This document shows, one piece after another, positions 1-64,000 of a stretch of DNA of 64,000 nucleotides (within the stretch, counting starts at the first letter, position 1; every line of letters starts with the position of its first letter). The notes under the pieces were generated by a model. It had not been told where the DNA came from and ran no database searches. It worked only from the letters and a program-made list of their open reading frames with translations. This DNA comes from Clostridia bacterium (GTDB lineage Bacteria; Bacillota; Clostridia; TANB77; CAG-508). The DNA is taken from contig JAFWNQ010000010.1 of assembly GCA_017510245.1 (NCBI GenBank), forward strand, positions 7,178 through 71,177. Reading direction: 5' to 3'. The position numbers and the translations under genes were made by a program.

Positions 1-657
1 TAGTATTTCTAAATTGCTACTTTTCATCAAATCAACAAAACCACTATTTTTCATATTTAATGTACTAGTTAAATACTTTCTATCTCCAATAGCTTTTATT
101 TCGTATGGTGAATCCAGTCTTATACTTCCCCCATTCATTACAATAAATGTATCATTAATTGTAACAATATCTGCTAGGTTAATCACTCTATTTCCATTGA
201 TAGATATAGCTTCCGCACCAGCATATTTCAGCTCATTAATCAAAGTTCTTATATTTTCCGATGTATATCTGTTTTCGTCAGTATCAATTAAAGTTAGAAT
301 TACTCCCTCACCTTTAACATCAGTTAGCCCTAATAAATCATTAGACTGGGCTAATTCCTCTTCAATTAGTTCTGATGATTTTGCATTCTCATCAGCAGTA
401 TTTTTATACTCATCTATTTTATTTTGGTTGCTTTGTAATTGCTCTTGAGCTTCTTCATATTTTGACTTGTAAGTAGCCACTTGTGTTTTTAATTCATCTT
501 CTCTAAGTGACTCAATATTTGACTTTCTATATTCATCAACACTTTTGAATTGTATTAATATCGTAGAAACTAAAAGTGTTGATATAAAAGCAATCGTCAC
601 TCTTAGCACAATTTTGTTTTTATCAGTTTTTGTTTTCAATTTTCTACTTCCTTTCAT
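1..657 (-). CDS. DUF881-family division-associated membrane protein; 3' end cut by window edge
   Basis: Not in the ORF track because there is no stop in the window. ATG at 657-655, and the frame is open to base 1 (all codons checked). Product MKGSRKLKTKTDKNKIVLRVTIAF...LKYAGAEAISINGNRVI... is a paralog of the 670-1380 protein. The listed + ORF 14-448 is its antisense shadow. Confidence 0.8.
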   Translation of the reverse strand, partial: MKGSRKLKTKTDKNKIVLRVTIAFISTLLVSTILIQFKSVDEYRKSNIESLREDELKTQVATYKSKYEEAQEQLQSNQNKIDEYKNTADENAKSSELIEEELAQSNDLLGLTDVKGEGVILTLIDTDENRYTSENIRTLINELKYAGAEAISINGNRVINLADIVTINDTFIVMNGGSIRLDSPYEIKAIGDRKYLTSTLNMKNSGFVDLMKSSNLEIL

Positions 658-669
658 GCTTTTTAATTA

Positions 670-1380
670 CTATTCTATACTTGTTGCATATTTAAAATTT
701 AAAGCTCCACTATACTTCTTTATTTTAATACTATTCGATTTCTTTAGCTCTACAGTTGTATATTCTTTCATATATTGAAGATATCCACCAGGTCTATTAA
801 TTCCGTAAAGTCTTTCTTGATTTCCAATTGCTTTAATAACAAATGGAGATGTAACTTTTTCCCCATTAATTGAAATAACATTTCCAGCACATACAATACA
901 GGTTGTATTCACAATTCTTTGATCATTTATCGAAATGGCTTCCGCACCAGCATTACTAAGTTCACTAACTATTTCTCTTAAATCCACATCATGTACAAGA
1001 TAGTCACTTACATTATCAGCAGCCTTTGCTACTTGTCCGTCCTTTGCAGTTATTGTGATTCCTTCACCTGTTACATCTAAAAGTCCTAGCATCATGTTGT
1101 TTTTCTTTAATTGGTCTGTTTTTTCTTGAGAACTTGAATCATATTGAGTTGCTGAAACTCTTATTTCTTCTAATTCCTTATTAGATTGATTTAATTTTGC
1201 AGTTATATTAGTATATTTTTCTTCCCATTGAAGTAATGAGTCTTTTAATTCATCATTTCTAAGTAGTTGTGTTACATTAGAATCTTGCTTAGCCATAGTT
1301 CTTACTTGCAACGTTATAGCTATCGATAGTATAAAAAACACAATAGCTAATGATAATCTATAAAATCTATTCTTTTTCAA
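670..1380 (-). CDS. DUF881-family division-associated membrane protein
   Basis: N-terminal TM, coiled-coil, then ...LSNAGAEAISINDQRIV...SPFVIKAIGN..., typical of the YlxW/YlxX-like proteins next to ftsQ in Firmicutes. Confidence 0.8.
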   Translation of the reverse strand: MKKNRFYRLSLAIVFFILSIAITLQVRTMAKQDSNVTQLLRNDELKDSLLQWEEKYTNITAKLNQSNKELEEIRVSATQYDSSSQEKTDQLKKNNMMLGLLDVTGEGITITAKDGQVAKAADNVSDYLVHDVDLREIVSELSNAGAEAISINDQRIVNTTCIVCAGNVISINGEKVTSPFVIKAIGNQERLYGINRPGGYLQYMKEYTTVELKKSNSIKIKKYSGALNFKYATSIE

Positions 1381-1391
1381 TTTCTCTCCTC

Positions 1392-2453
1392 CTAAACATT
1401 TTGCTTAAAATATGCATTCTTTTTGTTCAAATCCACATTAACAAATATCTCTCCATTATTGTCTTTTTCTTTTTCTAATATTGCTTTGATATACATCATC
1501 TTTGTATCTATAGATGTATTATCTCCAAAGTGTATTGTTTTTCCTTCACCTTCCAGAAACAATTGATAATCGCTATCATCCTCTATATTAATTGAAGTTA
1601 TTTTAGTGTAAATATCAAAATTCTTAGCTATGTTAGTAATTTGAGATATTTCCATAATTTTTTTTATATCATTTTCAGAAATCTTGTTTCCTGGTTTAAT
1701 ATTATCAGAAGTAGTTTCATATCCTATTATTCTTATTAAATTTGGTACAGTCTCATTAGAAATCTCTAAAATCTCTCCACTTTTATCTATGTATGCAAAT
1801 GTACTTCCAAACTCAAGTAAAAACTCAACCTCTCTTTCTTTAATGTTGATAATTATAGTTGATGGCAAAATTCTATGGATTGATGTTTTCTCTGCATCAA
1901 TATATGGATTTTCAGATAATTTATTTCTTAATATTGTATTATTCTCTTTAAAAATATTTGTGTCATTTCCAATATTTAATAAGCCCAGAATTGATTCTTT
2001 TGTAATATGTTCATTATTTGCTATGTTTATGTTACTTATGTTGAATATTGGTGACATTACAAACAGTATAATTGCAGTAAACAGTATAAAAACAATAAAA
2101 GTAAATTTTACTGTTTTTTTAATTCTTCTCATTTGTTTTATTTTTCTTATATTTTGCTGCTCTTTCTGCTTATCACTTAGCATAGTTTTTTCAAGTTTTT
2201 TTGCTTTTTTTAATTCTCTATTTTTTTTAGCTTTTTCTCTACTCTTTCTTTTTTGTAATTCCTTTATTCTTTCTTTTTTTTGTGTTTCATCATCACTGCT
2301 CTTATCATTTCTTTTTTGTTTTCTTTTCCTTGTAAGTTTTTCCTTAGGTGCTGTTTCCATATCATAGTTGAAAATTCCACTTTTTTGAGTTGCATTTAAC
2401 TTACTATTCTTTTTATCATTATATGCTTTTTTGTCTTTAGTCGCTTTCTTCAT
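1392..2453 (-). CDS. ftsQ: Cell division protein FtsQ/DivIB with a long Lys-rich N-terminal extension
   Basis: Single TM followed by a POTRA-like segment (NISNINIANNEHITKESILGLL...IHRILPSTIIINIKERE). Sits between murA and the DUF881 genes. RBS aaaggagtga lies upstream of the ATG. Confidence 0.8.
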   Translation of the reverse strand: MKKATKDKKAYNDKKNSKLNATQKSGIFNYDMETAPKEKLTRKRKQKRNDKSSDDETQKKERIKELQKRKSREKAKKNRELKKAKKLEKTMLSDKQKEQQNIRKIKQMRRIKKTVKFTFIVFILFTAIILFVMSPIFNISNINIANNEHITKESILGLLNIGNDTNIFKENNTILRNKLSENPYIDAEKTSIHRILPSTIIINIKEREVEFLLEFGSTFAYIDKSGEILEISNETVPNLIRIIGYETTSDNIKPGNKISENDIKKIMEISQITNIAKNFDIYTKITSINIEDDSDYQLFLEGEGKTIHFGDNTSIDTKMMYIKAILEKEKDNNGEIFVNVDLNKKNAYFKQNV

Positions 2454-2468
2454 AGAATTTTCACTCCT

Positions 2469-3728
2469 TTATTTATTAATAATTTTAATATTAGCTCCTA
2501 GTGAAAGTAATTTTTCATCAAGTTTTTCATATCCTCTCAGTATATATTCAGCATCTTCTACTACTGTCTTTCCTTCTGCAGCAAGTCCTTCTAATACTAA
2601 ACTCGCTCCTCCTCTAAGGTCTTTTGATTTTACCACATTTCCACTGATTTTTTCAACACCTTTAATACTAATTTCTCTACCATTTTTATTAATCTTAATA
2701 TCTGCCCCCATTTTACTTAGTTCTTTGCAAAATTCAAATCTATTTTCAAAAATATTTTCCTCTATTTTAGAAGTTCCTTTTGCTTTTGTCAACAATGCTG
2801 TAAAAATAGGTTCCAAGTCTGTTGGGAAACCTGGGTAAGGTTCTGTACTTATAGAAATACTTTTAATTTTTTTAGGTGCCTTCAAGCATATTTCATTATT
2901 TTTAATTGATATATCGCACCCTATCTCTTTGAGCTTATATAAGACATTAGACAAATCTGATGGATTAGTATTGGTAATTCTTATTTTTCCATGTGTAATT
3001 GCAGCACCACATAAAAAAGTTCCCGCTTCTATTCTGTCTGGCATTATCTTGTATTGGACAGGATTTAATTTATTAACTCCAACTATTTTTATATTAGAAG
3101 TTCCTGCACCATAAATCTTTGCTCCCATCTTTTTTAAGCAGTTTGCCAAGTCTTTTATTTCAGGCTCCTTAGCAGCATTACTAATTCTTGTAACACCTTT
3201 TGCATAAATAGAAGACAAAATAATATTTTCTGTTGCACCAACACTTGGAAATTCAAGTTGTAATTTTGCACCTCTAATTGTTTTAGTTGCACAAATTATT
3301 TTATTTTGTTTTTCTGTAAATCTAATTCCTAGTTCTTTCAATGCTTTAATATGTAAATTTATAGGTCTAGCACCAATATTGCATCCTCCTGGAAATGAAA
3401 AAGTTGCTCTTTTCATTCTGCCAACAATTGCACCTACAAGAATAACTGTAGATCTACATCTATGCATTAACTCTTCCGGAATTTCAGTTTTTTTCAAATT
3501 AAAACTTGATATAGTAATTTTATCACACTCTCTTGTTATTTTGCAACCTAATACCTTTAATATTTTTAAGGTTGTCTTTACATCATCAATATCTGGTACA
3601 TTATAGAAAACTACTGGATTTGGATTTAATATTGCTGTTGCTAATATTGGCAATGCAGAATTTTTAGATCCAGAATTTTTGATTTCTCCATTTAACTCTT
3701 TTCCTCCATTAATAACATAACTTATCAT
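2469..3728 (-). CDS. murA: UDP-N-acetylglucosamine 1-carboxyvinyltransferase
   Basis: Full-length 419 aa. The N-terminus ...GEIKNSGSKNSALPILATAILN and overall similarity to MurA are unmistakable. Confidence 0.95.
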   Translation of the reverse strand: MISYVINGGKELNGEIKNSGSKNSALPILATAILNPNPVVFYNVPDIDDVKTTLKILKVLGCKITRECDKITISSFNLKKTEIPEELMHRCRSTVILVGAIVGRMKRATFSFPGGCNIGARPINLHIKALKELGIRFTEKQNKIICATKTIRGAKLQLEFPSVGATENIILSSIYAKGVTRISNAAKEPEIKDLANCLKKMGAKIYGAGTSNIKIVGVNKLNPVQYKIMPDRIEAGTFLCGAAITHGKIRITNTNPSDLSNVLYKLKEIGCDISIKNNEICLKAPKKIKSISISTEPYPGFPTDLEPIFTALLTKAKGTSKIEENIFENRFEFCKELSKMGADIKINKNGREISIKGVEKISGNVVKSKDLRGGASLVLEGLAAEGKTVVEDAEYILRGYEKLDEKLLSLGANIKIINK

Positions 3729-3797
3729 ATAATATAACCTCTTATTTTTTTATATAATATGTTTTTAGTTCTTAAATAGTTCATGTACTAATATTAG

Positions 3798-3826
3798 TTT
3801 ACTTTTATTGCCAAATATGCTATAAT
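3798..3826 (+). promoter_or_regulatory. Sigma-A-type promoter for the RelA/SpoT-like gene
   Basis: TTTACT (3798-3803), 17 nt, TATAAT (3821-3826), about 30 nt upstream of the RBS and ATG at 3859. Confidence 0.5.
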
Positions 3827-3858
3827 TAAGTTATGTAAATAAAGAAAGGACTATTTAT

Positions 3859-5418
3859 ATGGAAAATGATTTTAGAAAAAGTTTAATTGTAGAGCCAACT
3901 CCTGTATTTAGTGAAATTGATGAACAAGAATTTATTGAAAGAAATACAAGAAACTATATTACATTATACAATATACCAGAAGTTAGAGAGTATTATACTC
4001 AAGTTGTTACATCAATTATTCTAGCATATAGTGAAAAATATGGTAATCATGGCATTCAATTAAATTATAGATATAAATCTCCTAAAAGCATAAGAAATAA
4101 AATGAGAGAATACGTAAGAGATAAGCAATCTGAGCCTGATATTAAGCAACCTATGTATGATGGTTTTGCTATGAAATTAATAACTAGCGAAGTGCCATCA
4201 CTTATGTATTCGAGAGACCCATATAGATTATTTGATAAAGACAAAACACTATCTCAATTAGTTTCAGAAAGAAAATCAAATTATGATTTTTTAGAAAAAA
4301 TGCAAGAATTTAAGAGTAAACTAGTTGAAGATGAAAGCGGAAATTCTCCTAAATCTAGATTTGATGTTTCGCAAGAAGAATACTTTACAAATTGTATATC
4401 TTTATTAAAAAGAACATTAACAATTGTTGATCCTGAAGAGACATTAATTATAGCTCAAATCAATTCAAGTATTTCAAAAATGGAAAGTAAGCTTAAATCA
4501 GCTAGAGACTCCGGAATGGCATCATATCCTATTACACACAGAGAATTCGAAGTTGATTCTAGTCAATCAGAATCGCCTGAAAATTTCCTTGCTTTTTTAG
4601 ACAATTTTGAAAGCAAAATGCATAATGAATTAGCTATGGCTGTTTTAAATAAGCAATTTACTAGCTTATTTAAAAGTAATGAAGAACAATTTAGAGCATT
4701 AGGAATTAGCTTATCAGGTTCTAAGCCATTTAAAAGAAAAAGAAAAGATAATGGATATGAATCTAACTTTATTTATATAGATACACTATTTGGAACCATT
4801 GAATGCCAATTGCAAACATATGAGCAATATCAGCAAGGAAAAACTGGTTCAGCTTCTCATTTTCAATACTCTGAGCAGAGAGACGATGATGACATTTTAC
4901 TTGAAGAAAATGATGGAGATTCTCAAAAAGAAGAGTTACCTCAACTTGTCAGTCTACCAACACCAGGTGGATTTTCCGATCCAGAAGTTGCAATGAATTT
5001 CTTGCAAAGAGTTCGTGAAATATCTCCACAGATTTCTTCAGTAACAATGGGTAGCTATAGAACTAAAAATATTGATTATGGAGCTTTTAGAAATTACTAT
5101 TCTATTTTTGCTGAAATCCCACCTAGTCATTTTCTAACTCCTCAATTTACTCAATATTTCACTGCTCTTAGAGATACTCCTGATTCACCTTTAAAAAATT
5201 ATCCAGATCAATTGAGGCAATATAACATTCAAGATGTTGAGGACTATATAGGTAGTGACGAGTTCGAAAGATTGAAAAGAATTTCTGAATTGTGGCATCT
5301 TCACTTTGATACGTTTGCAGATAGTTACGCACATTCAGGTTTATATGTTTCTAATAATAATAACATTCAAAATGTTCCCGAACAATTAACATTGCCTAAC
5401 CTAGACCTTGATAGATAA
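3859..5418 (+). CDS. Divergent RelA/SpoT-like nucleotidyltransferase (alarmone-synthetase fold) with a large insertion and C-terminal extension
   Basis: Synthetase-type motifs occur in order: RYKSPKSIRNKM (aa 71-82), YDGFAMKLI (aa 100-108), NGYESNFIYI (aa 298-307), IECQLQTYEQ (aa 314-323), SASHFQY. About 190 aa are inserted between motifs 2 and 3. Confidence 0.55.
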   Translation: MENDFRKSLIVEPTPVFSEIDEQEFIERNTRNYITLYNIPEVREYYTQVVTSIILAYSEKYGNHGIQLNYRYKSPKSIRNKMREYVRDKQSEPDIKQPMYDGFAMKLITSEVPSLMYSRDPYRLFDKDKTLSQLVSERKSNYDFLEKMQEFKSKLVEDESGNSPKSRFDVSQEEYFTNCISLLKRTLTIVDPEETLIIAQINSSISKMESKLKSARDSGMASYPITHREFEVDSSQSESPENFLAFLDNFESKMHNELAMAVLNKQFTSLFKSNEEQFRALGISLSGSKPFKRKRKDNGYESNFIYIDTLFGTIECQLQTYEQYQQGKTGSASHFQYSEQRDDDDILLEENDGDSQKEELPQLVSLPTPGGFSDPEVAMNFLQRVREISPQISSVTMGSYRTKNIDYGAFRNYYSIFAEIPPSHFLTPQFTQYFTALRDTPDSPLKNYPDQLRQYNIQDVEDYIGSDEFERLKRISELWHLHFDTFADSYAHSGLYVSNNNNIQNVPEQLTLPNLDLDR

Positions 5419-5480
5419 TTTAATTCATATTAATTTCTGCAAATGATATAGGTAAAAATATAATTTTTTGTAATATAAAT

Positions 5481-5517
5481 AAAGATTCGAATAATCAAAA
5501 AGATAATTCGAATCTTT
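5481..5517. terminator. Bidirectional intrinsic terminator between convergent genes
   Basis: Perfect 12-bp stem aaagattcgaat / attcgaatcttt with a 13-nt loop, flanked by an A-run on one side and a T-run on the other. Confidence 0.7.
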
Positions 5518-5525
5518 TATTTTTT

Positions 5526-8500
5526 CTATTTTTTACTCAAGTCTATAGATAGCAATTTACTTATGCCATTTTCCTCCATCGTAATTCCATAAACCGTATT
5601 TGCTGCTTCCATCGAACCTTTTCTGTGTGTTATTATTAAAAATTGAGTTTCTTCACTAAATTTTTTCAAGAAGTCAGCATATCTATACACATTTACATCA
5701 TCTAAAGCCGCTTCAATTTCATCCAAAATACAGAAAGGTGCTGGATTTATTTTTAAAATTGCAAATAGTAATGCAATCGCAGTTAATGCCTTTTCACCTC
5801 CTGATAAAAGCATCATGTTTTGTAGCTTTTTTCCAGTTGGTTGAACTTTAATACTGATACCACTTTCTAATACATTTTCTTCATCATCTAGTATAAGTTC
5901 AGCTTTTCCCCCTCCAAAAAGTTCAATAAATACTTCATTAAAATACTTTTGAATTTTCTTAAATTGTTGTTCAAATTGTTTTTTCATTGTTGCTGTCATT
6001 TCTTGAATCATATTTCTTAATTTAGCCATTGTTGTTTCCAAATCTAGCCTTTGTTCACACATAGTTTCATATCGTTCTTCAGTCTTTTTATATTCATCAA
6101 TTGCAGATACGTTAACATCACCAAGCTCTTTCATTTCATCATGAATTTTGTTAACATTTTTTTGCGTTTCTTGAACATTTGTCGGTTTTTCAAATTCTTC
6201 TTTAGCATTATTTGGTGTAATTTCATAATCTCTCCATAGGTTATTTATAATTTCGTTTAACCCCTGGTTTGCAGAAGCCAACTTAGAATCTGTCTTTACT
6301 AAGCCTTCCTTCACTTTTTGAATAGTTTCAAACTGATTTGTTATTTCTTTTTCTATACTGTCTATCTTTTCATTTTTAGCTTTTCTATCCTCTTTTAGCT
6401 TTTCTGACATTTCTCCGCTGTTAGCTACTTCCTCTTTTATTTTTTCTATATTATTCTTAAGATTTTCTATCGTTTCTTCTAGTTCTTTATTTTGCACATC
6501 AATTTTATCTATTTCAGCTTTTTTATTAGCAATATCATTTTTTTCATTAGCAATATCTTCTTTTATTCTTTCCATCATCTCTTCTATAGATGTATTGCTT
6601 TCATCAAATGATGATACTGAAATCTTTAGGTCTGTAATATCTTCATTTAAATTATCAATATACTCTTGTTCTTCTTTATGATGTTTAGCAAATTCATTTA
6701 TTTCATTTAGAAGATTTTCAGACTCTTCATTAATCTCTTCTATCTTTTTTTCTATTTTTTCTTTTTCTATTATAGAATTATCTATGTTTTCTTTTAAAGT
6801 AGTAATGCTTTTCTCTATTTTAGTTTTATTATTAATTATTCTTTCAATATCTGTTTCAATCGAGCTATTCTTTTCACTTATTTTTGCAAACTCAATTTCC
6901 GATTCTCTTAGTCTTTCTTCTACATCTTGTATTTTTGTAAGAATATTTTCATTATTCTTTATGTATTCTTCCTTTTCTAATACTATTTTTTCTAACTCTT
7001 TGTCTAATCTTTTGATTTCTTTTTCTAGTCTTGCAATTTCAGTTTTTCTTCCTAAAATATTAACTGTCTTTTTTTGTATCGAACCTCCTGACATAGCTCC
7101 CGAAGGATTTATTATATCACCTTCTAGAGTAACTATCTTAAACGAATACTTGTTATTTTTTGCACACTTAATTGCTGATTCTATATTATCAACAACTACC
7201 GTTTTTCCTAATAAGTTTAATACAATGTTTTCATATTTTTTATCTGCTTTAACTAAATCAGAAGCAATTCCTACAACTCCATCTCTTGAAATAATTCTTT
7301 CGATTTTTTTCCCTTTTATTGTTGATACAGGTAAAAATGAAGCTCTACCTAATTTATTCTTTCTTAAATACTCTATAAGTTTTTTAGCATCTTGTTCTGT
7401 ATCAGTAACAATATTTTGCATTGCGGCTCCCAGAGCCATTTCAATAGCTACTTGATATTTTTCATCAGTTGAAATAATATTTGCTAAGACTCCATTTATT
7501 CCTTTTTTTAGATTTCTATCACTATCACACGCAACTAGAACATCTTTAACAGATTTTATATATCCTTCTTTTTCCTTTTCAGTTTCTATTAAAAAGTTAT
7601 ATCTAGAACTAATCAATCTCTTTTTGTCTGTTGCTTTTTCAATGTTTTTTTCATACTCTTCAATTTTTCTATCTATTTTTCCTTTTTCTTCTTGAATTGA
7701 TTCTAGCTCTTTTTTATTATTATTCTTTATTCTTTCATTTTCATTTAATTCTTTTAATATATCATTTTTTTCTGTTCGTTTCTTATCTAATTCTGATATT
7801 ATTCTTGATAGTTCTCTATTTTCTTGCTTTGTTCTATCCTTATAGTTTTCACAATTTGTTTCTAACATTGTTATATCGTTTTGTAACTTATATTTATCTT
7901 CAGTTAATTCTTCATTCTTTTTCTTCTTATTCTCAATTTCAATTTGCTTAGAACTTAATTTTTTACTTAGCTCAGCAAACTCTGTTTCTTTTAACTCAAG
8001 TTCTTTTACAAATTTTTCTTTGTTTTTTAGTAAATCTTCCTTTCTAATCTCCCTATTTTTAATATCTTCTTCCAGTTTTTCAATGTTTTTAGTATTCTCT
8101 GTTATTTCATTTTCTAGTCTATTTTTATTTGCCTTATTGTTTGAAATTCTTTCATAACTTATGCTAATATCCGAATTAATTTTTTCTATTTGGTTTTTAC
8201 TCTCAAAATTAATATTTTGCATTCTCTCTATTTGTTCATTTATTTTATCTAATTCTTCTTTTAATTGTTCCTTAATTTTTTGTATTTCATTAAGTTTATC
8301 ATTTTCATTCTCATTTTGTTCTTCAAATATTTCTTTACTCTTTATTAGATTTTCTATTTTACTTTTAAAACTATCAATCTTATATATGTAAAGTCCTACT
8401 TCTATTCTCTTTAATTCATCTCTTAATTCTAAATACTTTTTTGCCTTTTCAGCTTGTTCCTTAAGAGGCTCTAAATTAGCTTCGATTTCTGTCAATATAT

Positions 8501-9077
8501 CATTTATTCTCACTATATTTACTTTAGTTTGCTCAAGTTTTTTCTCGGTTTCATCTCTTCTTGCTCTATATTTTACAATTCCAGCTGCCTCCTCAAAAAT
8601 ATGTCTTCTGTCTTCAGATTTATTACTTAAGATTTCGTCTATTCTACCTTGCCCAATAATTGAATATCCATCTTTTCCTATCCCTGTATCCATGAATAAT
8701 TCAGTTATGTCTTTAAGTCTACATGGAACTTTATTTATGAAATATCCTGACTCTCCTGTTCTATAAATTCTTCTTGATACTGTAACTTCATTATATTCTA
8801 TAGGTAAACTTCCATCTGAATTGTCTAGTATCATAGTTGCTTCGGCAAATCCCAATGATTTTCTATTTTGAGTTCCAGCAAAAATAATATCCTCAGATTT
8901 TGATCCTCTAAGTGATTTCATGCTTTGTTCTCCAAGCACCCATCTAATAGCATCAGAGATATTACTTTTTCCTGATCCATTTGGTCCTATTACAGCAGTA
9001 ATGCCTGGCTTAAATTCTAGTACTGTTCTATTTGCAAAAGATTTGAATCCTTGCAATTCTAAGCTCTTTAAATACAT
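5526..9077 (-). CDS. smc: Chromosome segregation protein SMC
   Basis: Start MYLKSLELQGFKSF...GPNGSGKSN (Walker A), long coiled coils, hinge, and C-terminal LSGGEKALTAIALLFA...ILDEIEAALD. The start was moved to the ATG at 9077 (RBS aaggagca). The 26-aa track extension is unlikely. Confidence 0.95.
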   Translation of the reverse strand: MYLKSLELQGFKSFANRTVLEFKPGITAVIGPNGSGKSNISDAIRWVLGEQSMKSLRGSKSEDIIFAGTQNRKSLGFAEATMILDNSDGSLPIEYNEVTVSRRIYRTGESGYFINKVPCRLKDITELFMDTGIGKDGYSIIGQGRIDEILSNKSEDRRHIFEEAAGIVKYRARRDETEKKLEQTKVNIVRINDILTEIEANLEPLKEQAEKAKKYLELRDELKRIEVGLYIYKIDSFKSKIENLIKSKEIFEEQNENENDKLNEIQKIKEQLKEELDKINEQIERMQNINFESKNQIEKINSDISISYERISNNKANKNRLENEITENTKNIEKLEEDIKNREIRKEDLLKNKEKFVKELELKETEFAELSKKLSSKQIEIENKKKKNEELTEDKYKLQNDITMLETNCENYKDRTKQENRELSRIISELDKKRTEKNDILKELNENERIKNNNKKELESIQEEKGKIDRKIEEYEKNIEKATDKKRLISSRYNFLIETEKEKEGYIKSVKDVLVACDSDRNLKKGINGVLANIISTDEKYQVAIEMALGAAMQNIVTDTEQDAKKLIEYLRKNKLGRASFLPVSTIKGKKIERIISRDGVVGIASDLVKADKKYENIVLNLLGKTVVVDNIESAIKCAKNNKYSFKIVTLEGDIINPSGAMSGGSIQKKTVNILGRKTEIARLEKEIKRLDKELEKIVLEKEEYIKNNENILTKIQDVEERLRESEIEFAKISEKNSSIETDIERIINNKTKIEKSITTLKENIDNSIIEKEKIEKKIEEINEESENLLNEINEFAKHHKEEQEYIDNLNEDITDLKISVSSFDESNTSIEEMMERIKEDIANEKNDIANKKAEIDKIDVQNKELEETIENLKNNIEKIKEEVANSGEMSEKLKEDRKAKNEKIDSIEKEITNQFETIQKVKEGLVKTDSKLASANQGLNEIINNLWRDYEITPNNAKEEFEKPTNVQETQKNVNKIHDEMKELGDVNVSAIDEYKKTEERYETMCEQRLDLETTMAKLRNMIQEMTATMKKQFEQQFKKIQKYFNEVFIELFGGGKAELILDDEENVLESGISIKVQPTGKKLQNMMLLSGGEKALTAIALLFAILKINPAPFCILDEIEAALDDVNVYRYADFLKKFSEETQFLIITHRKGSMEAANTVYGITMEENGISKLLSIDLSKK

Positions 9078-9323
9078 GAATTTGCTCCTTATCTTAGTAT
9101 GGTGTAATATTATCACAAAAACCGTAGGTTGTAAACATTTTTTGTTTTTTTGCATTTAACTAACAATATATTTAACAATGTATCAAAATATGTTCTAATT
9201 TATCTAAAAAACAATTTAAACCAGAAAATAACACGTACTATTATTGCAGATTTAAACAATAATAATACGTGTTTTTGTAGCAAAACCATTTTATTGCCAA
9301 ACTTCTACATCTCCTTTGGCTAC

Positions 9324-10004
9324 TTAATCTCTTCTCGATCTTCCCATAATAGATAATAATCTAATAAATATATTAATAAAATCAAGGTATAATTCCATTG
9401 CACCATAAATATAGAATTTTTCAGTATCATATTCTACATATTCTTGCATATAGCTAATTTTATTCATGTCGTAGATTGTTAATCCACAGAAGATCAAAAG
9501 CATAATCCAATCTAATGCAATATCTATTATAGTATTTCCTATGAATAAGTTTATTATAGAAACTATCAATCCTACAATTAGTCCAACTTTAAGTATAGTT
9601 CCTATCTTAGTCATATCTGCTTTTGTTTCATATCCATATAGCGCTAAACCACCAAACAACAATGCTGTTGTAAAAAATGCATAAAATATTGTGTTCATTT
9701 CAAACGCAGCAAAAATAACACTCATAGTGATTCCATTTATAAAAGCATATAAATAGAATAATACAGTGACTATTGTTGGTGAAAGCTTTCTAAACATCCA
9801 TGAAAAAATTAATACAATTGCAACCTCTGTAATTGCTAATACTGAGTAAGATACGCCTGATAATATTGATATGTACATTCCTGATTTATATGTATATAGT
9901 GCTGTTAATCCAGTTGCCAAAAGTCCTAAAAACATTCTAAAGAATACTTTTATAATAGTACTATTAGTATCATCTACATATTGATTTGTTTTGATTTCTT
10001 CCAT
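9324..10004 (-). CDS. Bax-inhibitor-1/YccA family membrane protein
   Basis: Seven hydrophobic segments and the C-terminal signature ...MELYLDFINIFIRLLSIMGRSRRD. Confidence 0.8.
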   Translation of the reverse strand: MEEIKTNQYVDDTNSTIIKVFFRMFLGLLATGLTALYTYKSGMYISILSGVSYSVLAITEVAIVLIFSWMFRKLSPTIVTVLFYLYAFINGITMSVIFAAFEMNTIFYAFFTTALLFGGLALYGYETKADMTKIGTILKVGLIVGLIVSIINLFIGNTIIDIALDWIMLLIFCGLTIYDMNKISYMQEYVEYDTEKFYIYGAMELYLDFINIFIRLLSIMGRSRRD

Positions 10005-10141
10005 TATTAATCTCTCCTAAAAAAAAATCTTTCATTTATATTTTAAAACAACTATATAAAAAATGCAATTATTTTTTTAATTACAGGTTGTAATTTTTTT
10101 TTATTAATGATATTATTATGGTGTATGCAAAGGAGAAGTAT

Positions 10142-11083
10142 ATGTTCGAAGAAAAATATGATTTTTATAGTCCTAGCAATGTTAGGCTGAAGGATTTAGA
10201 TAGAGAACTAAAAAGTAGTTTAACTGTAATGAATAAATTAGATGATATGACAAAACAACATTGTTTAAATGTTTCTAATTTATGTACAAGAATTTGTCAA
10301 TATATGCGTGAAAACAATCAATTTACAATTCACTGTATGATTGCTGGCTATGTTCATGATGTAGGAAAAATGTATATTCCTAGAGAAATTTTAGCTAAAC
10401 CCGGAAAATTGACAGATGAAGAATTTGAAATAATGAAAACTCACACAACTTTAGGTTATGAATATTGTATGAATGATCCTAATTTAAGACCTTACCACGA
10501 TGGTCCTTGGTATCATCATGAATCACTTAATGGTACTGGATATCCTAGAGGGCTTAGAGGAAAGAATGCAATACCTTATTCTGCACAGATTATACGTGTT
10601 GCAGATGAATATGATGCCTTAGTAACTAAAAGACACTATACAACTCACGTTAATATTTCTGAAACTCTAAAAGACTTGATTAAAGATGCTCAACCTCCAA
10701 AGCCTGTTGTTGCATTAGATATTCTTAAGCAAAATGAGCGTTTAGGAAAAATCAATCCTAAACCTTTAAGAGCTCTTTTCAAAGCAGTTATCAGTGACAT
10801 TAATTATGAAATAAGTTGTGTTATGAATTATACTAGATACTTAGAATCGGAAATTGATAGACTCATGTCAATTCAAAGATATGCTCAAAAAAGAGATGAA
10901 TCTAGAAGACCAGATAGAAAAGATTATTATGCTGCTGGTATGAAAGTACTATTAAAATCTGGAGAAACAATATACAATTATCAACAAATTCTTCAAGAGT
11001 ATAGAAATGCTCTTGTTGTTCGTAATAAAAGAATTGAAGATTTAAAAAAGGAAATTAGAATAGTAAAAAGATTAAGAGTATAA
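10142..11083 (+). CDS. HD-GYP domain protein (putative c-di-GMP phosphodiesterase) with coiled-coil tail
   Basis: GYVHDVGK (HD) and HHESLNGTGYPRG (GYP) motifs. Start placed at the ATG at 10142, behind aaaggagaag. Confidence 0.8.
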   Translation: MFEEKYDFYSPSNVRLKDLDRELKSSLTVMNKLDDMTKQHCLNVSNLCTRICQYMRENNQFTIHCMIAGYVHDVGKMYIPREILAKPGKLTDEEFEIMKTHTTLGYEYCMNDPNLRPYHDGPWYHHESLNGTGYPRGLRGKNAIPYSAQIIRVADEYDALVTKRHYTTHVNISETLKDLIKDAQPPKPVVALDILKQNERLGKINPKPLRALFKAVISDINYEISCVMNYTRYLESEIDRLMSIQRYAQKRDESRRPDRKDYYAAGMKVLLKSGETIYNYQQILQEYRNALVVRNKRIEDLKKEIRIVKRLRV

Positions 11084-11099
11084 CTCTTAATCTTTTTTC

Positions 11100-11447
11100 T
11101 TATTCTAATCCAAAACTTACACCTAAGGCATTATTTATTTTTTTTATAGTTACCTTATCTTCTATGTGTCCTATTTTTTCTCTTAGTCTACTTTTATCTA
11201 TAGTTCTTATTTGTTCTGTTAATATAACTGAGTCAGTTTTCAAACCAAAATTTTTTGAGCCTATTGCAATGTGAGTTGGTAATCTTGTTTTTCCAAGTTG
11301 AGATGTTATCGCTGCTGTAATTACCGTAGGGCTGTATTTGTTCCCCATATCATTCTGTACTATTAGAACTGGTCTTATTCCCCCCTGTTCTGATCCTACT
11401 ACAGGACTTAAGTCTGCGTAAAACATATCTCCTCTTTTGATGTTCAT
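11100..11447 (-). CDS. mazF: MazF/EndoA-type endoribonuclease toxin
   Basis: [36 protein letters not shown]...LPTHIAI...[17 protein letters not shown] is colinear with Bacillus EndoA/MazF. Start taken at the ATG at 11447. Confidence 0.85.
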
Positions 11448-11527
11448 CTTACAATATTTCCTCCAATAATTCAAATACTTATAAATAATAATTTTTTTAT
11501 TATTTAAATAAGAGATGATGTGTCATA

Positions 11528-12157
11528 CTAAATTTTATTTAATTCGATCTCATTATATACTATGTAAACTCTCTTTTTATTGTTAATATCTTGTATTTCC
11601 ATGTAAATAGGCTTCATAGTTTGTTTATTAATCTTCAGTCTTTTTATACTGTTATAAACACTATTGTTTTCTAAAAGTTCAATTATTACTGTTTCTTCTT
11701 CATCAATAGTTTTTGCTGTATCCATCTTTTTATATTGCTCTATAAAATCTGTTAAGAATAGAATATTATTAGATACATATGGATAGTCTTCATATATTTT
11801 ACTAGCACTTATTTTTGAATTTTGAATTTTTAAAGTCGAATTTTCATATGTGAATTCAACATTTGCAATATTCTCTGGCTCAGTAACTATTTGTTTTGCA
11901 TAGTTCTCCCTAACTTCTTGTATTATTTTATATCTATTTTCGTTCTTGTTGCTTATTATTGTCACATCTATATTTGCTTTATATGAATTAACATTTAGTA
12001 AAAACTTTTCAATCTCTTCATTACTTTTATTATTACCAACAATTTTATATTTATTATTATTTTTCAAATTAATAGAACTCAAAATATAAAATAAAAAAAA
12101 TACTAATGTAATTACAATTATTAGTGTTAATATTATAATTTTAATATTTTTCTTCAT
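11528..12157 (-). CDS. Membrane-anchored hypothetical protein (possibly LolA-like/DUF4367-like fold)
   Basis: N-terminal TM followed by a beta-rich soluble domain. No diagnostic motif was recognised. Confidence 0.4.
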   Translation of the reverse strand: MKKNIKIIILTLIIVITLVFFLFYILSSINLKNNNKYKIVGNNKSNEEIEKFLLNVNSYKANIDVTIISNKNENRYKIIQEVRENYAKQIVTEPENIANVEFTYENSTLKIQNSKISASKIYEDYPYVSNNILFLTDFIEQYKKMDTAKTIDEEETVIIELLENNSVYNSIKRLKINKQTMKPIYMEIQDINNKKRVYIVYNEIELNKI

Positions 12158-12253
12158 AAACTTTATTCCTTTCTTCTTCCCTGTTGCAAAAAAAATTTAG
12201 CAATAATAATATTGCTAAATTATATTAATAATAAATATAATTATGTATTAATT

Positions 12254-13213
12254 TTATCCCAGTTTTTGAATTAGAATATTTTTCACATCTGTAACTGAGT
12301 CTAAATGATTAATTGTATTTCTCAGTTCAGAAGCATTTCTCTCTCCTTTAATGTAAAAACATAGATGTTTTCTTAATTCCTTTACTCCCCTTTCTTCTCC
12401 TTTTTCTTCAATCTCTAAATCTATATGTTTTAACATTACCCTAAGCTTTTCATCTCTTGTGATATCACCATATTCTCCTGTATTCAAATACTCATTTATC
12501 TGTTTAAAAATCCATGGATTGCCTAGTGTAGCTCTTGAAATCATTATTCCGTCGCATCCTGTTTGTTCAAACATTTTTTTTGCATCTTCAGGTGTTTTAA
12601 CATCACCATTTCCCACTACTGGTATTTCAACATTTTCTTTAACTTCTTTGATTATGTTCCAATCAGCATTTCCCGTATAGTATTCATTTCTAGTTCTTCC
12701 ATGAACTGTTATCAGTTTTGCACCTGCATCTTGAATTGCCTTTGCAATATCAGTAGCAACAATATTGTTTTTATCCCATCCTTTTCTTATCTTTACTGTT
12801 ACAGGAATATTTGAATTATTAACTACTACTTCAACTATTCTTTTAGCTTTTTCAATATCTAATAGCAAGCTACTTCCATCTCCATTCTTTACCACTTTAG
12901 GAGCAGGGCATCCCATATTTATGTCTATAATGTCTGCTAATTTATTATCACTTATATACTTTGCACTATATGCCATAGATTCATCATCACTACCAAATAT
13001 TTGAACTGCAATAGGATGTTTTTCTCCTTCTGTATTCATCAACTGTTTTGTTTTTGTATCATTATATAGTAATGCTTTTGCACTCACCATTTCTGTAACA
13101 ACCAATCCTGGTTCATACTCCTCACAAATAATTCTATATGGCCTATCAGTAAAACCAGCCATAGGACCAAGTATTATGTTATTATTTAATTCTATATCTC
13201 CTATTTTTAACAT
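12254..13213 (-). CDS. dusB: tRNA-dihydrouridine synthase
   Basis: LGPMAGFTDRPYR..., ...DINMGCPAPKV..., ...ITVHGRTR... are Dus family signatures. Confidence 0.9.
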   Translation of the reverse strand: MLKIGDIELNNNIILGPMAGFTDRPYRIICEEYEPGLVVTEMVSAKALLYNDTKTKQLMNTEGEKHPIAVQIFGSDDESMAYSAKYISDNKLADIIDINMGCPAPKVVKNGDGSSLLLDIEKAKRIVEVVVNNSNIPVTVKIRKGWDKNNIVATDIAKAIQDAGAKLITVHGRTRNEYYTGNADWNIIKEVKENVEIPVVGNGDVKTPEDAKKMFEQTGCDGIMISRATLGNPWIFKQINEYLNTGEYGDITRDEKLRVMLKHIDLEIEEKGEERGVKELRKHLCFYIKGERNASELRNTINHLDSVTDVKNILIQKLG

Positions 13214-13261
13214 AGTTTCTCCTCACAACAAATGGGACTTTAGGTTTGTTCCCAAGTCCCA

Positions 13262-14377
13262 CTACATAAATATCGATTTTTGTCTTCTTCCACTTATATT
13301 TAATAATAATGCTATCATTATTAAATTGCTTAATAGTGAGCTTCCACCATAGCTTACAAATGGTAATGGTACACCAGTAATCGGCAATAATCCAATGGTC
13401 ATACCTATATTTTCTGTCATATGAAATAAAAAAATACCTGCAATTCCACTAGCTATCATTGCTCCCAAGTCATCCTTCGCTGTTTTAGCAACTGTAATAG
13501 CCTTTGTAATCAGAACAACATATAGAATAATTATCGCTGCTGCAAAAACAAATCCAAGTTCTTCTCCTATTACTGAGAAAATAAAGTCTGTTGATTTTGG
13601 ATATAAAAAACCTAATTGAGTTTGATTACCTTTTAGATAACCCATTCCCCAAAGTTCGCCAGCTCCAATAGCCAATTTAGATTGAGTTAGATTATATCCT
13701 GCACCTCTAGGGTCTATATCTGGATTTAGAAAAACGTCAATTCTAGTTTTTGCGTGTTCTGGTAGAACAAACATATATAATAGAGGAACTGCAATTACCA
13801 CTGTAAGAATTCCAGTAATTATATATGCTTTATTTATTCCTCCTGTATATAGCATTACCACAAACGCAAGTATAAAAGCCATTGCTGTACCATAGTCTGG
13901 CTGTTTAATAATTAGAGCTAAAGGTACACCAACTATTATAAATAGTAATATTAATCTAGTAATTCTATTTATCTCTCTTTTTCCACCTTTTTGCTTCATT
14001 CTAGACATAACCATTGCTAAAAACAAAATGGTAATTATTTTTGCAAATTCAGATGGCTGAATTGAAAATGATCCTAATGTAAACCAGCTAGTAGCACCTG
14101 AAATAGGTGTTGTAAACAATACTGCTACAAGAGATATTAACATCACACCATACAGTATAGGTGAAATTTTAGCAATAGTGTCATATTCCATTATTGTTAT
14201 AAAAATAACAAATGGTATACTAACTACAATCCATATTATTTGTTTTGTAAACTCTGTAAGTTCTTCTTGATTAGCATTTAAATTTGCCGAGTAAATAGCA
14301 AATAATCCAATAGCCAGTAAAAATATTGTACATATCAATATTGACCAATCAATATTTTTAAATAATCTCTTTTTCAT
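13262..14377 (-). CDS. rodA: Rod-shape-determining SEDS protein RodA
   Basis: FtsW/RodA/SpoVE family (QPSEFAKI, ...PDYGTA..., PLPFVSYGGSS), positioned directly after minD-minE. Confidence 0.85.
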   Translation of the reverse strand: MKKRLFKNIDWSILICTIFLLAIGLFAIYSANLNANQEELTEFTKQIIWIVVSIPFVIFITIMEYDTIAKISPILYGVMLISLVAVLFTTPISGATSWFTLGSFSIQPSEFAKIITILFLAMVMSRMKQKGGKREINRITRLILLFIIVGVPLALIIKQPDYGTAMAFILAFVVMLYTGGINKAYIITGILTVVIAVPLLYMFVLPEHAKTRIDVFLNPDIDPRGAGYNLTQSKLAIGAGELWGMGYLKGNQTQLGFLYPKSTDFIFSVIGEELGFVFAAAIIILYVVLITKAITVAKTAKDDLGAMIASGIAGIFLFHMTENIGMTIGLLPITGVPLPFVSYGGSSLLSNLIMIALLLNISGRRQKSIFM

Positions 14378-14396
14378 TCCTATCCTCTATACAAAA

Positions 14397-15125
14397 CTAT
14401 TCTTCCGTTTTATTTGTGTCTGTATCATCTTCTACTGAAATATTCTCAAAGAATGTTGTACTTTTCTTAGTTTCCTTTGTTTTTGTCTTTTTTTTCTTTC
14501 CTTTATTTTTATTATCTTTTTTAGGCATGTCTTTTTTTTCTTCTTGCTTAACTTTTTCTACATCATCATCATTTTCGACATTCTTAGTATCTGTTTTATC
14601 ATCTTCTACTTCTTTTTCTTCTATTATTTCCTCATCTTTTTCTATAGTTTCAACTGTTGCTTCATTTTCAACTGTTGTTTCAAGTATTTCAGCATTTTCA
14701 TCTTTTTCGATTATTTCGTCTTGCTTATTATCTATATTTTCAACTTTTTCTTCACTTTCTATACTACTTTCTTCATCTTTCTTATCGTCACTAATATTTG
14801 ATTTTGCATCTTTATTAGTTTTCATTCTAATTTCTTTCTTTATACTCTTTATTGGAATATTAGCATATAATGCTGGTGCACCTGTAGTTCCATCGCCATT
14901 TAATTTATTAGTAAGTTTCACATCTATTTGTTCTTCATCTACATCTATATATTTCTTTATTACATCAATAATTTCTTGTTTCATTAAATCTAAAAAGTCA
15001 GCTGAAACATTTGCTCTATCTTGCATTAAAACTAAATGTAATCTCTCTTTTGCTTTTTCTTTATTTACTTTTTCTTCCTTATTTTTATCTCTCTTCTTGA
15101 AAATACTCAATAAATTATCAAACAT
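14397..15125 (-). CDS. minE: Cell division topological specificity factor MinE with a ~140-aa acidic/Lys-rich C-terminal extension
   Basis: The first ~95 aa (KEKAKERLHLVLMQDRANVSADFLDLMKQEIIDVIKKYIDVDEEQIDVKL...LYANIPI) are canonical MinE. The remainder is E/D/K low complexity. Confidence 0.85.
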   Translation of the reverse strand: MFDNLLSIFKKRDKNKEEKVNKEKAKERLHLVLMQDRANVSADFLDLMKQEIIDVIKKYIDVDEEQIDVKLTNKLNGDGTTGAPALYANIPIKSIKKEIRMKTNKDAKSNISDDKKDEESSIESEEKVENIDNKQDEIIEKDENAEILETTVENEATVETIEKDEEIIEEKEVEDDKTDTKNVENDDDVEKVKQEEKKDMPKKDNKNKGKKKKTKTKETKKSTTFFENISVEDDTDTNKTEE

Positions 15126-15143
15126 TCTTATCCTCCATCATTA

Positions 15144-15938
15144 TTATTTTTTGAATACGCTTTTTATCTTTCCCCATAAGCCATCTTGTTTTCTTCCTGG
15201 AATTGTAACCTCAACATTTTCTCCTAATATTCTCCTTGCAATCTCTATATAAGCTTTTCCTGATGGAGCTTTTTTGTTTGATACTGCTGGTTCTCCCTTA
15301 TTAGTTTGAGTAATAATATTCTCATCTTCTGGAACAACTCCTATCAAGTCGATTGATAGGAGGTCTAGTATATCTTCTACATCCATCATTTCACCCTTTT
15401 TAACCATTTCAGGTCTTAAACGATTAATAATAAGTTATGGATTTCTAATTTCTGATGCTTCAAGTAATCCTATTATTCTATCAGCATCTCTAATCGAAGA
15501 TATTTCAGCATTAGTAACAACAAGTGCTCTATTAGCACCAGATATTGCATTTTTAAATCCTTGCTCAATTCCTGCTGGGCAATCTATTAATATAAAGTCA
15601 AATTCTTCTTTCAATTTTGTAGTCAAATCTCTCATTTGTTCTTCATTTACTGCGCTCTTATCTCTAGTTTGGGCTGCTGGTAATAAAAACAAATCTGGAT
15701 ATCTTTTATCCTTTATAAGTGCTTGTCTAAGTTTACATTTTTCTTCTACAACATCAACAATGTCATATACTATTCTATTTTCAAGGCCCATAACGACATC
15801 GAGGTTTCTTAAACCTATATCTGTATCTACTAATACGACTTTTCTTCCTTTCATCGCTAAGGCCGCACCTAGATTGGCTGTAGTTGTAGTTTTTCCTACT
15901 CCGCCTTTTCCAGATGTTACGACTATAACTTCACCCAT
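15144..15938 (-). pseudogene. minD: Septum site-determining ATPase MinD interrupted by an in-frame TAA
   Basis: Track ORFs 15435-16007 and 15144-15407 are in the same frame and separated only by TAA at 15435-15437. The joined product is ...LLEASEIRNP*LIINRLRPEMVKKGEMM..., colinear with MinD. It keeps GKGGVGKTT and the C-terminal amphipathic helix GLWGKIKSVFKK. ATG at 15938 sits behind aaggaggag. Confidence 0.85.
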
Positions 15939-15966
15939 AACTCTCCTCCTTGCATAATCTTTTTCT

Positions 15967-15995
15967 ATTATATTTATATTTTCATAAAAAGTCAA
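15967..15995 (-). promoter_or_regulatory. Strong sigma-A-type promoter of minD
   Basis: On the minus strand: TTGACT (15995-15990), 17 nt, TATAAT (15972-15967). Confidence 0.6.
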
Positions 15996-16040
15996 TGAAA
16001 AAGACAAATTTATTGCAAAAATATTTCAAAATTATTACAA

Positions 16041-16071
16041 AAAAATGTCTTACTTTAAGTAAGACATTTTT
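16041..16071. terminator. Intrinsic terminator after the SSB-like gene
   Basis: 13-bp stem aaaaatgtcttac / gtaagacattttt with a 5-nt loop and flanking A/T runs. Confidence 0.7.
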
Positions 16072-16102
16072 TACGTAATATGAGAAATTAAATAATACGC
16101 TA

Positions 16103-16834
16103 TTATACATTGCTTTCTTCAACAGCAACATTTTCTGTATCTACATCATTTGCTACTGTTGTTTCGCTTTCTATTTCTTCATTATTTTCATTATCTTCAA
16201 TTAATTCTAAATTTGCAATTGAAACTTCGTAAGCCACTTTTTGTTCTACTGTTCCATCTTCATATTTCTTTTCATACATTCTTGATTGAATTCTACCAGT
16301 AATTTTAACTTCAGTTCCAACTCCCATTTTTGAGCAAAATCTTGCATTTCTTCCCCAACATATACAAGGAATATAATCTGACTTATTATAAGCTCTATTA
16401 ACTGCAAGTAATAAATCTGTTATTTCTCTTCCAAATGGTGTTTGCCTATATATAGGAGCTTTGCAAATATATCCAATAAGTACTATTTCATTCGAAACGA
16501 AATCTTTGCTTGCTACTATCTCTTCTTCGCTTTCAATAAATTCTACATCTTTCGCAAATACAGTTAATATTAGTTTGTTCTTTTCTCCTTCATAACTATT
16601 ATATGATCTAAATTGTCCTGAAACTTTCATTTTTTGATCAATTGCTAAGTCATCCTCTTTAAATAATCTTTCTGATATTGTTACAGGAATAATATCTGCA
16701 TTTCCACTTAGACGTGGTACACTTAAATCAAAAGAATAGAATTTTTCTCCATATATCTCATGACTAAACTTCTTTTCATTTGCAACTTTACCAACTAATG
16801 TTACATTATTGTTCTCTAAAAAATTTGTTTCCAA
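16103..16834 (-). CDS. SSB-like protein with two tandem OB-fold halves and an acidic tail
   Basis: Two internally similar ~100-aa halves: NVTLVGKV...FDLSVPRLSGNADIIPV...VSGQFRS and EIVLIGYI...LLLAVNRAYNKSDYIPC...ITGRIQS. The tail is Asp/Glu-rich. Confidence 0.55.
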   Translation of the reverse strand: METNFLENNNVTLVGKVANEKKFSHEIYGEKFYSFDLSVPRLSGNADIIPVTISERLFKEDDLAIDQKMKVSGQFRSYNSYEGEKNKLILTVFAKDVEFIESEEEIVASKDFVSNEIVLIGYICKAPIYRQTPFGREITDLLLAVNRAYNKSDYIPCICWGRNARFCSKMGVGTEVKITGRIQSRMYEKKYEDGTVEQKVAYEVSIANLELIEDNENNEEIESETTVANDVDTENVAVEESNV

Positions 16835-16975
16835 TTTTATCTTCCTCCCTTAATAATTGTTATCCAAAGTGCTTCTCTTTATTTGTAAACTAATATATAT
16901 TATACAACATTTTTTCTCGTTTGTCTACATAAAATGTTAAAAAACTTTTATTTTTGTAATATTTTTGTAATATTT

Positions 16976-17188
16976 CTAATTTTCTCCAATTGTATTTCTT
17001 TCATTTATAGAATTATTATCACTTATTTCTATCATATTTTGATTATTATTAATTATTACATTTGATGATGTATGTAGTATTTCATTATTTTTATTAGATA
17101 TGGCTACAGACATTACAAATAAAAGTGCAACTGTACTAAATGAAACCAAATAAGAAATAATTTTATCCTTGTTTATAACCATAAACAT
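16976..17188 (-). CDS. Small single-TM hypothetical protein
   Basis: 70-aa ORF with one hydrophobic helix. No homology recognised. Confidence 0.35.
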   Translation of the reverse strand: MFMVINKDKIISYLVSFSTVALLFVMSVAISNKNNEILHTSSNVIINNNQNMIEISDNNSINERNTIGEN

Positions 17189-17237
17189 ATTAATAATTCC
17201 TCCATTTAATTAATATGCTTATTTTTTAATATTATTA

Positions 17238-17708
17238 CTAGATTAATCTATCTTTTTCTGTTTCAAATTCGCAACCACAATTTTTGCATTTTCCACCTAG
17301 TTTTATATACTTATACTTTTTAGTCTTTTTTATTTTAAACTTTAAAATATTCTTTGTGTATTTTGTTTCTCTAATCCTTCTTTCAGTTTTTACCCATGCG
17401 ATACTATTCCATTTTTTACAACTTGGGCATGTTCTAGAACTACAGTCTCCTCCCCATAATACTAAAAACATGAATATACCAAATGCAACTAATACTACTA
17501 TGTTCTGTAGTATAATATATATAATTCCAGCAGCAATTGCTAAAAATAAAGGTGTTATATATTGAATTATCATTCTTATTCTTGTTTCTTTTTCGTTTTC
17601 CTTTATCTCATCTTTACCTAGTTTCTTCCCTTTTTTTAATATCTCAATGTTTTTATTAAAACTATTCTTCATATCTAAACAATTCCTTTTTTCTTTTAAT
17701 AATATCAT
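17238..17708 (-). CDS. Membrane protein with C-terminal zinc-ribbon (CxxC...CxxC)
   Basis: Two TM helices, then CPSCKKW...CKNCGC. The true start may be the internal ATG at 17672 (MKNSF...). Confidence 0.45.
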   Translation of the reverse strand: MILLKEKRNCLDMKNSFNKNIEILKKGKKLGKDEIKENEKETRIRMIIQYITPLFLAIAAGIIYIILQNIVVLVAFGIFMFLVLWGGDCSSRTCPSCKKWNSIAWVKTERRIRETKYTKNILKFKIKKTKKYKYIKLGGKCKNCGCEFETEKDRLI

Positions 17709-17752
17709 AAATAACTGTTTTTAACAACCTACTAAGATATTAGCATCATAAT

Positions 17753-17777
17753 AAAAATCCGGTTAAACCGGATTTTT
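17753..17777 (-). terminator. Intrinsic terminator
   Basis: aaaaatccggt taa accggattttt: 11-bp perfect stem immediately at the stop of the 17776-19095 gene. Confidence 0.7.
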
Positions 17778-19095
17778 AGTTTATTTGAGTTCCACCCCAT
17801 TCTACTGCGACAAATCCCTTTCTTTTAGGAGTTACTATTTCTTGTTCTTTAACTTGTATAGGTTTTTCAAGACCTTTATATGTCATTAAAACTCTAATAA
17901 AGGAATCTGGCATTGGTTTTATTTCAATAGGCATATTCTTCTCAATTTCCTCTTTTGTAGCAAATCTTACATAGTTGTACTTATTACACTCTAACTTTGG
18001 TAACCAATATACAATAAATTCTTCTGCTTCTCTTTCTGATAGTCCAAGCCTAGCCAGTTTTTCCTCCAAGAAATCTATACTATCTTCTCCTTTTACTATA
18101 AACCCATCGTCTTGAATTGTATACTTATATTCATCTACACTTTCATAATAAAGTGAATATAGTTTTCTTCCACTATGTTTATATACTAGGTCTCCATTAT
18201 GATTAGCTATTACCTCCCATTTATTTTTATACTTAGGATATGAGCAAGAGATTAAATCATCTCTTAGTAATTTCACAGATACATTAGTTTTTCTAGTTGG
18301 ATATAAATAAATAATTGGTTTTAAAATTATAGCCTCTGGCATCTTTTTATTGACTTCATCTTCCTCAATTATTCTATTGAACTGTGAAACTGTATATGCA
18401 GACTTTGTGCTAATAGTACTTATTTTTTTCTTTGTGGGAATTACTATTACATAAGCTTTATTTGAATTATATTCATCATTAGACTCTTCATCTTGTATAT
18501 ACACATTCATGCAACTATTTTCATATGTGACTGCTGCTAATTGAGCATTCATAGAATTACCATTTATATTTTTGTAAAAAATAAACAAATACTTAAAATT
18601 TGAGTCAGTATACTTTTGTTTTATTTTTAATTTACTGCAAAGCTCTATATATTTATTATAATCAATTAATTCTTGACTGCATTCATCCATAAGACTAAGT
18701 ATTTTTTGATTATTACTAATATACTGTAAATCATATTCACCTTTATATTCATCTTTGATAATGTAATACTCATCTCCATAATGTTGTTTTATCTCAATTG
18801 TCTCTCTCAAAGGATATTCCTTTTCGTCAATTACATTATTCATATTTTCTGTAGTACTATTTTCAGTAGAGTTATCAGGAAAAATACCGCTTTTTTTTAT
18901 AATATTATCTGCCATCTCATTTTTTTCTTCTTCATTCTCAATATTACTTTTTATAATATTATTTTCTTTTATCAATAAACTCTTATTAATAACATTTATT
19001 GACAATACAATTATTGTAATTATTAATACCAAAAAGACAATTAAGATTAAAATTAAAGCTTTCAAATCTATTACTATTCTATTCTTTTCTTCCAT
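17776..19095 (-). CDS. Membrane-anchored hypothetical protein with a conserved-looking C-terminal domain
   Basis: N-terminal TM. The C-terminal ~190 aa (KPIIYLYPTRKTNVSVKL...YWLPKLECNKYNYVRF...) looks like a globular domain of unknown function. Start set at the ATG at 19095, behind ataggaggaa. Confidence 0.5.
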   Translation of the reverse strand: MEEKNRIVIDLKALILILIVFLVLIITIIVLSINVINKSLLIKENNIIKSNIENEEEKNEMADNIIKKSGIFPDNSTENSTTENMNNVIDEKEYPLRETIEIKQHYGDEYYIIKDEYKGEYDLQYISNNQKILSLMDECSQELIDYNKYIELCSKLKIKQKYTDSNFKYLFIFYKNINGNSMNAQLAAVTYENSCMNVYIQDEESNDEYNSNKAYVIVIPTKKKISTISTKSAYTVSQFNRIIEEDEVNKKMPEAIILKPIIYLYPTRKTNVSVKLLRDDLISCSYPKYKNKWEVIANHNGDLVYKHSGRKLYSLYYESVDEYKYTIQDDGFIVKGEDSIDFLEEKLARLGLSEREAEEFIVYWLPKLECNKYNYVRFATKEEIEKNMPIEIKPMPDSFIRVLMTYKGLEKPIQVKEQEIVTPKRKGFVAVEWGGTQIN

Positions 19096-19189
19096 TGTTA
19101 TTCCTCCTATTATTAATAGTAGCACATTCCATTCAATATTACAATAATCCTAGTATATTTTAACAGTTTTTAGATACAATAAAAGTACA

Positions 19190-19543
19190 ATGAAATTAAA
19201 AAAGATTTTTCTTGGTTTACTAATTGGCTTTGTTAGTGGATTTTTATCTTCTGGCGGTGGAATTTTAGCATTAATTGTCTTTTCACAAGTCTTAAAATTA
19301 CCAGAAAAAGAATCTCGTGCTATGACTATATTTTGTATGTTACCCATTGTATTATCAAGTTTAATTATATATAGCGATGCTAATTTTGTGAACGTTGAAT
19401 TAGGTATAATTTGTGCCATAGGTGGTTCGATTGGAGGTTTAATAGGTAGTATATTATTAGATAAAATCTCAGATAAAGCATTAAACATTATATTTATAGT
19501 TTTCTTATTATATTCATCATTTAATCTGTTTTTTTGCAAATAA
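19190..19543 (+). CDS. TauE/SafE (DUF81)-family membrane protein, N-terminal half-size gene
   Basis: Four TM helices with a GFLSSGGGILAL motif. About half the length of typical TauE proteins. Confidence 0.6.
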   Translation: MKLKKIFLGLLIGFVSGFLSSGGGILALIVFSQVLKLPEKESRAMTIFCMLPIVLSSLIIYSDANFVNVELGIICAIGGSIGGLIGSILLDKISDKALNIIFIVFLLYSSFNLFFCK

Positions 19544-19554
19544 TATATCAAATT

Positions 19555-19947
19555 ATGATAAAACTATGTTTTGGATTTTTAGCTGGAATCATTAGTAGCT
19601 TTGGAATTGGTGGTGGAACTATTCTTACTATTCTGCTAAGTAGTTTTCTAAGTATTAATCAAAAGGTTTCTCAAGCTACAAATTTAATTTTCTTTATTCC
19701 CACATCAATAGTATCATCTATAGTTAATATCAAAAACAAAAGGATTAACTATAAAATGTGTTTTCCTATAATAGTTGCTGGATTGATAGGTTCTATTCTA
19801 GGTTCTTTACTAGCTTTAAAAATAAATAATAACTTATTAAGAAAAATATTTGCAATTTTTCTATTTATTATTTCCATTTATGAATCAACTATTTGGTATA
19901 AAAAAAATAATAAAAGACATAATAATAAAAAACATGAAAGGAAGTAA
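19555..19947 (+). CDS. TauE/SafE (DUF81)-family membrane protein, C-terminal half-size gene
   Basis: Four TM helices with SSFGIGGGTILT. Overlaps or abuts the preceding half. The track start is TTG at 19534; the ATG at 19555 is the alternative. Confidence 0.55.
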   Translation: MIKLCFGFLAGIISSFGIGGGTILTILLSSFLSINQKVSQATNLIFFIPTSIVSSIVNIKNKRINYKMCFPIIVAGLIGSILGSLLALKINNNLLRKIFAIFLFIISIYESTIWYKKNNKRHNNKKHERK

Positions 19948-19951
19948 TAAT

Positions 19952-20089
19952 ATGAAATTTGTTAAAGGTATGGTAACTGGAATGGTAATATCAGCTGGAA
20001 TAGCTATGGCTTATGCTGAATGTACTATGGGCACTAATAAAATGATGAAACAAGGAAAAAAAATGATGAAAAAGATGGGAATTATGTAA
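19952..20089 (+). CDS. Small (45-aa) membrane protein with Met/Lys-rich tail
   Basis: ATG at 19952 behind gaaaggaag. Product MKFVKGMVTGMVISAGIAMAYA...KKMMKKMGIM. Confidence 0.4.
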   Translation: MKFVKGMVTGMVISAGIAMAYAECTMGTNKMMKQGKKMMKKMGIM

Positions 20090-20091
20090 TT

Positions 20092-20137
20092 AAAAAGAAG
20101 AAACCTAATTATTTGCAAATCTAGGTTTCTTCTTTTT
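20092..20137. terminator. Bidirectional terminator between convergent genes
   Basis: aaaaagaagaaaccta / taggtttcttcttttt: 16-bp arms. The right arm overlaps the last codons of the 20121-20519 gene. Confidence 0.65.
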
Positions 20138-20519
20138 TTAATTCTTTAGGCACTGATTTTTTAACTTTAGTTGACAATTTATATTCTTGCTCTTCGTTCC
20201 ATCTCATTACTCTTATGTTTTTATATGTGTCCAAAACTTTGGCATATTTGTCATGTTCATCTTCCCATACTGTTTCTGGAATTCGATCAAATGCTTCAAA
20301 CATTTTCTCTGCTTCTGCTAAATATATAACTTGCTCCTGAGGAGACATATCATCATATCTTTTTGCAAACTTATATAAGTTATCTAAATTTTCATTTGCT
20401 TTAATAAATGAAGTAAAATCTTTAACTCTTATACCTGCTTCCTGCATTTGGTTTATAGCAACAACTATTAATAAAACAATGAATATTAGCAAAATCACTA
20501 TTAAAGCTAATAGTCTCAT
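20121..20519 (-). CDS. Membrane-anchored hypothetical protein
   Basis: N-terminal TM plus a helical soluble domain. No recognised family. Confidence 0.4.
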   Translation of the reverse strand: MRLLALIVILLIFIVLLIVVAINQMQEAGIRVKDFTSFIKANENLDNLYKFAKRYDDMSPQEQVIYLAEAEKMFEAFDRIPETVWEDEHDKYAKVLDTYKNIRVMRWNEEQEYKLSTKVKKSVPKELKKEET

Positions 20520-20607
20520 GTTAAGATTTCTCCGTTTCTCGTTTGTTTAGTATAACTATAATTATACAAAATAATTATAGCATTAAGAAATCTTATTTGC
20601 AAGTATA

Positions 20608-21876
20608 TTATTTTTTTTCTTGAAAATCAGTCGTATCTATGTTTTCATCTGGAATAAAGTACTTAGTATCTACTATTTCATCAGGCAAATATTGCTGTTC
20701 AACCCAATGTTTTGGAAAATCATGTGGATACTTATATCCCACACCATAGCCTTCTTTCTCCATTCCCTTTGCCACAGCATTCCTAATGTGCATGGGAATT
20801 GTACCTGTATCTTTAGAATTAACATCATTTAAAGCTTTATCAATTGCTAAATAGCTAGCATTCGATTTCTTTGAATTAGCATTATATATTGCCGCTTCTG
20901 CTAGAATTATTCTTGCTTCAGGCATTCCAACCATATTAACAGCCTGCATTGCAGAATTAGCAACTACTAAAGCATTAGGATTAGCAAGTCCAACATCCTC
21001 TGCAGCAGAAATAACAATTCTTCTAGCCAAAAACATTGGATCTTCTCCTGCATTTAAAGCTCTAGCTAAGTAAAAAACTGTTGCATCAGCATCAGATCCT
21101 CTCATAGATTTAATAAAAGCTGAGATATTATCATAATGTGAATCTCCATTTTTATCAAATACTGCTTTTCTATTTTGTACACACTCCTTTGCTACTTCGT
21201 TTGTTATATGAACAAATCCATTCTTGTCTATTGGAGTAGTAAGTACTGCAACTTCTAAATTATTTAGTGCAGTTCTTACGTCTCCATTAGCAGTTTTTGC
21301 AAATTTCATCACAATGCTATCGTCAATTTTTACATTATATTCTTTCAATCCTTTTTCTTCATTTAACGCTCTTTTAAGAATTGTGTATATGTTTTTATCT
21401 GTTAACTGATTTAGTCTAAAAACCATACTTCTAGAAATTAAAGCTTTGTTTACTTCAAAATATGGATTCTCGGTTGTAGCACCAATTAGTATTACCGTTC
21501 CCTTTTCAACAAAAGGTAAAAGAGCGTCTTGTTGAAGTTTATTAAATCTATGTATTTCATCAATAAAAAGAATACACTTTCCACTAGGATTCATTAATAA
21601 GTTCTCGGCTTCCTGTATCGCATTCTTTATATCAGGAACTCCCGAAGTAACAGCATTTAGCTTCATAAACTTATATTTTGTAGTCTTACTTATTACTCTA
21701 GCAAGTGAAGTTTTTCCACATCCTGGTGGTCCCCATAAAATTATACTTGATAGTCTATCAGCCTTTATAGTCCTATATAGTATTTTGTTTTCTCCTAAAA
21801 TGTCCTCTTGTCCAACATATTCTTCTAATGATTCTGGCATCATTCTATATGCTAAAGGTTTATTAGTATCTAACAT
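20608..21876 (-). CDS. rarA: Replication-associated recombination protein A (AAA+ ATPase)
   Basis: [15 protein letters not shown] (Walker A), [11 protein letters not shown], and the C-terminal MgsA domain ...[18 protein letters not shown]... Confidence 0.9.
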
Positions 21877-21903
21877 CTTGTCTCCCTTCGATAAAAGTAT
21901 CTA

Positions 21904-22491
21904 TTAAAGCATCTTAAGTCCTTCTTTAATGATTTCCTCAACTTCCATTTTTTCAGTATCTATTTGTTCTAATACTTTTTCAATAGCTTTAATATTATAT
22001 CCTAGAACTTGAAGTGCATCGATTGCATCTTGGGCATTTTCATTTAATTTTGCCTTGTTATCTAACTCTTCTTGTTCTGCTACAGTCTCATTTGTTTTTA
22101 TCTTATCTTTTAATTCTAAAATAATTCTTTGAGCAGTCTTAGCTCCTATTCCAGGAAGTTTCTTTAATGTTACCACATCATCTGTAATTACAGCTAACGC
22201 AAATTTAGATGGTTCGATATTTGATAATATTGCTAATGCAGATTTTGCTCCTATACCACCAACGCTTATTAATAATTCAAACATCGAAAGTTCTTCATTT
22301 GTCATAAACCCATATAGACTAACATCATCTTCCATTACTCTCATATATGTGAATACTTTTATCTCATCTTCAATTTCTTTTTTTTGAATTGCACTTTCAG
22401 TCATAAAAACTTTATATCCCACACCATTTACTTCTATAACCATAAAATTACTAGCTTTTATAGCAACTCTTCCTTTTAAGAAAGCAATCAT
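21904..22491 (-). CDS. ruvA: Holliday junction DNA helicase RuvA
   Basis: MIAFLKGRV...VNGVGYKV..., HhH motifs LISVGGIGAKSALAIL and LPGIGAKTAQRII. No ruvB follows. Confidence 0.9.
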   Translation of the reverse strand: MIAFLKGRVAIKASNFMVIEVNGVGYKVFMTESAIQKKEIEDEIKVFTYMRVMEDDVSLYGFMTNEELSMFELLISVGGIGAKSALAILSNIEPSKFALAVITDDVVTLKKLPGIGAKTAQRIILELKDKIKTNETVAEQEELDNKAKLNENAQDAIDALQVLGYNIKAIEKVLEQIDTEKMEVEEIIKEGLKML

Positions 22492-22527
22492 TCTTATTAT
22501 TCTCCTCTTTTAAAAACTTATGTTCGT

Positions 22528-22556
22528 ATTTTATAATTATTTTTTTCTTTTGTCAA
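22528..22556 (-). promoter_or_regulatory. Candidate sigma-A promoter of ruvA
   Basis: On the minus strand: TTGACA (22556-22551), 17 nt, TAAAAT (22533-22528). Confidence 0.45.
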
Positions 22557-22704
22557 TAGTCTATAGTTGCTTTTAAGGACAAGTACATTAATCACTAGTT
22601 TTTAGTGTTTAAAATACTTGTCCCTAAAAAGAATACTTATATTCTAATCATTAAGTCACAAATTTAATAAAACTATTATATTATTTCTACGTAAGCTTTT
22701 TCAA

Positions 22705-23313
22705 TTATTTAGGTTCACTACCAGTAATGCCATATAAATATTTACCAAACTCATCATATACATCGGATTCATATCCTTCTCTTATGCTTGGCCTTGAAAA
22801 GAACAAAGCTTCATCATCATTCGTTATATGTCCAAATACTGCAATAGTATTATCTTCAGTTTCTATTTCCTTGAGCCAAACACCATATATTAAATCATTA
22901 ATTGAATTAAATCCTACTACTTTGCCATATACACACACATAATCTGTACCATTATACTTTAAATAAATGTTACTATTATTTGATCCAGTATATTCAGCAA
23001 CTTTTTCATCAACTGTTTGGTTTGTTTTTGCTATTTCGTGTGATTTTCCTATAAAGTATTGTCTTAATTTTTCCAAGTCAGATAATCCTTCATTTTCTTC
23101 AATAGTTTTATCTAATAAATCTAACATATTTAAATCATTTTCCTCTGCTTCCTTATACGTTGCTGTTACGTTTTTTGTTTTCTCTATTAATCCGTTTTCT
23201 CCTAGTGCCAAGTTAATTGTTACACCTGCTAAAATAAGCAAAACAATAATCGTAACGACCAAAGCTACTAAAGTAATTCCCTCTTCTTTCACATTACTTC
23301 TTTTGTTTTTCAT
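22705..23313 (-). CDS. Pilin-like/pseudopilin-like secreted protein
   Basis: N-terminus MKNKRSNVKEEGITLVALVVTIIVLLILAGVTINLA resembles class-III (prepilin-type) leaders but lacks Glu at +5. Confidence 0.5.
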   Translation of the reverse strand: MKNKRSNVKEEGITLVALVVTIIVLLILAGVTINLALGENGLIEKTKNVTATYKEAEENDLNMLDLLDKTIEENEGLSDLEKLRQYFIGKSHEIAKTNQTVDEKVAEYTGSNNSNIYLKYNGTDYVCVYGKVVGFNSINDLIYGVWLKEIETEDNTIAVFGHITNDDEALFFSRPSIREGYESDVYDEFGKYLYGITGSEPK

Positions 23314-23552
23314 CTTTTTACTCCTTCATTCTAAGAATATAATTTGATATCAGCTAATCTTGTTACATACATAATTATAATAATAAATATACTGTTTTAC
23401 AATATGTTTAGTTTTTTTTTACATTCTACTTGATTAAAACTTCTAAGTTTTACTAACATCTAGAATTATATCTAGATTTGAATTCTTTGTTTTTTTGTAT
23501 ATTATTTCTTATTTTGGAAATAATTCTATTAAATAATTGTTTGGAGGTTTTT

Positions 23553-23762
23553 ATGGGTATTGAAAAACATACGAAAATTACAGGAAGTTCTACTGTTTCA
23601 TGGAAGGATGCTATTGTAAAAACTATTCAGGAAATATCTGAAACTACTAATTACTTAACTTCTGTAAAAATCATTGATCAAAGAGCTAAAATAACTGTTG
23701 ATAAAATTACAGAATACTTTGTTGATTTAGATGTAGCTTATATGGTAGATTCTGACCGATAA
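23553..23762 (+). CDS. Dodecin-family (flavin-binding) small protein
   Basis: MGIEKHTKITGSSTVSWKDAIVKTIQEISETTNYLTSVKIIDQRAKI... matches the dodecin pattern. ATG at 23553 behind tggagg; the track extension is spurious. Confidence 0.7.
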   Translation: MGIEKHTKITGSSTVSWKDAIVKTIQEISETTNYLTSVKIIDQRAKITVDKITEYFVDLDVAYMVDSDR

Positions 23763-23797
23763 ATAAGCTTCTTTACTATAGATTGAAAGGAGAAAAA

Positions 23798-24241
23798 ATG
23801 AGCAGTCCTACAGATACTCCACAAGAATATCAAAAATATGTTGATAAAAAATCACCTAATTCCCCTATTCTAAAAAATTGCTTTAATGCTTTTTGAGTTG
23901 GTGGTTTAATTTGTTGCATTGGTCAACTAATATTTTTTTGTTGCACGTCTAAAGGTTTAGATAATACTTCTTCAAGCACTGTAGTTTCAATTTGTTTAAT
24001 TGGTCTTTCAGCTTTTTTAACATCTATTAATGTTTTTAATAGAATTGGGAAACTTGCAGGAGCTGGTTCTCTTATCCCTATAACTGGGTTTGCAAACTCA
24101 ATTGTTGCTCCTGCCATGGAATATAAGTCTGAAGGTTATGTAATGGGGGTCGGAGCTAAAATGTTTACAGTTGCCGGTCCTGTTCTAATATATGGTATAT
24201 CAGCATCTGTCCTTGTTGGATTAATCGCATGTTTGTTTTAG
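23798..24241 (+). pseudogene. spoVAC: Stage V sporulation protein AC interrupted by an in-frame TGA at codon 33
   Basis: ATG at 23798 behind gaaaggag. The translation ...SPILKNCFNAF*VGGLICCIGQ...GAGSLIPITGFANSIVAPAMEYKSEGYVMG... is colinear with SpoVAC. TGA at 23894-23896, stop TAG at 24239-24241. The track's minus ORF 23923-24117 is an antisense shadow. Confidence 0.8.
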
Positions 24242-24324
24242 TAATAGTCATGATTGTGGAGCACTATAATGCTCCACTGCTATTTAACTCTCATCATTAC
24301 ATATTATTATTAATTGGAGGTTTT

Positions 24325-25329
24325 ATGAAAAAAATAGGAAAACATACATTACAGATGAACAATATAGTAAACATTTTAGAAACAGCATCTATAGTCGGTC
24401 CTAAAGAATCCAATGGTCCATTGGCGGAATACTTTGATAAGTGTATAGAAGATGAGTTTTGGAGTGAGAAAACATGGGAAAAAGCCGAAAGTAAATTTAT
24501 TAAAGAATCATCAAGTCTTGTACTGGCTAAATCAGGGCTTTCATTTGCTGATATGGATTATGCATTTGCAGGAGACCTATTAAATCAATGTATATCATCT
24601 ACTTTTGCCCTTAGAGAGAGTAATGTTCCTTTTTTTGGAATATTTGGAGCTTGTTCAACATTTGTTGAGGCTCTTTGTTTAGGTTCTGTTTTTATTGATA
24701 GTGGAGCCTGTACTAATGTACTTTGTTCAACTTCTAGCCATTTTTGTAGTGCAGAAAAACAATTTAGATTTCCTTTAGAATTAGGAAATCAAAGAACTCC
24801 AACAAGCCAATGGACAGTAACAGGCTCTGGATCAGTAATTTTAAGTAAAAATGGTAATTCACCACATATTACTCATCTAACACCCGGTGTAATTACAGAC
24901 TTAGGGATAAAAGATGCTAATAATATGGGCGCCGCTATGGCTCCAGCCGCTATTTCAACACTCTGCTCTCATTTTGAAGATACTGGTAGAACCCCTGAAT
25001 ATTATGATGCTATTTTTACTGGTGATTTAGGATATGTTGGGAAAGATATTTTTATAGACCTTGCAAGAACTAAAGGATATAATATTGCTTCAAAATACAA
25101 CGATTGTGGAGTTTTAATGTTTGACAAAGAAAAACAAGATACTCACTCTGGTGGTAGTGGCTGTGCTTGCATTGCTACAGTTTTTTCTGGATATTTGTAC
25201 AAAATGCTAAAAGAACAAAAAATAAAAAAATTGCTACTGATTGCAACAGGAGCATTAATGAATGCTACATCCTCTCAGCAAGGTGAATCTATTCCTGGAA
25301 TTGCTCATGCTGTCGCAGTAGAATTTTAA
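24325..25329 (+). CDS. spoVAD: Stage V sporulation protein AD
   Basis: Thiolase-like SpoVAD sequence (MKKIGKHTLQMNN...GIFGACSTF...GGSGCACIA...). ATG at 24325 behind ttggagg. Confidence 0.9.
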   Translation: MKKIGKHTLQMNNIVNILETASIVGPKESNGPLAEYFDKCIEDEFWSEKTWEKAESKFIKESSSLVLAKSGLSFADMDYAFAGDLLNQCISSTFALRESNVPFFGIFGACSTFVEALCLGSVFIDSGACTNVLCSTSSHFCSAEKQFRFPLELGNQRTPTSQWTVTGSGSVILSKNGNSPHITHLTPGVITDLGIKDANNMGAAMAPAAISTLCSHFEDTGRTPEYYDAIFTGDLGYVGKDIFIDLARTKGYNIASKYNDCGVLMFDKEKQDTHSGGSGCACIATVFSGYLYKMLKEQKIKKLLLIATGALMNATSSQQGESIPGIAHAVAVEF

Positions 25330-25343
25330 AAATGGAGGATACT

Positions 25344-25730
25344 ATGAATTACTTTCAAAATATAGATTGGATGATAATGCTTAGATGTTTTATTATAGGA
25401 GGCTTAATTTGTGTATTTGGTCAAATACTTATAGATAAAACAAAACTAACCCCTGCAAGAATATTAGTTACTTATGTTACATTAGGTGCCATCCTAGGTG
25501 GATTGGGTATTTACCAGCACTTAATAGATTTCGCAGGATGTGGAGCTACAGTTCCTCTAACAGGATTTGGGGCTAATCTAGCAAAAGGTGCAATTGAAGG
25601 AGTTCAAAATCAGGGATTATTGGGTGCATTCATAGGAGGTGTCAAAGCATCTGCAGGAGGTATCTCTGCAGCAGTATTCTTTGGATATATTGCTTCCTTA
25701 ATTGCAAAGCCCAAAATAAAAAAACAATAG
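25344..25730 (+). CDS. spoVAE: Stage V sporulation protein AE (SpoVAEb type)
   Basis: ...IIGGLICVFGQ...GATVPLTGFGANLAKGA... is a paralog pattern of SpoVAC. ATG at 25344 behind ggaggat. Confidence 0.85.
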   Translation: MNYFQNIDWMIMLRCFIIGGLICVFGQILIDKTKLTPARILVTYVTLGAILGGLGIYQHLIDFAGCGATVPLTGFGANLAKGAIEGVQNQGLLGAFIGGVKASAGGISAAVFFGYIASLIAKPKIKKQ

Positions 25731-25855
25731 AAACTTTGTACAATTTTCACTCAAAGTTCACACAATGGACAAAATTCATTATTATAATATAATCATATCA
25801 GTAATATAATTACTCCTATTACTGATTGATGTGAAAAACATCCCCTTTTATTTTC

Positions 25856-25887
25856 AAAAACGACTACCTAAGTAGTCGTTTTCTTTT
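25856..25887. terminator. Bidirectional terminator (spoVA operon / hup)
   Basis: Stem aacgactac / gtagtcgtt (loop ctaa) with A-run and T-run flanks, abutting the hup stop codon. Confidence 0.7.
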
Positions 25888-26163
25888 TTATTTATTAACT
25901 AAATCTTTTAATGCTTTTCCTGCTTTAAATACAGGTGCCTTTGATGCTGGAATAACTATTTCTTTCATTGTTTGTGGGTTTCTTCCCTTTCTTGCAGCTC
26001 TTTTTCTAACTTCGAAAGATCCAAATCCAACTAATTGAACTTTTTCACCTTTCTTTAAGCTTTCCTTTACAGAATCAACAAATGCTTCTAAAGCTACTTC
26101 TGTTTCCTTTTTTGATTTTCCTGTCTTAGCAGCCATTGCTGCAACTAATTCAGATTTGTTCAT
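25888..26163 (-). CDS. hup: DNA-binding protein HU
   Basis: [11 protein letters not shown]...[20 protein letters not shown]... Confidence 0.95.
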
Positions 26164-26220
26164 TTAATTTTACCTCCTATTATGATACAAAAATATGTAA
26201 TAGCCTAAGGCTATCTAATA

Positions 26221-27834
26221 TTATAATACTTTATTAAACAACAAAATCCTTCTTTTTTCGACTTTTTTCTTATGGATTTTAAAAATCTTAATAGGAATTA
26301 ATACTGTCAAAACTATTAAAAACACTAGTATTCCCAACCCAAATGAACCTATAAATCTTATTTTGAAGTTTTTTATACAATTTAAGTATATATAGATGAT
26401 TTTTGAAATTATAATCATCATCAAACTTGCCAAACATGGTTTAAAAAAATTTATGACTGATATTCTTATATTAGTTTCTTTTATCAAACTTATTAATGAA
26501 ATTGAACTTGTTACTATATGACATGCAAGTGTTGCTATAGCAGCACCTACTGCTCCTCCTATTGGTAAATCAATTCTATGTACTAGTGCTTTATTTAATA
26601 CTCCTTTGACTATTACTCCTACAGTAATAGCTTTTATAGGAACACTGTTTTTACCAATTCCATTTAGAATAATATTAGTTATTTGTTCCACAGTTAAAAA
26701 CAATATTTGAAAGCTACTAATTTTAAGAATACTGCCACCATCACTAGCATTTGGAAACAATATTCTTAATATTTCATTAGAAAAAACAAAGAAAATCAAA
26801 GTAGTAGGAACAGCAATAGTTAATCCCATTAAAAATGATTGATTAATTCTTTTCTCTTGAAGTTTTAATCTTCCATTTGTAGCAGCAATTGAAGGCAATA
26901 ATGAAGTTACTATTGCCATATTAAATGACAGCGGTAAATTTATTAGTGCATCTATTTTACCACTAAGAATTCCATATTGTCGTTTAGCTTCCTCATAACC
27001 TATTAAACTTTGTAAATCGTTTACAATCGTTGTAGAATCAATGTTCTTAGAAATAGTAGAAATTAAAGCAGTTAAAGATATTGGAATTGCCATTATAAAT
27101 ATTTGCTTTATTATTTTAATTATTCTAATTTCGCTTTTATAGCTACTATTTTTTATTTCTTTTTTTACAATTTTAACCTCTACTAAGTATGCTTTATATA
27201 AAAATCCAAATTCAATCACATTTCCTAAGGTTGTTGCTAAATTACTACAAGCTGCCATCAACTCAGTGTTTGTATTTTTCAATAGAAATACTGATACTTC
27301 TATCATAATAAATGTAGTAATTGTTTTCGTAAATTGATCTAATGCTTGTGCTTGTGCTGTCTTTTTAATAGCTTCTCTACCACTAAAAAATCCCTTAAAA
27401 ACTGATATAACAGAAATTAAGAAAACTGAAGGACATAATGCTATTATAGATAGTTTTGTTTCAGGCATATGTAAATAGTTATTAGCCAAAAAATTAGAAT
27501 AATAGTATAAATAATAACTTCCTATTATACCAATTAAAGAAAAAATGAATAGAGCTACTTTAAATATTTTATATGCATCTCTATATTTTCCTTTGCTTGA
27601 GTACTCTGCAATAAGTTTAGATATAGCTGTAGGAATTCCGATAGCTATTAAACTCAGAAATAAAGCAAAAACTTGAAATCCTCCATTTGCTATAGCGTTT
27701 CCTTCATCCCCATATCCTTCCCTATTTGTCAAATATAATCTATAAAACAGTCCAAGTATTTTTACAATAACTTGTGATATTAATAATGAAAAAACGCTTT
27801 GTTTGAAACTCTCTTTTTTTCTTTCTTTATTCAT
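26221..27834 (-). CDS. MOP-superfamily flippase (SpoVB/MurJ-like polysaccharide biosynthesis protein)
   Basis: About 14 TM helices. The N-terminus ...SLLISQVIVKILGLFYRLYLTN... is typical of SpoVB-like proteins. ATG at 27834 behind aggtga. Confidence 0.75.
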   Translation of the reverse strand: MNKERKKESFKQSVFSLLISQVIVKILGLFYRLYLTNREGYGDEGNAIANGGFQVFALFLSLIAIGIPTAISKLIAEYSSKGKYRDAYKIFKVALFIFSLIGIIGSYYLYYYSNFLANNYLHMPETKLSIIALCPSVFLISVISVFKGFFSGREAIKKTAQAQALDQFTKTITTFIMIEVSVFLLKNTNTELMAACSNLATTLGNVIEFGFLYKAYLVEVKIVKKEIKNSSYKSEIRIIKIIKQIFIMAIPISLTALISTISKNIDSTTIVNDLQSLIGYEEAKRQYGILSGKIDALINLPLSFNMAIVTSLLPSIAATNGRLKLQEKRINQSFLMGLTIAVPTTLIFFVFSNEILRILFPNASDGGSILKISSFQILFLTVEQITNIILNGIGKNSVPIKAITVGVIVKGVLNKALVHRIDLPIGGAVGAAIATLACHIVTSSISLISLIKETNIRISVINFFKPCLASLMMIIISKIIYIYLNCIKNFKIRFIGSFGLGILVFLIVLTVLIPIKIFKIHKKKVEKRRILLFNKVL

Positions 27835-28012
27835 ATAAATCACCTATTAATTTATATGAGAATATTTATATTATATGTATTATTTGTTTTTCACTCTATC
27901 ACTTTAGTCCGTAGAAGCAATGTCATAAAATAAAGTATTACAAATTTGCTCAAAACTCTTGTTTTTTTCGCGATTTTGTAGGATAATATAAGAGGAAAGG
28001 ATTTTATCAACC

Positions 28013-30346
28013 ATGAAGTTATTAGATAGTTTTTTAAAAATATTAAAAACTGATAGAAATACCTTTTTTACTTTTGTCTTGTCAATATGTTCAGTTTATA
28101 TAATAGTTGATAGATTAATAGAATTTTTCTTGATTGTTTTTACAGGTGTAGCCTTTGAATATTGGGGACCAATAACATATGCTATTGCCTATGCTTTCCC
28201 TGTATTTGCTTTTCTATTTTCTTTTCCATCAAAATTTGTTAAACGAGATGTAGACAAAATTACACTATTTATATCGTATTGTATAACTTTATATATATTA
28301 TTTATAATAATGATTACTGAGTGGATTAATAAACTATGCTGGATAGGCCTATTATCACTTCCTGGATATACAACAATAGTTACAGAATTTGCATTTTTGA
28401 TAAAACCAGCATTCTCTTCAATGGCTTTATTTTTGCCACTAGCCACTTGGAGTTCATTATTTAAAAAACTTTACATGAATTTTATGCAAACGAATTTACT
28501 TCAAAAATCTTTATTTGATTTTGGTGGTATAAATCTATCAGACACCAGCATTGGTTGGGGACCATATACAAACGAAGTAAAATTTGGAACAGATAAGAAA
28601 ACTGGAGCCACAGTTAAGCTTCCTGAAATTAGAAGATTTGAATCAACACTTGTCGTTGGTGTTTCTGGTGCAGGAAAAACAACATTGATTTTTGAGCCAA
28701 TGGTTGCTCAAGATATTAATAAAAAGTTTTTCTTTAGGGAAACATCCAAGACATTAGCTATAGCTGCATTAAGAACTGGAATAGCAACTTTAAATGCTCC
28801 ATATAATAATCAATATATCAATAAGAATTTTTCATTAAATATGCTTAAACCTGTTGAATCTAAAAAAGTACTATTTAACTCATATTTTAAGAAAATGATT
28901 TTAACAGACTCTGGTTCAAATATTATATACAAAAACTTAGGTATTACTTATATGTCTCCCGATTATGAGACAATAGGAAAAATAAAAGACGTTTGTGAGA
29001 ATTTTGGACTTAGCTATAATATGATTGATCCTGATAATCCAAATTCAATCGGATTAAATCCATTTTCATTTGAAGATCCGGTTCAATCTGCATTACTGAT
29101 TTCATCTGTACTAAAAGGCTTTTACTCAGATAGGAATCCTGAAGTTGAATTAGCATATAGAGAAAACTTATCAACACAAATTATAGAAAACTTAGCAATT
29201 CTTTTAAAAGTAATGTATCCTAAATTGAATAGTGGTAAAATACCAACTATTGATGATATGTTAAAATTCCTTAATAATTTTGACTTAATTGAAAAGATGT
29301 GTCAAATACTTGAGCAAGATCCTGACTTAGCATATCAATATCAAAATCAAATAGGTTATTTTAAAAAGAATTTCTATAGAAATAGTCCTAACAGAGCAGA
29401 AATGGAAAAAATAGTATCTATACCAATGTCTCAGTTAGATACTTTACTAAGATACCCTGGAGTTAAAAGAATATTATGTAATAGAACTCATAACATTAAT
29501 TACGATAATGTTTTAGAAAATGGTGAAATCAATCTTGTATGTACACGTAGAGGAGATTTGGGAGAAAACGCTCATAAAGCCTTTGGATTATTCTTCCTTC
29601 TTCTAATGCAATTCTCTGTATTAAGAAGACCTGGAAATGAAAAATCTAGAATCCCCCACTTCCTATACATCGATGAATTTCCTGATTTTATATGTCCATC
29701 TACAGAATCAATTTTTACAGTATATAGAAAATATAGAATTGCAACAGTTGTGTCTGCTCAGAATCTAGATCAAATACGTGCCAAAGGTGAAAAAATGGGA
29801 AATACAATTATTGCAAACTGTTCAAATAAATTTGTATTTGGTAATAACTCACCTCAAGACAATGACTGGTGGTCAAAAGAAATTGGGCAAAAGAAAGATT
29901 GGACAATTGATCGTAAGGGATTTGACTTTTCTAGTGAAACCTATGTAGACAAAGGTAATGTTTCTCTTGACTTTAAAGATAAGCTTACAGCTGGAAAGAT
30001 TCAAAAATTAGGATTTAAAACTTGTGCATATAAAGTTAGAGATTTAGGTGGTAGAATTTCAAATGGTGTTGCAAAACTTGATTTTATGGAAGAAAAATAC
30101 AACGAGAAACAAAAAATAAAAACATTTGACTTCAAGAGATTTTCTAATGGAATAACTCAAGAGGATACTACAGGAAAATTTAATTTACTAAAATCTATAA
30201 ACTCACATAATCCATTAGCAAATTCACATTTTTCTGATGAAGCTCAAGAAGATGGCAATCCTATAAAACTTGATACTTCAAACTTAAATTTCAATATTAA
30301 CAATGATGATGCAATAACATTTACATTTAAAAAGGATAAAAAATAA
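28013..30346 (+). CDS. TraG/TraD/VirD4-like type IV coupling-protein ATPase with polytopic N-terminal membrane domain
   Basis: About 5-6 N-terminal TM helices. Walker A VVGVSGAGKTTLIFEP, Walker B HFLYIDEFPDF, then RKYRIATVVSAQNLDQIRAKGEKMGNTIIANCSNKFVFG (TraG-D_C-like). Confidence 0.65.
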   Translation: MKLLDSFLKILKTDRNTFFTFVLSICSVYIIVDRLIEFFLIVFTGVAFEYWGPITYAIAYAFPVFAFLFSFPSKFVKRDVDKITLFISYCITLYILFIIMITEWINKLCWIGLLSLPGYTTIVTEFAFLIKPAFSSMALFLPLATWSSLFKKLYMNFMQTNLLQKSLFDFGGINLSDTSIGWGPYTNEVKFGTDKKTGATVKLPEIRRFESTLVVGVSGAGKTTLIFEPMVAQDINKKFFFRETSKTLAIAALRTGIATLNAPYNNQYINKNFSLNMLKPVESKKVLFNSYFKKMILTDSGSNIIYKNLGITYMSPDYETIGKIKDVCENFGLSYNMIDPDNPNSIGLNPFSFEDPVQSALLISSVLKGFYSDRNPEVELAYRENLSTQIIENLAILLKVMYPKLNSGKIPTIDDMLKFLNNFDLIEKMCQILEQDPDLAYQYQNQIGYFKKNFYRNSPNRAEMEKIVSIPMSQLDTLLRYPGVKRILCNRTHNINYDNVLENGEINLVCTRRGDLGENAHKAFGLFFLLLMQFSVLRRPGNEKSRIPHFLYIDEFPDFICPSTESIFTVYRKYRIATVVSAQNLDQIRAKGEKMGNTIIANCSNKFVFGNNSPQDNDWWSKEIGQKKDWTIDRKGFDFSSETYVDKGNVSLDFKDKLTAGKIQKLGFKTCAYKVRDLGGRISNGVAKLDFMEEKYNEKQKIKTFDFKRFSNGITQEDTTGKFNLLKSINSHNPLANSHFSDEAQEDGNPIKLDTSNLNFNINNDDAITFTFKKDKK

Positions 30347-30356
30347 ACTGTCAATG

Positions 30357-30416
30357 TGTCAATGGGGACGTAGTTATTATGACATTAATGTCATAATAAC
30401 TACGTCCCCATTGACA
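30357..30416. repeat. 60-bp perfect palindrome (30-bp arms, no spacer) flanked by TGTCAATG / CATTGACA repeats
   Basis: All 30 pairs were checked base by base around the centre 30386|30387. Core: tgtcaatggggacgtagttattatgacatt|aatgtcataataactacgtccccattgaca. An extra tgtcaatg lies on the left (30349-30356), and ttgaca plus ccattgaca on the right (30417-30432). Confidence 0.95.
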
Positions 30417-30434
30417 TTGACACCCATTGACAAG

Positions 30435-31364
30435 CTATAATAATATTTTTGCTTCATTTTTTCTTATTTTAAATTTTCCATCTTCATTTACAAAACTATA
30501 TAAAGAACTAGATAAACTATCATTATTCTGTTCTAAATCCGTCGTATAATAAAAGTTGATTTTGTCAAAATTTATCCTATTAATCGTTATTACCTTGAAA
30601 ACTTCTCCCATATGAGTCATATCTTCACAAACAAATACGATTTGAGGAATTGTACTAAACTCTGAATCTCCAATAATAAAATTATCATAAAAGTCCTTCC
30701 ATAGATTCATTCTATCAATTAATTGCTGTTCCCAACCCAAATTTCTTCTAATTACTTCATAGACAAAGCTATAGTTATGTTGGTTAAAATTAAAGTCTAT
30801 TCTCAAAGTTGGTTTAAATTTTTTTGCTAAACTTTTTGCAGTTATTTGAGGTTTTAGTACATAGTTACTAAACGATTTGACCTTTCTCATATATGCAATT
30901 AATAGTTGATTACCAGCTAATTTTTTCTTTATCATATCTACAGGTTTTGCATTATCTGATGGTTGCCATTTACAATCAATCTCTCTTGAGTTAAGTAAGT
31001 ATTTTCCCATTTTCTCCATGCAGTATACTCTAAAAATACCTTTTCCCTCACTAGAAACAAAATAATATCTAGTTAATATTTTGCTTTTTATTAGTTGATC
31101 TAATTTATTATTTAACTTATCTTGGCTTTTTATTTCAACATTTTCCATTTGTAACAATTGATAAATCTGCCTTGATGTTAAAAATTCATATTTATTTATA
31201 TATTCAATTATTTTAAAATGTAAATCATTTATATGTCCCAAATTAATCTTTTGCATTATTTGATTCATAGACACATATCCATCTTTACCGTCAAATACTT
31301 TTATTTCTCCCTCTCTCATTGCAAATGGAGAGACTTTTGTTTTTATTTCATTATCATTTACCAT
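30435..31364 (-). CDS. wHTH protein resembling the Replication-relaxation (PF13814-like) family
   Basis: Segment LHFKIIEYINKYEFLTSRQIYQLL...LNNKLDQLIKSKILTRYY...YCMEKMGKYLL follows the wHTH pattern of replication-relaxation proteins. Convergent with the coupling-protein gene. Confidence 0.45.
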   Translation of the reverse strand: MVNDNEIKTKVSPFAMREGEIKVFDGKDGYVSMNQIMQKINLGHINDLHFKIIEYINKYEFLTSRQIYQLLQMENVEIKSQDKLNNKLDQLIKSKILTRYYFVSSEGKGIFRVYCMEKMGKYLLNSREIDCKWQPSDNAKPVDMIKKKLAGNQLLIAYMRKVKSFSNYVLKPQITAKSLAKKFKPTLRIDFNFNQHNYSFVYEVIRRNLGWEQQLIDRMNLWKDFYDNFIIGDSEFSTIPQIVFVCEDMTHMGEVFKVITINRINFDKINFYYTTDLEQNNDSLSSSLYSFVNEDGKFKIRKNEAKILL

Positions 31365-31421
31365 TATTTTATTTGCCCCCTAAAAATTATTTTAATGCAA
31401 ATGTATTCTTATCTAATTTAA

Positions 31422-32723
31422 TTAAACTAGATAAGGTAAGAATAGATTTGCTAAACTCAAGAAAATGAAAAAACCAAGTGTATCAGTAGCTGTTGTTAAG
31501 AATATAGATGAAGACAGTGCAGGATCAATATGTAGCTTATCCAAAATCAATGGAATTACAAGTCCTGTTACTCCTGCAACCACTAAATTTCCAATCATAG
31601 CTAAAAATATAATTAATCCTAAATAAAAGTTTTTATATATCAAAAATACAACAATTCCTGTAATCAACCCTACTGCTGCACCATTAGCCACACCTAGTAA
31701 TAGTTCTTTCCAAATTAGTTTACTTGCATCTTTTAGTTTCACATTTCCCATAGCAATATTTCTTATTATAATTGAAACTGTTTGTGTACCTGCATTTCCT
31801 CCCATACCTGTTACAATAGACATAGTTGCAGATAGTGCTACCACTTGAGCTATTGTACCTTCAAATTGCTTTACAGTCATAGATGCTAAGAATGCTGTTA
31901 TTAGATTAATAAATAACCAAGGAAATCTCATTTTTAATGATTCCAATGGTGTACTATCAATCGTTTCTTCTTTATCTACACCACCCATTCTAAGTACATC
32001 TTCTGTTTGTTCTTCAATCATTACATCCATAATGTCGTCAATTGTAATAATTCCAAGCATAACCATATGCTTGTTTACAACAGGTATAACTGTTAAATCA
32101 TACTTAGTAGCAAGCAAAGCAACTTCTTCTTGGTCTGTTTCAGGTTCTGCATAGACAAAATTTTTGTTAGTAATTTCTTCTATCTTCTTTTTTCCATCAT
32201 CAATCAATATATCTCTTAAATCCACTGTTCCAACAAGTTTTTTCTTGTCATCAGTAACAAAAATAGTATCAAGTACTTCTGTCTTAGGAGATATTTCTTT
32301 AATTTTTTCTAGAGCACCATTAACATCTAGTGTATTTCTGATTGCTATGTATTCTGTTGTCATTATACCACCAGCGCAGTCTTCTTTATAGCCTAGCAAT
32401 TGCTCGATAATAGTTCTATCTCCCTTTTTCATCAAATTGATGATAGCTTTTCTTTTGCCTGTAGGCAACATTCCTAGAATATCAACAATATCATCTTTTT
32501 GCATATAGCTAAATACTTTTAAAATCTTCTCATTAGTCAAAAACTCTATTATCCTAATTTGAGATTTCTCATCAGCTTGTTCAAGAATCATTGAAAGCTT
32601 TTCATCTGTTAAAGCTGTACATAATTTAAAAATTTGTCCATCTTCATAGTCTGATAAAGACTTAGCTATGTCTATTAATATTGTTTCGTCAGTAAGTTTT
32701 TCTACATTAATAATATTTTCCAT
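31422..32723 (-). CDS. mgtE: Magnesium transporter MgtE
   Basis: MgtE N-domain, tandem CBS (...AGGIMTTEYIAI..., ...VIPVVNKHMVMLGIITIDDI...) and a 5-TM C-terminal domain. Confidence 0.9.
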   Translation of the reverse strand: MENIINVEKLTDETILIDIAKSLSDYEDGQIFKLCTALTDEKLSMILEQADEKSQIRIIEFLTNEKILKVFSYMQKDDIVDILGMLPTGKRKAIINLMKKGDRTIIEQLLGYKEDCAGGIMTTEYIAIRNTLDVNGALEKIKEISPKTEVLDTIFVTDDKKKLVGTVDLRDILIDDGKKKIEEITNKNFVYAEPETDQEEVALLATKYDLTVIPVVNKHMVMLGIITIDDIMDVMIEEQTEDVLRMGGVDKEETIDSTPLESLKMRFPWLFINLITAFLASMTVKQFEGTIAQVVALSATMSIVTGMGGNAGTQTVSIIIRNIAMGNVKLKDASKLIWKELLLGVANGAAVGLITGIVVFLIYKNFYLGLIIFLAMIGNLVVAGVTGLVIPLILDKLHIDPALSSSIFLTTATDTLGFFIFLSLANLFLPYLV

Positions 32724-32832
32724 AACTCTTATAATCCCTTCTTCTTTATTATAAAAGAATAAGTATAAAACATAAATCTAAACAATCATGTTATGAATAA
32801 AATACTAATAAATTCCTGACGTAAAATTTATT

Positions 32833-32907
32833 CTACTCAAAAACAAGTGATTGCTCACTTTTATATTTACACCTATTCAGTTTGTACTTATCGGAGCCTT
32901 CACTCAT
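32833..32907 (-). CDS. Candidate 24-aa leader ORF in the mgtE 5' UTR
   Basis: ATG at 32907 behind aagaggtgat. Product MSEGSDKYKLNRCKYKSEQSLVFE. Its last codons overlap the small hairpin aagtga-gcaa-tcactt plus U-run (32839-32860). Confidence 0.3.
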   Translation of the reverse strand: MSEGSDKYKLNRCKYKSEQSLVFE

Positions 32908-32943
32908 TAAATATCACCTCTTTTTCTTAAAACATACACAATT

Positions 32944-32972
32944 ATTATAACATAAAAAGAATAATTTAACAA
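32944..32972 (-). promoter_or_regulatory. Sigma-A promoter with extended -10 driving the mgtE leader
   Basis: On the minus strand: TTGTTA (32972-32967), 17 nt, TGtTATAAT (32952-32944). This gives a ~210-nt 5' UTR. Confidence 0.55.
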
Positions 32973-33016
32973 GATTTATGTAAAATAAAAAGTCTAATTA
33001 TTTTTAAAGTACTAAC

Positions 33017-33047
33017 AAAAAAAAAGATGCTTTCGCATCTTTTTTTT
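33017..33047 (-). terminator. Intrinsic terminator after rplL
   Basis: agatgc tttc gcatct stem extended by A/T pairs, with a T-run on the transcribed strand right after the rplL stop. Confidence 0.75.
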
Positions 33048-33048
33048 A

Positions 33049-33417
33049 TTATTGAAGTTCTACTGTTGCTCCAGCATCTTCTAATTTTTTCTTTAATTCT
33101 TCTGCTTGATCTTTAGGTAATGCTTCTTTAACTGTCTTTGGAGCACCATCAACCATGTCTTTAGCATCCTTTAATCCTAAACCTGTAGCATCTTTAACTA
33201 CTTTTATTACTTGGATTTTTTGAGCTCCAGCATCCTTTAATACAACATCAAAGTTGCTCTTTTCTTCAGCAGCTCCAGCTGCTGCTCCTCCAGCTGCTGG
33301 TGCAGCTGCTGCTACTGCAGAAACTCCATATTTTTCTTCAATATTTTTTACTAAATCAGCTAACTCTACTACTGTTAACTTGTCGATTGATTCTAATATA
33401 TCATCAATTTTTGCCAT
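33049..33417 (-). CDS. rplL: 50S ribosomal protein L7/L12
   Basis: [24 protein letters not shown]...Ala-rich hinge...[24 protein letters not shown] at 33417 behind aaggagga. Confidence 0.95.
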
Positions 33418-33513
33418 TTTAAATTCCTCCTTATATTTTTTTTGAGTTTGGCAACTCACTTCATTTTAATAAAACTTTTTATTATTAAAATATATTAATT
33501 ATTTAATTTTAAA

Positions 33514-34149
33514 TTATTTTTCTTCTTTAACTTCAACTTTTTCTTCAACTTCTGCTTCTTTAGTCTCAGTTTTTTCTTCTTTTACTTCTTCTTTAGCTTC
33601 AGCCTTTTTTTCCTTTGCATCAGATTTTTCTTCTGCTGCTGGGCTGCCACCTTCTTCTTCTTTCTTCATTCTAACTTGATCAACAGCAACTGCAAGTTTT
33701 GCAATTGTTTGTAATAATGATCCAGCAAGTTTTGAAAGAAGTTCTTCTCTTGATGGAAGTTGTGCAAGTGTTGTTAAGTCTTCAACAGACATTGCTTTAC
33801 CATCAACATATCCACCTTTGATTTTGTAATTATCGTGTTGCTTTGTAAATTTGTATATAATTTTAAGTGAGCTTAAGTAATCTTCGTCTGCAAGTACAAT
33901 AGCATTAGGTCCTACAAGTATTTCATCTAACTCTTTATTTCCATTAGAATCTAAAGCTCTTCTTAAAATATTATTTTTAACAACTTTACATTTTCCATTA
34001 GCTTCTCTTAAATCTTTTCTTAATTTTGTATCATCATCAACTGATGTTCCTCTGTAGTCAACTACTAAAATTAATTTTGCAGATTTAAGTTCTTCAGCTA
34101 ATTCCTTTACCATTGCTTCTTTCTTTTCTATTATAGCTTTATTTGCCAT
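33514..34149 (-). CDS. rplJ: 50S ribosomal protein L10 with ~50-aa Lys/Glu-rich C-terminal extension
   Basis: MANKAIIEKKEAMVKELAEELKSAKLILVVDYRG... The tail is ...KKEEEGGSPAAEEKSDAKEKKAEAKEEVKEEK... Confidence 0.95.
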   Translation of the reverse strand: MANKAIIEKKEAMVKELAEELKSAKLILVVDYRGTSVDDDTKLRKDLREANGKCKVVKNNILRRALDSNGNKELDEILVGPNAIVLADEDYLSSLKIIYKFTKQHDNYKIKGGYVDGKAMSVEDLTTLAQLPSREELLSKLAGSLLQTIAKLAVAVDQVRMKKEEEGGSPAAEEKSDAKEKKAEAKEEVKEEKTETKEAEVEEKVEVKEEK

Positions 34150-34353
34150 TTTTTCACCTCCTTTAGAATTTATATTTATAACGACTACTATTAATAAGTC
34201 TTTAGAAGTCGTGTATTAACTATGTTATGTCTAGAATCTAATCATATAAAAAACTCAATCTATAGCCATAGGCAAATAGATTGAGCAAATCTCATTCTAG
34301 TTTGCCTCGGTAGGACTTACTTATTGCCTACTATCTTTGGCTATAATAATATA
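34150..34353 (-). promoter_or_regulatory. Structured rplJ leader (candidate L10-leader autoregulatory RNA)
   Basis: 204-nt spacer between rplA and rplJ containing several hairpins (caatctat...atagattg; gtagg...cctac; acgact...agtcgt). Firmicute rplJ operons commonly carry an L10(L12)4-binding leader here. Confidence 0.4.
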
Positions 34354-35040
34354 TTATTTATGTTCAATATACAATCCTGGTCCCATTGTTGTTGCCATTG
34401 CAACACTCTTAACATATTGACCCTTAGCTGCAGCTGGTTTTGCTTTAATTATAGCATTCATAATTACTTCATAGTTCTCTAATAACTTGTCTGTTCCAAA
34501 AGAAACTTTACCAAATCCTAAGTGAATAATATTATTTTTATCTAATCTATATTCAACTTTACCAGATTTAATCTCTTCTATAGCTTTTGTAACATCCATA
34601 GTTACAGTTCCTGATTTAGGGTTTGGCATTAAACCTTTTGGTCCAAGTACCTTTCCTAATCTACCTACAACACCCATCATATCTGGTGTGGCAACAACTA
34701 CATCATATTCAAACCAGTTTTCATTTTGGATTTTAGGTATTAATTCTTCTGCTCCAACAAAATCAGCTCCTGCCTTTTCAGCTTCGTCTGCTTTTGGTCC
34801 TTTAGCAAATACCAATACTCTTTGTGTTTTTCCAGTTCCATTTGGAAGTACTACTGTACCTCTAACTTGTTGATCTGCATGCTTTGAGTCAACTCCTAAT
34901 TTAACATGAAGTTCAACTGTTTCGTCAAACTTTGTTTTAGGCATTTTTTCGATTATATCAATGGCATCTTTTGGGCTATATAATTTTTTTGCCTCAAAAA
35001 GTTTAGCACTTTCTTGATATCTCTTTCCTTTCTTTTTCAT
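34354..35040 (-). CDS. rplA: 50S ribosomal protein L1
   Basis: [10 protein letters not shown]...[12 protein letters not shown]...[15 protein letters not shown]... Confidence 0.95.
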
Positions 35041-35127
35041 TCTTACCTCCTTTGGTTTTAACGAGACTATTTTTAGTCTCTCCCATAAAATTAATTTAAA
35101 ATAACTATATTTATTTTTTTCAGCTAA

Positions 35128-35568
35128 TTATTCTTCAATTGTAACACCCATAGATCTAGCTGTTCCTGCAACCATTTTCATTGCAGTTTCTAAAGAAGCA
35201 GCATTTAAGTCTGGCATTTTAGCCTTAGCTATTTCTTCAACTTGTGCTTTTGTAAGTTTTGCAACTTTTTCCATATTTGGTTTTCCAGAACCTTTTTGGA
35301 TTTTAGCAGCTTTCTTTATTAATACTGCCATTGGTGGTTCCTTAGTAATAAATTCAAATGATTTGTCTTTATGAACTGTAATAACAACTGGTATTATCAT
35401 ACCTGCTTGTTGTGCTGTTCTATCATTGAATTGTTTTACGAAATCCATAATATTAACACCACTACCTCCTAATGCTGGTCCAACTGGTGGAGCTGGTGAA
35501 GCCTTTCCTGCTGGTATTTGTAGCTTAATAATGGTATCTTTTTCTTCTTGATCTTTTCTTCCTGCCAT
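35128..35568 (-). CDS. rplK: 50S ribosomal protein L11
   Basis: ...[33 protein letters not shown]... Confidence 0.95.
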
Positions 35569-35741
35569 TTTTACACCTCCTCTTTCTGATTATTCAATCA
35601 AAATTGCATTTTTTATTTGGTAAACTTCATTCAAAACTTCATTGTACCTAAGTACGCTTCAGTTTTTTCATTTGTTAGCCTCGTAAAATCCCATTTCTGA
35701 TTGAATTGTAAATATTGTATATATAAGAATTATACTAACTA

Positions 35742-36278
35742 TTAATTTGATTTTTCAACCTCTGCAAAGTCTAACTCAACTGGCGTTTCTCTACCAAACA
35801 TTGATACAAGAACCTTTACTTTATGCTTTTCTTTATTTATCTCTGTAACAGTTCCAATGAAATTTTCAAATGGTCCATTAATAACTTTAACTTGATCATT
35901 TACTTCATAATCAATATTAATAGATTGAACATCAAATCCCATTTTCTTTATTTCAGATTCTGTCAAAGGAATAGGGTCAGTTCCTGAACCAACAAATCCT
36001 GTAACACCTCTTGTATTTCTAACTATATACCATGTTTGTTCAGTTACAATCATTTTGATTAATACATATCCAGGAAAAACTTTTTTTAAATTAGTTTTTC
36101 TCTTTCCATCTTTAATCTCAATTTGTTCTTCCATTGGTACTATAATATCAAAGAAAAATTCTTGTAATTCTCTGTTCTTAATTGTTTTTTCAAGGTCAGT
36201 TTTTACTTTGTTTTCATAGCCAGAATACGTATGTACAACATACCATCTAGGCTCTAAATCATACTCTTTTTGAGACAT
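35742..36278 (-). CDS. nusG: Transcription termination/antitermination factor NusG
   Basis: RWYVVHTYSGYENKVK...FPGYVLIKM...KOW motif ...VKVINGPFENFIGTV... Confidence 0.95.
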   Translation of the reverse strand: MSQKEYDLEPRWYVVHTYSGYENKVKTDLEKTIKNRELQEFFFDIIVPMEEQIEIKDGKRKTNLKKVFPGYVLIKMIVTEQTWYIVRNTRGVTGFVGSGTDPIPLTESEIKKMGFDVQSINIDYEVNDQVKVINGPFENFIGTVTEINKEKHKVKVLVSMFGRETPVELDFAEVEKSN

Positions 36279-36304
36279 AACCTAGCCTCCTTAAAAATTA
36301 CTAA

Positions 36305-36853
36305 TTATTTATTGCTATCTTCTTCTGCACTTGTAGTATCTTCTGTCCATACTGCTTCAACTTCATTTACTAATGAATTTGATGTTTCAATTTCTGTTCC
36401 TTCATCTGTCTGCTCTGAGCTTTCTTCAGTATTCTGATCCTCAGTAGTATTCTCTTCTGAAGAAACTGTTATTGTATTCTTTAATTTTTTAGCACCTTCA
36501 ACTTCAGCACTATTTAAAGACTTAAAAGCTAAATCTAATACAAAAATAATTGCAGCAACTAAAATTACCATTGAAATAACTACAACAGAGTTTTCAATTA
36601 GTTCACTTCTGCTAGGCCAAATAATTTTCTTTAATTCTGCCTTAAATTCTTTAAACCATCTATTATTTTTGTCCTTTTTTGCAGCTTTTTTAGTTGGTTT
36701 CTTTTGATTTTTGGCTTTTGGCTTTGTATTAGCGCTTTTCTTAGTTGAAACTTCTTTATTTTCTTCTTTAGTTTCAACCTTAACTTCGTCTTTAACTTCT
36801 TTTATGTCTTTTTTTACACTCTTACTATTTACTTTTTTCTTGCTTTTTGGCAT
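36305..36853 (-). CDS. secE: Preprotein translocase subunit SecE with long Lys-rich N-terminal and acidic C-terminal extensions
   Basis: Core RWFKEFKAELKKIIWPSRSELIENSVVVISMVILVAAIIFVLDLAF is SecE. Its position between rpmG and nusG is canonical. 182 aa is about three times the usual Firmicute size. Confidence 0.85.
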   Translation of the reverse strand: MPKSKKKVNSKSVKKDIKEVKDEVKVETKEENKEVSTKKSANTKPKAKNQKKPTKKAAKKDKNNRWFKEFKAELKKIIWPSRSELIENSVVVISMVILVAAIIFVLDLAFKSLNSAEVEGAKKLKNTITVSSEENTTEDQNTEESSEQTDEGTEIETSNSLVNEVEAVWTEDTTSAEEDSNK

Positions 36854-36875
36854 TTTTATTCCCCCTTAAAGGCAA

Positions 36876-37040
36876 TTATTTTGTTTCTTTATGTACTGTT
36901 GTTCTTTTGCAGAATTTACAATATTTTTTTAATTCTAATCTTTCAGAATTATTTTTCTTATTTTTTTCAGTAACATAATTTCTATTATGACATTCTGTAC
37001 ATTCTAGTGTTATATGCTCTCTTGCACCTTTGCTTGCCAT
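36876..37040 (-). CDS. rpmG: 50S ribosomal protein L33
   Basis: Below the track length cut-off. Hand-translated as [54 protein letters not shown] (54 aa, CxxC...CxxC). RBS gaggaggtaag. Confidence 0.9.
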
Positions 37041-37064
37041 CTTACTTACCTCCTCAAATTATTT

Positions 37065-37946
37065 TTATTGCAATTGTTTTGCTACTTCTTCTGCAAAGTT
37101 TTCTTCTTTTTTCTCTATACCTTCGCCTCTTTCAAATCTAGCAAATCTAACTACTTCTGCATTCTTTGATTTCAATAAATCCTTAACCTTCATGCTTGAG
37201 TCTTTTACAAATTCTTGATCAACTAAGCATATTTGTCCGTAGAATTTTCCTAATCTACCCATAACTATTTTTTCAGCTATAGCTTCTGGTTTTCCTTCAT
37301 TAACAACTTGTGCTTTAAGAATTTCTTTTTCTTTTTCTAATCTATCAGCAGGTACATCTGATTCATTAACAAATTCAGGTTTTGCTGCTGCTATTTGCAT
37401 ACAGATATCTTTTCCTAATTCAGCATCATCTGCTTTCATGTCAAGTAACACACCTATCTTTCCATTTCCATGTATATAGCTTGAAAGCATTCCATCTGTT
37501 TCATATCTTTCAATTCTTCTTACACTAAGGTTTTCACCTATAGTTGCTATCTTTGATGTTAATACATCATTAACTGTTTTTCCTGATTCAGATATTGATT
37601 CTTGACTTAATAATTCATCAACATCTTTAGGATTATTCAATGCAACTTGTTTTACAACATCTGCAACGAATTTTTGGAATTCCTCATTCTTAGCAACAAA
37701 ATCAGTTTCGCTATTTACTTCAACTATTGCTCCTATTTTTCCATCTTCTGAAATATATGTTTCAACTAGACCTTCAGCAGCTATTCTGTCTGATTTCTTT
37801 TGAGCCTTAAGGATTCCTCTTTCCTTTAATAAATCTATTGCTTTTTCTTCATCTCCATCAGTCTCTGTTAATACTTTTTTGCATTCCATCATTCCAGCGC
37901 CTGTCTTTTTTCTTAATTCCATAACTTGACTTGCTGTTACTGCCAT
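37065..37946 (-). CDS. tsf: Elongation factor Ts
   Basis: MAVTASQVMELRKKTGAGMMECKKVL... is the typical EF-Ts N-terminal UBA-like domain. Confidence 0.95.
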   Translation of the reverse strand: MAVTASQVMELRKKTGAGMMECKKVLTETDGDEEKAIDLLKERGILKAQKKSDRIAAEGLVETYISEDGKIGAIVEVNSETDFVAKNEEFQKFVADVVKQVALNNPKDVDELLSQESISESGKTVNDVLTSKIATIGENLSVRRIERYETDGMLSSYIHGNGKIGVLLDMKADDAELGKDICMQIAAAKPEFVNESDVPADRLEKEKEILKAQVVNEGKPEAIAEKIVMGRLGKFYGQICLVDQEFVKDSSMKVKDLLKSKNAEVVRFARFERGEGIEKKEENFAEEVAKQLQ

Positions 37947-37994
37947 TATAAATCCCTCCTATTATATTGAGCTATCAATAACTCAAATTTTTAA

Positions 37995-38786
37995 TTATTC
38001 TTCTTCGCTTTCGCTTTCTTCAACAACTTCTTCGATGCTTTCTGGTTCTTCGCTAACATCTGCAGTCATCTCTTCTTCAATTTCAGATTCAACTTCTAGA
38101 CTCTCTCCTTGTTTTCCTTCTATAATTGCATTTGCCATACAATCTGAAATTAGTTTAACTGCTCTTATTGCATCGTCGTTTCCAGGAATACAATAATCAA
38201 CATCATTTGGATTACAGTTTGTATCAACTAATCCAACTAATGGAATATTTAATTTTCTAGCTTCTAATACTGCATTATGTTCCTTTTTTGGATCTATAAT
38301 GAATAATAGATCTGGAAGTTCAGTCATTTCTTTGATTCCACCAAGATTTTTATTTAGTTTTTCCATTTCTTTTCTTAATAGAACTACTTCTTTTTTAGGT
38401 AATACTTCAAATGTTCCGTCTTGTTCCATTTCTTCAAGTTCTTTTAGTCTTTCAATTCTGTTTCTTATTGTTTGGAAGTTTGTTAATGTACCTCCTAACC
38501 AACGTTGATTAACATAGAACATTCCACTCTTTTCAGCTGCTTCTTTAACGCAGTCTTGAGCTTGTTTCTTTGTTCCAACAAAAAGAATTGTTTTTCCTTC
38601 TTCAGCTTGTTCTTTGATGAATTCATATGCTTCATCAATTTTCTTTGATGTCTTTTGTAAATCGATGATGTGAATTCCATTTCTAGCTTGGAATATGTAT
38701 TCAGCCATACGTGGATCCCATCTTCTTGTTTGATGTCCAAAATGAACACCTGCTTCTAGTAATTGTTTCATTGCAACTACTGCCAT
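37995..38786 (-). CDS. rpsB: 30S ribosomal protein S2 with acidic C-terminal tail
   Basis: [27 protein letters not shown]... Confidence 0.95.
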
Positions 38787-38941
38787 TTTTGGTTCCTCCT
38801 TTTAGTTATTTCCTCCACAAATATCAATATATTATACAACTTAAAAATAAGCACTTATATAATATTCAATTTGTGTGTGTATTTTTCAACGTATAGTATT
38901 ATATCAAAAAAAAAGCCATTTGACAAGGCTTTTTTCTTATT

Positions 38942-39901
38942 TTATTTGTTTTTTGGTGTACTTTTTTTATTATTAGTTTTATTTTTTGTTTGAATCTTAC
39001 TTTTTATTTGTTTTTTTCTTTCATTTGTTTTCTCAACTATTCTCTTTTTTTCTGTTTCTATTGCTTTTTTCCCTTTTTGGGCTGTTCTTTCCACTTTTTC
39101 CTTACTGCGCTTTGCTGTTTCTTTAACAACTTCTTTGCTCTTCTCTGCAGTTTCTTTTATCGCTTCTTTTCCCTTTTTTGCAGTTTCTTTTACAACTTCT
39201 TTGCTTTTTTCAGCTGTTTCTCTAGCTATCTTTTTTATTCTTGCTCTAAAAGCTGTAAACTCTGGATATGCATTTACTAGTCTGTTTCCAGCAAATGTTT
39301 TTCTAAGTTCTTCTTTGACTTTGGCTGTAATTTCATCTGTATTATCTTTTGGATTTTCCATACTAATTGTTTTTGCCTTAGAAGTTACACCTGATACAAC
39401 TGCCATTGATATAATAAAGTCTAGTATTAAAATAGTAGACAATGAGCTTGCTAAAATTTGCAATTCAGTTATCGAAATACTTTCTATTATATCATAAAGA
39501 AAAGGATTAAATACATATAGCACTAGCATTCCAAACACTCCAAAAGGTATTAATGTTCTAACGCATATTCTACCATTTAAGTTTAGTTTATCATTAGAAT
39601 AATCCCACCATCTAGCATTAAATATCTTTTCCATAATATAGCTAGTGAAATATTCTAAAACTGCACATAATAATACTCCCATACAGAATACTGCTATTGG
39701 GCTATTAATATACTTTGTTAAAAAAATAGTAATGCCTGTACCTCCAAATCCATATATCGGGCATAAAGGACCTATCAAAAATCCTCTGTCAACTATCTTT
39801 TTCTCAATAATGGAGCATGTAACTTCCTCCACACACCATCCTGCTACTGAATAAATCATAAATAGCACAAAGTATTTTTCTATTAAAATAATGTTTTCCA
39901 T
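38942..39901 (-). CDS. Polytopic membrane protein (PF06541/DUF1113-like) with repetitive KETAxKSKExVK amphipathic tail
   Basis: N-terminal part ...YSVAGWCVEEV...GFLIGPLCPIYGFGG... The C-terminus has about 11-aa repeats (KETAEKSKEVV/KETAKKGKEAI...). ATG at 39901 behind aaagga. Confidence 0.55.
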   Translation of the reverse strand: MENIILIEKYFVLFMIYSVAGWCVEEVTCSIIEKKIVDRGFLIGPLCPIYGFGGTGITIFLTKYINSPIAVFCMGVLLCAVLEYFTSYIMEKIFNARWWDYSNDKLNLNGRICVRTLIPFGVFGMLVLYVFNPFLYDIIESISITELQILASSLSTILILDFIISMAVVSGVTSKAKTISMENPKDNTDEITAKVKEELRKTFAGNRLVNAYPEFTAFRARIKKIARETAEKSKEVVKETAKKGKEAIKETAEKSKEVVKETAKRSKEKVERTAQKGKKAIETEKKRIVEKTNERKKQIKSKIQTKNKTNNKKSTPKNK

Positions 39902-39926
39902 AATCATTCCTTTTGTCAATTAACAT

Positions 39927-41927
39927 CTAATTATTAAACTCAGGATAGCTATTTGCTACTGCTTTCCATGATAATAAAGAATAATCTCCCAAAGAATAGT
40001 CTGATAAATTTATACTATTTTTATTGTTATTTAATGTTGTAACAAAATTTGCATTTTTCATTTCAGCTTCTGTCATTTGAATTGCATTTATATTTGTAAC
40101 ATCACAACCTAAAACAGTATTTTCTAGCCAGTAAGCATTTCTAATTGTATTAATATTATTTCCAATTCCCCACGCATCAGATCCTTTTGATATTACCCCA
40201 GAATTATATGAATTTACAATTGTTCCAGATGTATTTGTTGATGTATCAGGAGACATTATACCAACAGCTATAGCATTTTGTGATTCAACATTTCCTTGAT
40301 TATAGCTATTTATTACATAATAATTACTTGTTGACCCTCCAACTATTAATCCTGATGCTCTTTGGAAAGTTAAAATTTTACCTTTATTATAACAATTAAG
40401 TAAATAAATTGTGCCATTACAAACTCCCCTTGCTATTCCTCCTGCACTTCCATAATAAGTATAATCATCAACATTTGAACTGTTCAACGCTGTTGCATCT
40501 ATTTCTCCTTCATTATAGGAATTAATAATCTTTATACTAGCATTTTTTGAACTAGATCCAAATCCTTCTCCTATTATTCCTCCAGCTCTTGTACCATTTG
40601 TTATTTTTCCTGTATTGTAACAATTATAAATCTCTGCTCCATAATCTGGTCTCCCAGCTAAACCAGCAATACCTATATTAGTAGTACTACTTGTTGCATT
40701 TGAAGTAATATTACCTGTATTATAGCAATTAGTGATTTTAGTATAATAATTAGCAATTGATGATTTATTATAACTTCTTCCTACAATTCCTCCTATGCAG
40801 GTTACTTCAGTGACGTTCGTAATTATTCCTGTTACATCCCCTTCATTATAGCTATCATTTACTTCCAAAGCGCCTTTTACATATCCAACAAATCCTCCTA
40901 CACATTTTTTTCCTGAAACTTCTCCTGTATTGTATGAATTTGTTATTTTAATACTATTTCCCGACGCATCATCTCTACCAATCAATCCTCCTGCATTTTC
41001 ACCCTTTGTATTAGTTACTTCTCCCTCATTAGAACAATTAGTAATGATAATATTTCCATTAGAAAATCCTAATAATCCACCATCATTGTTTCCCCCTGAT
41101 ACTTTTCCATAATTTTTACAATCTGTCAAATTTAATATTCCTGAATTAGACATATCACCACAAATTCCTCCCAAAGAATATGACGTTGATGAGGATGATA
41201 TATTAGTTTCATTTATACATCTATAAATACTAGTCTCAGATTCAGTTGCATATGCTAATCCAACTATTCCCCCTATATTTGCATGTGTAGTAGATGAAAC
41301 TGAGCCAGAAATCTGTAAATCACTTATGGTAGAATTTTTTATCCTAGCAAATAATCCAACAGCAGCAGTAGATGTTATGTTCTTTATATAAATATTAGAT
41401 ATTCTATGATTTCCACCATTAAAATCCCCACTAAATGCGTTTTCTGCTGTTTTTGCTATACATGGAAATCCTGTTCCTGTTGTTAGTTCTGTTTTTAATG
41501 GTTCTACTACATTGTTGCCGTTTATATCTCCGTAATCAGTCCTTGCTGGATTTTCGTATGAAGCATTTTCATTAAAGTCCAGATTTGCCATTAATTCAAC
41601 ATATTTTCCTGTAAACTTCTCTCCAGCATTAGTTCGGTTTGAAAATTTGACTAAGTCCTCAATTGTCCATATTTGATATGGATCTTCTTCAGTTCCATTT
41701 CCATTTAATAATCCCTTTTCAAACGCAACTTCTTCATAAACTGACTTAATTTTATCTTCACCTTCCATACCATATATATCTTTTAAATCTTGTAGTTCTA
41801 TTGCTTGAGATTTATGCTTATTAATCAAAGTAGTAAATGTAGTTGCCAAAATAATTAGAATAAATGTTACAATTCCAAATACTATTAGCGTTATTGAACC
41901 TTTTTCACCACTTTTTACTCTCATCAA
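39927..41927 (-). CDS. GLUG-motif repeat surface protein with pilin-like N-terminal helix
   Basis: At least 10 degenerate repeats ending in G-hydrophobic-hydrophobic-G (VGLFARI, IGGIVGLA, LGGICGDM, DGGLLGFS, AGGLIGRD, VGGFVGYV, IGGIVGRS, AGGIIGEG...). N-terminus GEKGSITLIVFGIVTFILIIL. Confidence 0.65.
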   Translation of the reverse strand: MMRVKSGEKGSITLIVFGIVTFILIILATTFTTLINKHKSQAIELQDLKDIYGMEGEDKIKSVYEEVAFEKGLLNGNGTEEDPYQIWTIEDLVKFSNRTNAGEKFTGKYVELMANLDFNENASYENPARTDYGDINGNNVVEPLKTELTTGTGFPCIAKTAENAFSGDFNGGNHRISNIYIKNITSTAAVGLFARIKNSTISDLQISGSVSSTTHANIGGIVGLAYATESETSIYRCINETNISSSSTSYSLGGICGDMSNSGILNLTDCKNYGKVSGGNNDGGLLGFSNGNIIITNCSNEGEVTNTKGENAGGLIGRDDASGNSIKITNSYNTGEVSGKKCVGGFVGYVKGALEVNDSYNEGDVTGIITNVTEVTCIGGIVGRSYNKSSIANYYTKITNCYNTGNITSNATSSTTNIGIAGLAGRPDYGAEIYNCYNTGKITNGTRAGGIIGEGFGSSSKNASIKIINSYNEGEIDATALNSSNVDDYTYYGSAGGIARGVCNGTIYLLNCYNKGKILTFQRASGLIVGGSTSNYYVINSYNQGNVESQNAIAVGIMSPDTSTNTSGTIVNSYNSGVISKGSDAWGIGNNINTIRNAYWLENTVLGCDVTNINAIQMTEAEMKNANFVTTLNNNKNSINLSDYSLGDYSLLSWKAVANSYPEFNN

Positions 41928-41962
41928 TAATCCTCCTCTTTTGATTATTATATATCAGATTA

Positions 41963-44065
41963 TTACTTTTTCTTTTTAGTTGTTTTTTTAGTAGACTTTT
42001 TCCTTCCAGTAGTTTTTCTTCTTCTAGTCACTTTTGGTTTATCACCATCAGCTGGCGGAGTCCATTTTTCACCTGGTTTTGGTTTATCCCAAGAAATATA
42101 ATTGCAAGATTCTCCATCATTTTTGTTATTTGAACAAATGTAGAATTTTCTACCTCTTCTTGATTTTCTCAAATAAACTTCTGCACCACATACTGGGCAA
42201 GGCACATCAATCTTTTCTTCATAAGGTTTAATATTTCTGCAATCTGGATAACCTGGACAAGCTAAAAACTTACCATATCTACCATATTTAACAACCATCA
42301 TTCTTCCACACTTTTCACATTGAACGTCACTTTCTTCATCTTTAATTTCAACATGTTCTAATTCTTTGTCTACTTTTTCCACATTTTCTTCAAAAGGTGT
42401 GTAAAAGTCTCTTATAACTTGTTTCCATTGTTCTTTTCCTTCTGCAATTTTATCAAATTGATTTTCAATGTCTGCTGTAAATTCTACATTCACAACATTT
42501 GAAAAGTTTTCTACTAGTAATTTATTAACTACTTTTCCTAATTCAGTTGGAGACAATTGTTTTTGGTATCTTTCTATATAATGTCTATCAATTATTGTTG
42601 AAATAATTGATGCATAAGTTGATGGTCTTCCAATTCCTTTTTCTTCGAGTGTTCTTACTAAACTTGCTTCTGTATACCTAGGTGGTGGCTCAGTAAAACT
42701 TTGTTTAGACTCAATCTTCTCTTTTTTTACCTCTTCTCCTTCTACTAATTCTGGAATACTTTTTTCATCATCTTCATTGTTCTTGTCATCTCTTCCTTCT
42801 ATATATAATGTCATAAAACCTTTAAATGTTAGTTTTTGTCCATTTGCTTTAAAATTATATGTTTCATTATTATTTGCTATTGCATCTATCTGTGCTGATA
42901 TTGTATCAAATAAAGCTGATGCCATTTGGCTTGCAATAAATCTATTATAAATAAGTCTATATAGTTTATATTGATCTGGTGTTAGAGCGTCTTTTATTTT
43001 CTCTGGCTCTAAATCTACATATGTTGGTCTAATACCTTCATGAGCATCTTGTGCTCCAGACTTAGTTTTATAGTATCTATTTTCATAGTACTTTTCACCA
43101 TATTTCTCAAGAATATGTCCTCTTGCAGCTGCTCTTGCTTCTTCTGAAATTCTAGTTGAATCTGTTCTCATATATGTTATCAGACCTACACTTCCTCTAT
43201 CAGGAATTCTTACACCTTCATATAAGCTTTGAGCTACACTCATGGTCTTTCTAATTGCAAATCCAAGTTTTCTTGAAGCTTCTTGTTGCATAGTACTAGT
43301 TGTAAAAGGAGGAGCTGGAGAACGTTTTCTTGTTCCTTTTTTTACCTCTGATACAATATACTTTGCATTTTTTATATCACTAAGTATTTTATCAACTTCT
43401 TCCTTATTGTGAAGTTCTATTTTATTATTATTTAAACCTGTTAATTTTGCTGTAAACTGTTCAGTTTTTTTCGATAATATGGCAAATATGTTCCAATATT
43501 CCTCTGGTACAAATGCTTCTATTTCATTTTCTCTATCTACAATCAATTTTACTGCTACAGATTGTACTCTTCCTGCAGATAAACCTCTTTTAACTTTCTT
43601 CCAAAGTATTGGGCTTATTTTGTATCCAACAATTCTGTCCATTACTCTTCTAGCTTGTTGCGCATCAGTTAAATTCATATCAATTTTTCTAGGCTCTTTT
43701 ATACACTTTTGAACTGTTTCCTTAGTTATTTCATTAAATGAAACTCTGCATAAATCATCTTCCGGTATATCTAGTAAATATGCTAGGTGCCATGCAATAG
43801 CTTCTCCTTCACGATCAGGGTCAGTTGCCAAGTAAATCTTTTTTGCCTTTTTAGCTTCTTTTTTTAATTCATTTATTAAAGCTGCTTTTCCTCTTATATT
43901 TATGTACTGTGGCTCAAAATCATGTTCAATGTCAACACCTATTTTAGATTTTGGTAAGTCTCTGACATGTCCAACAGAAGCAACTACTTTGTAATTACTG
44001 TTTAAAAATTTATTTATTGTATGTGCTTTTGATGGTGACTCGACTATTATTAGTTTATCTGCCAT
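41963..44065 (-). CDS. topA: DNA topoisomerase I
   Basis: MADKLIIVESPSKAHTI (Toprim), ...YMRTDSTR... (active-site Tyr region), C-terminal Cys4 zinc ribbons and a Lys-rich tail. ATG at 44065 behind gaaagga. Confidence 0.95.
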   Translation of the reverse strand: MADKLIIVESPSKAHTINKFLNSNYKVVASVGHVRDLPKSKIGVDIEHDFEPQYINIRGKAALINELKKEAKKAKKIYLATDPDREGEAIAWHLAYLLDIPEDDLCRVSFNEITKETVQKCIKEPRKIDMNLTDAQQARRVMDRIVGYKISPILWKKVKRGLSAGRVQSVAVKLIVDRENEIEAFVPEEYWNIFAILSKKTEQFTAKLTGLNNNKIELHNKEEVDKILSDIKNAKYIVSEVKKGTRKRSPAPPFTTSTMQQEASRKLGFAIRKTMSVAQSLYEGVRIPDRGSVGLITYMRTDSTRISEEARAAARGHILEKYGEKYYENRYYKTKSGAQDAHEGIRPTYVDLEPEKIKDALTPDQYKLYRLIYNRFIASQMASALFDTISAQIDAIANNNETYNFKANGQKLTFKGFMTLYIEGRDDKNNEDDEKSIPELVEGEEVKKEKIESKQSFTEPPPRYTEASLVRTLEEKGIGRPSTYASIISTIIDRHYIERYQKQLSPTELGKVVNKLLVENFSNVVNVEFTADIENQFDKIAEGKEQWKQVIRDFYTPFEENVEKVDKELEHVEIKDEESDVQCEKCGRMMVVKYGRYGKFLACPGYPDCRNIKPYEEKIDVPCPVCGAEVYLRKSRRGRKFYICSNNKNDGESCNYISWDKPKPGEKWTPPADGDKPKVTRRRKTTGRKKSTKKTTKKKK

Positions 44066-44125
44066 TTTGTTCATCCTTTCTTCTTGTTCGCTCTTTCTTA
44101 TACAGCTAATTGCTGCCTTATTTTA

Positions 44126-45307
44126 TTATATACTTTCTAAAGTTTCTTTTATCTCTGTATAAATCTTATCTTCAACATTACTAATTGATAATTCTCTAGA
44201 TTTATTTCCCATTTTTCTTAAGTTCTTTTCATTACTTATAAGGTTATTTATTGTATCATTTAATAACTTAGAATTCAAGTCTTTGTCTAAAATCACCTTT
44301 GCTGCGCCCTCATCTTCTAATGCTCTAGCATTATACTCTTGATGATTTTCTGCAGCAAAAGGATATGGAATCAATATTGATGGTTTTCCCATTTCTTCAA
44401 GCTCTGTTACTGTCATTGCGCCGCTTCTACATACTATTAAATCAGCAACATTCATTATTTCATCCATATTATATATATAAGGCATTATTTTTACACCTTT
44501 TAAATTATCTATATTCAAATTTTCCTCAATTAAATCTGTTTTTATACTATCATACTGGCTTGGTCCTGAAGCCCATATTACTTGGTATTTATTAAAATTC
44601 GGATTGCTTCTAACTTGGAATTTAATACTATCATCTTTTAATTTTTCCTCATGCTTAAATCTATTTATAACAATTTCTTTCATTGCTTTATTTATACTCT
44701 TTGATCCTTGACTTCCGCCAAACACCAAAACTAATGGCTTTTTGCTGTCTAATCCGTATTCATCTTTTTTTAGTTCTATTGTACTCTTATCATAGTTTAG
44801 ATTCTTTCCTTTTATTGGAGTTCCAGTTACTGCAACATTAACACCACTAGGAAGTCTATCTTCTGCTTCTTTAAATCCAAGCAAAATCTTTTCTGCATCT
44901 TTTGATAAAAACTTTGTTGCCTTCCCAGGCAAAACATTACTTTCATGTATTATATAAGGGATATTTAAGCTCTTTGCAGCCGTGCACACTGAAATACAAA
45001 TATATCCACCTGTTCCAATAATAAGATCTGGATTGAATTTTTTTATAATTTTTTTAGCCTGCCCTATAGAACCTATTGTTTTAAGAGCATTTTTCATATT
45101 TTCAACAGTAAGTTTCCTTGAGAAGCCATAACTATCAACTGTTTTAAGCATGTATCCAGCTCGATTTACTAAGTCGTTTTCAATTCCTCTTTTGGTTCCT
45201 ATGAAAATAATCCTTGAATCAGGTTCTTCTTCTTTTATTTTGTTGGCAATCGCAATCCCTGGATTAATATGTCCTCCAGTTCCTGCTGCAGCAATTATTA
45301 CTTTCAA
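44126..45307 (-). CDS. murG: Undecaprenyldiphospho-muramoylpentapeptide beta-N-acetylglucosaminyltransferase
   Basis: MKVIIAAAGTGGHINPGIAIA... and ...GGSQGS..., ...CRSGAMTVTE... Confidence 0.9.
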   Translation of the reverse strand: MKVIIAAAGTGGHINPGIAIANKIKEEEPDSRIIFIGTKRGIENDLVNRAGYMLKTVDSYGFSRKLTVENMKNALKTIGSIGQAKKIIKKFNPDLIIGTGGYICISVCTAAKSLNIPYIIHESNVLPGKATKFLSKDAEKILLGFKEAEDRLPSGVNVAVTGTPIKGKNLNYDKSTIELKKDEYGLDSKKPLVLVFGGSQGSKSINKAMKEIVINRFKHEEKLKDDSIKFQVRSNPNFNKYQVIWASGPSQYDSIKTDLIEENLNIDNLKGVKIMPYIYNMDEIMNVADLIVCRSGAMTVTELEEMGKPSILIPYPFAAENHQEYNARALEDEGAAKVILDKDLNSKLLNDTINNLISNEKNLRKMGNKSRELSISNVEDKIYTEIKETLESI

Positions 45308-45377
45308 CTCTTTTTCCTTTCTACATATTGTTTTTTTATGTTCTTAGCTTTTTATTTTGAAATCTAATTCATCCTAA

Positions 45378-46538
45378 TTATATTTTTTTAACTGAACGAG
45401 AAATATTTAATAATACTCCCACACTCCCCAATAAAATAATTAACGAAGTTCCTCCATAGCTTAAAAATGGTAGTGAAATTCCTGTATTTGGAATTGTATT
45501 TGTAACAACGGCAATATTTAATAATGCCTGAACTATTATTAAAGATGTTATTCCAATTGCAACTAAACTTCCAAACATATCACTAGCTCTAATTGCTATT
45601 AAAAATCCTCTTACTGCAAAAACTGCAAATAATACCAAAATCGCTGCACAACCTATAAAGCCCAGTTCTTCTGCTATAATTGCAAATATAAAATCATTAT
45701 GAGCTTCTGGAATATATAAAAATTTCTGTTTACTCTTACCAAGACCTACTCCAAATAGTCCTCCTGAACCGATTGCATATAATCCTTGTATTGTTTGGTA
45801 TGATGTTCCACTTGGATCATCAAATGGCTTTAGCCATGCAATAATTCTGTTAGTTCTAAATCCTCCAATTATTTTGTCTTTAATAAAAGGTAATGATATT
45901 ACTCCTACTGATAACATTGCCAAAAACATTGTTGCATAATATTTTAATTGACATCCTGACATTAGTATTATAACCATAGTTACTAATGACATTACAACTC
46001 CAGCACTCATGTGGTTTTGTATTTTTAGAAGTACAACTATTGGAAGTCCCAATGCTATAATAGGTCGTAATGTATTTCCCCAAAAAGTATCTAGTTTATT
46101 TTTCGAATCGGTATAATACCCTGCATAATAAATAATTAATCCTATTTTTGTAATCTCTGATGGTTGGATTCTAATAACAGAAATATCTATCCACCTTTTA
46201 GCTCCATTAATCTCTACTCCTAATCCCGGAACTAGCACAGAAAATAATAGTACAAATGATATCCAATATATAATTCTATAGTATTTTTTAAAAAATTGAT
46301 GTGGAAAAACTGAAAAGAAAAACATTACACCTATTCCCAAAACAGCTGCAACTGCTTGAGTTTTAACAAACTTATAGCTGTCACCATATTTAGCTAAAGC
46401 TGATGGCGCACTTGCAGAAAGAACCATTACAATTCCTAATGCTAAAAGAATTAACACTGTAATTAATAATGGCATATCTATAATGTTTGTATTCTTATTG
46501 CTTGAGGCTTTTCTTGTTTGGGTTGCTTTATTTGGCAT
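45378..46538 (-). CDS. ftsW: SEDS-family peptidoglycan polymerase FtsW/SpoVE
   Basis: QPSEITKI..., ...EAHNDFIF..., ...SLPFLSYGGTS... Located between mraY and murG. Confidence 0.85.
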   Translation of the reverse strand: MPNKATQTRKASSNKNTNIIDMPLLITVLILLALGIVMVLSASAPSALAKYGDSYKFVKTQAVAAVLGIGVMFFFSVFPHQFFKKYYRIIYWISFVLLFSVLVPGLGVEINGAKRWIDISVIRIQPSEITKIGLIIYYAGYYTDSKNKLDTFWGNTLRPIIALGLPIVVLLKIQNHMSAGVVMSLVTMVIILMSGCQLKYYATMFLAMLSVGVISLPFIKDKIIGGFRTNRIIAWLKPFDDPSGTSYQTIQGLYAIGSGGLFGVGLGKSKQKFLYIPEAHNDFIFAIIAEELGFIGCAAILVLFAVFAVRGFLIAIRASDMFGSLVAIGITSLIIVQALLNIAVVTNTIPNTGISLPFLSYGGTSLIILLGSVGVLLNISRSVKKI

Positions 46539-46622
46539 TATTCATCCTTTCTCTTTAGACTATAAATTTGTTTTTGGATTTTTAATTAATTCAAAAACAA
46601 TTCACTCTGTTTTAACTGATTT

Positions 46623-47600
46623 TTAAACTGCAAGTACTCCTACAATAGATGCAATCAACGTTACTAGGCTAAACATCGTTACAACTTTATTTTCATTCCA
46701 TCCACTCAATTCAAAGTGATGATGTAATGGTGCCATTTTGAAAAATCTTTTTTTTGTTTTTTTGTAATAAACTACTTGAATTATAACTGATAATGTTTCT
46801 ATTACTGGAATTATTGCGACAACTAATAATAATAATGGCAATTTCAAGTATAAAGCAATTCCTGCAATAGCTCCTCCTAATAATAAAGAACCTGTGTCTC
46901 CCATAAATATATGAGCTGGGTGTAAATTAAATAATAAAAATCCTAATGCACAACCTATTACTATACATCCAAAAATTGTTGTTTCTTTAACACTAAATAT
47001 AATTGATATTACAGTTAAACATGTTAGTATGATTGTTGTTACACTTGTTGATAATCCATCAATTCCGTCTGTTAGATTAACAGCATTTGTGGTAGCAACA
47101 ATTACTATAAGTGCAAAAGGAATATAAAGCCATACTGGTAAATCTAAATTCTTATCTAAGAATGGAATATAAATATCGCATCCATTTTTAAAAACAAATA
47201 CAAGCATTCCAACATATATTACTGAAATAGCTAATAATCCTGCCATCTTTGCCCTAGGACTTATTCCATCAGTGTTTCTTAAAATTACTTTTTTAAAGTC
47301 ATCTACAAATCCAACGATTCCAAATCCAATAGTTACAAATATCATAGGCAATAATCTAGTTGCTATTTCTGGTTCATCTGCTGAATAATCAAAATACAAG
47401 AATGCACTCAATATTAAGGTTGAAACTATTAAAATTATTCCTCCCATAGTAGGAGTTCCACTCTTTCCTAAATGAGATTTTGGTCCCAATTCTCTTTCTG
47501 ATTGCCCAATCTTTAGTTTTCTTAAACATGGTATTATTACTATCGATATAATTGTACTAGTAACAAAAGATAGTAATAATATCTTTACTTGAAAGCTCAT
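46623..47600 (-). CDS. mraY: Phospho-N-acetylmuramoyl-pentapeptide transferase
   Basis: ...KSGTPTMGG..., ...NAVNLTDGIDGL..., ...MGDTGSL..., ...APLHHHFEL... Confidence 0.95.
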   Translation of the reverse strand: MSFQVKILLLSFVTSTIISIVIIPCLRKLKIGQSERELGPKSHLGKSGTPTMGGIILIVSTLILSAFLYFDYSADEPEIATRLLPMIFVTIGFGIVGFVDDFKKVILRNTDGISPRAKMAGLLAISVIYVGMLVFVFKNGCDIYIPFLDKNLDLPVWLYIPFALIVIVATTNAVNLTDGIDGLSTSVTTIILTCLTVISIIFSVKETTIFGCIVIGCALGFLLFNLHPAHIFMGDTGSLLLGGAIAGIALYLKLPLLLLVVAIIPVIETLSVIIQVVYYKKTKKRFFKMAPLHHHFELSGWNENKVVTMFSLVTLIASIVGVLAV

Positions 47601-47658
47601 TATGTTATCCTTCCTCTATCTTGGTGAGCAAATCTCACCTTTTGTCTTAATAAAATTC

Positions 47659-49137
47659 TTATTTGTTCATTTTTTCAATTATGTTATTTATAATTTCTCT
47701 TTCATCATAATGATTTTTAACATGATTAATTTCTTGATATGTTTCATGACCTTTTCCAGCAAATACAACTATGTCTAATTTATTAGCAATATTAATTGCC
47801 TTTTCTATTGCCTCTGTCCTATCAACTACACATTCGTACTTGCCTTTTGTTTTTTTTATGCCTTCTTCTATTTCTTTAACAATTACTTCTGGATCCTCTG
47901 TACGTGGATTATCTGATGTTATAATTGTATAGTCAGCAATTTTTCCTGATATTTCTCCCATAAGTGGTCTCTTTCCTTTATCTCTGTCTCCTCCACATCC
48001 AAAAACAGAAATTACTCGACCTCTAGTATAAGATTTTACAGCTTGTAAAATACTTTGTAGGCTTTCAGGCGAATGTGCGTAGTCAATCATTAGAGTTAAA
48101 CCTAACTTATTATCAACTAATTCACTTCTTCCTGGCACTCTTACTTCTTCAAGAGCACTCTTAATATTCTCTGTTGAACAACCTAATCTTTCTGCTACAC
48201 AAATAGCAGCAAGACTATTATATACACTAAATCTACCTGGAATGCAAGTTTTTATTCTTTCATTTCGTCCATTTACTTTCACTCTAAAATCAACATATGA
48301 ATTTGTAATTGTAATGTCTTTAGCTAATAGATCACATCCATTATCAATTCCATATGTTTTTATTTTGCAATTTGGAACTAAACCTGGAACTTTTATTGTA
48401 TTTAAATCATCTGTGTTAATAAATCCCTCTTTACACATTTCAAATAATTTAACTTTTGAGTTGAAATAGTCTTCCATATTTGGATGTTCTTTTTCTCCAA
48501 TATGATCCTCTGAAAAGTTAGTAAAAATGCCAATATCAAAGTAACATCCATCTACTCTATGAAGTTTTAAACTCTGAGACGAAACTTCCATCACTACTGC
48601 TTGACATCCATCTTCAACCATCTGTGAAAATAGATATTGTAAATGTATACTATCAGGTGTAGTTCTATCACTATCTTCAATCTTTTTTTCTCCACTATAA
48701 GCTGCAATAGTACCAATAAGCCCAGTCTTTATGCCTTGTTTTTCTAACACTTTTTTTATCATAAATGTTGTAGTTGTTTTTCCTTTAGTTCCAGTAACAC
48801 CAATTAACTTTATCTTTCTAGATGGATTATCATAGTAATTACATGCACAAATTGCAACTGCTTTTCTAGTATCTGATGTTGCAATTAAAGTAATATTGTC
48901 TGGTATAGCAGGTACTACATCTTGTACTCTATTCTCATTTATTAATAACGCGATTGCGCCACTTTGAATAGCACTTGTTATGTATTTATGGCCATCTGTA
49001 TCAAATCCTTTTATAGCAATAAATAAGTATCCTGGTTTTACTTCTCTAGAATCACTTGTGATTCCTGTTATATTTAAATCTAGATTTCCTCTTGCTTTTA
49101 ATCCTTCGAGTCCTGTTAAAACACTTTTTAAATTCAT
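47659..49137 (-). CDS. murE: UDP-N-acetylmuramoyl-L-alanyl-D-glutamate--2,6-diaminopimelate (or L-Lys) ligase
   Basis: ...DSREVKPGYLFIAIKGFDTDGHKYI..., GVTGTKGKTTT, ...DNPRTEDP... Confidence 0.9.
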   Translation of the reverse strand: MNLKSVLTGLEGLKARGNLDLNITGITSDSREVKPGYLFIAIKGFDTDGHKYITSAIQSGAIALLINENRVQDVVPAIPDNITLIATSDTRKAVAICACNYYDNPSRKIKLIGVTGTKGKTTTTFMIKKVLEKQGIKTGLIGTIAAYSGEKKIEDSDRTTPDSIHLQYLFSQMVEDGCQAVVMEVSSQSLKLHRVDGCYFDIGIFTNFSEDHIGEKEHPNMEDYFNSKVKLFEMCKEGFINTDDLNTIKVPGLVPNCKIKTYGIDNGCDLLAKDITITNSYVDFRVKVNGRNERIKTCIPGRFSVYNSLAAICVAERLGCSTENIKSALEEVRVPGRSELVDNKLGLTLMIDYAHSPESLQSILQAVKSYTRGRVISVFGCGGDRDKGKRPLMGEISGKIADYTIITSDNPRTEDPEVIVKEIEEGIKKTKGKYECVVDRTEAIEKAINIANKLDIVVFAGKGHETYQEINHVKNHYDEREIINNIIEKMNK

Positions 49138-49279
49138 ATTATTTCTCCAAATTCACTCAATATATTATACTAAAATAAAAAATTATTTTCACTTTTAGTG
49201 TTAGATATTTTAACATTTTATATTATATACCTAATTTTATTAAAAAAACAAGATTATATGAAAAATAAATACATTTTTA

Positions 49280-50014
49280 TTAATATATTTCTAACTGCTG
49301 TTTAAACAATTTATCTCTAGAAGTATAAATCATCATATTTTTATTCTTTTTAAGTATTTGTTTAACTTTCCACAATCCTAATCCATGATCTATTTTCTTT
49401 TTCTTACTCGAGAATCCTTTTTCATAAATTTTATTAATATCAATTAATGAATTTTTAAATGGATTTTCAATTATTATTAAATATCTTCTATTTAAACTAT
49501 CATAAACAAACTTTATTGAAACAAATTTATCATCACATTCCATAGCAGCTTCTAAGGCATTATCTATTAATATTCCAAGTATTCTGCAAATATCGTAATC
49601 ACTAACTCTTATTTTATTTAAATTAAATAGTACATCCACTTTCATTTTAATATCATTCTTTTCTGCCAACTCATACTTATTATTGATAAGATGATATATT
49701 GCAGGATTGTTAATAACATTCTGATTAATGCTTTGAGAATTATTTATGTCCTGACATTCTTTAACTATAGCATTGTACATTTCCTTTAGTCCATCCATAT
49801 CATTCAGTATTATGTATCCTCCAATAGATTGCATAATATTATTAAAATCATGCTTAAAAGCTCTAACATTATCATAATTAGCTTGAAGTCTTTTATTACT
49901 ACTTTCCAAATCTTCAATTCTTTTTTGTTTTTTATTCATTTTTAATATTTTATTAATTGATATAATTAAATATGATAAAAAAGCTATAACTAGTATAAAA
50001 TTAACTTTTTGCAT
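49280..50014 (-). CDS. Orphan single-TM AgrC/LytS-type (HPK10-like) histidine kinase
   Basis: One N-terminal TM, H-box FKHDFNNIMQSIGGYI, and GHKL ATPase motifs LIDNALEA...GLGLWKVKQI. No response regulator is adjacent. Confidence 0.6.
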   Translation of the reverse strand: MQKVNFILVIAFLSYLIISINKILKMNKKQKRIEDLESSNKRLQANYDNVRAFKHDFNNIMQSIGGYIILNDMDGLKEMYNAIVKECQDINNSQSINQNVINNPAIYHLINNKYELAEKNDIKMKVDVLFNLNKIRVSDYDICRILGILIDNALEAAMECDDKFVSIKFVYDSLNRRYLIIIENPFKNSLIDINKIYEKGFSSKKKKIDHGLGLWKVKQILKKNKNMMIYTSRDKLFKQQLEIY

Positions 50015-50171
50015 ATAACTCTCCTTTTTATTTTTCCATTTTATACCAATTTGTAATATTTTTCAATAGCAAATGACAATTTTTTACAGAAATTTCAATA
50101 AAGTGAAAAAAAATGTGTTTCCGTTTATATAAAGCTAAAAAGGTAATGAATAATTCACTACCTCTTTATAG

Positions 50172-50421
50172 CTATTGATACTCTGAATGTGTTAATGTTG
50201 TAACACATTTTTTTCCTATTGTATAATCACCATATGTGAAACCTATTTTTAATGACTGATTTTCCTCTTCTATCAAATCTACTGTTGGATCCCATTTAAT
50301 TAAAAATTGTGTTTTACAGATTCCTTTATAAGCGTCCAACTTATCCTTATTCGGTGTAATAACTGCCTATTATTACAATTAATATCAATTCAACCATTAC
50401 AATAATATATTTTTTTTTCAT
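50172..50421 (-). pseudogene. Small secreted/membrane-anchored protein gene, apparently frameshifted
   Basis: ATG at 50421 gives MKKKYIIVMVELILIVIIGSYYTE* (stop 50347-50349). The -1 frame continues without a start codon as AVITPNKDKLDAYKGICKTQFLIKWDPTVDLIEEENQSLKIGFTYGDYTIGKKCVTTLTHSEYQ* (to 50172). An A9 tract follows the ATG. Confidence 0.3.
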
Positions 50422-50533
50422 CTTTTTCCTCAGCATAATATTATTTTACTATTTAATATAGTAAAATATATTATTCTCATTATATTTATATAAGAAGAGG
50501 CAACCTTGGGTCGCCTCTCTGCCTTAATACGTT

Positions 50534-52675
50534 TTATGGTTGTGCCTGAGCTAAATATTCGGTCTGATACGTATCTCCCTCATAAGTTATTGTGCCATTT
50601 GTCAGTACATAACCAGTCTCTATGTCTGAAACAGTTCCATCAATAGCTGCAGTTATTCCTTCAACTATTCCATCATAAAAATTAACAATACTTGTACTTA
50701 TATTTCTTATTCCATATGTTTTTCCTATAATCACTGGAGATGACGCATCTACATTACCATCTTTATCACCAATTATTAGAGTGCTTTCATTTGAAATAGC
50801 TTGTTGATTTACTCCAATTATTGTTCCTCCAGTTATAATTACTGTTCCGGTTAAGTTTTGAATTGTACCTCTACTCAATACGCTATTATTTGCACTTCCT
50901 GTTGTCTGACTCTTAATATAAGCATTGCCTGATATTTCTACAGTTCCAGCTGTATTATAAATTGCCCCTCTACTACCTGTTGCAATAATACTTGTTCCTA
51001 TAATCTTTAAGTGTCCTGTAGTTTCATTGTCAATAACAGCAAAATCTGCATTTGATGTTAAATATCCATTTGTAATAGAAAGTGTACCATTATTATCTAT
51101 TACTTTATGTGTTCCTGAATTGCTTAATGTATGATTTTGTAAATCTAACACAACGTTCTTACTAGCTGAAATAACAACAGCTTCACTTGCATCTCTTAAT
51201 AGTTTTATTGTTGTTTCAGTATTGTCTGGGACAGCCCTAAGTGCAGCATTAATTGATAAATACTTAACTCCATTAATCTCTGCTGTATTTGCTTCTGTCC
51301 AATGTGCATAAAATGTTACATCTTGAGTTATAATTGTGTTCTGATCAATTTGTTCACCAGAATCAGGATCTGTAAACCATCCATCAAATATAAATCCATC
51401 TCTACCTGGAGTAGGTAATGTTCCTATTGCATTATTCTCAATTACACCTCTTGTCGACTCAGAAACATTTCCTCCATTTGGATTAAACGTTACAGTAGCA
51501 GCTCTAGCCAAGTATAAAGTTTTATACGTAACAGAATCAATTACCTCAGTTGAATTAATCTTAGTATAGTCTGTTTCTATATCATTAATTCTTGTTTCGT
51601 TATCAACTGCAGCATTTTTTCCTTTTATTATTCCGTCATAAAAACCATAAGCTTTGCTACTAGTTATTCCATTTGTTACTCCTTGAATTGTAGGTGAGTT
51701 CCCATCATAGGTGCCATCCTTTGTTCCAATTACCATTGTACCTTGATTATTAACACCCGAATAACCTGTTGAAACTATAGTTCCTCCAGTTATTTTTAGT
51801 GAATTTCCGGCTACGTTTTGGTTTTGAATAACTGCCCTATTATTAGATTCTGAATATAGATATGCTGTACCAGATATTTCCAGAATTCCGCCATTATTGT
51901 ATATTGCTTGTCTAGATCCAGTACCTCTTACAATAATACTTCCTCCATCCATTATCAACTTTGCACCAGACTCGTTATTTATTGCACCTTGTGCCACATC
52001 TGTTGTTATTGTACCATTAGAAATTTTAATACTACCATGATTCTCAATTACATTAGTTGAACCATTATTGCTTACTGTATAATTTTGTAGATTAAACACA
52101 ATATTTTTATTAGCATTAACAATAAGATGTTCGCTTGTATTACTTAATAGTTTAATAATTGTTTCTGTGTTATCTGTAGGAACTGCATCTATAGCTTCCT
52201 GAAGAGTATCATAAAATGTTCCGTTAATTTCTGCAATACCTTGCACCCATTTAGCATATAAATTAATAGTATTTGTACCTGCTGGTGCCAAATTATTTAC
52301 AGTTTGTCCATCATCATAACTTGTTCCACTACCATCAGAAGCCGTATTCCATCCGGCAAACGAATATCCATTTCTAGTAAAAGTATTTGCAACTAACCTA
52401 ACGTCTTCATCATATGGAGCTTGTTGTTGAGAAGTACTCCCACTTCCATCGTTAGCATTAAATACAATTGTATAATCAATCTTAATCGAGAATCCATTGT
52501 TTAATGTTTTTGTATCTGAGAAATAAGCGATTATATTACTTACCTTATTAAAAGAAATAATAATTATAAGTATTGCTAGTATCATAAGCAGACGAGAGGT
52601 ATTTTTTTTCTTTTTTGTTTTTCTTGTTCTTTTATTATTTACAAAGCGTTTACCTTTGTATCCATTTCTGTTCAA
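50534..52675 (-). CDS. Large secreted protein with SipW-type (TasA-like) signal peptide, two Listeria-Bacteroides (Flg_new) repeats and two beta-helix-like modules
   Basis: N-terminus ...LLMILAILIIIISFNKVSNIIAYFSDTKTLNNGFSI. YTIVFNANDGSG...GYSFAGWNTASDGSGTSY...LYAKW and TVTFNPNGGN...GFIFDGWFTDPDSGE...FYAHW. The ~330-aa module is duplicated internally. TTG start behind gaaaggagg. Confidence 0.65.
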   Translation of the reverse strand: MNRNGYKGKRFVNNKRTRKTKKKKNTSRLLMILAILIIIISFNKVSNIIAYFSDTKTLNNGFSIKIDYTIVFNANDGSGSTSQQQAPYDEDVRLVANTFTRNGYSFAGWNTASDGSGTSYDDGQTVNNLAPAGTNTINLYAKWVQGIAEINGTFYDTLQEAIDAVPTDNTETIIKLLSNTSEHLIVNANKNIVFNLQNYTVSNNGSTNVIENHGSIKISNGTITTDVAQGAINNESGAKLIMDGGSIIVRGTGSRQAIYNNGGILEISGTAYLYSESNNRAVIQNQNVAGNSLKITGGTIVSTGYSGVNNQGTMVIGTKDGTYDGNSPTIQGVTNGITSSKAYGFYDGIIKGKNAAVDNETRINDIETDYTKINSTEVIDSVTYKTLYLARAATVTFNPNGGNVSESTRGVIENNAIGTLPTPGRDGFIFDGWFTDPDSGEQIDQNTIITQDVTFYAHWTEANTAEINGVKYLSINAALRAVPDNTETTIKLLRDASEAVVISASKNVVLDLQNHTLSNSGTHKVIDNNGTLSITNGYLTSNADFAVIDNETTGHLKIIGTSIIATGSRGAIYNTAGTVEISGNAYIKSQTTGSANNSVLSRGTIQNLTGTVIITGGTIIGVNQQAISNESTLIIGDKDGNVDASSPVIIGKTYGIRNISTSIVNFYDGIVEGITAAIDGTVSDIETGYVLTNGTITYEGDTYQTEYLAQAQP

Positions 52676-52874
52676 AAATTACCTCCTTTCTGCATATTTA
52701 TTATTATTTTTGCATTAAAACAACCTTTTATGCTATTATATCAATAATATTCTAACAACTTTTTATTTCTCATTCAAGTTCAAAAATATGATTACTCCTT
52801 TGTAATCGCTACAGTATAAAGTGATTTGACGATTGTTACATTTTTTTTACTTTTTTTTTACTTTTTTGTAACAT

Positions 52875-54623
52875 CTATTTTAAGTATTCTAAAACTTCTC
52901 TTAATATATTTCCCGCAAGTGGTGCTCCAACACCACCTCCTGTGTGTCCTCCCTGTCCTCTTGGATTATAAAGAGTTACAAGTATAGCAATTTTCGGCTG
53001 TTCAATAGGAGCTATTCCTATAAATGATGCAATATACTTGTTTGTATTTACGCCATCCTCAGAAGTTCCTGTTTTACCACCTACTTTTTCGCCTTCAACC
53101 TTTGCATTTTTGCCTGTTCCTTCATCTACAACAGTTTGCATCATACTTAATACATTTTTTGCAGTTTTTTCTGATATTGCTCTACCTCCTTCAACCTTTT
53201 CTATTTTTGTAACTATTCTATTCCCATTTTCATCAATATTACTATTACTAATTATCTCTTTTATTAAATGAGGTTTAACATATATACCATTGTTTCCTAT
53301 TGTAGAAAGCATAGTTACCATTTGAATTGGTGTAACTTCAAATCTTTGTCCAAAAGATATTGTTCCTAGCTCAACTGGTCCAACTTTAGCTTCATCTAAG
53401 AATATTGAATTAGCTTCACCTGGAATATCAATTCCTGTTCTATTAAAAAAGCCAAATCTTCTTAAATATTTATAGTAATTTTTTACACCTATTTTTTGTC
53501 CTAAGCCAATGAAAACTGGATTGCAAGAATTCATTAATGCTTCTCGTAAGCTCTCCGAACCATGAGGTTTGTAATATCTCCAACATTTCATTTTTACACC
53601 AGCAACTTCAATATAACCATTGCATGAAAATTCACCAGCCTTATCAGGTGTTGTTATTTCTTCTTCAAGTGCTGCAGATGATGTAACAATTTTAAATGTT
53701 GAGCCTGGTTCATATGTGTCAGATATTGCTTTGTTTCTCCATAGTTTTTGCATTTGCAATGATTGTTCTTCTTTATTTAATGATTCATCAACTGCAAATG
53801 GATCATTTAAATTATAATTTGGATATCCAGCCATGGCTAAAATATCTCCATTTTGAGGATTCATTATTACCACATTTCCCCCATCTTCACAATCATTATC
53901 TATACATGCCTCTTTCAAGTATTTTTCTGCAATTGATTGTATATTAAAATCAATTGTTAATACAATGTCGTCGCCATCTGTCGGATTGTTATATTCTTCA
54001 TAAGTATTATCTATTTTTTTACCACTAGCATCAGTCATTTTACTAATAGATCCTTTGTAGCCTTTTAAAATATCATCATACTGAGATTCAATCCCATTTA
54101 AGCCTTGATTATCAGTTCCGCAAAAGCCTATAACCTGTGATGCAAAATTATTATATGGGTAAAACCTTTTGGTATCTTCATCAATATTGATACCCTCTTT
54201 AATATTGTTTTCTTCCATCCACTCTCTTAATTCATTAGTTTTTTCCTTATCAACTTTTTTAGCAATATTAACAATAGATGTCCTTTTGCTAATTTTCTTT
54301 AACATTTCATCATAATCCAATTCAAATAAATCTGATAACTCCTTTGCTACTTTTTCTTTTTCTTTAATACTTATTGGATTAACAGTTATTGTCTCAACAG
54401 TAGAGCTCTTAGCTAGGACTTTTTCTTTTGTACAATCATAAATTGCTCCCCTTTTAGGATTAACATTTCTATCAGAAGTTTGCTGTTCATATGCTAGTCT
54501 TGACAACTCATCTCCACGTATAAATTGAAGAAAAGCAATTCTAGATATTAATACAATTATAATCAATATTATAATAAACATAACATTTTTCATTCTTTTC
54601 TTTATTGAAATCTTCCCAATCAT
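52875..54623 (-). CDS. Class B penicillin-binding protein (FtsI/SpoVD/PBP2B family), no PASTA domains
   Basis: N-terminal TM and PBP dimerisation domain. Transpeptidase motifs STFK (PGSTFKIV), SCN (MNSCN) and KTGT (GGKTGTSE). Confidence 0.9.
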   Translation of the reverse strand: MIGKISIKKRMKNVMFIIILIIIVLISRIAFLQFIRGDELSRLAYEQQTSDRNVNPKRGAIYDCTKEKVLAKSSTVETITVNPISIKEKEKVAKELSDLFELDYDEMLKKISKRTSIVNIAKKVDKEKTNELREWMEENNIKEGINIDEDTKRFYPYNNFASQVIGFCGTDNQGLNGIESQYDDILKGYKGSISKMTDASGKKIDNTYEEYNNPTDGDDIVLTIDFNIQSIAEKYLKEACIDNDCEDGGNVVIMNPQNGDILAMAGYPNYNLNDPFAVDESLNKEEQSLQMQKLWRNKAISDTYEPGSTFKIVTSSAALEEEITTPDKAGEFSCNGYIEVAGVKMKCWRYYKPHGSESLREALMNSCNPVFIGLGQKIGVKNYYKYLRRFGFFNRTGIDIPGEANSIFLDEAKVGPVELGTISFGQRFEVTPIQMVTMLSTIGNNGIYVKPHLIKEIISNSNIDENGNRIVTKIEKVEGGRAISEKTAKNVLSMMQTVVDEGTGKNAKVEGEKVGGKTGTSEDGVNTNKYIASFIGIAPIEQPKIAILVTLYNPRGQGGHTGGGVGAPLAGNILREVLEYLK

Positions 54624-54670
54624 AATAACTCCAAAACAATAAATTATTAAATACTATGTAAAAAACAATA

Positions 54671-54705
54671 AAAAAGAACTAATTTAAATATCATTTAGTT
54701 CTTTT
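54671..54705 (-). terminator. Intrinsic terminator (second of two) between ftsL and the PBP gene
   Basis: 13-bp stem aaaagaactaaat / atttagttctttt with a 9-nt loop and a T-run on the transcribed strand. Confidence 0.6.
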
Positions 54706-54751
54706 AATAAATATTCTATGGCTTAGCTTTAGGTGTATATACAAAGAAAAA

Positions 54752-54783
54752 ACTGATTATTTACTCATAGAGTTATAATCAGT
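54752..54783 (-). terminator. Intrinsic terminator immediately after ftsL
   Basis: 9-bp stem actgattat / ataatcagt abutting the ftsL stop, followed by tttttc on the transcribed strand. Confidence 0.6.
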
Positions 54784-55290
54784 TTATCTTATATTAAATA
54801 TATCTTTTAAAAGCTTGCTCCACCAAGTTTCAAGTTCATCCTCTGACTGTGTATCTATTGATGATTCTACATAATCAGATTTGTCCAAGTTAATGTATAC
54901 TTTCTGATTGTTATCTAATTTTTGCATACCTAGTTTTTCTTTTGCTTCTTGCTCTATATTATTAATGTTAGTTCCTTGCTCAATGCTAACCTTTAATTGT
55001 TGATTTGATTTTTGCAATTCAGCAAGTTCTCCCTTTAAAGACTCTTTTTCAGTAAAACTACTATTAATCACGGCATATCGATAACTTATTGTTAATAAAA
55101 TTGCAAAACCTGTAAATAAATAGAAAATGTTTGTTAAATTTTTCTTTGTTTGTTTTGCTTTGCTTTGTTGTTGCTTTTTAGCTCTAATCTTATTTTCATT
55201 TTTTACCTGTTTTGTTTCTTTTACTGATGTATCCTCAAATGTAGGTTCTATTTTTCTAGGGCTAGTATCATAATTATAGTAGTCTATCAT
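54784..55290 (-). CDS. ftsL: Cell division protein FtsL (septum formation initiator family)
   Basis: Basic N-terminus, one TM, coiled coil (LKGELAELQKSNQQLK) and ...EQEAKEKLGMQKL... Positioned between rsmH and the PBP gene. Confidence 0.8.
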   Translation of the reverse strand: MIDYYNYDTSPRKIEPTFEDTSVKETKQVKNENKIRAKKQQQSKAKQTKKNLTNIFYLFTGFAILLTISYRYAVINSSFTEKESLKGELAELQKSNQQLKVSIEQGTNINNIEQEAKEKLGMQKLDNNQKVYINLDKSDYVESSIDTQSEDELETWWSKLLKDIFNIR

Positions 55291-55312
55291 AAGTTATCTC
55301 ACCTCTTTTCTC

Positions 55313-56245
55313 TTATTGTTTTTCTCTTCTTTCAAAAATTCTTAATTTTGCACTTTTTGATCTAGAATTTTCTCTCTTTTCTTTATCAGTTGCTTCTATC
55401 GGTTTTTTATTTATTATTTTTCCAAGAGATTTATAATTACATACACAATATGGTAAGTCCTTTGGACACGTACATTTTCCTTGTGCTTCAATAAATGCTT
55501 CTTTTACTGCTCTATCCTCCAAAGAATGGAATGTTATTATACAAAGTCTTCCACCTTCTTTTAAACATTCAATCGAGTTAATAACTGTATTATATAGTGG
55601 TTTTATTTCATCATTTACTTCTATTCTAATTGCTTGAAAGGTTCTCTTTGCAGGATGTCCATCCTTAGAATATGGTTTTGATTTTTCTATTATTTGAACC
55701 AATTCTTTAGTAGTTTTTATTTCTTTAATCTTTCTAGCTTTGCAAATATTACGTGCAATAGCTTTAGAAAAGTGTTCTTCTCCATACTTGTATATGATAT
55801 CTGAAAGTTCTGTTTCACTGTAATTATTTATAATATCATATGCCGATTTTTCTTGAGACCTATCCATTCTCATATCAAGCAGATCATCACTGTTATAGCT
55901 AAAGCCTCTACTCTTTTCATCTAGTTGATAAGATGAAACACCCAAATCAAGTAGTATTCCATCAACCTTTTGTATATTTAGTTCTTCTAATATTTCTTTT
56001 ATATTATCATGATTTCCGTGAATTAATTTAAAATTATTAAAATCTTTAAGATTATTCGATGCTGCTTTCAAAGCTTCTTCATCTCTATCAATTCCCACCA
56101 ACGTGCCATTACCAGATAGTTTCTCTATGATTCTTCGACTATGACCTGCTCCACCAATAGTTCCATCCACATAGATTCCATCTGGTTTTATATTAAGTCC
56201 TTCAATAGATTCTTCTAGTAATACTGGAATATGATTAAATTCCAA
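55313..56245 (-). CDS. rsmH: 16S rRNA (cytosine1402-N4)-methyltransferase
   Basis: (M)EFNHIPVLLEESIEGL...DGTIGGAGHS...DLGVSSYQLD... Start re-assigned to TTG at 56245 behind aaggggtgat. The 30-aa track extension would read through the terminator hairpin. Confidence 0.9.
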   Translation of the reverse strand: MEFNHIPVLLEESIEGLNIKPDGIYVDGTIGGAGHSRRIIEKLSGNGTLVGIDRDEEALKAASNNLKDFNNFKLIHGNHDNIKEILEELNIQKVDGILLDLGVSSYQLDEKSRGFSYNSDDLLDMRMDRSQEKSAYDIINNYSETELSDIIYKYGEEHFSKAIARNICKARKIKEIKTTKELVQIIEKSKPYSKDGHPAKRTFQAIRIEVNDEIKPLYNTVINSIECLKEGGRLCIITFHSLEDRAVKEAFIEAQGKCTCPKDLPYCVCNYKSLGKIINKKPIEATDKEKRENSRSKSAKLRIFERREKQ

Positions 56246-56273
56246 AATATCACCCCTTATGTAACAAAATACT

Positions 56274-56309
56274 AAAAAGTTGGCATATATCAACATATGC
56301 CAACTTTTT
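56274..56309 (-). terminator. Strong intrinsic terminator/attenuator hairpin just upstream of the rsmH RBS
   Basis: 15-bp perfect stem aaaaagttggcatat / atatgccaacttttt with a 6-nt loop. The U-run ends about 28 nt before the rsmH start. Confidence 0.7.
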
Positions 56310-56339
56310 TCGTCATTAGTTCGCATAATATACATGTCA

Positions 56340-56519
56340 TCTTTTGTAAATTCTTTTGTTTAACTCAAACATCTTTTGTAAGAGTTTTCTTTTGTTAAGA
56401 GTTTGTTTTAATCTTTTGTAACTTTTTTCTTTAGTTAAAACTTTACATACGTTTTATCTTTTGTTTGCTTTTTTCTTTTGTACATTTTTAATTAATCTTT
56501 TGTTAGTTTCTTCTTTTGT
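56340..56519 (-). repeat. Array of nine perfect ACAAAAGA octamers (plus strand TCTTTTGT) in the mraZ-rsmH spacer
   Basis: Plus-strand TCTTTTGT starts at 56340, 56352, 56372, 56388, 56412, 56457, 56474, 56496 and 56512. On the transcribed strand the preceding base alternates T/A. Confidence 0.9.
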
Positions 56520-56551
56520 ATATTTATATAAACTTTATAAAAAGTATTATA

Positions 56552-56992
56552 TCAAATACCAAGTACACCTAAGTTAGCCATATTTTCTGCAATTTGTTCA
56601 GCAGAAAGATTTTCACTACTATTGTATTTTTTCCATTCTTCCTTGTTCCATATTTCAATACGTGTTCCAACTCCAGTAATTACTGTTTCTTTATCAAGTG
56701 ATGCATATTCTCGTAAATTGCTTGGTATCAAAAATCTACCTTGTTTATCAACTACTTCTTCAACAGCACCTGATAGAAAAAATCTTACAAAATCTCTGGC
56801 ATTTTTGTTTGTTAATGGCAAAGTTTTTAGTTTTTCTTCAAAGTTGCTCCACTCAGATTGTGAAAATCCGAATAAACAACCATCTAATCCTTTAGTGATT
56901 ATGAACTTTTCTCCTAAATCCTCTCTAATTTTAGCTGGTAAAATCATTCTTCCTTTAACGTCTAGAGAGTGCTCATATTCTCCAATAAGCAA
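56552..56992 (-). CDS. mraZ: Transcriptional regulator MraZ
   Basis: (M)[23 protein letters not shown]... and a second SpoVT/AbrB-like repeat ...[15 protein letters not shown]... TTG start behind gggaggtga. This is the only CDS in the window that ends in TGA. Confidence 0.9.
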
Positions 56993-57008
56993 TATCGTTC
57001 ACCTCCCA

Positions 57009-57034
57009 CCACTTTTCACCACTTTGTTCCACTT
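57009..57034 (-). promoter_or_regulatory. Three phased AAGTGG direct repeats (candidate MraZ operator)
   Basis: Plus-strand CCACTT at 57009, 57019 and 57029, exactly 10 bp apart. On the transcribed strand: gAAGTGGaacaAAGTGGtgaaAAGTGGtggGAGGTG, running into the RBS. Confidence 0.6.
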
Positions 57035-57041
57035 CAGTTAC

Positions 57042-57070
57042 ATTGTAATACAACAAAATAAAAAATGCAA
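57042..57070 (-). promoter_or_regulatory. Candidate sigma-A promoter of mraZ (Pmra)
   Basis: On the minus strand: TTGCAT (57070-57065), 17 nt, TACAAT (57047-57042). The predicted start lies just upstream of the AAGTGG repeats. Confidence 0.5.
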
Positions 57071-57113
57071 TAGTTTTTATAAAAAATTTTTTGTTTTTTA
57101 TATAAACTATTGC
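57067..57113 (-). terminator. AT-rich long hairpin/terminator after the GGDEF operon, overlapping the mraZ -35
   Basis: gcaatagttt ... aaactattgc outer 10-bp arms with an inner A/T pairing, followed by a T-run on the transcribed strand. Confidence 0.5.
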
Positions 57114-57231
57114 TAATCACTATTTATACTTGATTATAGCGTTTTATTTTTTTGTCCACAGCTCCGCTTTTCGAGAAACTTTGTTTCTCTGCTCTCGCTG
57201 TGAAGCATAACTCTAAAGCTCACTTTGTTCG

Positions 57232-58167
57232 CTAAGAGTTATGCTTTCTTCGATCTATGACATATGTACTGCCAAAAATTGTTTTTGCTAAATGCTTTAC
57301 AGCTGCTCCCGCTTCTCCAATTTCAAGAGTGTTTTTAAATCTCTCACATGTAACCTCAACTGCACCAATAGATAAAGATGTTAAAGGAAATTGTTCAATT
57401 ATTCCTCTTCTATTTTCTACTTCTATGTATCCTCTCTCGTTATCCTGCTCGGTAAAGTACTTGTTAACTTGCTTATCAAATTCAGCTATAATATTCTGGC
57501 ATATTCTTTCATAATCTTCGGTTTCAACTATAGCTATAAAATCATCTCCTCCAATATGCCCTACAAAATTTTCATCTTTTTCATCATTTAAAACATTTTT
57601 TGTAATTATTCTGGCAGTAAATTTGATGATTTCATCTCCCTTTGAAAATCCATATGTATCATTATAAGCCTTGAAGTTGTCTAAATCTAAGTATAGCATT
57701 GCAAATCTTTTGTTATTTACAAGTCTTTTTTTCATTTCAGCCTGTATCTGTACGTTTCCTGGTAGTCCAGTTAAAGGACTTACCATTCTATTTGTATTTA
57801 ACAGTCTTAATATATTCTTAATACTATAATATAATATTTGATCATTTATTGGCGATTGTAAGTACATTTCTACGTCATTTTTTAATACATCTATTACATG
57901 TTCTGTTTCAGTATTTGATGAAATTACAATTATAGGAGTTTTTATTGTATCAACATTATCTCTAATTTCTTTGCAAATATCTATAATGCTTTGACCTTCC
58001 GTTAGTGAGTCTTCATTAATTACTAAAACTTCAGGTATATATCTCAATATTTTTTGAAAATTTTCAATTGAATGTTGCTTTATTCTAATTCCCTTGTCTT
58101 TCTTGAAATCGAGAGCCAATTCTTCTTTTAAGCCTTCGCTATCATCCAATAAATATATATTTTTCAT
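57232..58167 (-). CDS. Receiver-like domain fused to a GGDEF domain (GGDDF variant)
   Basis: N-terminal REC-like fold (LLDDSE..., VLVINEDSL, VISS, but YLQSP instead of the K-P motif). C-terminal PLTGLPGN...LDLDNFKAYND...GHIGGDDFIAIV. Confidence 0.8.
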   Translation of the reverse strand: MKNIYLLDDSEGLKEELALDFKKDKGIRIKQHSIENFQKILRYIPEVLVINEDSLTEGQSIIDICKEIRDNVDTIKTPIIVISSNTETEHVIDVLKNDVEMYLQSPINDQILYYSIKNILRLLNTNRMVSPLTGLPGNVQIQAEMKKRLVNNKRFAMLYLDLDNFKAYNDTYGFSKGDEIIKFTARIITKNVLNDEKDENFVGHIGGDDFIAIVETEDYERICQNIIAEFDKQVNKYFTEQDNERGYIEVENRRGIIEQFPLTSLSIGAVEVTCERFKNTLEIGEAGAAVKHLAKTIFGSTYVIDRRKHNS

Positions 58168-58182
58168 TTTTTCACACCCTTC

Positions 58183-59244
58183 TTATATATTAGCACTAAT
58201 TTCCTTTGTCGCTTTTAATCCATTAACATTTATAGCAGTTGCACTTATTTCGTGAGTTCCAACATCAACTGGAATTTTAGCAGTTATCTCTTTATTATTT
58301 TCAGTATCCTGCTCGGTTGTGTTACCATCAATTGTTACTTCTAGTTTTTTTATTCCTTCATCATCTTTAACATTTACAACAATATTATTTCCTTCTGTTG
58401 AAATTGATACCTCTGGCTTGGTGTCTCCAATTATAGACTTATTAATTGTTGTTCTATTGTCTTCGCCATCCACTGCTATCACTGTTAATTCATTCTTTCC
58501 TTGCATAACTTCTATTTCAATTTGAGCTTCTTTTTGATCTTGTTGCATCTCATATTTAAAATCTTCACCATCGTTCCATCTATATGTTACATAAGCTAGT
58601 TTTGTTTCATCAGCTATAGATATAATAAGTTTTGTGCCAGAACCTGCTATGTCTATCGTTGGTTTTGTTACATCTGTACTTTCATAAATATACTGTCTCT
58701 GATAGCGTGTTTTATTTCCATAACAATCAACTACTGTCATAATAAGAATATTATTTCCATTTGGAACATCTATTGTATGAATTAGTTTAGATGTTCCATT
58801 ACTCTTAATTTCAGTATCTTCACCATCATTCCACCTGTACTTCATTTCTTTAATTGGTTGCTGAGTTTCAACAGTAATAGTTACTTCTTTTCCCATTTTT
58901 TCCAGACTTACTGTTGGAATGTCTTTTGGTTTATTATCACTCAAATTTAATGCATATACAGAATTAGCTATAATACCAATTCCAAACAAGATAATAATTA
59001 TTGCAAAAACCCTCGTAATCGTATCAATGCTTAGTTTTTCATAAACTTGATTTTTTTGATAATAGTATTTATTATAATTCTTTTGTTTGTCGATGTAATT
59101 TGAATTATAGTTATTTTGCCTATTTCTATAATTTGAATTATAATTCTGCTGTTGATTTCTTCCATTATAGTAATAATTATTATGATACTTATTATTATTC
59201 TTTTTATTAGGCTCTTTGTCATGATTTGATAAAATCTGGTTCAT
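58183..59244 (-). CDS. Single-pass membrane protein: N/Y/Q-rich cytoplasmic head plus extracellular Ig-like repeats
   Basis: aa 1-65 are almost only N, Y, Q, K and R. A TM (VFAIIIILFGIGIIANSVYAL) follows, then repeats containing (K/T)YRWNDGED. The stop is 15 nt from the GGDEF start. Confidence 0.55.
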   Translation of the reverse strand: MNQILSNHDKEPNKKNNNKYHNNYYYNGRNQQQNYNSNYRNRQNNYNSNYIDKQKNYNKYYYQKNQVYEKLSIDTITRVFAIIIILFGIGIIANSVYALNLSDNKPKDIPTVSLEKMGKEVTITVETQQPIKEMKYRWNDGEDTEIKSNGTSKLIHTIDVPNGNNILIMTVVDCYGNKTRYQRQYIYESTDVTKPTIDIAGSGTKLIISIADETKLAYVTYRWNDGEDFKYEMQQDQKEAQIEIEVMQGKNELTVIAVDGEDNRTTINKSIIGDTKPEVSISTEGNNIVVNVKDDEGIKKLEVTIDGNTTEQDTENNKEITAKIPVDVGTHEISATAINVNGLKATKEISANI

Positions 59245-59319
59245 TACTACATAATCCTTTGTTTTTTAGATATATTATTTACATTTTGTATTATAACATA
59301 CACATTTTTTAATGTAAAG

Positions 59320-62300
59320 TTACAATACATATTTCCTGATTAGCAATACTCCTATTCCAACAATAACTAACACTATTGCAATGCCTCCTATAATTATCAT
59401 TTTTTTATTCTGTTCTCCTGCAACAGCAGTAATTGCTACAGATGCACTTTTGATGTCATCTTCTGCATCTTCTTTATTATTTGGATTAGAATCATTATCT
59501 TCCGAATTTGATTCGTTTAATACTTCTGTGATTTCAGCAATATTTGTCTTCACCCCTATATTGCTTTCTTCATTATTCCATGTAAGAATAATGTCAACTG
59601 TCTTCGTCTCTCCTGGTTTAATAACCTGAGTTTTTAATTGGTTTGTTGTAATCAAGCCATCTTTTTCTTTCCACTTAACATTATCTGCTTGGTTGAATTT
59701 TAACCCATCTGGTAAAAAGTCTGTTATTTCTGATGCTGTTCCATCAATTTCACCTTCGTTAGTTATTTCTATTAAGAACTTATATTTTATAATTGTATTT
59801 TCTAAGTCTTTATCAGTAATTGAAACATTAATTACTGAATCTTGACTATTTGGACTTGTCGACTCCGTTTTGTTTGCTTTTTCTTGTCCTTCTTCTATTG
59901 TCATTACTTCATCAACTTTCATATTTAAAGATAAGTCAAAAATCTTTATATAGATTTTTTCTTCATCTTGATCATCTTCACCATCTTGCCAACTATTTGG
60001 TGAAGAGTCTATGTCGCTTACTTTTCCTCCATCTGCATCAGTAGTTTTAATAATCTGAGCTTGTGATATAACAGTTCTGTCTCCTTCGGGTTTAGAGTTC
60101 TTAACTCTTAGTGATACTTTTATATCTTTATAATTAAATTCTTCTTCGCTATTAAAAGCTTTTATAAGATTTTTATTTTCTTCATCGCTTTCTTTTCTAG
60201 CTAGATAGTTACTTTTTAAGTATGTTGCTTTTTCTATATCATCTGTCTTTTTTCCATTTTGATCATACATTTTCCAACTGTACTTTTGGTTTGTTTCGTT
60301 ATCTGGTATAAATTCCATACCTTCTGGAATATTATTACCTATCTGAGCTGCGTATCCATCCTGGGTTCCTTCGTTATAAACTCTAATCGTATATGTTATA
60401 ATATCATTTTTGCAAACTTTGATTGCTTCTTTGTTATGGTTATAATTAAATGTTGTATTTAGTTTATTATCTACATTCTCTCCATAGTTTGATGTATCTA
60501 CTTCTGGAATTCTATCTGTTATTTCTTTTCCATTAACATCAGTTATGAAATATCTTAATGCAAAATCAAACTTTTCTAGTATAATTTTATCAAAATCATC
60601 ATCATCTTCCTGCCCTTTATAGTAGTAATTGCTATCTGATAATTCAGCCTTATTAGATTCATTTCCTCTATAATTTTCTAGATCCTTATCTGAAGGTATT
60701 GACACATTTGATTTATTGTCTCTATCAGCAAGATTAGCAGAGTTGCTACTTTTATTTATTTCAGTTACGCTAGTTATTTCTCTTAAAGCAGGAGCTGTAC
60801 TTTTAACTTTGCACTTTAATTTAAGTTCTTTATAATTTAGCTTGTCTGATTGATTATCAAACGACTTTATAATATTGTCTTCATCATTTTCTTTAGAAAA
60901 CAAAGTAGATTTTAAAGTTCTTTGAGTTACATCTGTAGTATCAATTATCCATCCGTTCTTTGCATTAAATTCATCATTTACGTATTCCAAATCTTCTGGC
61001 AAATGATGCATTATTTCATCAACATATCCGTCAATTTGACCTTCATTATATATCCTTATTGTATAGGTTATTATATCTCCAGCTTCTACACTAACAGGTG
61101 ATTTTGATCCATTGTAGTTTGCTGTACCTCCCCCGCCTAAAATTGGTGATACATCAACTTTTGGTTCTCTTTCATATTGGATCATATTTCCTGTTGTGTC
61201 TTGTACTTCAGATATAAATGTTTTAAGTGCCAAGTCAAAGTATTTTCCTACTACAATTATTTCCTCATAGTCATCATCATCTTCATATCCTTTACCTTCA
61301 CTTGACGTTCCAGGATTGTAATCATTTCTTTGTTCTCCAGTTAAGCTATTTATGTTTGAATCTCTATCAGGCGTGTTTTCTAAATTAGAACTGCTTATAA
61401 TCTCTGCAATTGCCTTTAATGATGTATCTGTTGTTTGCGTAGTAGATTTAACTCTACACTCTAAATTTATATCCTTGTAATCTACTTTATATTCATCTTC
61501 ATTTACAGTTTCAATTGGTTTTAGTTCTTTATCACTTAAATAATTCGAAATTAGAATACTACTGTTTTCTTCATATTTATTCCATTTGAATTCTTTATTT
61601 ATTTCACTATCTTCTATGAATTCTAAACCTTCCGGCAAAAATTCAACAATCATATCTGCATTTCCGCTAATTTGACCTTCATTGTAAACTCTAATTGTTA
61701 ATAATACTTTATCTCCTGTAGCAACAGATAGTCCATTTTTTTTGGTTTTCTTTACAAGAGTTGTTCCGCTATCTAATGTTGATTTACCCTCTGCTAAGTC
61801 TTTTAAATCAGTCTTCTTGTATTCTGGTTCTCTTGATTTTTCAGGTTTAACATCATTTACCGTATTAACAAATTGTCTTAAAGCTAAATCAAAGCTAGTC
61901 TTAAGAATAGACTTAGAATCAAATTCACTATTCTTTTTTGATTCATTTTTTATAAAAACAATTGGCTCACTACTTCTAATTGTATTTGCATTTGTACTCC
62001 AATAAGTAATCTTCTTAGTATTATAATTTGTATCAACTTTAATGTTTATGCTATTTGCGGATGTTGTTGTTGGTACTGAAATATAAAAGTTCTTTCCTAA
62101 ATTAGAAACAATTTTATCATTAATATTATTTCCTACTAATTCTTGTTTTGAATCTTCTCCTAATAATTTTACATCTCTTATTTCACTTTTTCCATCACTT
62201 ATAGATACATTTAATGTGCAATTAGCTTGTGCTAATGAAATGTTATATGGTCCTATTACATAATTTTCGCCATATACTTCTGCACGAGCACCTTCTTTAT

Positions 62301-63084
62301 TAAAGATGATTGGTGATTTTGCTATTTCGTTCTGATAATTATATCCATTTTCTGTAGCTGTTTTAGCACCATCAATTAAATATCTATATAGTTTATTAAT
62401 TGGACTTTCGCCATTTTGAAGATTCATTTCGCTCAAATTAATTGCATTTGTTAAATCATTTGATACATATAATTGTAAATAGTCTGTTGGATGATATTCA
62501 CCAACCTGGTTTGTATAATACCATATTGCAGACTGTTGTATCGATTCAATTATATCTTTTTCTATATCCTCTGGATTATACTTCTCTATTTCATATTTTT
62601 TAAAAATATTTGCTTCTAGCCCAGCAGATGCCAACAATGCTTGTTTAGAAAGATCATTTTCTGGAATGCACATATTATTCATAATCCATGCCAAAGCATT
62701 ATATGTATTGATATCTGATGGTAAATTAGATTTATATGCATTATTTATTCTTCTGTATTCTCCCCAGTCAAAATATTGATTATACTTTTCTACCTTTTGT
62801 GTATTATTCGCTGAAGAAATACCTGTTCCATTTTTTATTGAATAAATTCCTGTTCCATTATTAGATACTTTTTCTACAGTTCCTTGGTTATTTGTTTGTA
62901 CTATTTTAGCAATAGGTTTTACTGAGTTTGTAGTTGTTACAAAATAGTATCCTGTTTTTCTTCTCTCTGCTTTATTGTGTAGTGCAAAGTTTTTTCCAGC
63001 TGTATCTACAGAAGCATAGTTAGTATTACTTAAAAATATTAAAATTGGAATTAATAATAAAAATATTTTTAATTTTATCTTCAT
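59320..63084 (-). CDS. Giant surface protein: signal peptide, ~400-aa head, four DUF11-like repeat modules, C-terminal hydrophobic anchor (no LPXTG)
   Basis: Modules start FDLALRQF / FDLALKTF / FDFALRYF / FDLSLNMK. Each contains ...TIR(V/I)YNEG(Q/T)..G... and ...D(R/I)DS.P....EDD.D. The protein ends ...AITAVAGEQNKKMIIIGGIAIVLVIVGIGVLLIRKYVL. Confidence 0.7.
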   Translation of the reverse strand: MKIKLKIFLLLIPILIFLSNTNYASVDTAGKNFALHNKAERRKTGYYFVTTTNSVKPIAKIVQTNNQGTVEKVSNNGTGIYSIKNGTGISSANNTQKVEKYNQYFDWGEYRRINNAYKSNLPSDINTYNALAWIMNNMCIPENDLSKQALLASAGLEANIFKKYEIEKYNPEDIEKDIIESIQQSAIWYYTNQVGEYHPTDYLQLYVSNDLTNAINLSEMNLQNGESPINKLYRYLIDGAKTATENGYNYQNEIAKSPIIFNKEGARAEVYGENYVIGPYNISLAQANCTLNVSISDGKSEIRDVKLLGEDSKQELVGNNINDKIVSNLGKNFYISVPTTTSANSINIKVDTNYNTKKITYWSTNANTIRSSEPIVFIKNESKKNSEFDSKSILKTSFDLALRQFVNTVNDVKPEKSREPEYKKTDLKDLAEGKSTLDSGTTLVKKTKKNGLSVATGDKVLLTIRVYNEGQISGNADMIVEFLPEGLEFIEDSEINKEFKWNKYEENSSILISNYLSDKELKPIETVNEDEYKVDYKDINLECRVKSTTQTTDTSLKAIAEIISSSNLENTPDRDSNINSLTGEQRNDYNPGTSSEGKGYEDDDDYEEIIVVGKYFDLALKTFISEVQDTTGNMIQYEREPKVDVSPILGGGGTANYNGSKSPVSVEAGDIITYTIRIYNEGQIDGYVDEIMHHLPEDLEYVNDEFNAKNGWIIDTTDVTQRTLKSTLFSKENDEDNIIKSFDNQSDKLNYKELKLKCKVKSTAPALREITSVTEINKSSNSANLADRDNKSNVSIPSDKDLENYRGNESNKAELSDSNYYYKGQEDDDDFDKIILEKFDFALRYFITDVNGKEITDRIPEVDTSNYGENVDNKLNTTFNYNHNKEAIKVCKNDIITYTIRVYNEGTQDGYAAQIGNNIPEGMEFIPDNETNQKYSWKMYDQNGKKTDDIEKATYLKSNYLARKESDEENKNLIKAFNSEEEFNYKDIKVSLRVKNSKPEGDRTVISQAQIIKTTDADGGKVSDIDSSPNSWQDGEDDQDEEKIYIKIFDLSLNMKVDEVMTIEEGQEKANKTESTSPNSQDSVINVSITDKDLENTIIKYKFLIEITNEGEIDGTASEITDFLPDGLKFNQADNVKWKEKDGLITTNQLKTQVIKPGETKTVDIILTWNNEESNIGVKTNIAEITEVLNESNSEDNDSNPNNKEDAEDDIKSASVAITAVAGEQNKKMIIIGGIAIVLVIVGIGVLLIRKYVL

Positions 63085-63128
63085 CGTATAAACGCTTTCT
63101 CCCTAGTTAAATATAATAATTCTCATTT

Positions 63129-63157
63129 ATTATATATAAACAACTTTCAAAAGTCAA
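63129..63157 (-). promoter_or_regulatory. Consensus-like sigma-A promoter of the 1254-aa surface protein gene
   Basis: On the minus strand: TTGACT (63157-63152), 17 nt, TATAAT (63134-63129). Confidence 0.6.
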
Positions 63158-63279
63158 TAGAAATTATGGTAAATGAAAAAAGCAAAACTCCTTCCATTTT
63201 AATCCACAGTTTACCAAATAGCTAAATTAGACCGTGTATTTTAATTTCATTATGTTTTCCATAATTTAGTGCTTCAAAA

Positions 63280-63304
63280 AGAGGGCAACTATTAGCCGCC
63301 CTCT
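63280..63304 (-). terminator. Intrinsic terminator after the upstream surface-protein paralog
   Basis: GC-rich stem agagggc / gccctct followed by ttttg on the transcribed strand. Confidence 0.7.
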
Positions 63305-63319
63305 AATTAATTATATTTA

Positions 63320-64000
63320 TTAAACTACATATTTCTTAATAAAGAATACGCTTGCTCCAATTATTAATACTACTCCACTTGCTACTGCAATATATGTTGG
63401 TGCAGAACCTGTAACTACTGTTAATGCTACTGGTGCATCATCTATATCATCTTCTCCGTCTTTCTTATTATTTGGAGTAGAATCTATATCAGGTGTATTA
63501 CTATCATTTTTGTCTTCGCTTATTTCTGCAACATTAACCATAACTCCCATGTTCTTCTCATCATTTATCCATGTAAGTAGTACATCTATTGTAGCTGATT
63601 GTCCTGGTTGTAATAATGTATCTTTTAATTGGTCTGTAACAATCTTTCCGTTTTCTTCTTTCCACTTTGGATTGTCTGCTTGATTAAATCTAAGTCCTTT
63701 TGGAATGTAGTCTGATATTTCTGTAGCATAGCCTGCTATCTCACCTTCGTTTGTTATTCTAATGCTATATCTAAATTTTACAACTGTATTGTCAAGTCTC
63801 TTTTTGTTCAATTCAACTTTTACTATAGATTCTGGATCATCTTCTGCTTTATGTCCTGTTTCCATTTCTTTTTGTTGTCCGTCTTCAATTACTATAGCAT
63901 GTGTTACCCATTTTCTAAGTGCTAAGTCAAAGTATTTTACATAGATGTGTTCAACATCTTGGTCATCTTCTCCCTCATTCCACTTATCTGGTGTTGAATC
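63320..64000 (-). CDS. Paralogous giant surface protein, C-terminal part only (5' end beyond window)
   Basis: The frame stays open from 63865 up to base 64000 (...DSTPDKWNEGEDDQDVEHIYVKYFDLALRKWV...). The terminal module and anchor parallel the 59320-63084 protein and end ...ALTVVTGSAPTYIAVASGVVLIIGASVFFIKKYVV. Confidence 0.75.
   Translation of the reverse strand, partial: DSTPDKWNEGEDDQDVEHIYVKYFDLALRKWVTHAIVIEDGQQKEMETGHKAEDDPESIVKVELNKKRLDNTVVKFRYSIRITNEGEIAGYATEISDYIPKGLRFNQADNPKWKEENGKIVTDQLKDTLLQPGQSATIDVLLTWINDEKNMGVMVNVAEISEDKNDSNTPDIDSTPNNKKDGEDDIDDAPVALTVVTGSAPTYIAVASGVVLIIGASVFFIKKYVV

Follow-up and report, generated by a model that had tools for sequence, protein, structure and literature searches.

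In elements that encode a VirD4 coupling protein of their own, a MobC relaxase is present as well (PMC5704250), and PF13814 (Replic_Relax) corresponds to the profile of that relaxase (PMC5357655). MOBC relaxases are PD-(D/E)XK-related, and TraX, a relaxase of this kind, has an N-terminal winged helix (PMC12857230; PMC3424549). A T4CP together with a MOBC protein is therefore a known type of mobilization module, represented by TraW/TraX of pAD1, by CloDF13, by streptococcal IMEs and by gp201/gp200 of phage 0305phi8-36. In the TraW - oriT2 - TraX region of pAD1/pTEF1 (Enterococcus faecalis), the same two protein kinds as in the locus described here lie side by side, and in pTEF1 the T4CP is found beside a replication-relaxation protein typed MOBC. 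CloDF13 MobB/MobC and the streptococcal VirD4 + MobC IMEs likewise combine a self-supplied coupling protein with a MOBC relaxase, and have no mating pore of their own (PMC5704250; PMC5357655). The combination also occurs outside conjugative elements. In the Bacillus phages 0305phi8-36 (gp200/gp201) and SPO1 (gp27.3/27.4), a MobC-like winged-helix/nuclease protein adjoins a VirD4-like ATPase, the two forming a 'DNA translocation operon' in 0305phi8-36 (PMC3357382).

We analyzed a stretch of 64,000 nt (the window) from a Clostridia bacterium (Bacillota; TANB77; CAG-508), covering positions 7,178-71,177 of the forward strand of contig JAFWNQ010000010.1 in assembly GCA_017510245.1. A sequence-only reading of this DNA had reported two convergent genes between a SpoVB/MurJ-like flippase gene and mgtE, and their coordinates and lengths proved to be as described: a plus-strand ORF at 28013-30346 encodes 777 aa and a minus-strand ORF at 30435-31364 encodes 309 aa, with the flippase gene (26221-27843) to the left and mgtE (31422-32723) to the right, both on the minus strand. 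Pfam annotation found housekeeping genes only, with no VirB4, integrase or transposase among the genes across the whole 64 kb. There are no tRNA genes in 20000-40000, a search for direct repeats flanking the pair found none, and the G+C content of the pair (0.27-0.30) equals that of its flanks. These observations agree with the earlier statements that VirB4, integrase, transposase and direct repeats are missing and that the locus, which has no recognizable boundaries, is not an obvious ICE or plasmid remnant. The accompanying statement that relaxases of the classical MOB families are missing does not stand, since Replic_Relax is the MOBC signature.

The ATPase and its winged-helix partner

Judged by its sequence, the 777-aa protein is a T4CP-type (TraG/TraD/VirD4-like) membrane-anchored P-loop ATPase with both Walker motifs intact, as Pfam, NCBIfam and its homologs indicate. 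Two Pfam matches lie above threshold, TraG-D_C with E 7.7e-12 and 45.7 bits against a cut-off of 22, and TrwB_AAD_bind with E 2.7e-7 and 30.3 bits against one of 20.5. There is no FtsK_SpoIIIE Pfam match, and NCBIfam gives partial matches to VirD4-like CD1115, Bacteroides MobC and TraD. Bacteroides MobC is itself a T4CP. Length is nearly constant, at about 772 aa, among 2633 homologs. A Kyte-Doolittle scan places a polytopic N-terminal membrane anchor of about four hydrophobic segments at aa 17-144 (28061-28444, plus strand), and an AF2 model of low confidence (pLDDT 42) has long helices at aa 15-44, 53-70, 79-114 and 119-159. The Walker A motif GVSGAGKT (aa 216-223; 28658-28681, plus strand) contains G216, G221, K222 and T223, all invariant in an alignment (A2) that reaches down to 32% identity. 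The Walker B motif FLYIDEFPDF (aa 550-559) leads into the TraG-D_C region (aa 551-631; 29660-29905 for both, plus strand, from Pfam and sequence); D554 is invariant in the same alignment, and D554 and E555 are both invariant in another (A4). Further motifs are SAQNLDQI at aa 581 and FGNN at aa 609. The family assignment, the polytopic N-terminus and the motifs quoted in the sequence-only reading were thus all borne out. Among T4CPs of solved structure, only DotL is linked to it by sequence, through a weak match of the Walker A region (E 0.0096).

Pfam, AF2 and Foldseek together place the 309-aa partner in the Replic_Relax/MOBC-relaxase kind, with a winged helix followed by a C-terminal PD-(D/E)XK-like domain. 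The Replic_Relax match of the protein itself is below the cut-off (22.0 against 25.3 bits) and covers the N-terminal half only (aa 55-154), the model having no match to the C-terminal domain; all 30 aligned homologs match it, the best with E 6.6e-8. The AF2 model (pLDDT 85, pTM 0.85) has a winged helix-turn-helix at aa 47-116 (31017-31226, minus strand; H47-59, H64-73, H81-93, E97-103, E110-116), which Foldseek matches to PadR/LmrR/MarR with probability 1.0, consistent with the Replication-relaxation winged helix proposed earlier for this half. The C-terminal alpha/beta domain (aa 142-303; 30456-30941, minus strand) has a restriction-endonuclease-like fold in AF2 and Foldseek. Foldseek matches of the protein comprise FokI, other PD-(D/E)XK nucleases and PadR winged helices, and its neighbors include the effector nucleases Can2, Cap4 and Card1-like proteins. 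Two residues, R206 and D276, never vary from chromosomal through plasmid homologs, and E247 and H251 hardly do. No canonical D...(D/E)xK or DEE motif could be assigned, and the position of the expected beta-2 aspartate is variable, so that this predicted nuclease-like DNA-binding protein may be nuclease-dead.

Plasmid and phage relatives

TraW-type proteins are TraG-like T4CPs with the same TraG-D_C and TrwB_AAD_bind matches as the window's ATPase; the pTEF1 T4CP is named 'TraM recognition domain-containing protein' by NCBI. Their TraX-type partners are Replic_Relax proteins of about 260-300 aa that, like the 309-aa protein, combine a winged helix at the N-terminus with a PD-(D/E)XK-type domain, and TraX scores only 28.5 bits against PF13814, similar to the partner's family. 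Profile comparison links the ATPase weakly to the pAD1/pTEF1 T4CP (E 8e-4), and that of the partner with TraX (hhalign) is not significant (E 0.59). Whereas pAD1 is conjugative and encodes a full T4SS, the window pair is chromosomal and has none; it is convergent, unlike the co-directional pTEF1 genes, and its locus has no oriT-like repeat that is conserved. CloDF13, whose proteins are likened to the window pair by description, and the streptococcal IMEs are small mobile plasmids or integrase-bearing elements, whereas the window locus is vertically inherited and has neither mobility genes nor boundaries.

Foldseek matches the AF2 model of the partner over its full length to Bacillus phage proteins, including gp200 (A7KUX4; E 2.2e-8, TM 0.59/0.63), for which the sequence profile is marginal (E 0.025), and the ATPase profile matches gp201 with E 4.6e-6. 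No close phage homologs were found by tblastn. The 0305phi8-36 ATPase reportedly has no transmembrane domain, in contrast to the polytopic anchor found here.

The nearest mobile relatives by sequence, at about 28% identity, are on megaplasmids of Clostridium botulinum (pFWSKR40E1-type), C. beijerinckii, Thermoanaerobacterium (pMU3262) and Brevibacillus. Their T4CPs are 25-29% identical over 73-90% of the length, membrane region included, and their partner homologs are 24-28% identical to the 309-aa protein. At least three unrelated types of megaplasmid carry homologs of both proteins, and the gene immediately upstream of the partner gene there is S1-like, just as an S1-domain gene precedes it in 41 chromosomal loci. 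Unlike the window pair, the megaplasmid genes are separated by 7-10 kb and lie among genes for transfer and recombination, and the T4CPs are longer (923-1001 versus 777 aa). At least pFWSKR40E1 carries a VirB4-like ATPase, and pMU3262 and the Brevibacillus plasmid have pilus/secretion-type ATPases or MOB-suite MPF typing; megaplasmids of this set are typed 'non-mobilizable'.

Membrane-anchored P-loop motors also act on chromosomal or plasmid DNA with no T4SS, as in FtsK/SpoIIIE and Streptomyces TraB. These proteins recognize their sequences through a winged-helix module, and SpoIIIE has four N-terminal transmembrane segments. In the window pair the recognition module would be a separate protein, and the likeness is one of functional analogy only.

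Conservation of the pair in gut Clostridia

The module had been described as isolated, which turned out not to be so. At least 591 genomes at species level encode the ATPase; they come from low-GC gut Clostridia that are uncultured, and all of them are MAGs, with gene content judged at the inspected loci. The best 80 loci by score all have the same vertically inherited chromosomal arrangement; inspected ATPase loci have only housekeeping neighbors, and none contains T4SS genes. The HU-SpoVB-ATPase-partner block is kept down to 49% identity, and the partner is convergent with the ATPase in 54 of the 69 loci having enough flank. The pair is linked again in a different chromosomal neighborhood, at 39% and 50% identity. 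Divergence is correlated between ATPase and partner (Mantel r = 0.66), between ATPase and SpoVB (0.74) and between partner and SpoVB (0.84; each p = 0.002), and dN/dS values of 0.04-0.12 for the ATPase and 0.03-0.08 for the partner are SpoVB-like.

Upstream of the ATPase gene, conservation revealed a sigma-70-like element, CTTGTTTTTTTcgcgATTTTGTAGGATAATATA (27958-27990, plus strand), read as -35 TTGTTT, a 17-nt spacer and -10 GATAAT. It is found once in the window. Of 91 related loci, 90 have it ahead of the ATPase gene, conservation being 0.9-1.0 at most positions, and it persists where ATPase identity drops to 36-39%. From its match to the consensus, we predict that it is a vegetative-type promoter.

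The partner is not always at hand. No partner lies within 8-10 kb of the ATPase in 15 of the 69 genome loci and in 15 metagenome loci, yet in such lineages the ATPase still has a dN/dS of 0.043 and keeps the promoter element, so that it can evidently be maintained alone, unless the partner sits elsewhere in those genomes. Together with the catalytic motif that was not identified in the partner and the description of Replic_Relax as a predicted transcriptional regulator in a PD-(D/E)XK survey (PMC3424549), this would suit two functionally independent genes, a stand-alone membrane NTPase and a regulator or nuclease-dead DNA binder, whose adjacency is historical. We regard such independence as fairly unlikely, given the prevailing convergent arrangement, the second neighborhood in which the pair is together, its recurrence on unrelated megaplasmids, and the same two-protein combination in pAD1-type plasmids and Bacillus phages.

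Instead we lean, at a little better than even, toward a chromosomally fixed, vertically inherited and domesticated descendant of a Firmicute plasmid Dtr module, a DNA-processing/translocation pair with a host function. The winged helix of the 309-aa protein would recognize a specific DNA site, its PD-(D/E)XK-like domain may nick the recognized DNA, and the protein would pass the DNA to the ATPase, perhaps via the conserved C-terminal tail of the latter. The ATPase would be a membrane-embedded oligomer, moving DNA at or across the membrane at the expense of ATP. The window copy is not mobile. Given the lack of T4SS, integrase and boundaries, the housekeeping-level selection in hundreds of species and the conserved putative promoter, the pair most likely works for the host, in the export, import or segregation of DNA, and not for the spread of a mobile element. 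Such strong chromosomal conservation points to a host role for genes derived from plasmid transfer. Of the three readings first offered for the pair, a domesticated DNA-translocation system fits best; the conserved synteny, the strong purifying selection and the way the pair diverges together with host genes all speak against a minimal mobilizable unit and a defense-type pair.

The intergenic palindrome and other possible roles

Folding and a repeat search reveal a long hairpin of about 84 nt (30349-30432, no strand assigned; -55.7 kcal/mol, z = -13.9) between the two stop codons, with the previously noted perfect 60-bp palindrome (30357-30416) as its core. Rfam gives only spurious, sub-threshold matches to hairpin models. 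The palindrome is unique in the window, bordered by TGTCAAT/ATTGACA units, of which five lie between the two genes, and elsewhere occurs only at loci of the same species. The terminators that relatives have at its position are of the ordinary A-run/stem/T-run type and unrelated in sequence, such as a plain 36-nt terminator in an 80%-identical relative, and at some related loci just 7 nt separate the genes. Most likely the palindrome is an over-long terminator that works in both directions, is specific to the species and stands outside the conserved machinery. The earlier proposal that it is a candidate oriT is not supported, and it is no conserved oriT, since only the window's species has it.

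The palindrome bears on a further alternative, in which a working relaxase and coupling protein mobilize the chromosome by nicking a chromosomal oriT and feeding DNA to the mating pore of a co-resident element in an Hfr-like manner. The gene pair is of exactly the type found in self-sufficient mobilizable plasmids and IMEs, and the oriT of pAD1-type plasmids sits between the T4CP and relaxase genes. Francia and Clewell reportedly described this oriT in 2002 as a large inverted repeat with short, TraX-bound direct repeats. Between the two genes of the window there is likewise a large inverted repeat, flanked by repeated units, and the candidate oriT would be the palindrome plus the TGTCAAT units. 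We nevertheless judge chromosome mobilization unlikely. The palindrome is missing from all other species, the flanking units vary even between 99%-identical strains, no inspected locus has a T4SS gene, about a quarter of loci keep the ATPase with no adjacent partner, and donor-side transfer alone hardly explains housekeeping-level purifying selection across hundreds of species.

Quite improbable is a defense pair, in which the membrane ATPase and a DNA-binding nuclease would sense or degrade incoming phage or plasmid DNA. PADLOC matches the ATPase to mad8 of the MADS system (E 1.3e-11), and the fold of the partner and its Can2, Cap4 and Card1-like neighbors are suggestive. However, MADS is an eight-gene operon whose other components are all absent here, the partner has no significant PADLOC match, and defense systems are typically patchy and located in variable islands, whereas this pair is syntenic, nearly universal in the inspected clade and co-diverges with core genes. 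Finally, a decaying remnant of an integrated IME or ICE, suggested by gene families of conjugative origin and plasmid-borne nearest mobile relatives, is very improbable and already contradicted by intact ORFs of constant length with conserved P-loop motifs, by dN/dS of 0.03-0.12 over many species pairs, by the lack of an integrase, att repeat, tRNA target or G+C deviation, and by a position that stays the same between species even where the proteins have diverged to 50%.

Gene layout and family membership

The 777-aa ATPase (28013-30346, + strand) and its 309-aa partner (30435-31364, - strand) are encoded by two convergent ORFs, exactly where the sequence-only reading had placed them. The pair is bordered on one side by a flippase gene of the SpoVB/MurJ type, itself followed downstream by HU, and on the other by mgtE and then an rplL-rplJ-rplA-rplK-nusG cluster. 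According to the Pfam annotation precomputed for this contig, the 64 kb contain housekeeping genes alone, including SMC, MinDE, RodA and SpoVA genes, ribosomal protein operons, the dcw cluster and TopA. A 115-aa PemK/MazF-type toxin gene (PF02452, ~11100-11447) sits amid these genes, adjoining an HD-domain protein.

Two T4CP-domain families in Pfam match the ATPase above their gathering scores: TraG-D_C (45.7 bits versus a cut-off of 22, E 7.7e-12) and TrwB_AAD_bind (30.3 bits versus 20.5, E 2.7e-7). A third, T4SS-DNA_transf (PF02534), is present in some close homologues. NCBIfam matches are partial (VirD4-like CD1115, TraD, and Bacteroides MobC, itself a coupling protein), and the scores against equivalog models fall far below the cut-offs. 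The motifs quoted from this protein in the earlier reading are all present, at aa 216, 550, 581 and 609. The first two are the P-loop or Walker A (GVSGAGKT) and Walker B (FLYIDE), both intact and at positions that are invariant in two alignments of ATPase homologues (A2 and A4). The polytopic N-terminus was also correctly recognized, with about four hydrophobic segments within aa 17-144; TrwB and VirD4 typically have two transmembrane segments, fewer than here. The spacing of ~330 residues between Walker A and Walker B is compatible with an insertion such as the all-alpha domain set into the RecA-like core of T4CPs. By its nucleotide-binding-domain HMM matches, Walker motifs and N-terminal membrane anchor, the ATPase is thus identified from sequence as a probable T4CP. 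An AF2 model built on an alignment of 24 homologues has low confidence (pLDDT 42), the sole match among PDB sequences is a weak one to DotL over Walker A (E 0.0096), and direct profile comparison with TraW of pTEF1 is likewise weak. Clustered at 50%, the wider ATPase family is small: a threshold of E <= 1e-30 retrieves 85 representatives, and one of E <= 1e-3 retrieves 3516.

The AF2 model of the partner (pLDDT 85, pTM 0.85) has a winged helix at aa 47-116, followed by an alpha/beta domain. Foldseek searches of the PDB, in which E-values were modest, returned FokI first (E 6e-4), with further PD-(D/E)XK matches to AF2093, VC1899, Can2, Cap4 and PaqCI, as well as many PadR/LmrR/MarR winged helices at probability 1.0. 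Among viral models, full-length matches were found to a Bacillus phage JL protein (E 6e-12, TM 0.62/0.69), phage G gp146 and A7KUX4 (E 2.2e-8); the last, at 283 aa, corresponds by length and accession series to ORF200 of phage 0305phi8-36. The predicted architecture is an N-terminal winged helix-turn-helix and a C-terminal PD-(D/E)XK (restriction-endonuclease-like) fold. The partner sequence gave no match among PDB sequences at E <= 10 or in PHROGs, and no relatives in the phage collection (tblastn) or in IMG/VR (scan with the partner alignment).

Replic_Relax has been placed in the PD-(D/E)XK superfamily and is mostly found joined to an HTH domain (PMC3424549); its Pfam model, PF13814, is the MobC relaxase class domain in CONJscan-based typing (PMC5357655). 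The MOBC class, which includes pAD1 TraX and CloDF13 MobC, is related to restriction endonucleases; in TraX the N-terminus forms a winged helix, and the protein binds to five direct repeats located 70-120 bp from nic (PMC12857230). The phage protein gp200 of 0305phi8-36 has been tied to CloDF13 MobC through HHpred, and its neighbor in a 'DNA translocation operon' is gp201, which is VirD4-like (PMC3357382). The partner itself scores 22.0 bits against PF13814, under the 25.3 cut-off, in a match (aa 55-154) confined to its winged-helix half. The same model is matched by all 30 of 30 aligned partner homologues at E <= 0.01 (best 6.6e-8), and is precomputed on three database homologues. The earlier description of a Replication-relaxation-like winged-helix protein therefore stands, by its homologues and its modeled winged helix, with its own score sub-threshold. 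Since the prototypes TraX and gp200 score 28.5 and 23.6 bits, the partner family is as close to the PF13814 model as they are. In hhalign comparisons, the partner is not significantly similar to TraX of pTEF1 (E 0.59) and marginally similar to gp200 (E 0.025). Chromosomal and plasmid homologues alike share R206 and D276 without exception and E247 and H251 almost without exception, and the position expected for the canonical beta-2 aspartate varies; these four residues could not be mapped onto the DEE metal-binding motif that MOBC relaxases use (PMC6736028). An essential tyrosine has also been described for TraX. We treat the partner as a candidate member of MOBC. Even so, the statement that the window holds no relaxase of a classical MOB family needs correction, because the partner is the kind of protein by which MOBC is defined.

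The locus is a T4CP plus MOBC-like (Replic_Relax) pair, which is a known kind of module. Where a mobilizable plasmid or streptococcal IME supplies its own VirD4-type coupling protein, it encodes a MobC relaxase as well (PMC5704250). On the pAD1-like plasmid pTEF1, typed as MOBC, a T4CP that carries the same NCBI name as our ATPase ('TraM recognition domain-containing protein') adjoins a 'replication-relaxation family protein'. To our knowledge, pairs of a T4CP and a MOBC-type relaxase are known only from plasmids, IMEs and a few phages.

Distribution and co-inheritance in gut Clostridia

Using a nine-sequence ATPase alignment to scan one genome per GTDB species, we found ATPase relatives in at least 591 stretches, the best 80 of which all come from MAGs of uncultured low-G+C gut Clostridia, for example Clostridium sp. 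CAG:793 and Candidatus Scatovivens. The clade of chromosomal relatives is presumably TANB77/CAG-508 in GTDB. All of the relatives are MAGs, and the few with implausible taxon labels suggest binning errors.

Gene order is kept down to 49% ATPase identity as HU - SpoVB - ATPase (divergent from SpoVB) - partner (convergent), so the pair is not the 'isolated' module that it had appeared to be from the window. The far flank is variable, with mgtE and rplL in the closest relatives, and pseudouridine synthases and LeuRS in others. Of 69 loci extending 1.3 kb or more past the ATPase gene, 54 have a convergent partner gene, mostly within 350 bp. The gap between the two genes holds insertions of 0.6-2.9 kb in eight species (fetched loci L034, L038, L054, L061, L062, L065, L078 and L082). 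In a distant lineage with a different neighborhood (pth - RNase G - rpsF - ssb - rpsR, ATPase, epimerase, partner, rplQ - rpoA), the ATPase is 39% identical and the partner, still nearby, is 50% identical (hhalign E 3.7e-80). Co-inheritance, which the earlier reading had left to be checked in related genomes, is thus seen both in the majority of loci and in a second neighborhood. Across 38 loci, ATPase and partner distances are correlated (Mantel r = 0.66), as are those of the ATPase and SpoVB (0.74) and of the partner and SpoVB (0.84), each with p = 0.002. Both genes are under purifying selection, with dN/dS between close species pairs (ATPase 0.04-0.12, partner 0.03-0.08) comparable to or below that of SpoVB.

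Functional independence of the ATPase and its partner is unlikely; the loci that lend it some weight are those with an intact ATPase and no partner within 8-10 kb, found in 15 of the 69 genome loci and in 15 metagenome loci. The metagenome loci were exposed by a scan with a 38%-identical representative (P0245), which returned members of the window's own family and not of the P0245 lineage. The surroundings of the ATPase-only loci include rpe-rsgA-prkC, uvrC-glmS and arsP-truA-cdaA, and dN/dS for one ATPase-only pair is 0.043. A 314-aa ORF downstream of the ATPase in one fetched locus (L100), considered as a diverged partner, is instead an ArsP-type permease.

We regard as rather improbable an Hfr-like mobilization of the chromosome, in which T4SSs would be supplied in trans to a locus that has none of its own: neither VirB4 nor any other T4SS gene was found in the 64-kb window or in any related locus inspected. 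A role as a defense pair is more doubtful again, its sole basis being a mad8-like match of MADS (E 1.3e-11). MADS is an eight-gene mad1-mad8 operon that includes a methyltransferase (bioRxiv 10.1101/2023.03.30.534895), whereas the other mad genes are missing here and the neighbors are SpoVB, HU and MgtE. A decaying IME or ICE is scarcely credible, as the 64-kb window has no recombinase (precomputed Pfam), no direct repeats flank the pair, no tRNA gene lies in the 8-10 kb searched around it, its G+C is indistinguishable from that of the flanks, and its synteny is kept, with Mantel correlations with SpoVB and HU of 0.41-0.84 (p = 0.002). Synteny, co-divergence, dN/dS and linkage in the second neighborhood together refute an IME or ICE remnant and show long-term co-inheritance of the pair. 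Several statements of the sequence-only reading are borne out by these results, namely the lack of VirB4 and integrase genes and of direct-repeat boundaries, and its judgment that this is not an obvious ICE or plasmid remnant.

Throughout a large uncultured clade, the pair is a chromosomal fixture: it passes vertically, evolves under strong constraint and has lost every mobility function. It is this unusual state, rather than the kind of module, that sets the locus apart from known T4CP plus MOBC pairs. In at least hundreds of species of this uncultured, reduced-genome gut clade, the pair behaves like a housekeeping locus, with position, promoter, length and sequence all kept.

Megaplasmid relatives and a possible host role

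Full-length ATPase relatives were identified by tblastn on C. beijerinckii p1 and C. botulinum pFWSKR40E1-type plasmids (~28% identity) and on a Brevibacillus megaplasmid (25%), in alignments that take in the membrane region. Partner homologues with 24-28% identity occur on the same three plasmid groups, on Thermoanaerobacterium pMU3262 and on Paenibacillus plasmids. The plasmid copies of the two genes lie 7-10 kb apart, amid transfer, replication and recombination genes, and pFWSKR40E1 encodes a VirB4-like ATPase. By sequence similarity, megaplasmids are the nearest mobile relatives of the pair.

Four megaplasmid types were compared, from Clostridium botulinum, C. beijerinckii, Thermoanaerobacterium and Brevibacillus (records NZ_KT897278.1, fetched as L088/L089; NZ_CP107023.1, L087; NC_017998.1, L093; CP139434.1, L094). 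Three of the four have a T4CP relative, and all four have a multi-S1 gene of ~250-290 aa directly before the wHTH/PD-(D/E)XK partner gene (L087 19411-20283, L088 13554-14429, L093 11113-11979, L094 12075-12827). In 41 chromosomal loci, a small single-domain S1-like ORF of ~80-97 aa precedes the partner gene (for example L086 11501-11794, - strand); the window lacks this ORF and has mgtE upstream of the partner instead. The S1-domain protein may be a third component of the module. This three-gene signature (S1, partner, ATPase), common to plasmids and chromosomes, supports descent of the chromosomal pair from a plasmid module.

The MOB-suite call for the megaplasmids is 'non-mobilizable', meaning that no known relaxase was detected. 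The presence on such plasmids of VirB4 (at least one) and T4CPs (several) suggests that current MOB typing misses a relaxase family, and the S1 plus wHTH/PD-(D/E)XK pair may represent this unrecognized lineage. If so, the predicted mobility of megaplasmids from Clostridium botulinum, C. beijerinckii and Bacillales would have to be revised.

The most far-reaching reading, which we consider somewhat less likely than not, is of a domesticated, T4SS-independent, core-genome DNA-handling pair that is spread across the gut clade under its own deeply conserved promoter and has a host role such as DNA export, uptake or segregation, with the megaplasmid S1 and wHTH proteins forming an unrecognized relaxase lineage. 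In the mechanism that we propose, the partner would bind specific DNA, perhaps nicking it, and deliver the bound DNA to the ATPase, possibly through the conserved C-terminal tail of the latter, as the analogy with TraD-TraM suggests. DNA would then be translocated by the ATPase at the membrane, in the service of the host. Should DNA prove to be its substrate, the pair would clearly exemplify the domestication of conjugative machinery for DNA processing, and would provide a handle on DNA exchange or handling in these uncultured Clostridia.

Intergenic elements of the locus

The perfect 60-bp palindrome reported between the two genes is confirmed at 30357-30416. It is the core of a hairpin of ~84 nt (30349-30432; -55.7 kcal/mol, z = -13.9) that fills the space between the stop codons. 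A resemblance to the pAD1 oriT is apparent, in which a large inverted repeat and short repeats lie between the T4CP and relaxase genes, as do the palindrome and TGTCAAT units here. The palindrome does not, however, co-occur with the pair in other species, thus disfavoring an ancestral oriT. Relatives have bidirectional terminators of the usual kind (A-run, stem, T-run), unrelated in sequence, in the stop-to-stop space, which is only 7 nt long in two loci; one relative, 80% identical, has a simple terminator of 36 nt at this position. In a 99%-identical strain the 60-bp core is kept, the flanks differ, and TGTCAATGG units have been gained or lost.

A dispersed REP/MITE-like repeat was ruled out for the window: no further copies of the palindrome were found there or in the fetched loci, and GGGGACG occurs solely inside it. 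Searches for known RNAs in the palindrome or the leader gave sub-threshold hairpin artefacts only. At the same spot, a palindrome of unrelated sequence with arms of 33 nt occurs in one other species and a ~230-bp insertion bounded by inverted repeats in another (the gap sites recorded for these and for the 99%-identical strain being L005 12340-12406, L033 between 10305 and 10617, and L117 2431-2533), and the convergent-gene gap seems prone to gaining palindromic DNA. A U-run would follow the transcript of the wHTH strand at the palindrome. We read the window palindrome as an over-grown, fast-evolving bidirectional terminator or as a small palindromic insertion.

Upstream of the ATPase gene is a promoter-like element of ~33 nt, CTTGTTTTTTT-N4-ATTTTGTAGGATAATATA (27958-27990, + strand), conserved in 90 of 91 loci (L004-L115) with most positions at 0.9-1.0. 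The intergenic DNA around it is much less conserved, and the element is still found at 36-39% ATPase identity and in ATPase-only loci. The element reads as a putative sigma-70-type promoter, TTGTTT - 17 nt - GATAAT, with a constrained spacer; a sporulation-sigma promoter was set aside, as the sigma-70-type -35/-10 pair fits better by eye. Such intergenic conservation is unusual, suggesting a dedicated regulatory input.

On the other side of the pair, a near-perfect 18-nt palindrome (CTTATCTAATTTAATTAA / TTAATTAAACTAGATAAG; 31408-31435) overlaps the end of mgtE at its stop codon, 57 bp ahead of the partner gene, and could be a terminator or attenuator between the two. The partner-gene leader, AAAATAATTTTT(G)TAGGAGG (31365-31400), is kept at the equivalent position in relatives with different upstream genes (L001, L009-L032), several of which have a consensus TTGACA-N17-TATAAT promoter just upstream of it.

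Follow-up and report, generated by a model that had tools for sequence, protein, structure and literature searches.

A 60-bp perfect palindrome between two conjugation-like genes of uncultured Clostridia: a probable dimer of a RAYT-associated hairpin repeat

A long perfect palindrome lying between the convergent genes of a coupling-protein-like ATPase and a relaxase-like protein raises the question whether it belongs functionally to these genes, for example as a transfer origin, or has another source. It was studied within a stretch of 64,000 nucleotides (the window in the following), which comes from the chromosome of an uncultured Clostridia lineage of low GC content (28%). The original prediction regarded the site as a structure-forming DNA element recognised by a protein, not as a plain terminator, and as a possible transcription stop from both sides; an oriT, an ori or an operator for the adjacent wHTH protein was proposed. 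The general idea proved right, the units of the palindrome being tied to a REP-associated tyrosine transposase (RAYT) which, by analogy with related enzymes, would recognise them. The specific proposals were not supported, since the unit is dispersed and the palindrome is absent from orthologous loci. The analysis described here makes it very probable that the palindrome is a head-to-head (REPIN/TIR-type) dimer of a small non-autonomous RAYT-associated repeat, similar to the TIRYT elements.

The palindrome and the genes around it

The gene order at the locus is spoVAD, spoVAE, HU, a spoVB-like gene, the T4CP/VirD4-like gene (+ strand), the palindrome, the gene of the 309-aa protein (- strand), mgtE, rplL and rplJ. 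The T4CP-like gene (28013-30346, + strand) encodes a 777-aa ATPase with a TM domain and TraG-D_C/TrwB domains, while its convergent neighbour (30435-31364, - strand) encodes a 309-aa wHTH and PD-(D/E)XK protein of the MOBC/Replic_Relax-like kind. The palindromic element occupies the whole 88-bp gap between them, coming to within 2 nt of the stop codon on either side. Elsewhere in the window a ribosomal protein L10 leader (Rfam RF00557) was found upstream of rplJ (34238-34358, - strand; 46.2 bits, gathering score 44).

The palindrome itself covers 60 bp (30357-30416) and consists of two 30-nt arms which, as originally described, are 100% complementary and have no spacer (0 nt) between them. The left arm (30357-30386, + strand, TGTCAATGGGGACGTAGTTATTATGACATT) is a REP/TIR-type repeat unit in '+' orientation, having the stem TGTCA/TGACA and a loop that starts with GGGGACG. 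The right arm (30387-30416, - strand) is its exact reverse complement, and the two make up a head-to-head ('+,-') dimer without spacer. Partial copies of the arm adjoin on both sides. An extra copy of the 5' stem arm, TGTCAATG, stands directly upstream of the left unit (30349-30356, + strand), and the right flank (30415-30432, - strand) holds two more, namely CATTGACA at 30415-30422, which overlaps the unit by 2 nt, and CCCATTGACA at 30423-30432; CCCATTGACA forms a direct repeat with starts at 30407 and 30423. TGTCAATG occurred 5 times in the 64-kb window, all at the palindrome site (30349 and 30357 on the + strand; 30409, 30415 and 30425 on the - strand), compared with ~2.3 copies expected for the whole window. 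The count of two plus three inverted copies of the same short repeat was thus correct. The repeated copies that had been called iterons are real, but they do not represent an independent motif, as they are partial stem-arm copies of the repeat unit. Similarly, the GC content of the arm (11/30, 0.37) is raised over the local value of ~0.28 as had been noticed, but the enrichment is modest rather than clear.

The window contains a single site of the repeat unit, and no second copy of the core GGGGACGTAGTTATTATGACATT could be detected in it when 3 mismatches were allowed. A 10-nt copy of the core at 27919-27928, upstream of the coupling-protein gene, had been pointed out with the reservation that it might be fortuitous; it stands in unremarkable sequence without any features of the unit, therefore the match is ascribed to chance. 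Two further, independent assemblies (L081 and L089) contain the identical 60 bp in the gap of this gene pair, thus the palindrome is not an assembly artefact.

A dispersed hairpin repeat and its transposase

Each 30-nt arm of the palindrome represents a single unit of a hairpin repeat whose copies are dispersed. This unit is ~30 nt long and is composed of a variable stem, a loop start (T)GGGGACG(G/T), ~5 variable bases, a T-run and the complementary stem; the loop measures 12-17 nt, and the stem varies by lineage, its two sides co-varying. In 1.0 Mb of related loci GGGGACG occurred 47 times, while the mean for permuted 7-mers was 7.6. Almost half of these copies (23/47) lay in a loop closed by a perfect stem of 6 bp or more, which was the case for 0-1 copies of unrelated permutations. 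The stems differ among the loci yet stay complementary, and compensatory stem changes were observed at orthologous sites upstream of mgtE (L040, L052, L053, L074). At these sites units or unit pairs stand just upstream of the mgtE ribosome-binding site (~4260-4360), as they also do in L037 (4597-4870), L038 and L054, where the pair encloses ~240 nt that itself forms a long imperfect hairpin. An M-box riboswitch was not detected by Rfam at the mgtE-upstream sites, and the units there may affect mgtE expression.

The metagenome scan for the TGTCA-stem variant, with the pattern TGTCAATGGGGACG-N7-10-TGACA, returned at least 120 stretches. The units were in intergenic DNA beside unrelated housekeeping genes, often several per contig: in L217, 5.7 kb of sequence had units in 4 such regions, and L164, L152 and L112 were multi-site as well. 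A dispersed REP-like repeat had been named in advance as an outcome that would speak against the original proposals, and the unit was indeed present in many unrelated intergenic regions. The Rfam scan of the window and 10 loci at gathering threshold returned the L10 leader and generic miRNA-hairpin noise only, with no family for the unit. E-value scans of two units against Rfam likewise gave no matching family but generic miRNA-hairpin noise, and the literature search by sequence string yielded nothing relevant.

Some of the metagenome matches were rejected. In several high-GC contigs (L101, L104, L111, L121, L132, L150) the match GATGTCAATGGGGACGG... is coding sequence for D-V-N-G-D-G, and such FG-GAP/calcium-binding-type coding matches were set aside as false positives of the repeat family. 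Genuine units, with partial tandem copies and dimers, were seen both in L109, L135, L147, L162 and L167 (GC 0.61-0.65) and in L114, L117, L127, L143, L158, L159 and L169 (GC ~0.5), values far above the GC content of the Clostridia clade; GTGTCAATGGGGACGTATAAYTTTGACACC is an example of a unit in the Ga0082212 contigs. The presence of units in contigs of much higher GC indicates that the unit sequence is conserved across very different hosts.

In the intergenic DNA of low-GC gut Clostridia the units appear as singletons, as tandem partial copies and as head-to-head '+,-' dimers. Partial tandem copies (TGTCAATG / TGTCAATGGG) are common 5' of the units elsewhere, including those beside RAYT genes. 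Among neighbouring units within 160 nt, the '+,-' arrangement was found in 44 distinct cases, '-,+' in 4 and the tandem one in 26. Tight '+,-' dimers were present in L210 (perfect arms of 32 nt, 11 nt unpaired), L165 and L107 (26 nt and 8 nt in both), L159 (24 nt, 8 nt unpaired), L043 (25 nt, 10 nt unpaired) and L143 (22 nt, 11 nt unpaired). The dimer of the window, with arms of 30 nt and 0 nt unpaired, is the tightest of this series and is otherwise typical of it.

More complex arrangements could also be seen. In L075 (10035-10400) there is a foldback element of ~365 nt with an RNA fold of -185 kcal/mol, a BIME-like cluster in which a palindromic core with a terminator-like hairpin is framed by three tandem units on its left and, on its right, by two tandem units in inverted orientation. 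The partial tandem copies stop at ...GGG, ...GGGG or ...GGGGACG, after which the arm restarts, as in TTGTCAATGGGGACG|TGTCAATGGGGACGTAG of L220. Endings of this sort were located in L220 (2354-2390), L048 (~8020-8060), L043 (~6965-6995) and the window (30349-30364 and 30407-30432). Their positions hint that the GGGGACG block may be a cutting or joining point of the transposase, or else a slippage point.

Two other kinds of element were considered for the units and rejected. An inverton, in which inverted repeats surround a promoter, was discarded since inversion is meaningless with spacers of 0-10 nt. An IS or MITE with its transposase between copies ~1 kb apart did not fit L094 and L128, which carry ordinary genes between the units; in L151 the space between the units held a RAYT gene.

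The ORF between the inverted units of L151 encodes 230 aa and matches NCBIfam NF047646, 'REP-associated tyrosine transposase', with 84.9 bits (cut-off 80), as well as Pfam Y1_Tnp. The same arrangement, a Y1 transposase ORF between inverted units, was present in L183. A protein-only search with this transposase returned >1300 homologues of 225-231 aa, and 12 loci from 4 protein clusters were fetched by protein homology alone, the DNA motif being ignored. In all 12, a '+' unit precedes the RAYT gene by ~110-140 nt and a '-' unit follows it after 25-90 nt. The gene occupies fixed spots among housekeeping genes (vanW-RAYT-miaB-mutS, uvrB-RAYT-serS, NUDIX-RAYT-peptidase M16). Its products are 225-241 aa long and have a clear Y1_Tnp (IS200-like) core with ~90 extra C-terminal residues, in which the HTH matches were all below threshold (Sigma70_r4 E = 0.11, HTH_19 0.17, HTH_DeoR 0.03). 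The sole relative in the PDB by sequence is E. coli TnpA-REP (4ER8). Over their first 20 nt, TGTCAATGGGGACGTAGTT, the arms of the window palindrome are identical to the units on either side of the RAYT gene of L211. A RAYT gene was not found within the 64-kb window, so a cognate transposase in the source organism is inferred from its relatives, and the single site in the window means that the copy number in the source genome may be low.

The palindrome occurs only where the 309-aa protein of a strain shares at least 99% identity. One such strain, L081 (99%), has the same core but different flanks, the number and kind of the partial arm copies having changed. At loci of 88, 84 and 82% identity the palindrome is absent, and unrelated ordinary hairpins (A-tract, stem-loop, T-tract) stand in its place. 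It is absent also from 80 more distant, species-level loci, which have unrelated hairpins and no TGTCAATG clusters and of which ~40 retain both genes. Thus the copy is young, as judged from its occurrence in strains of at least 99% identity only.

The known enzymes of this kind suggest how such a copy could arise. By analogy with E. coli TnpA-REP and the IS200/IS605 transposases, the transposase would bind the folded single-stranded unit, and it would cut and rejoin it. Cutting and rejoining could spread the copies and rearrange them into dimers and partial copies. Such an activity would explain the perfect arms, the young age of the copy and the partial copies at its edges that vary among strains.

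Transfer origin, operator and terminator readings of the site

The idea that the palindrome is an oriT of the pAD1/pAM373 (MOBC) type was a reasonable one, because its neighbours resemble the T4CP and MOBC relaxase pair of these plasmids. According to this model the 309-aa protein would bind TGTCAATG and nick the inverted repeat, and the T4CP-like ATPase would export the strand. In pAM373 the T4CP gene is separated from the gene of the Replic_Relax relaxase by a 142-bp inverted repeat and a direct-repeat array with a 12-bp period, and TraX of pAD1 binds direct repeats distant from nic (PMC12857230). The layout of the present site recalls that of the pAD1/pAM373 oriT, with its TraX relaxase and TraW coupling protein: a long inverted repeat with perfect arms, adjoined by short repeats, sits between a T4CP-like gene and a gene of the wHTH + PD-(D/E)XK (Replic_Relax-like) kind.

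The two proteins were compared with their plasmid counterparts. The predicted structure of the 309-aa protein (pLDDT 85) contains a winged helix and a PD-(D/E)XK (restriction-endonuclease-like) nuclease fold; the candidate acidic catalytic residues D232, E246, D247 and E253 of the protein are invariant. This fold and the TraG-D_C/TrwB domains of the 777-aa protein are in favour of the oriT model. The match of the 309-aa protein to Pfam Replic_Relax (PF13814), the MOBC relaxase family that includes pAD1 TraX, also points that way, but it is weak (22.0 bits) and remains under the cut-off of 25.3, so that the similarity to TraX is below the family threshold. Direct pairwise comparison of the 309-aa protein with pAM373 TraX revealed no significant similarity; comparison of the T4CP-like protein with pAM373 TraW gave a weak one (E = 2e-4). 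The PDB sequence search with the 309-aa profile gave no match.

The 309-aa protein has >5000 homologues, nearly all of them 309 aa long, and its gene was found in at least 551 GTDB species genomes, where it sits beside mgtE. About half of 80 loci (L001-L080) have the T4CP-like gene next to it in convergent orientation. T4SS, integrase or other mobile-element genes were not seen near the pair, which argues against a functional oriT there, and the genes are convergent, in contrast to the co-directional ones of the plasmids. The pair looks like a domesticated relaxase/coupling-protein module of small-genome, low-GC Clostridia, and this conserved pair of T4CP-like ATPase and MOBC-like nuclease is more unusual than the palindrome. 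Distant plasmid-borne homologues of the 309-aa protein (~26% identity) occur on megaplasmids of Thermoanaerobacterium and Clostridium botulinum (L086 7113-8876; L087 5839-7639). Both genes are directly downstream of an 'S1 RNA-binding domain' gene, and the one in L086 adjoins Tad/T2SS-type pilus genes.

The inheritance of the palindrome tells against the oriT model. Absence from orthologous loci keeping both genes had also been named beforehand as adverse to the original proposals, and exactly this was found at 88, 84 and 82% identity and at the ~40 distant loci, with unrelated terminator hairpins in the gap. Unlike an oriT, the palindrome is therefore not co-inherited with the gene pair, and its unit is dispersed over many unrelated loci, invariably tied to another enzyme, the RAYT. 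The presumed direct repeats are symmetric partial arm copies, which occur beside RAYT genes too, while the array of pAM373 is one-sided.

The motif was ~3.7 times more frequent per kb in intergenic regions adjoining the 309-aa gene than in others, which could be taken in favour of the oriT model. This enrichment fell to ~2-fold once related lineages were collapsed by eye, and among 80 unbiased metagenome loci the unit stood beside the 309-aa gene in one (L124), the other 79 being without the gene. Since REPs favour the 3' ends of genes and convergent gene pairs (PMC3733652), this preference together with the non-independence of lineages could explain the enrichment, which is too weak to support a functional link of the units to the 309-aa gene. 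Taken together, we regard the oriT model as very unlikely. The suggestion that the T4CP-like ATPase and the MOBC-like nuclease also act on such hairpins rests on the same mild enrichment and is more speculative still than the new REPIN-like population considered below. We infer that the position of the palindrome beside conjugation-like genes is incidental.

An operator or autoregulatory site of the adjacent wHTH protein, or a replication origin, is suggested by the palindromic form of the site and by its repeated 8-mers, located as they are beside the gene of a wHTH protein. In addition, TTGACA hexamers of the arms give outward-pointing promoter-like matches. However, a -10-like hexamer at promoter spacing (16-18 nt) was present in only 3 of 81 units, and the units were accordingly rejected as promoters with TTGACA arms as -35 boxes. 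The site lies at the 3' ends of both genes and not at a promoter, and it is not conserved in the orthologues. As for an origin, the context is chromosomal and the GC skew is monotonic across the site, so there is no origin signature. We therefore give hardly any credence to the operator or origin proposals.

A role in transcription termination deserves more attention. Folding of the palindrome as RNA gave -56.9 kcal/mol (z = -12.8 compared with shuffled sequence), and folding as DNA gave z = -14.9 on the same basis. A stable stem-loop followed by a U-tract, as expected of an intrinsic terminator, was found on the - strand only. There the tract GUUUAUUUUUU (30338-30348, - strand RNA) directly follows the extended hairpin; it overlaps the stop and the last codons of the T4CP-like gene and is the complement of the final codons. 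On the + strand no U-run stands directly after the stem. The earlier statement that the palindrome has no adjacent U-run thus holds for the + strand, but not for the - strand. The consensus terminator scan did not call the site, since its stem exceeds the length that the scan counts. A T-tract was observed at the same position in L082, L084 and L088, after ordinary terminator hairpins.

Could the palindrome then be simply an intrinsic terminator of unusual length, acting in both directions, which arose at this spot with no connection to a mobile repeat? A hairpin occupies the gap at almost all orthologous loci, often built as A-tract, stem and T-tract with arms of 9-25 nt and very short loops, and the U-tract of the - strand fits such an origin. 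The arms, however, are not peculiar to this locus, since the repeat that they copy recurs at many other places and beside RAYT genes, and neither the flanking partial copies nor their rearrangement from strain to strain are features of terminators. Moreover, termination is compatible with a repeat dimer and forms part of that explanation. The chance of an in-place origin is accordingly judged to be slight, and we retain the repeat dimer. As the element fills an 88-bp gap in which relatives carry ordinary intrinsic terminators, it most likely also stops transcription. It is probably a stop or an RNA-stabilising hairpin at least for the transcript of the 309-aa gene, which would end in the hairpin and GUUUAUUUUUU.

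In this clade the ordinary terminators between the convergent genes, 3' of the 309-aa gene (L005, L007, L012, L064), frequently take the form of long perfect palindromes, in which arms of 17-23 nt enclose a loop of 0-1 nt and A- and T-runs adjoin. Long palindromes lacking a loop are thus not unusual there, even without the repeat unit.

Relation to known repeat and transposase systems

The repeats share several properties with the REP/REPIN-RAYT systems, such as E. coli TnpA-REP with its REP and BIME sequences or the REPINs of Pseudomonas fluorescens. They are short intergenic hairpins found as singletons, clusters and inverted doublets, and the doublets have one preferred relative orientation (here '+,-'). 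They lie downstream of genes and between convergent genes, and a chromosomal single-copy gene of a Y1 HUH transposase, standing among housekeeping genes, has them on both sides in inverted orientation. Unlike a canonical REP, the unit lacks the GT[AG]G tetranucleotide that marks the hairpin foot, and there is no conservation beyond the stem; instead GGGGACG(G/T) is conserved inside a large loop, and the stem is A+T-rich. The hosts are low-GC uncultured Clostridia and not Proteobacteria, and the transposase is longer, with its C-terminal extension.

The TIRYT/TIRtron elements are closer to the system of the window than the Proteobacterial REP/BIME/REPIN-RAYT systems. They have been described as GGGGWSAS-bearing inverted repeats which form dimers and clusters, some of them self-complementary (Di Nocera et al. 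2013, PMC3733652). They are equivalent to TnpA-Y1 subclass 2.1 (Quentin et al. 2018, PMC6006769) and to RAYT Group 1, members of which have been reported in Clostridia (Bertels et al. 2017, PMC5581495). By the published description, their Y1 transposases are, like those found here, longer than classical RAYTs and carry a C-terminal extension. The flanking inverted repeats with a GGGG-initiated motif and the moderately abundant families of dimers and clusters are common to both. The motif found here, GGGGACGG/T, matches GGGGWSAS at 7 of 8 positions, with G for A at position 7, and some family members, e.g. L034, have GGGGACAG variants. The agreement is limited by the 7/8 match and by the missing GT[AG]G foot, and the unit is therefore grouped with the repeats of the RAYT/TIRYT kind and not with the canonical GTAG-REPs. 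No REP-like hairpins were reported for subclass 2.1 by Quentin et al. (PMC6006769), while the units described here are clear hairpins with co-varying stems.

With some reserve, we put forward the possibility that the GGGGACG-loop hairpins represent a previously undescribed REPIN-like population in Firmicutes, driven by a long RAYT of the TIRYT/Group-1 type. If this were the case, it would concern a RAYT class for which earlier surveys found neither REP-like hairpins nor large repeat populations. For the small-genome, low-GC uncultured gut Clostridia, the results mean that REP/RAYT-type populations exist there in the form of a loop-conserved hairpin rather than a GTAG-tagged REP. They also do away with an attractive but mistaken annotation, namely that of an oriT belonging to a 'conjugation' gene pair on the chromosome. 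Such repeats replace native terminators. As they vary between strains of 99% identity, they could be used to tell strains apart and to test how RAYTs act outside the Proteobacteria. The repeats also fragment short-read metagenome assemblies: the contigs L089 (end 1070) and L151 (end 1053) break off precisely at the outer border of a unit or palindrome.

Follow-up and report, generated by a model that had tools for sequence, protein, structure and literature searches.

The spacer between mraZ and rsmH in the window, by which we mean the whole 64-kb stretch of DNA analysed here, is, judged by its conservation among relatives, a genuine and strongly selected multi-site platform. Its module has three parts: a 5' AT-rich palindrome overlapping the stop codon of mraZ, then an A-rich array of one short motif, and finally a covarying 3' hairpin. 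All ten motif sites in the window are on the transcribed strand, and the sequence pattern together with predicted RNA structure makes it most likely that the platform acts as RNA.

A three-part module is retained between mraZ and rsmH

Both flanking genes were confirmed by Pfam, mraZ by PF02381 (MraZ) and rsmH by PF01795 (Methyltransf_5), the latter coding sequence extending on to 55313 on the (-) strand (Table 1). The spacer, which an earlier note on this DNA had called abnormally long, measures 306 nt in the window. The same note had placed the start of rsmH at a TTG codon, and this agrees with the relatives, in which ATG, TTG or GTG is aligned at the matching position, ahead of GAATTTAA. 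Automatic rsmH calls from ATG 56335 or 56326 read through the 3' hairpin and are probably too long; since gene callers extend rsmH upstream across the hairpin in this way, the element is invisible in present annotation. At the other boundary, the 5' palindrome overlaps the end of mraZ, whose final codons read GGT ATT TGA in the window and, in most relatives, GGT ATA TAA. Coupling to an upstream GGDEF gene was considered and rejected, as this gene is found in only 25 of ~80 relatives.

Table 1. Positions of the features of the mraZ-rsmH region, numbered along the window
Feature	Position	Strand	Basis or remark
mraZ promoter, TTGCAT, 17-nt spacer, TACAAT	57070-57065 (TTGCAT), 57047-57042 (TACAAT)	(-)	Read from sequence
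Operator repeats GAAGTGG, AAAGTGG, AAAGTGG, GAGGTG	57035-57029, 57025-57019, 57015-57009, 57005-57000	(-)	10-nt period
mraZ CDS	56552..56992	(-)	146 aa, TTG start; ORF list; Pfam PF02381 on identical protein
5' AT-rich palindrome/hairpin	56520..56556	(-)	Covariance model R1; fold; overlaps mraZ stop
A-rich array, ten motif sites	56340..56519	(-)	Sequence, counts, family logo, spacing, predicted accessibility
Exact ACAAAAGA sites	56512-56519, 56496-56503, 56474-56481, 56457-56464, 56412-56419, 56388-56395, 56372-56379, 56352-56359, 56340-56347	(-)	
Degenerate tenth site ACTAAAGA	56428-56435	(-)	
3' hairpin AAAAAGUUGGCAUAUG-UUGA-UAUAUGCCAACUUUUU	56274..56309	(-)	Terminator scan, fold, covariation
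Sigma-70-like site TTGATA-16-TATTTT (possible)	56266..56293	(-)	Consensus scan; TTGATA in hairpin loop
rsmH RBS AAGGGGTG and TTG start	56258-56251 (SD), 56245-56243 (TTG)	(-)	Sequence, relatives, Pfam PF01795

The region was compared among 65 to 66 species-level genomes and ~90 metagenome contigs from a large group of uncultured gut Clostridia, and the element proved widespread in genomes assembled from metagenomes of human, mouse, rabbit, chicken and ruminant gut. The mraZ relatives have 57 to 89% identity, and all relatives examined have the module between the two genes, with MraZ identity down to ~57% (~57 to 66% in the metagenome lineages that carry it). The motif array is likewise present in all of them, so that the spacer is conserved among relatives, a point on which the earlier note had made its reading depend. 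The element stays at the mraZ-rsmH junction in ~160 loci, and a metagenome scan with the octamer and the 3' hairpin found no second genomic context; the 29 matches outside this context have one octamer each and are due to chance. A search for proteins homologous to MraZ yielded only sequences of at least 84% identity and was no help in locating the taxonomic edge of the element. One relative, L272, has rsmH and lacks mraZ; its sequence is the same as that of the L210 species, and it may be an assembly chimera.

Matches to a triple octamer in viral contigs were considered and rejected: among those listed, the ones inspected that had at least 4 octamers per 300 nt are regular tandem repeats, coding or microsatellite. 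These tandem-repeat matches are mostly giant-virus genomes assembled from metagenomes, and none is related. Because the inspected viral matches were unrelated repeats, the bare octamer is too unspecific for scans of whole collections.

The motif array is under selection and strictly oriented

The earlier note had counted nine exact octamers, with plus-strand starts from 56340 to 56512, and a degenerate tenth copy near 56427. All ten were recovered, all on the (-) strand. Across the 64-kb window the exact octamer occurs 18 times against 9.2 +/- 3.0 expected, and half of these copies are packed into 180 nt. At a threshold of 3 or more motif-like sites per 120 nt, the array is the sole cluster in the window; a similar octamer density in other intergenic DNA, which the note had named as grounds for abandoning its proposal, was not seen within these 64 kb. 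The spacing of the motifs in the window runs from 12 to 45 nt, and the plus strand of the array has a GC content of 0.21 to 0.23 and an AT skew of -0.42.

Across the family, each of 65 arrays contains 4 to 17 motif-like sites, with the site consensus ACNAAAGA(W)AAA of 8 to 12 nt. In the family logo, H-ACNAAAGA-W-AAA, C2, A5 and G7 do not vary, and position 3 is unconstrained. Exact octamers in these arrays number 399 in the sense and 0 in the antisense orientation, with 6.7 expected from array composition; counted by locus, there are 1 to 12 sense copies and none in antisense in 76/76 relatives with both genes located. In 6/6 clades, conservation is higher in motif columns than in the columns between motifs, where the indels are found. 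Copy number differs both between and within species, one species having variants of 351 nt and 429 nt.

The simplest account of such an array would be an AT-rich minisatellite without function, grown by slippage or unequal recombination and followed by an ordinary terminator after mraZ. Changes by whole units within species fit this account, as does a local 17-nt duplication detected by TRF. However, the octamer is kept exact while the spacers diverge in sequence and length, in lineages whose RsmH proteins are 64 to 79% identical. Orientation is strict, gaps shorter than 14 nt make up 3.1% of motif gaps against 25.9% under random placement, and two flanking elements are conserved as well. Nor is the array a regular tandem repeat, TRF reporting for the window one local 2-copy 17-mer only and no period. 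A reading without function is strongly disfavoured and, in our estimate, extremely improbable.

An alternation of T and A prefixes described in the earlier note is real in the window (TATAATATAT) but absent across relatives, where its frequency is 0.51 against 0.53 in shuffled arrays. Neither prefix nor suffix alternation is kept across relatives, and the idea that the array consists of ~4.5 diverged dyad units was rejected.

Recognition is most likely at the RNA level

The transcribed strand of the arrays is 56% A, and motif nucleotides are predicted to be unpaired at 0.77 compared to 0.59 for the rest of the array, a difference that holds in 65/65 arrays and partly follows from the A-rich composition. 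Motif spacing is irregular, with peaks at 16-17 and 22 nt. Taken together, the strict sense orientation, the irregular spacing with its lower bound, the high A content and the predicted single-strandedness indicate recognition of RNA. The 3' hairpin points the same way: it covaries around a loop that varies from 0 to 20 nt, favouring an RNA stem over a DNA operator of fixed spacing. The phased spacing and constant half-site distance of DNA operators and iterons were found in neither the array nor the hairpin. Sequestration of the Shine-Dalgarno sequence by the array was also considered and rejected, as duplex energies between the array and the rsmH RBS are no better than those of shuffled sequences (median z 0).

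At the DNA level, an rsmH promoter over the hairpin might be controlled by a nucleoid protein or transcription factor bound to the repeats, with the palindromes as operators. A promoter-like site does lie over the window hairpin, a TGnTAnnnT motif follows the hairpin in 23/65 relatives, the 5' element and the UUGG/CCAA core of the 3' hairpin are kept as sequence rather than by covariation, and the spacing peak at 22 nt corresponds to roughly two turns of the helix. Yet the sites are not helically phased, their spacing being broad (14 to 30 nt and more) with another peak at 16-17 nt, and the hairpin half-sites, whose distance varies by 20 nt, stay paired through compensatory changes. The strong purine/A asymmetry of the transcribed strand also argues against a DNA element, as does the -10-like motif, which is missing in two-thirds of the species and lies only 6 to 9 nt from the SD in compact loci. 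We know of no operator that resembles the motif, and recognition of the repeats as DNA appears improbable.

Two hairpins flank the array

The 5' element immediately precedes the first motif site and has the family consensus GUAUAUAACUUGCAAAAGUUUAUAUAAAU, of which the window copy is a longer variant. A covariance model of it, R1, gives one match per source in 92/94 sources, always at the mraZ end, and a single match in the 64-kb window; the two sources without a match are L015 and L033. The element folds as a hairpin in the window, and 97% of cells are pairable across relatives, with double changes at 2 pairs only. Because the sequence is almost invariant, covariation does not prove this hairpin. 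The element is detached from the mraZ end in six species (L026, L034-L036, L038 and L074).

For the 3' hairpin, covariation is extensive. It was found in 65/66 relatives with the consensus CAGUUGGYA...URCCAACUG, its core GUUGGYA/URCCAAC being common to the whole family; in L015 an unrelated GC-rich hairpin takes its place. The alignment is 95.8% paired and 6/10 pairs show double changes, one of them being UA in 31 and CG in 27 sequences. The UUGG/CCAA core, by comparison, is conserved as sequence rather than by covariation, and the 3' flank of the hairpin is better conserved than its pairing partner. An outer extension of the stem pairs in individual sequences; as a feature of fixed register it was rejected, since clades differ in register and the column test therefore fails. 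In most species 5 to 29 nt separate the last motif site from the hairpin core, and the distance from the hairpin to the rsmH start is 26 to 58 nt, reaching 249 nt in the extreme (28 nt in the window).

The earlier note had described the window hairpin as a perfect 15-bp stem followed by a U-run, and it is there, counted by us as 16 pairs with a 4-nt loop and then AGTATTTTGT, with a folding energy of -20.3 kcal/mol (z = -5.8). Five stem-closing T residues pair with an upstream A-run, and AGUAUUUUG comes next, as in a terminator. On this the note had built an attenuator, in which a multimeric protein on the octamers would switch the intrinsic terminator by the logic of TRAP or PyrR and so regulate read-through into rsmH-ftsL. 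Part of this stands: nothing expected of an intrinsic terminator is missing from the window hairpin (16 bp, -20 kcal/mol, U-run), it is close both to the last motif site and to the rsmH start, and partial termination within a dcw transcript is documented elsewhere by UpsM (PMC5089854). Across the family the U-run is not conserved, a T-run of at least 4 following the stem in only 3/64 relatives. Most relatives continue CUGCUUGUGCUAU instead, the combination of hairpin and U-rich tract being confined to the window and a small number of relatives, L210 and L015 among them. With the U-run missing in most relatives, a canonical terminator is therefore not the conserved core of the mechanism. Inspection of the relatives revealed no conserved antiterminator helix competing for the 5' arm. 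Motif copies, varying from 4 to 17 and even within species, are unlike the sites of a stoichiometric ring binder, and the hairpin-rsmH distance varies from 26 to 249 nt. A strict attenuator is, in view of this balance, quite unlikely.

Transcription of the array and of rsmH

As read from the sequence, the mraZ promoter alone is evident as a source of transcripts of the array. It is followed by GTGG-type direct repeats with a 10-bp period at 57000-57035, which we take to be the MraZ box. A consensus scan of the window found no consensus promoter in the stretch from the mraZ CDS to the array. We infer that the array is co-transcribed with mraZ, and the ends and abundance of its RNA are inferred likewise. 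A promoter of the array itself was also considered, since most species have a readable TTGGTA-17-TATATA across the 5' element. It was rejected because the six species with a detached 5' element have lost the -35-like TTGG.

This loss also bears on whether the array is a trans-acting sponge or sRNA of the CsrB/RsmZ, CrcZ or UpsM type, made as a mraZ 3' UTR product or from its own promoter, that titrates a global protein and lies next to rsmH only incidentally. Many single-stranded motif copies in flexible number, protective hairpins at both ends of the array and the readable TTGGTA-17-TATATA would suit such an RNA. Besides the loss of the -35-like motif, it is contradicted by the absence of the U-tail typical of primary sRNAs and by the lack of a second cluster or target-like site in the 64-kb window. 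The confinement of the element to the mraZ-rsmH junction indicates a link in cis, and a purely trans-acting role is unlikely.

The earlier note had also held that the hairpin leaves no room for a promoter of rsmH, which proved too strong, since at 56293-56266 a sigma-70-like site, TTGATA-16-TATTTT, shares sequence with the hairpin. The site may be a promoter of rsmH, though its significance is uncertain. Among the relatives, the extended -10-like motif TGnTAnnnT occurs at most 26 nt past the hairpin in 23/65, compared to 4.1 +/- 1.8 in shuffled sequences, and in 20 of those 23 it lies exactly 6 nt after CCAAC. Its recurrence is not universal and may reflect shared ancestry. Given the conserved 3' flank and an extended -10 motif in about one-third of the species, rsmH might own a promoter and the array be only a 3' UTR; a promoter of this kind would give a 5' triphosphate start 6 to 8 nt after TGCTATNAT.

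Comparison with known RNA elements

A search of Rfam 15 gave no relevant match at E <= 10 for positions 55900-57400 of the window, and none at the gathering score in ten relatives. Actinobacteria have a conserved noncoding element directly upstream of mraW/rsmH, the mraW RNA motif (Rfam RF01746), which is GC-rich, structured and without repeated octamers. The present element gave no cmscan match to RF01746 even at E = 10, nor did ten relatives.

Like the TRAP-regulated trp leader of Bacillus subtilis, the element presents many short single-stranded RNA motifs and then a hairpin ahead of regulated genes, and shares the idea that protein occupancy of the repeats decides the fate of the transcript. 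TRAP, however, binds 9 to 11 (G/U)AG triplets 2 to 3 nt apart as an 11-mer ring, whereas here an 8- to 12-nt motif recurs at 4 to 17 irregular sites, with centre-to-centre distances of at least 14 nt in 97% of cases. The antiterminator/terminator pair of the trp leader has no counterpart either: the hairpin is conserved here, while the U-run and a competing helix are not. PyrR recognizes a single structured binding site, unlike an array. Motif type, spacing and variable copy number thus fit neither system, and the TRAP/PyrR-type logic invoked in the earlier note is an analogy only.

CsrB, RsmY, RsmZ and CrcZ are noncoding RNAs with variable copies of one short motif and a terminal hairpin, and the CrcZ motifs are likewise A-rich and single-stranded. 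The present motif differs from that of the CsrB type in having no GGA, an invariant A following G7, and its sites are in unpaired linkers rather than loops. With respect to CrcZ and Hfq, AACAAAAGA can be read as three ARN triplets, but C2, A5 and G7 are strictly invariant, half of the copies start with U, and position +1 is U in 50%. Unlike all these RNAs, the element is embedded in an operon, without an evident promoter of its own or a U-tail. Type III toxin-antitoxin loci of the ToxI type also have A-rich direct RNA repeats, then a hairpin and then a gene, and their RNAs are recognized by a sequence-specific RNA-binding nuclease. ToxI units have a constant length of ~34 to 36 nt, are conserved over their full length and precede a toxin gene, whereas here only 8 to 12 nt per unit are conserved, unit length varies without a period in TRF, and the downstream gene encodes RsmH (PF01795).

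Operons of Firmicutes contain internal maturation sites, for example those cleaved by RNase Y at cggR-gapA or saePQRS. Compared on sequence layout alone, they resemble the element in having an unstructured AU-rich intercistronic segment and then a stable hairpin near the distal cistron, which would shield the downstream mRNA after cleavage; these sites occur singly, without a conserved octamer in multiple copies.

A literature search on the octamer and on mraZ-rsmH intergenic RNAs returned nothing relevant except UpsM, which, with the absence of an Rfam match, upholds the earlier statement that no described element carries this motif. UpsM is an sRNA that arises by partial termination in the 5' leader of the dcw transcript in Rhodobacteraceae; it is located upstream of mraZ, structured, free of repeated motifs and ends in a canonical Rho-independent terminator (PMC5089854, PMC8266604). 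It is controlled by the sRNA StsR, Hfq and RNase E, and read-through or processing controls dcw mRNA levels (PMC5089854, PMC8266604). Both elements are family-restricted, long noncoding hairpin segments of the dcw transcript upstream of essential division genes. The present element differs in its position downstream of mraZ, in its occurrence in Clostridia and in being defined by a motif array.

A possible RNA-docking platform in the dcw transcript

Considering all these features, the array is probably a docking platform for a putative RNA-binding factor, as its sequence pattern suggests. That the element is an intercistronic protein-docking RNA which determines what becomes of the dcw transcript beyond mraZ is a proposal to which we assign an even chance. 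According to this proposal, the array would be transcribed from the MraZ-controlled mraZ promoter, and its unstructured A-rich segment would expose 4 to 17 single-stranded copies of the motif. Each copy would dock one unit of a sequence-specific RNA-binding factor, a protein and possibly a nuclease, with a footprint of ~14 to 16 nt. The AU-rich hairpin on the mraZ stop and the covarying hairpin upstream of rsmH would delimit and protect the segment, and array occupancy would set the fate of the message between mraZ and rsmH-ftsL-pbp. In species with a U-run, such as that of the window, the outcome could be pausing or termination at the 3' hairpin; in the U-less majority it could be cleavage into a mraZ and an rsmH half that differ in stability. 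Capped by its hairpins, the array may also accumulate as a stable RNA and titrate the factor.

No motif of a known RNA-binding protein matches that of the array. CsrA requires GGA and TRAP requires (G/U)AG triplets, the ARN or AAnAAnAA patterns of Hfq leave the invariant C2 and G7 unexplained, and KhpA/B has no published motif. To our knowledge, none of CsrA, Hfq, TRAP, NusA-KH, MraZ, RsmH (by mimicry of 16S h44), MazF-type toxins and the SpoIIID, WalR or LytTR boxes fits the invariant positions. We tentatively suggest, as a possibility short of an even chance, that the array is the cognate RNA of a novel single-strand RNA-binding protein or nuclease, which gates the first dcw intercistronic region or is titrated by it.

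Regulation of the dcw cluster after the start of transcription is poorly understood, and UpsM of alphaproteobacteria is the only well-studied RNA element. If the novel pair is real, multivalent RNA coating would link rsmH-ftsL-pbp mRNA levels to transcription under MraZ control, a mechanism not described for dcw clusters. The global RNA-binding proteins of Firmicutes are largely undefined, the motif of KhpA/B being one example. A multivalent motif of 8 to 12 nt is an unusually good bait for RNA pull-down and could yield a new RNA-binding protein or endoribonuclease of the Firmicutes.

A conserved module between mraZ and rsmH

The gap between mraZ and rsmH in the window, which comes from an uncultured gut Clostridia bacterium with a GC content of 29%, measures 306 nt, bearing out the abnormally long spacer of ~300 nt proposed in an earlier note. 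All nine exact copies of ACAAAAGA described there were recovered in place, every one on the transcribed strand, and the supposed degenerate tenth copy is a ACTAAAGA site (see table). The octamer occurs 18 times in the 64-kb window versus 9.2 ± 3.0 expected, with half of the copies within 180 nt. A search across the window for a second cluster (at least 3 motif-like sites per 120 nt) found none besides the array, in which TRF detects no periodic repeat.

Scanning one genome per species yielded 80 relatives (MraZ identity, 79 to 88%; RsmH identity, 64 to 79%), metagenome-assembled gut genomes of human, rabbit, mouse, chicken, and ruminant; a metagenome scan widened the range to lineages at 57 to 66% MraZ identity. 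In all relatives with both genes placeable, the spacer is long (257 to 791 nt) and carries 1 to 12 exact octamers in sense and 0 in antisense orientation, and the rest of each locus (~6 kb) holds about one. The 5' palindrome at the mraZ stop codon, the A-rich motif array, and the 3' hairpin form a conserved three-part module and are not an oddity of this window.

Features of the mraZ-rsmH region (window coordinates)
Feature	Position	Strand	Remarks
rsmH, automatic call	55313-56335	minus	upstream ATG
rsmH start codon TTG	56245-56243	minus	preceded by SD AAGGGGTG
3' hairpin	56309-56274		
Variant motif site	56428-56435		ACTAAAGA
mraZ	56552-56992	minus	
mraZ promoter	57000-57070	minus	TTGCAT-17-TACAAT plus four direct repeats
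GC-rich segment, ~95 nt	57150-57245	minus	between the GGDEF-domain gene stop codon and the mraZ promoter
Receiver-like + GGDEF fusion gene	57232-58167	minus	signature GGDDF; upstream of mraZ

Motif grammar and the level of recognition

The arrays are 56% A and contain 4 to 17 motif-like sites (median, 10) with the logo H-A-C-N-A-A-A-G-A-W-A-A-A, with C2, A5, and G7 essentially fixed, any base allowed at position 3, and never a G at position -1. Exact octamers number 399 versus 6.7 expected from the arrays' own composition. Site spacing peaks at 16 to 17 and 22 nt and is otherwise broad; spacings below 14 nt make up 3.1%, compared to 25.9% under random nonoverlapping placement. Predictions leave motif nucleotides unpaired more often (0.77) than other array positions (0.59), and do so in 65 of 65 arrays. 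In six clades, each aligned alone, motif columns outconserve intermotif columns, with indels sitting between motifs. The dyad units of the earlier note did not hold, since the T/A alternation is restricted to this window.

The sites occur in sense orientation only, keep irregular distances outside an exclusion zone, lie on a strand with purine/A asymmetry, and are predicted to be single stranded, and the covarying hairpin has a loop of variable length. Together, these features point to recognition of the array as RNA rather than DNA; they make a helically phased operator array on DNA highly improbable and a neutral minisatellite without function scarcely credible. They fit a factor that binds many times, recognizes its sites by sequence, and covers ~14 to 16 nt at each.

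Array copy number shifts by whole units, even inside one species (351 nt versus 429 nt). Among metagenome contigs of one species, a clean deletion of ~78 nt takes away about four sites in L318 compared to L210, L233, and L248, and single sites alternate between ACAAAAGA and ACTAAAGA. This polymorphism would agree with unequal recombination between sites and with a free motif position 3. In another contig of that species (L272, OLGD01016491.1), the sequence preceding the final two motif sites is an unrelated coding region in place of mraZ and the array; either the contig is chimeric through misassembly, or mraZ and most of the array were lost in a natural rearrangement. Two clades carry a pyrimidine-rich patch in the otherwise A-rich array, 47 to 105 nt upstream of the 3' hairpin: UCUCCUUUCCUUUC in loci L012, L022-L024, L027, L028, and L031 and UUUCCUUACC in L034-L036, L042, L043, L045, L049, and L057. 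Each is complementary to the rsmH SD of its own clade (AAGGAG versus AAGGAA); overall, duplex energies between the array and the rsmH ribosome-binding site are no better than those of shuffled controls.

Transcription of the array

The only evident promoter is that of mraZ, followed by GTGG-type repeats (GAAGTGG, AAAGTGG, AAAGTGG, and GAGGTG) with a 10-nt period that extend into the mraZ SD, which we take to be the classical layout of the MraZ autoregulatory operator. Ahead of the array, the window shows no consensus promoter, and a candidate across the 5' element, TTGGTA-17-TATATA, is lost in six species whose element is detached from mraZ. Hence, the array is most simply read as part of the mraZ transcript. 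A sponge sRNA acting in trans would suit the multivalency, but it would have neither its own promoter nor a U-tail and leaves unexplained why the element is tied without exception to the mraZ-rsmH junction; we regard it as unlikely.

Farther upstream, folding of the comparatively GC-rich segment gives two stable hairpins (-37.3 kcal/mol, z = -6.4) that are not followed by a U-run. Rfam has no match to it at E ≤ 10; the segment may be a terminator of unusual form or a structured RNA of some other kind. The GGDEF gene adjoins mraZ in only ~25 of the 80 relatives and is therefore unlinked to the element.

Terminal structures and the rsmH boundary

The 5' palindrome (consensus GUAUAUAACUUGCAAAAGUUUAUAUAAAU) usually overlaps the mraZ stop codon. 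Searched with its covariance model, 92 of 94 sources gave a single copy each, and relatives' loci L015 and L033 gave none; the window has one copy. Although 97% of its cells are pairable, covariation is minimal because the sequence is so invariant. The 3' hairpin core, CAGUUGGYA...URCCAACUG, is present in 65 of 66 genomes, while in L015 an unrelated GC-rich hairpin replaces it. Its alignment is 95.8% paired, with double changes in 6 of 10 pairs (one pair is UA in 31 and CG in 27), a loop of 0 to 20 nt, and a 3' flank more conserved than its 5' partner.

In the window this hairpin resembles an intrinsic terminator, with a 4-nt loop, a stem closed by an A-run and a U-run, and further U after it; the U-run of the earlier note stands, but the stem has 16 pairs, not 15. 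The proposed terminator gating does not generalize: a T-run of at least 4 follows the stem in only 3 of 64 relatives, and most read CUGCUUGUGCUAU. Canonical termination thus looks like species-level variation, and the conserved role of the hairpin is more likely structural, as a pause site, an exonuclease barrier, or a processing/recognition element. A strict attenuator, in which a bound protein gates this terminator, is decidedly unlikely given the missing U-runs and flexible copy number, while the core idea of a multisite platform ahead of rsmH survives.

An rsmH promoter at this position is possible: 23 of 65 species show TGnTAnnnT no more than 26 nt beyond the hairpin, beginning exactly 6 nt after CCAAC in 20 of them, and TTGATA-16-TATTTT spans the hairpin in the window. 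Since the match is not universal and leaves only 6 to 9 nt ahead of the SD in compact loci, read-through from mraZ is the default and this promoter the alternative. In L034-L036, L043, and L049, a long extra insert separates the hairpin from rsmH by 157 to 249 nt, with no Rfam match at gathering score; that of L043 is GC-richer (…CCGTGTACAACAAGGTTAAGTTTCCTTGGACCGTGTGGTTACGAAGCAACCTGCACATGTGGCGAAG…) and could be a further element.

The aligned rsmH start position is ATG, TTG, or GTG among relatives, which fixes the start and the 311-aa product in the window. Automatic calls in the window and loci L001-L009 use an upstream ATG (340 or 337 aa), so that translation would run through the 3' hairpin and last motif sites, and these are wrong. 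Overextended rsmH has probably concealed the element in public annotations of this clade.

Function and relation to known RNAs

The reading we favor, at even odds, is an intercistronic protein-docking RNA whose occupancy would set the amount of intact message from mraZ into rsmH-ftsL-pbp. Docking could cause pausing or termination in species with a U-run and could act on cleavage and stability in those without one; the two hairpins would cap the array segment, with a stable array RNA as a possible by-product. KhpA/B, KH-domain proteins connected with cell division in Firmicutes, would be attractive as the binder, but published work gives no sequence motif for them, and their candidacy is speculation.

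Rfam returned no family for the window at E ≤ 10 and none for ten relatives at gathering score. A repeated RNA motif is also the principle behind TRAP, CsrB/Rsm, CrcZ/Hfq, and type III antitoxin arrays, but each fails a tested defining feature. Among RNAs embedded in a dcw transcript, UpsM of Rhodobacteraceae comes closest as a functional precedent; it is produced when transcription partly terminates within the dcw 5' leader, and its control runs via StsR and RNase E (PMC5089854, PMC8266604). Unlike the present array, UpsM is located upstream of mraZ and lacks a repeated motif. The element is real, strongly conserved, and undescribed, and it would belong with multivalent protein-binding RNAs or regulatory RNAs embedded in the dcw transcript, with a putative binder.
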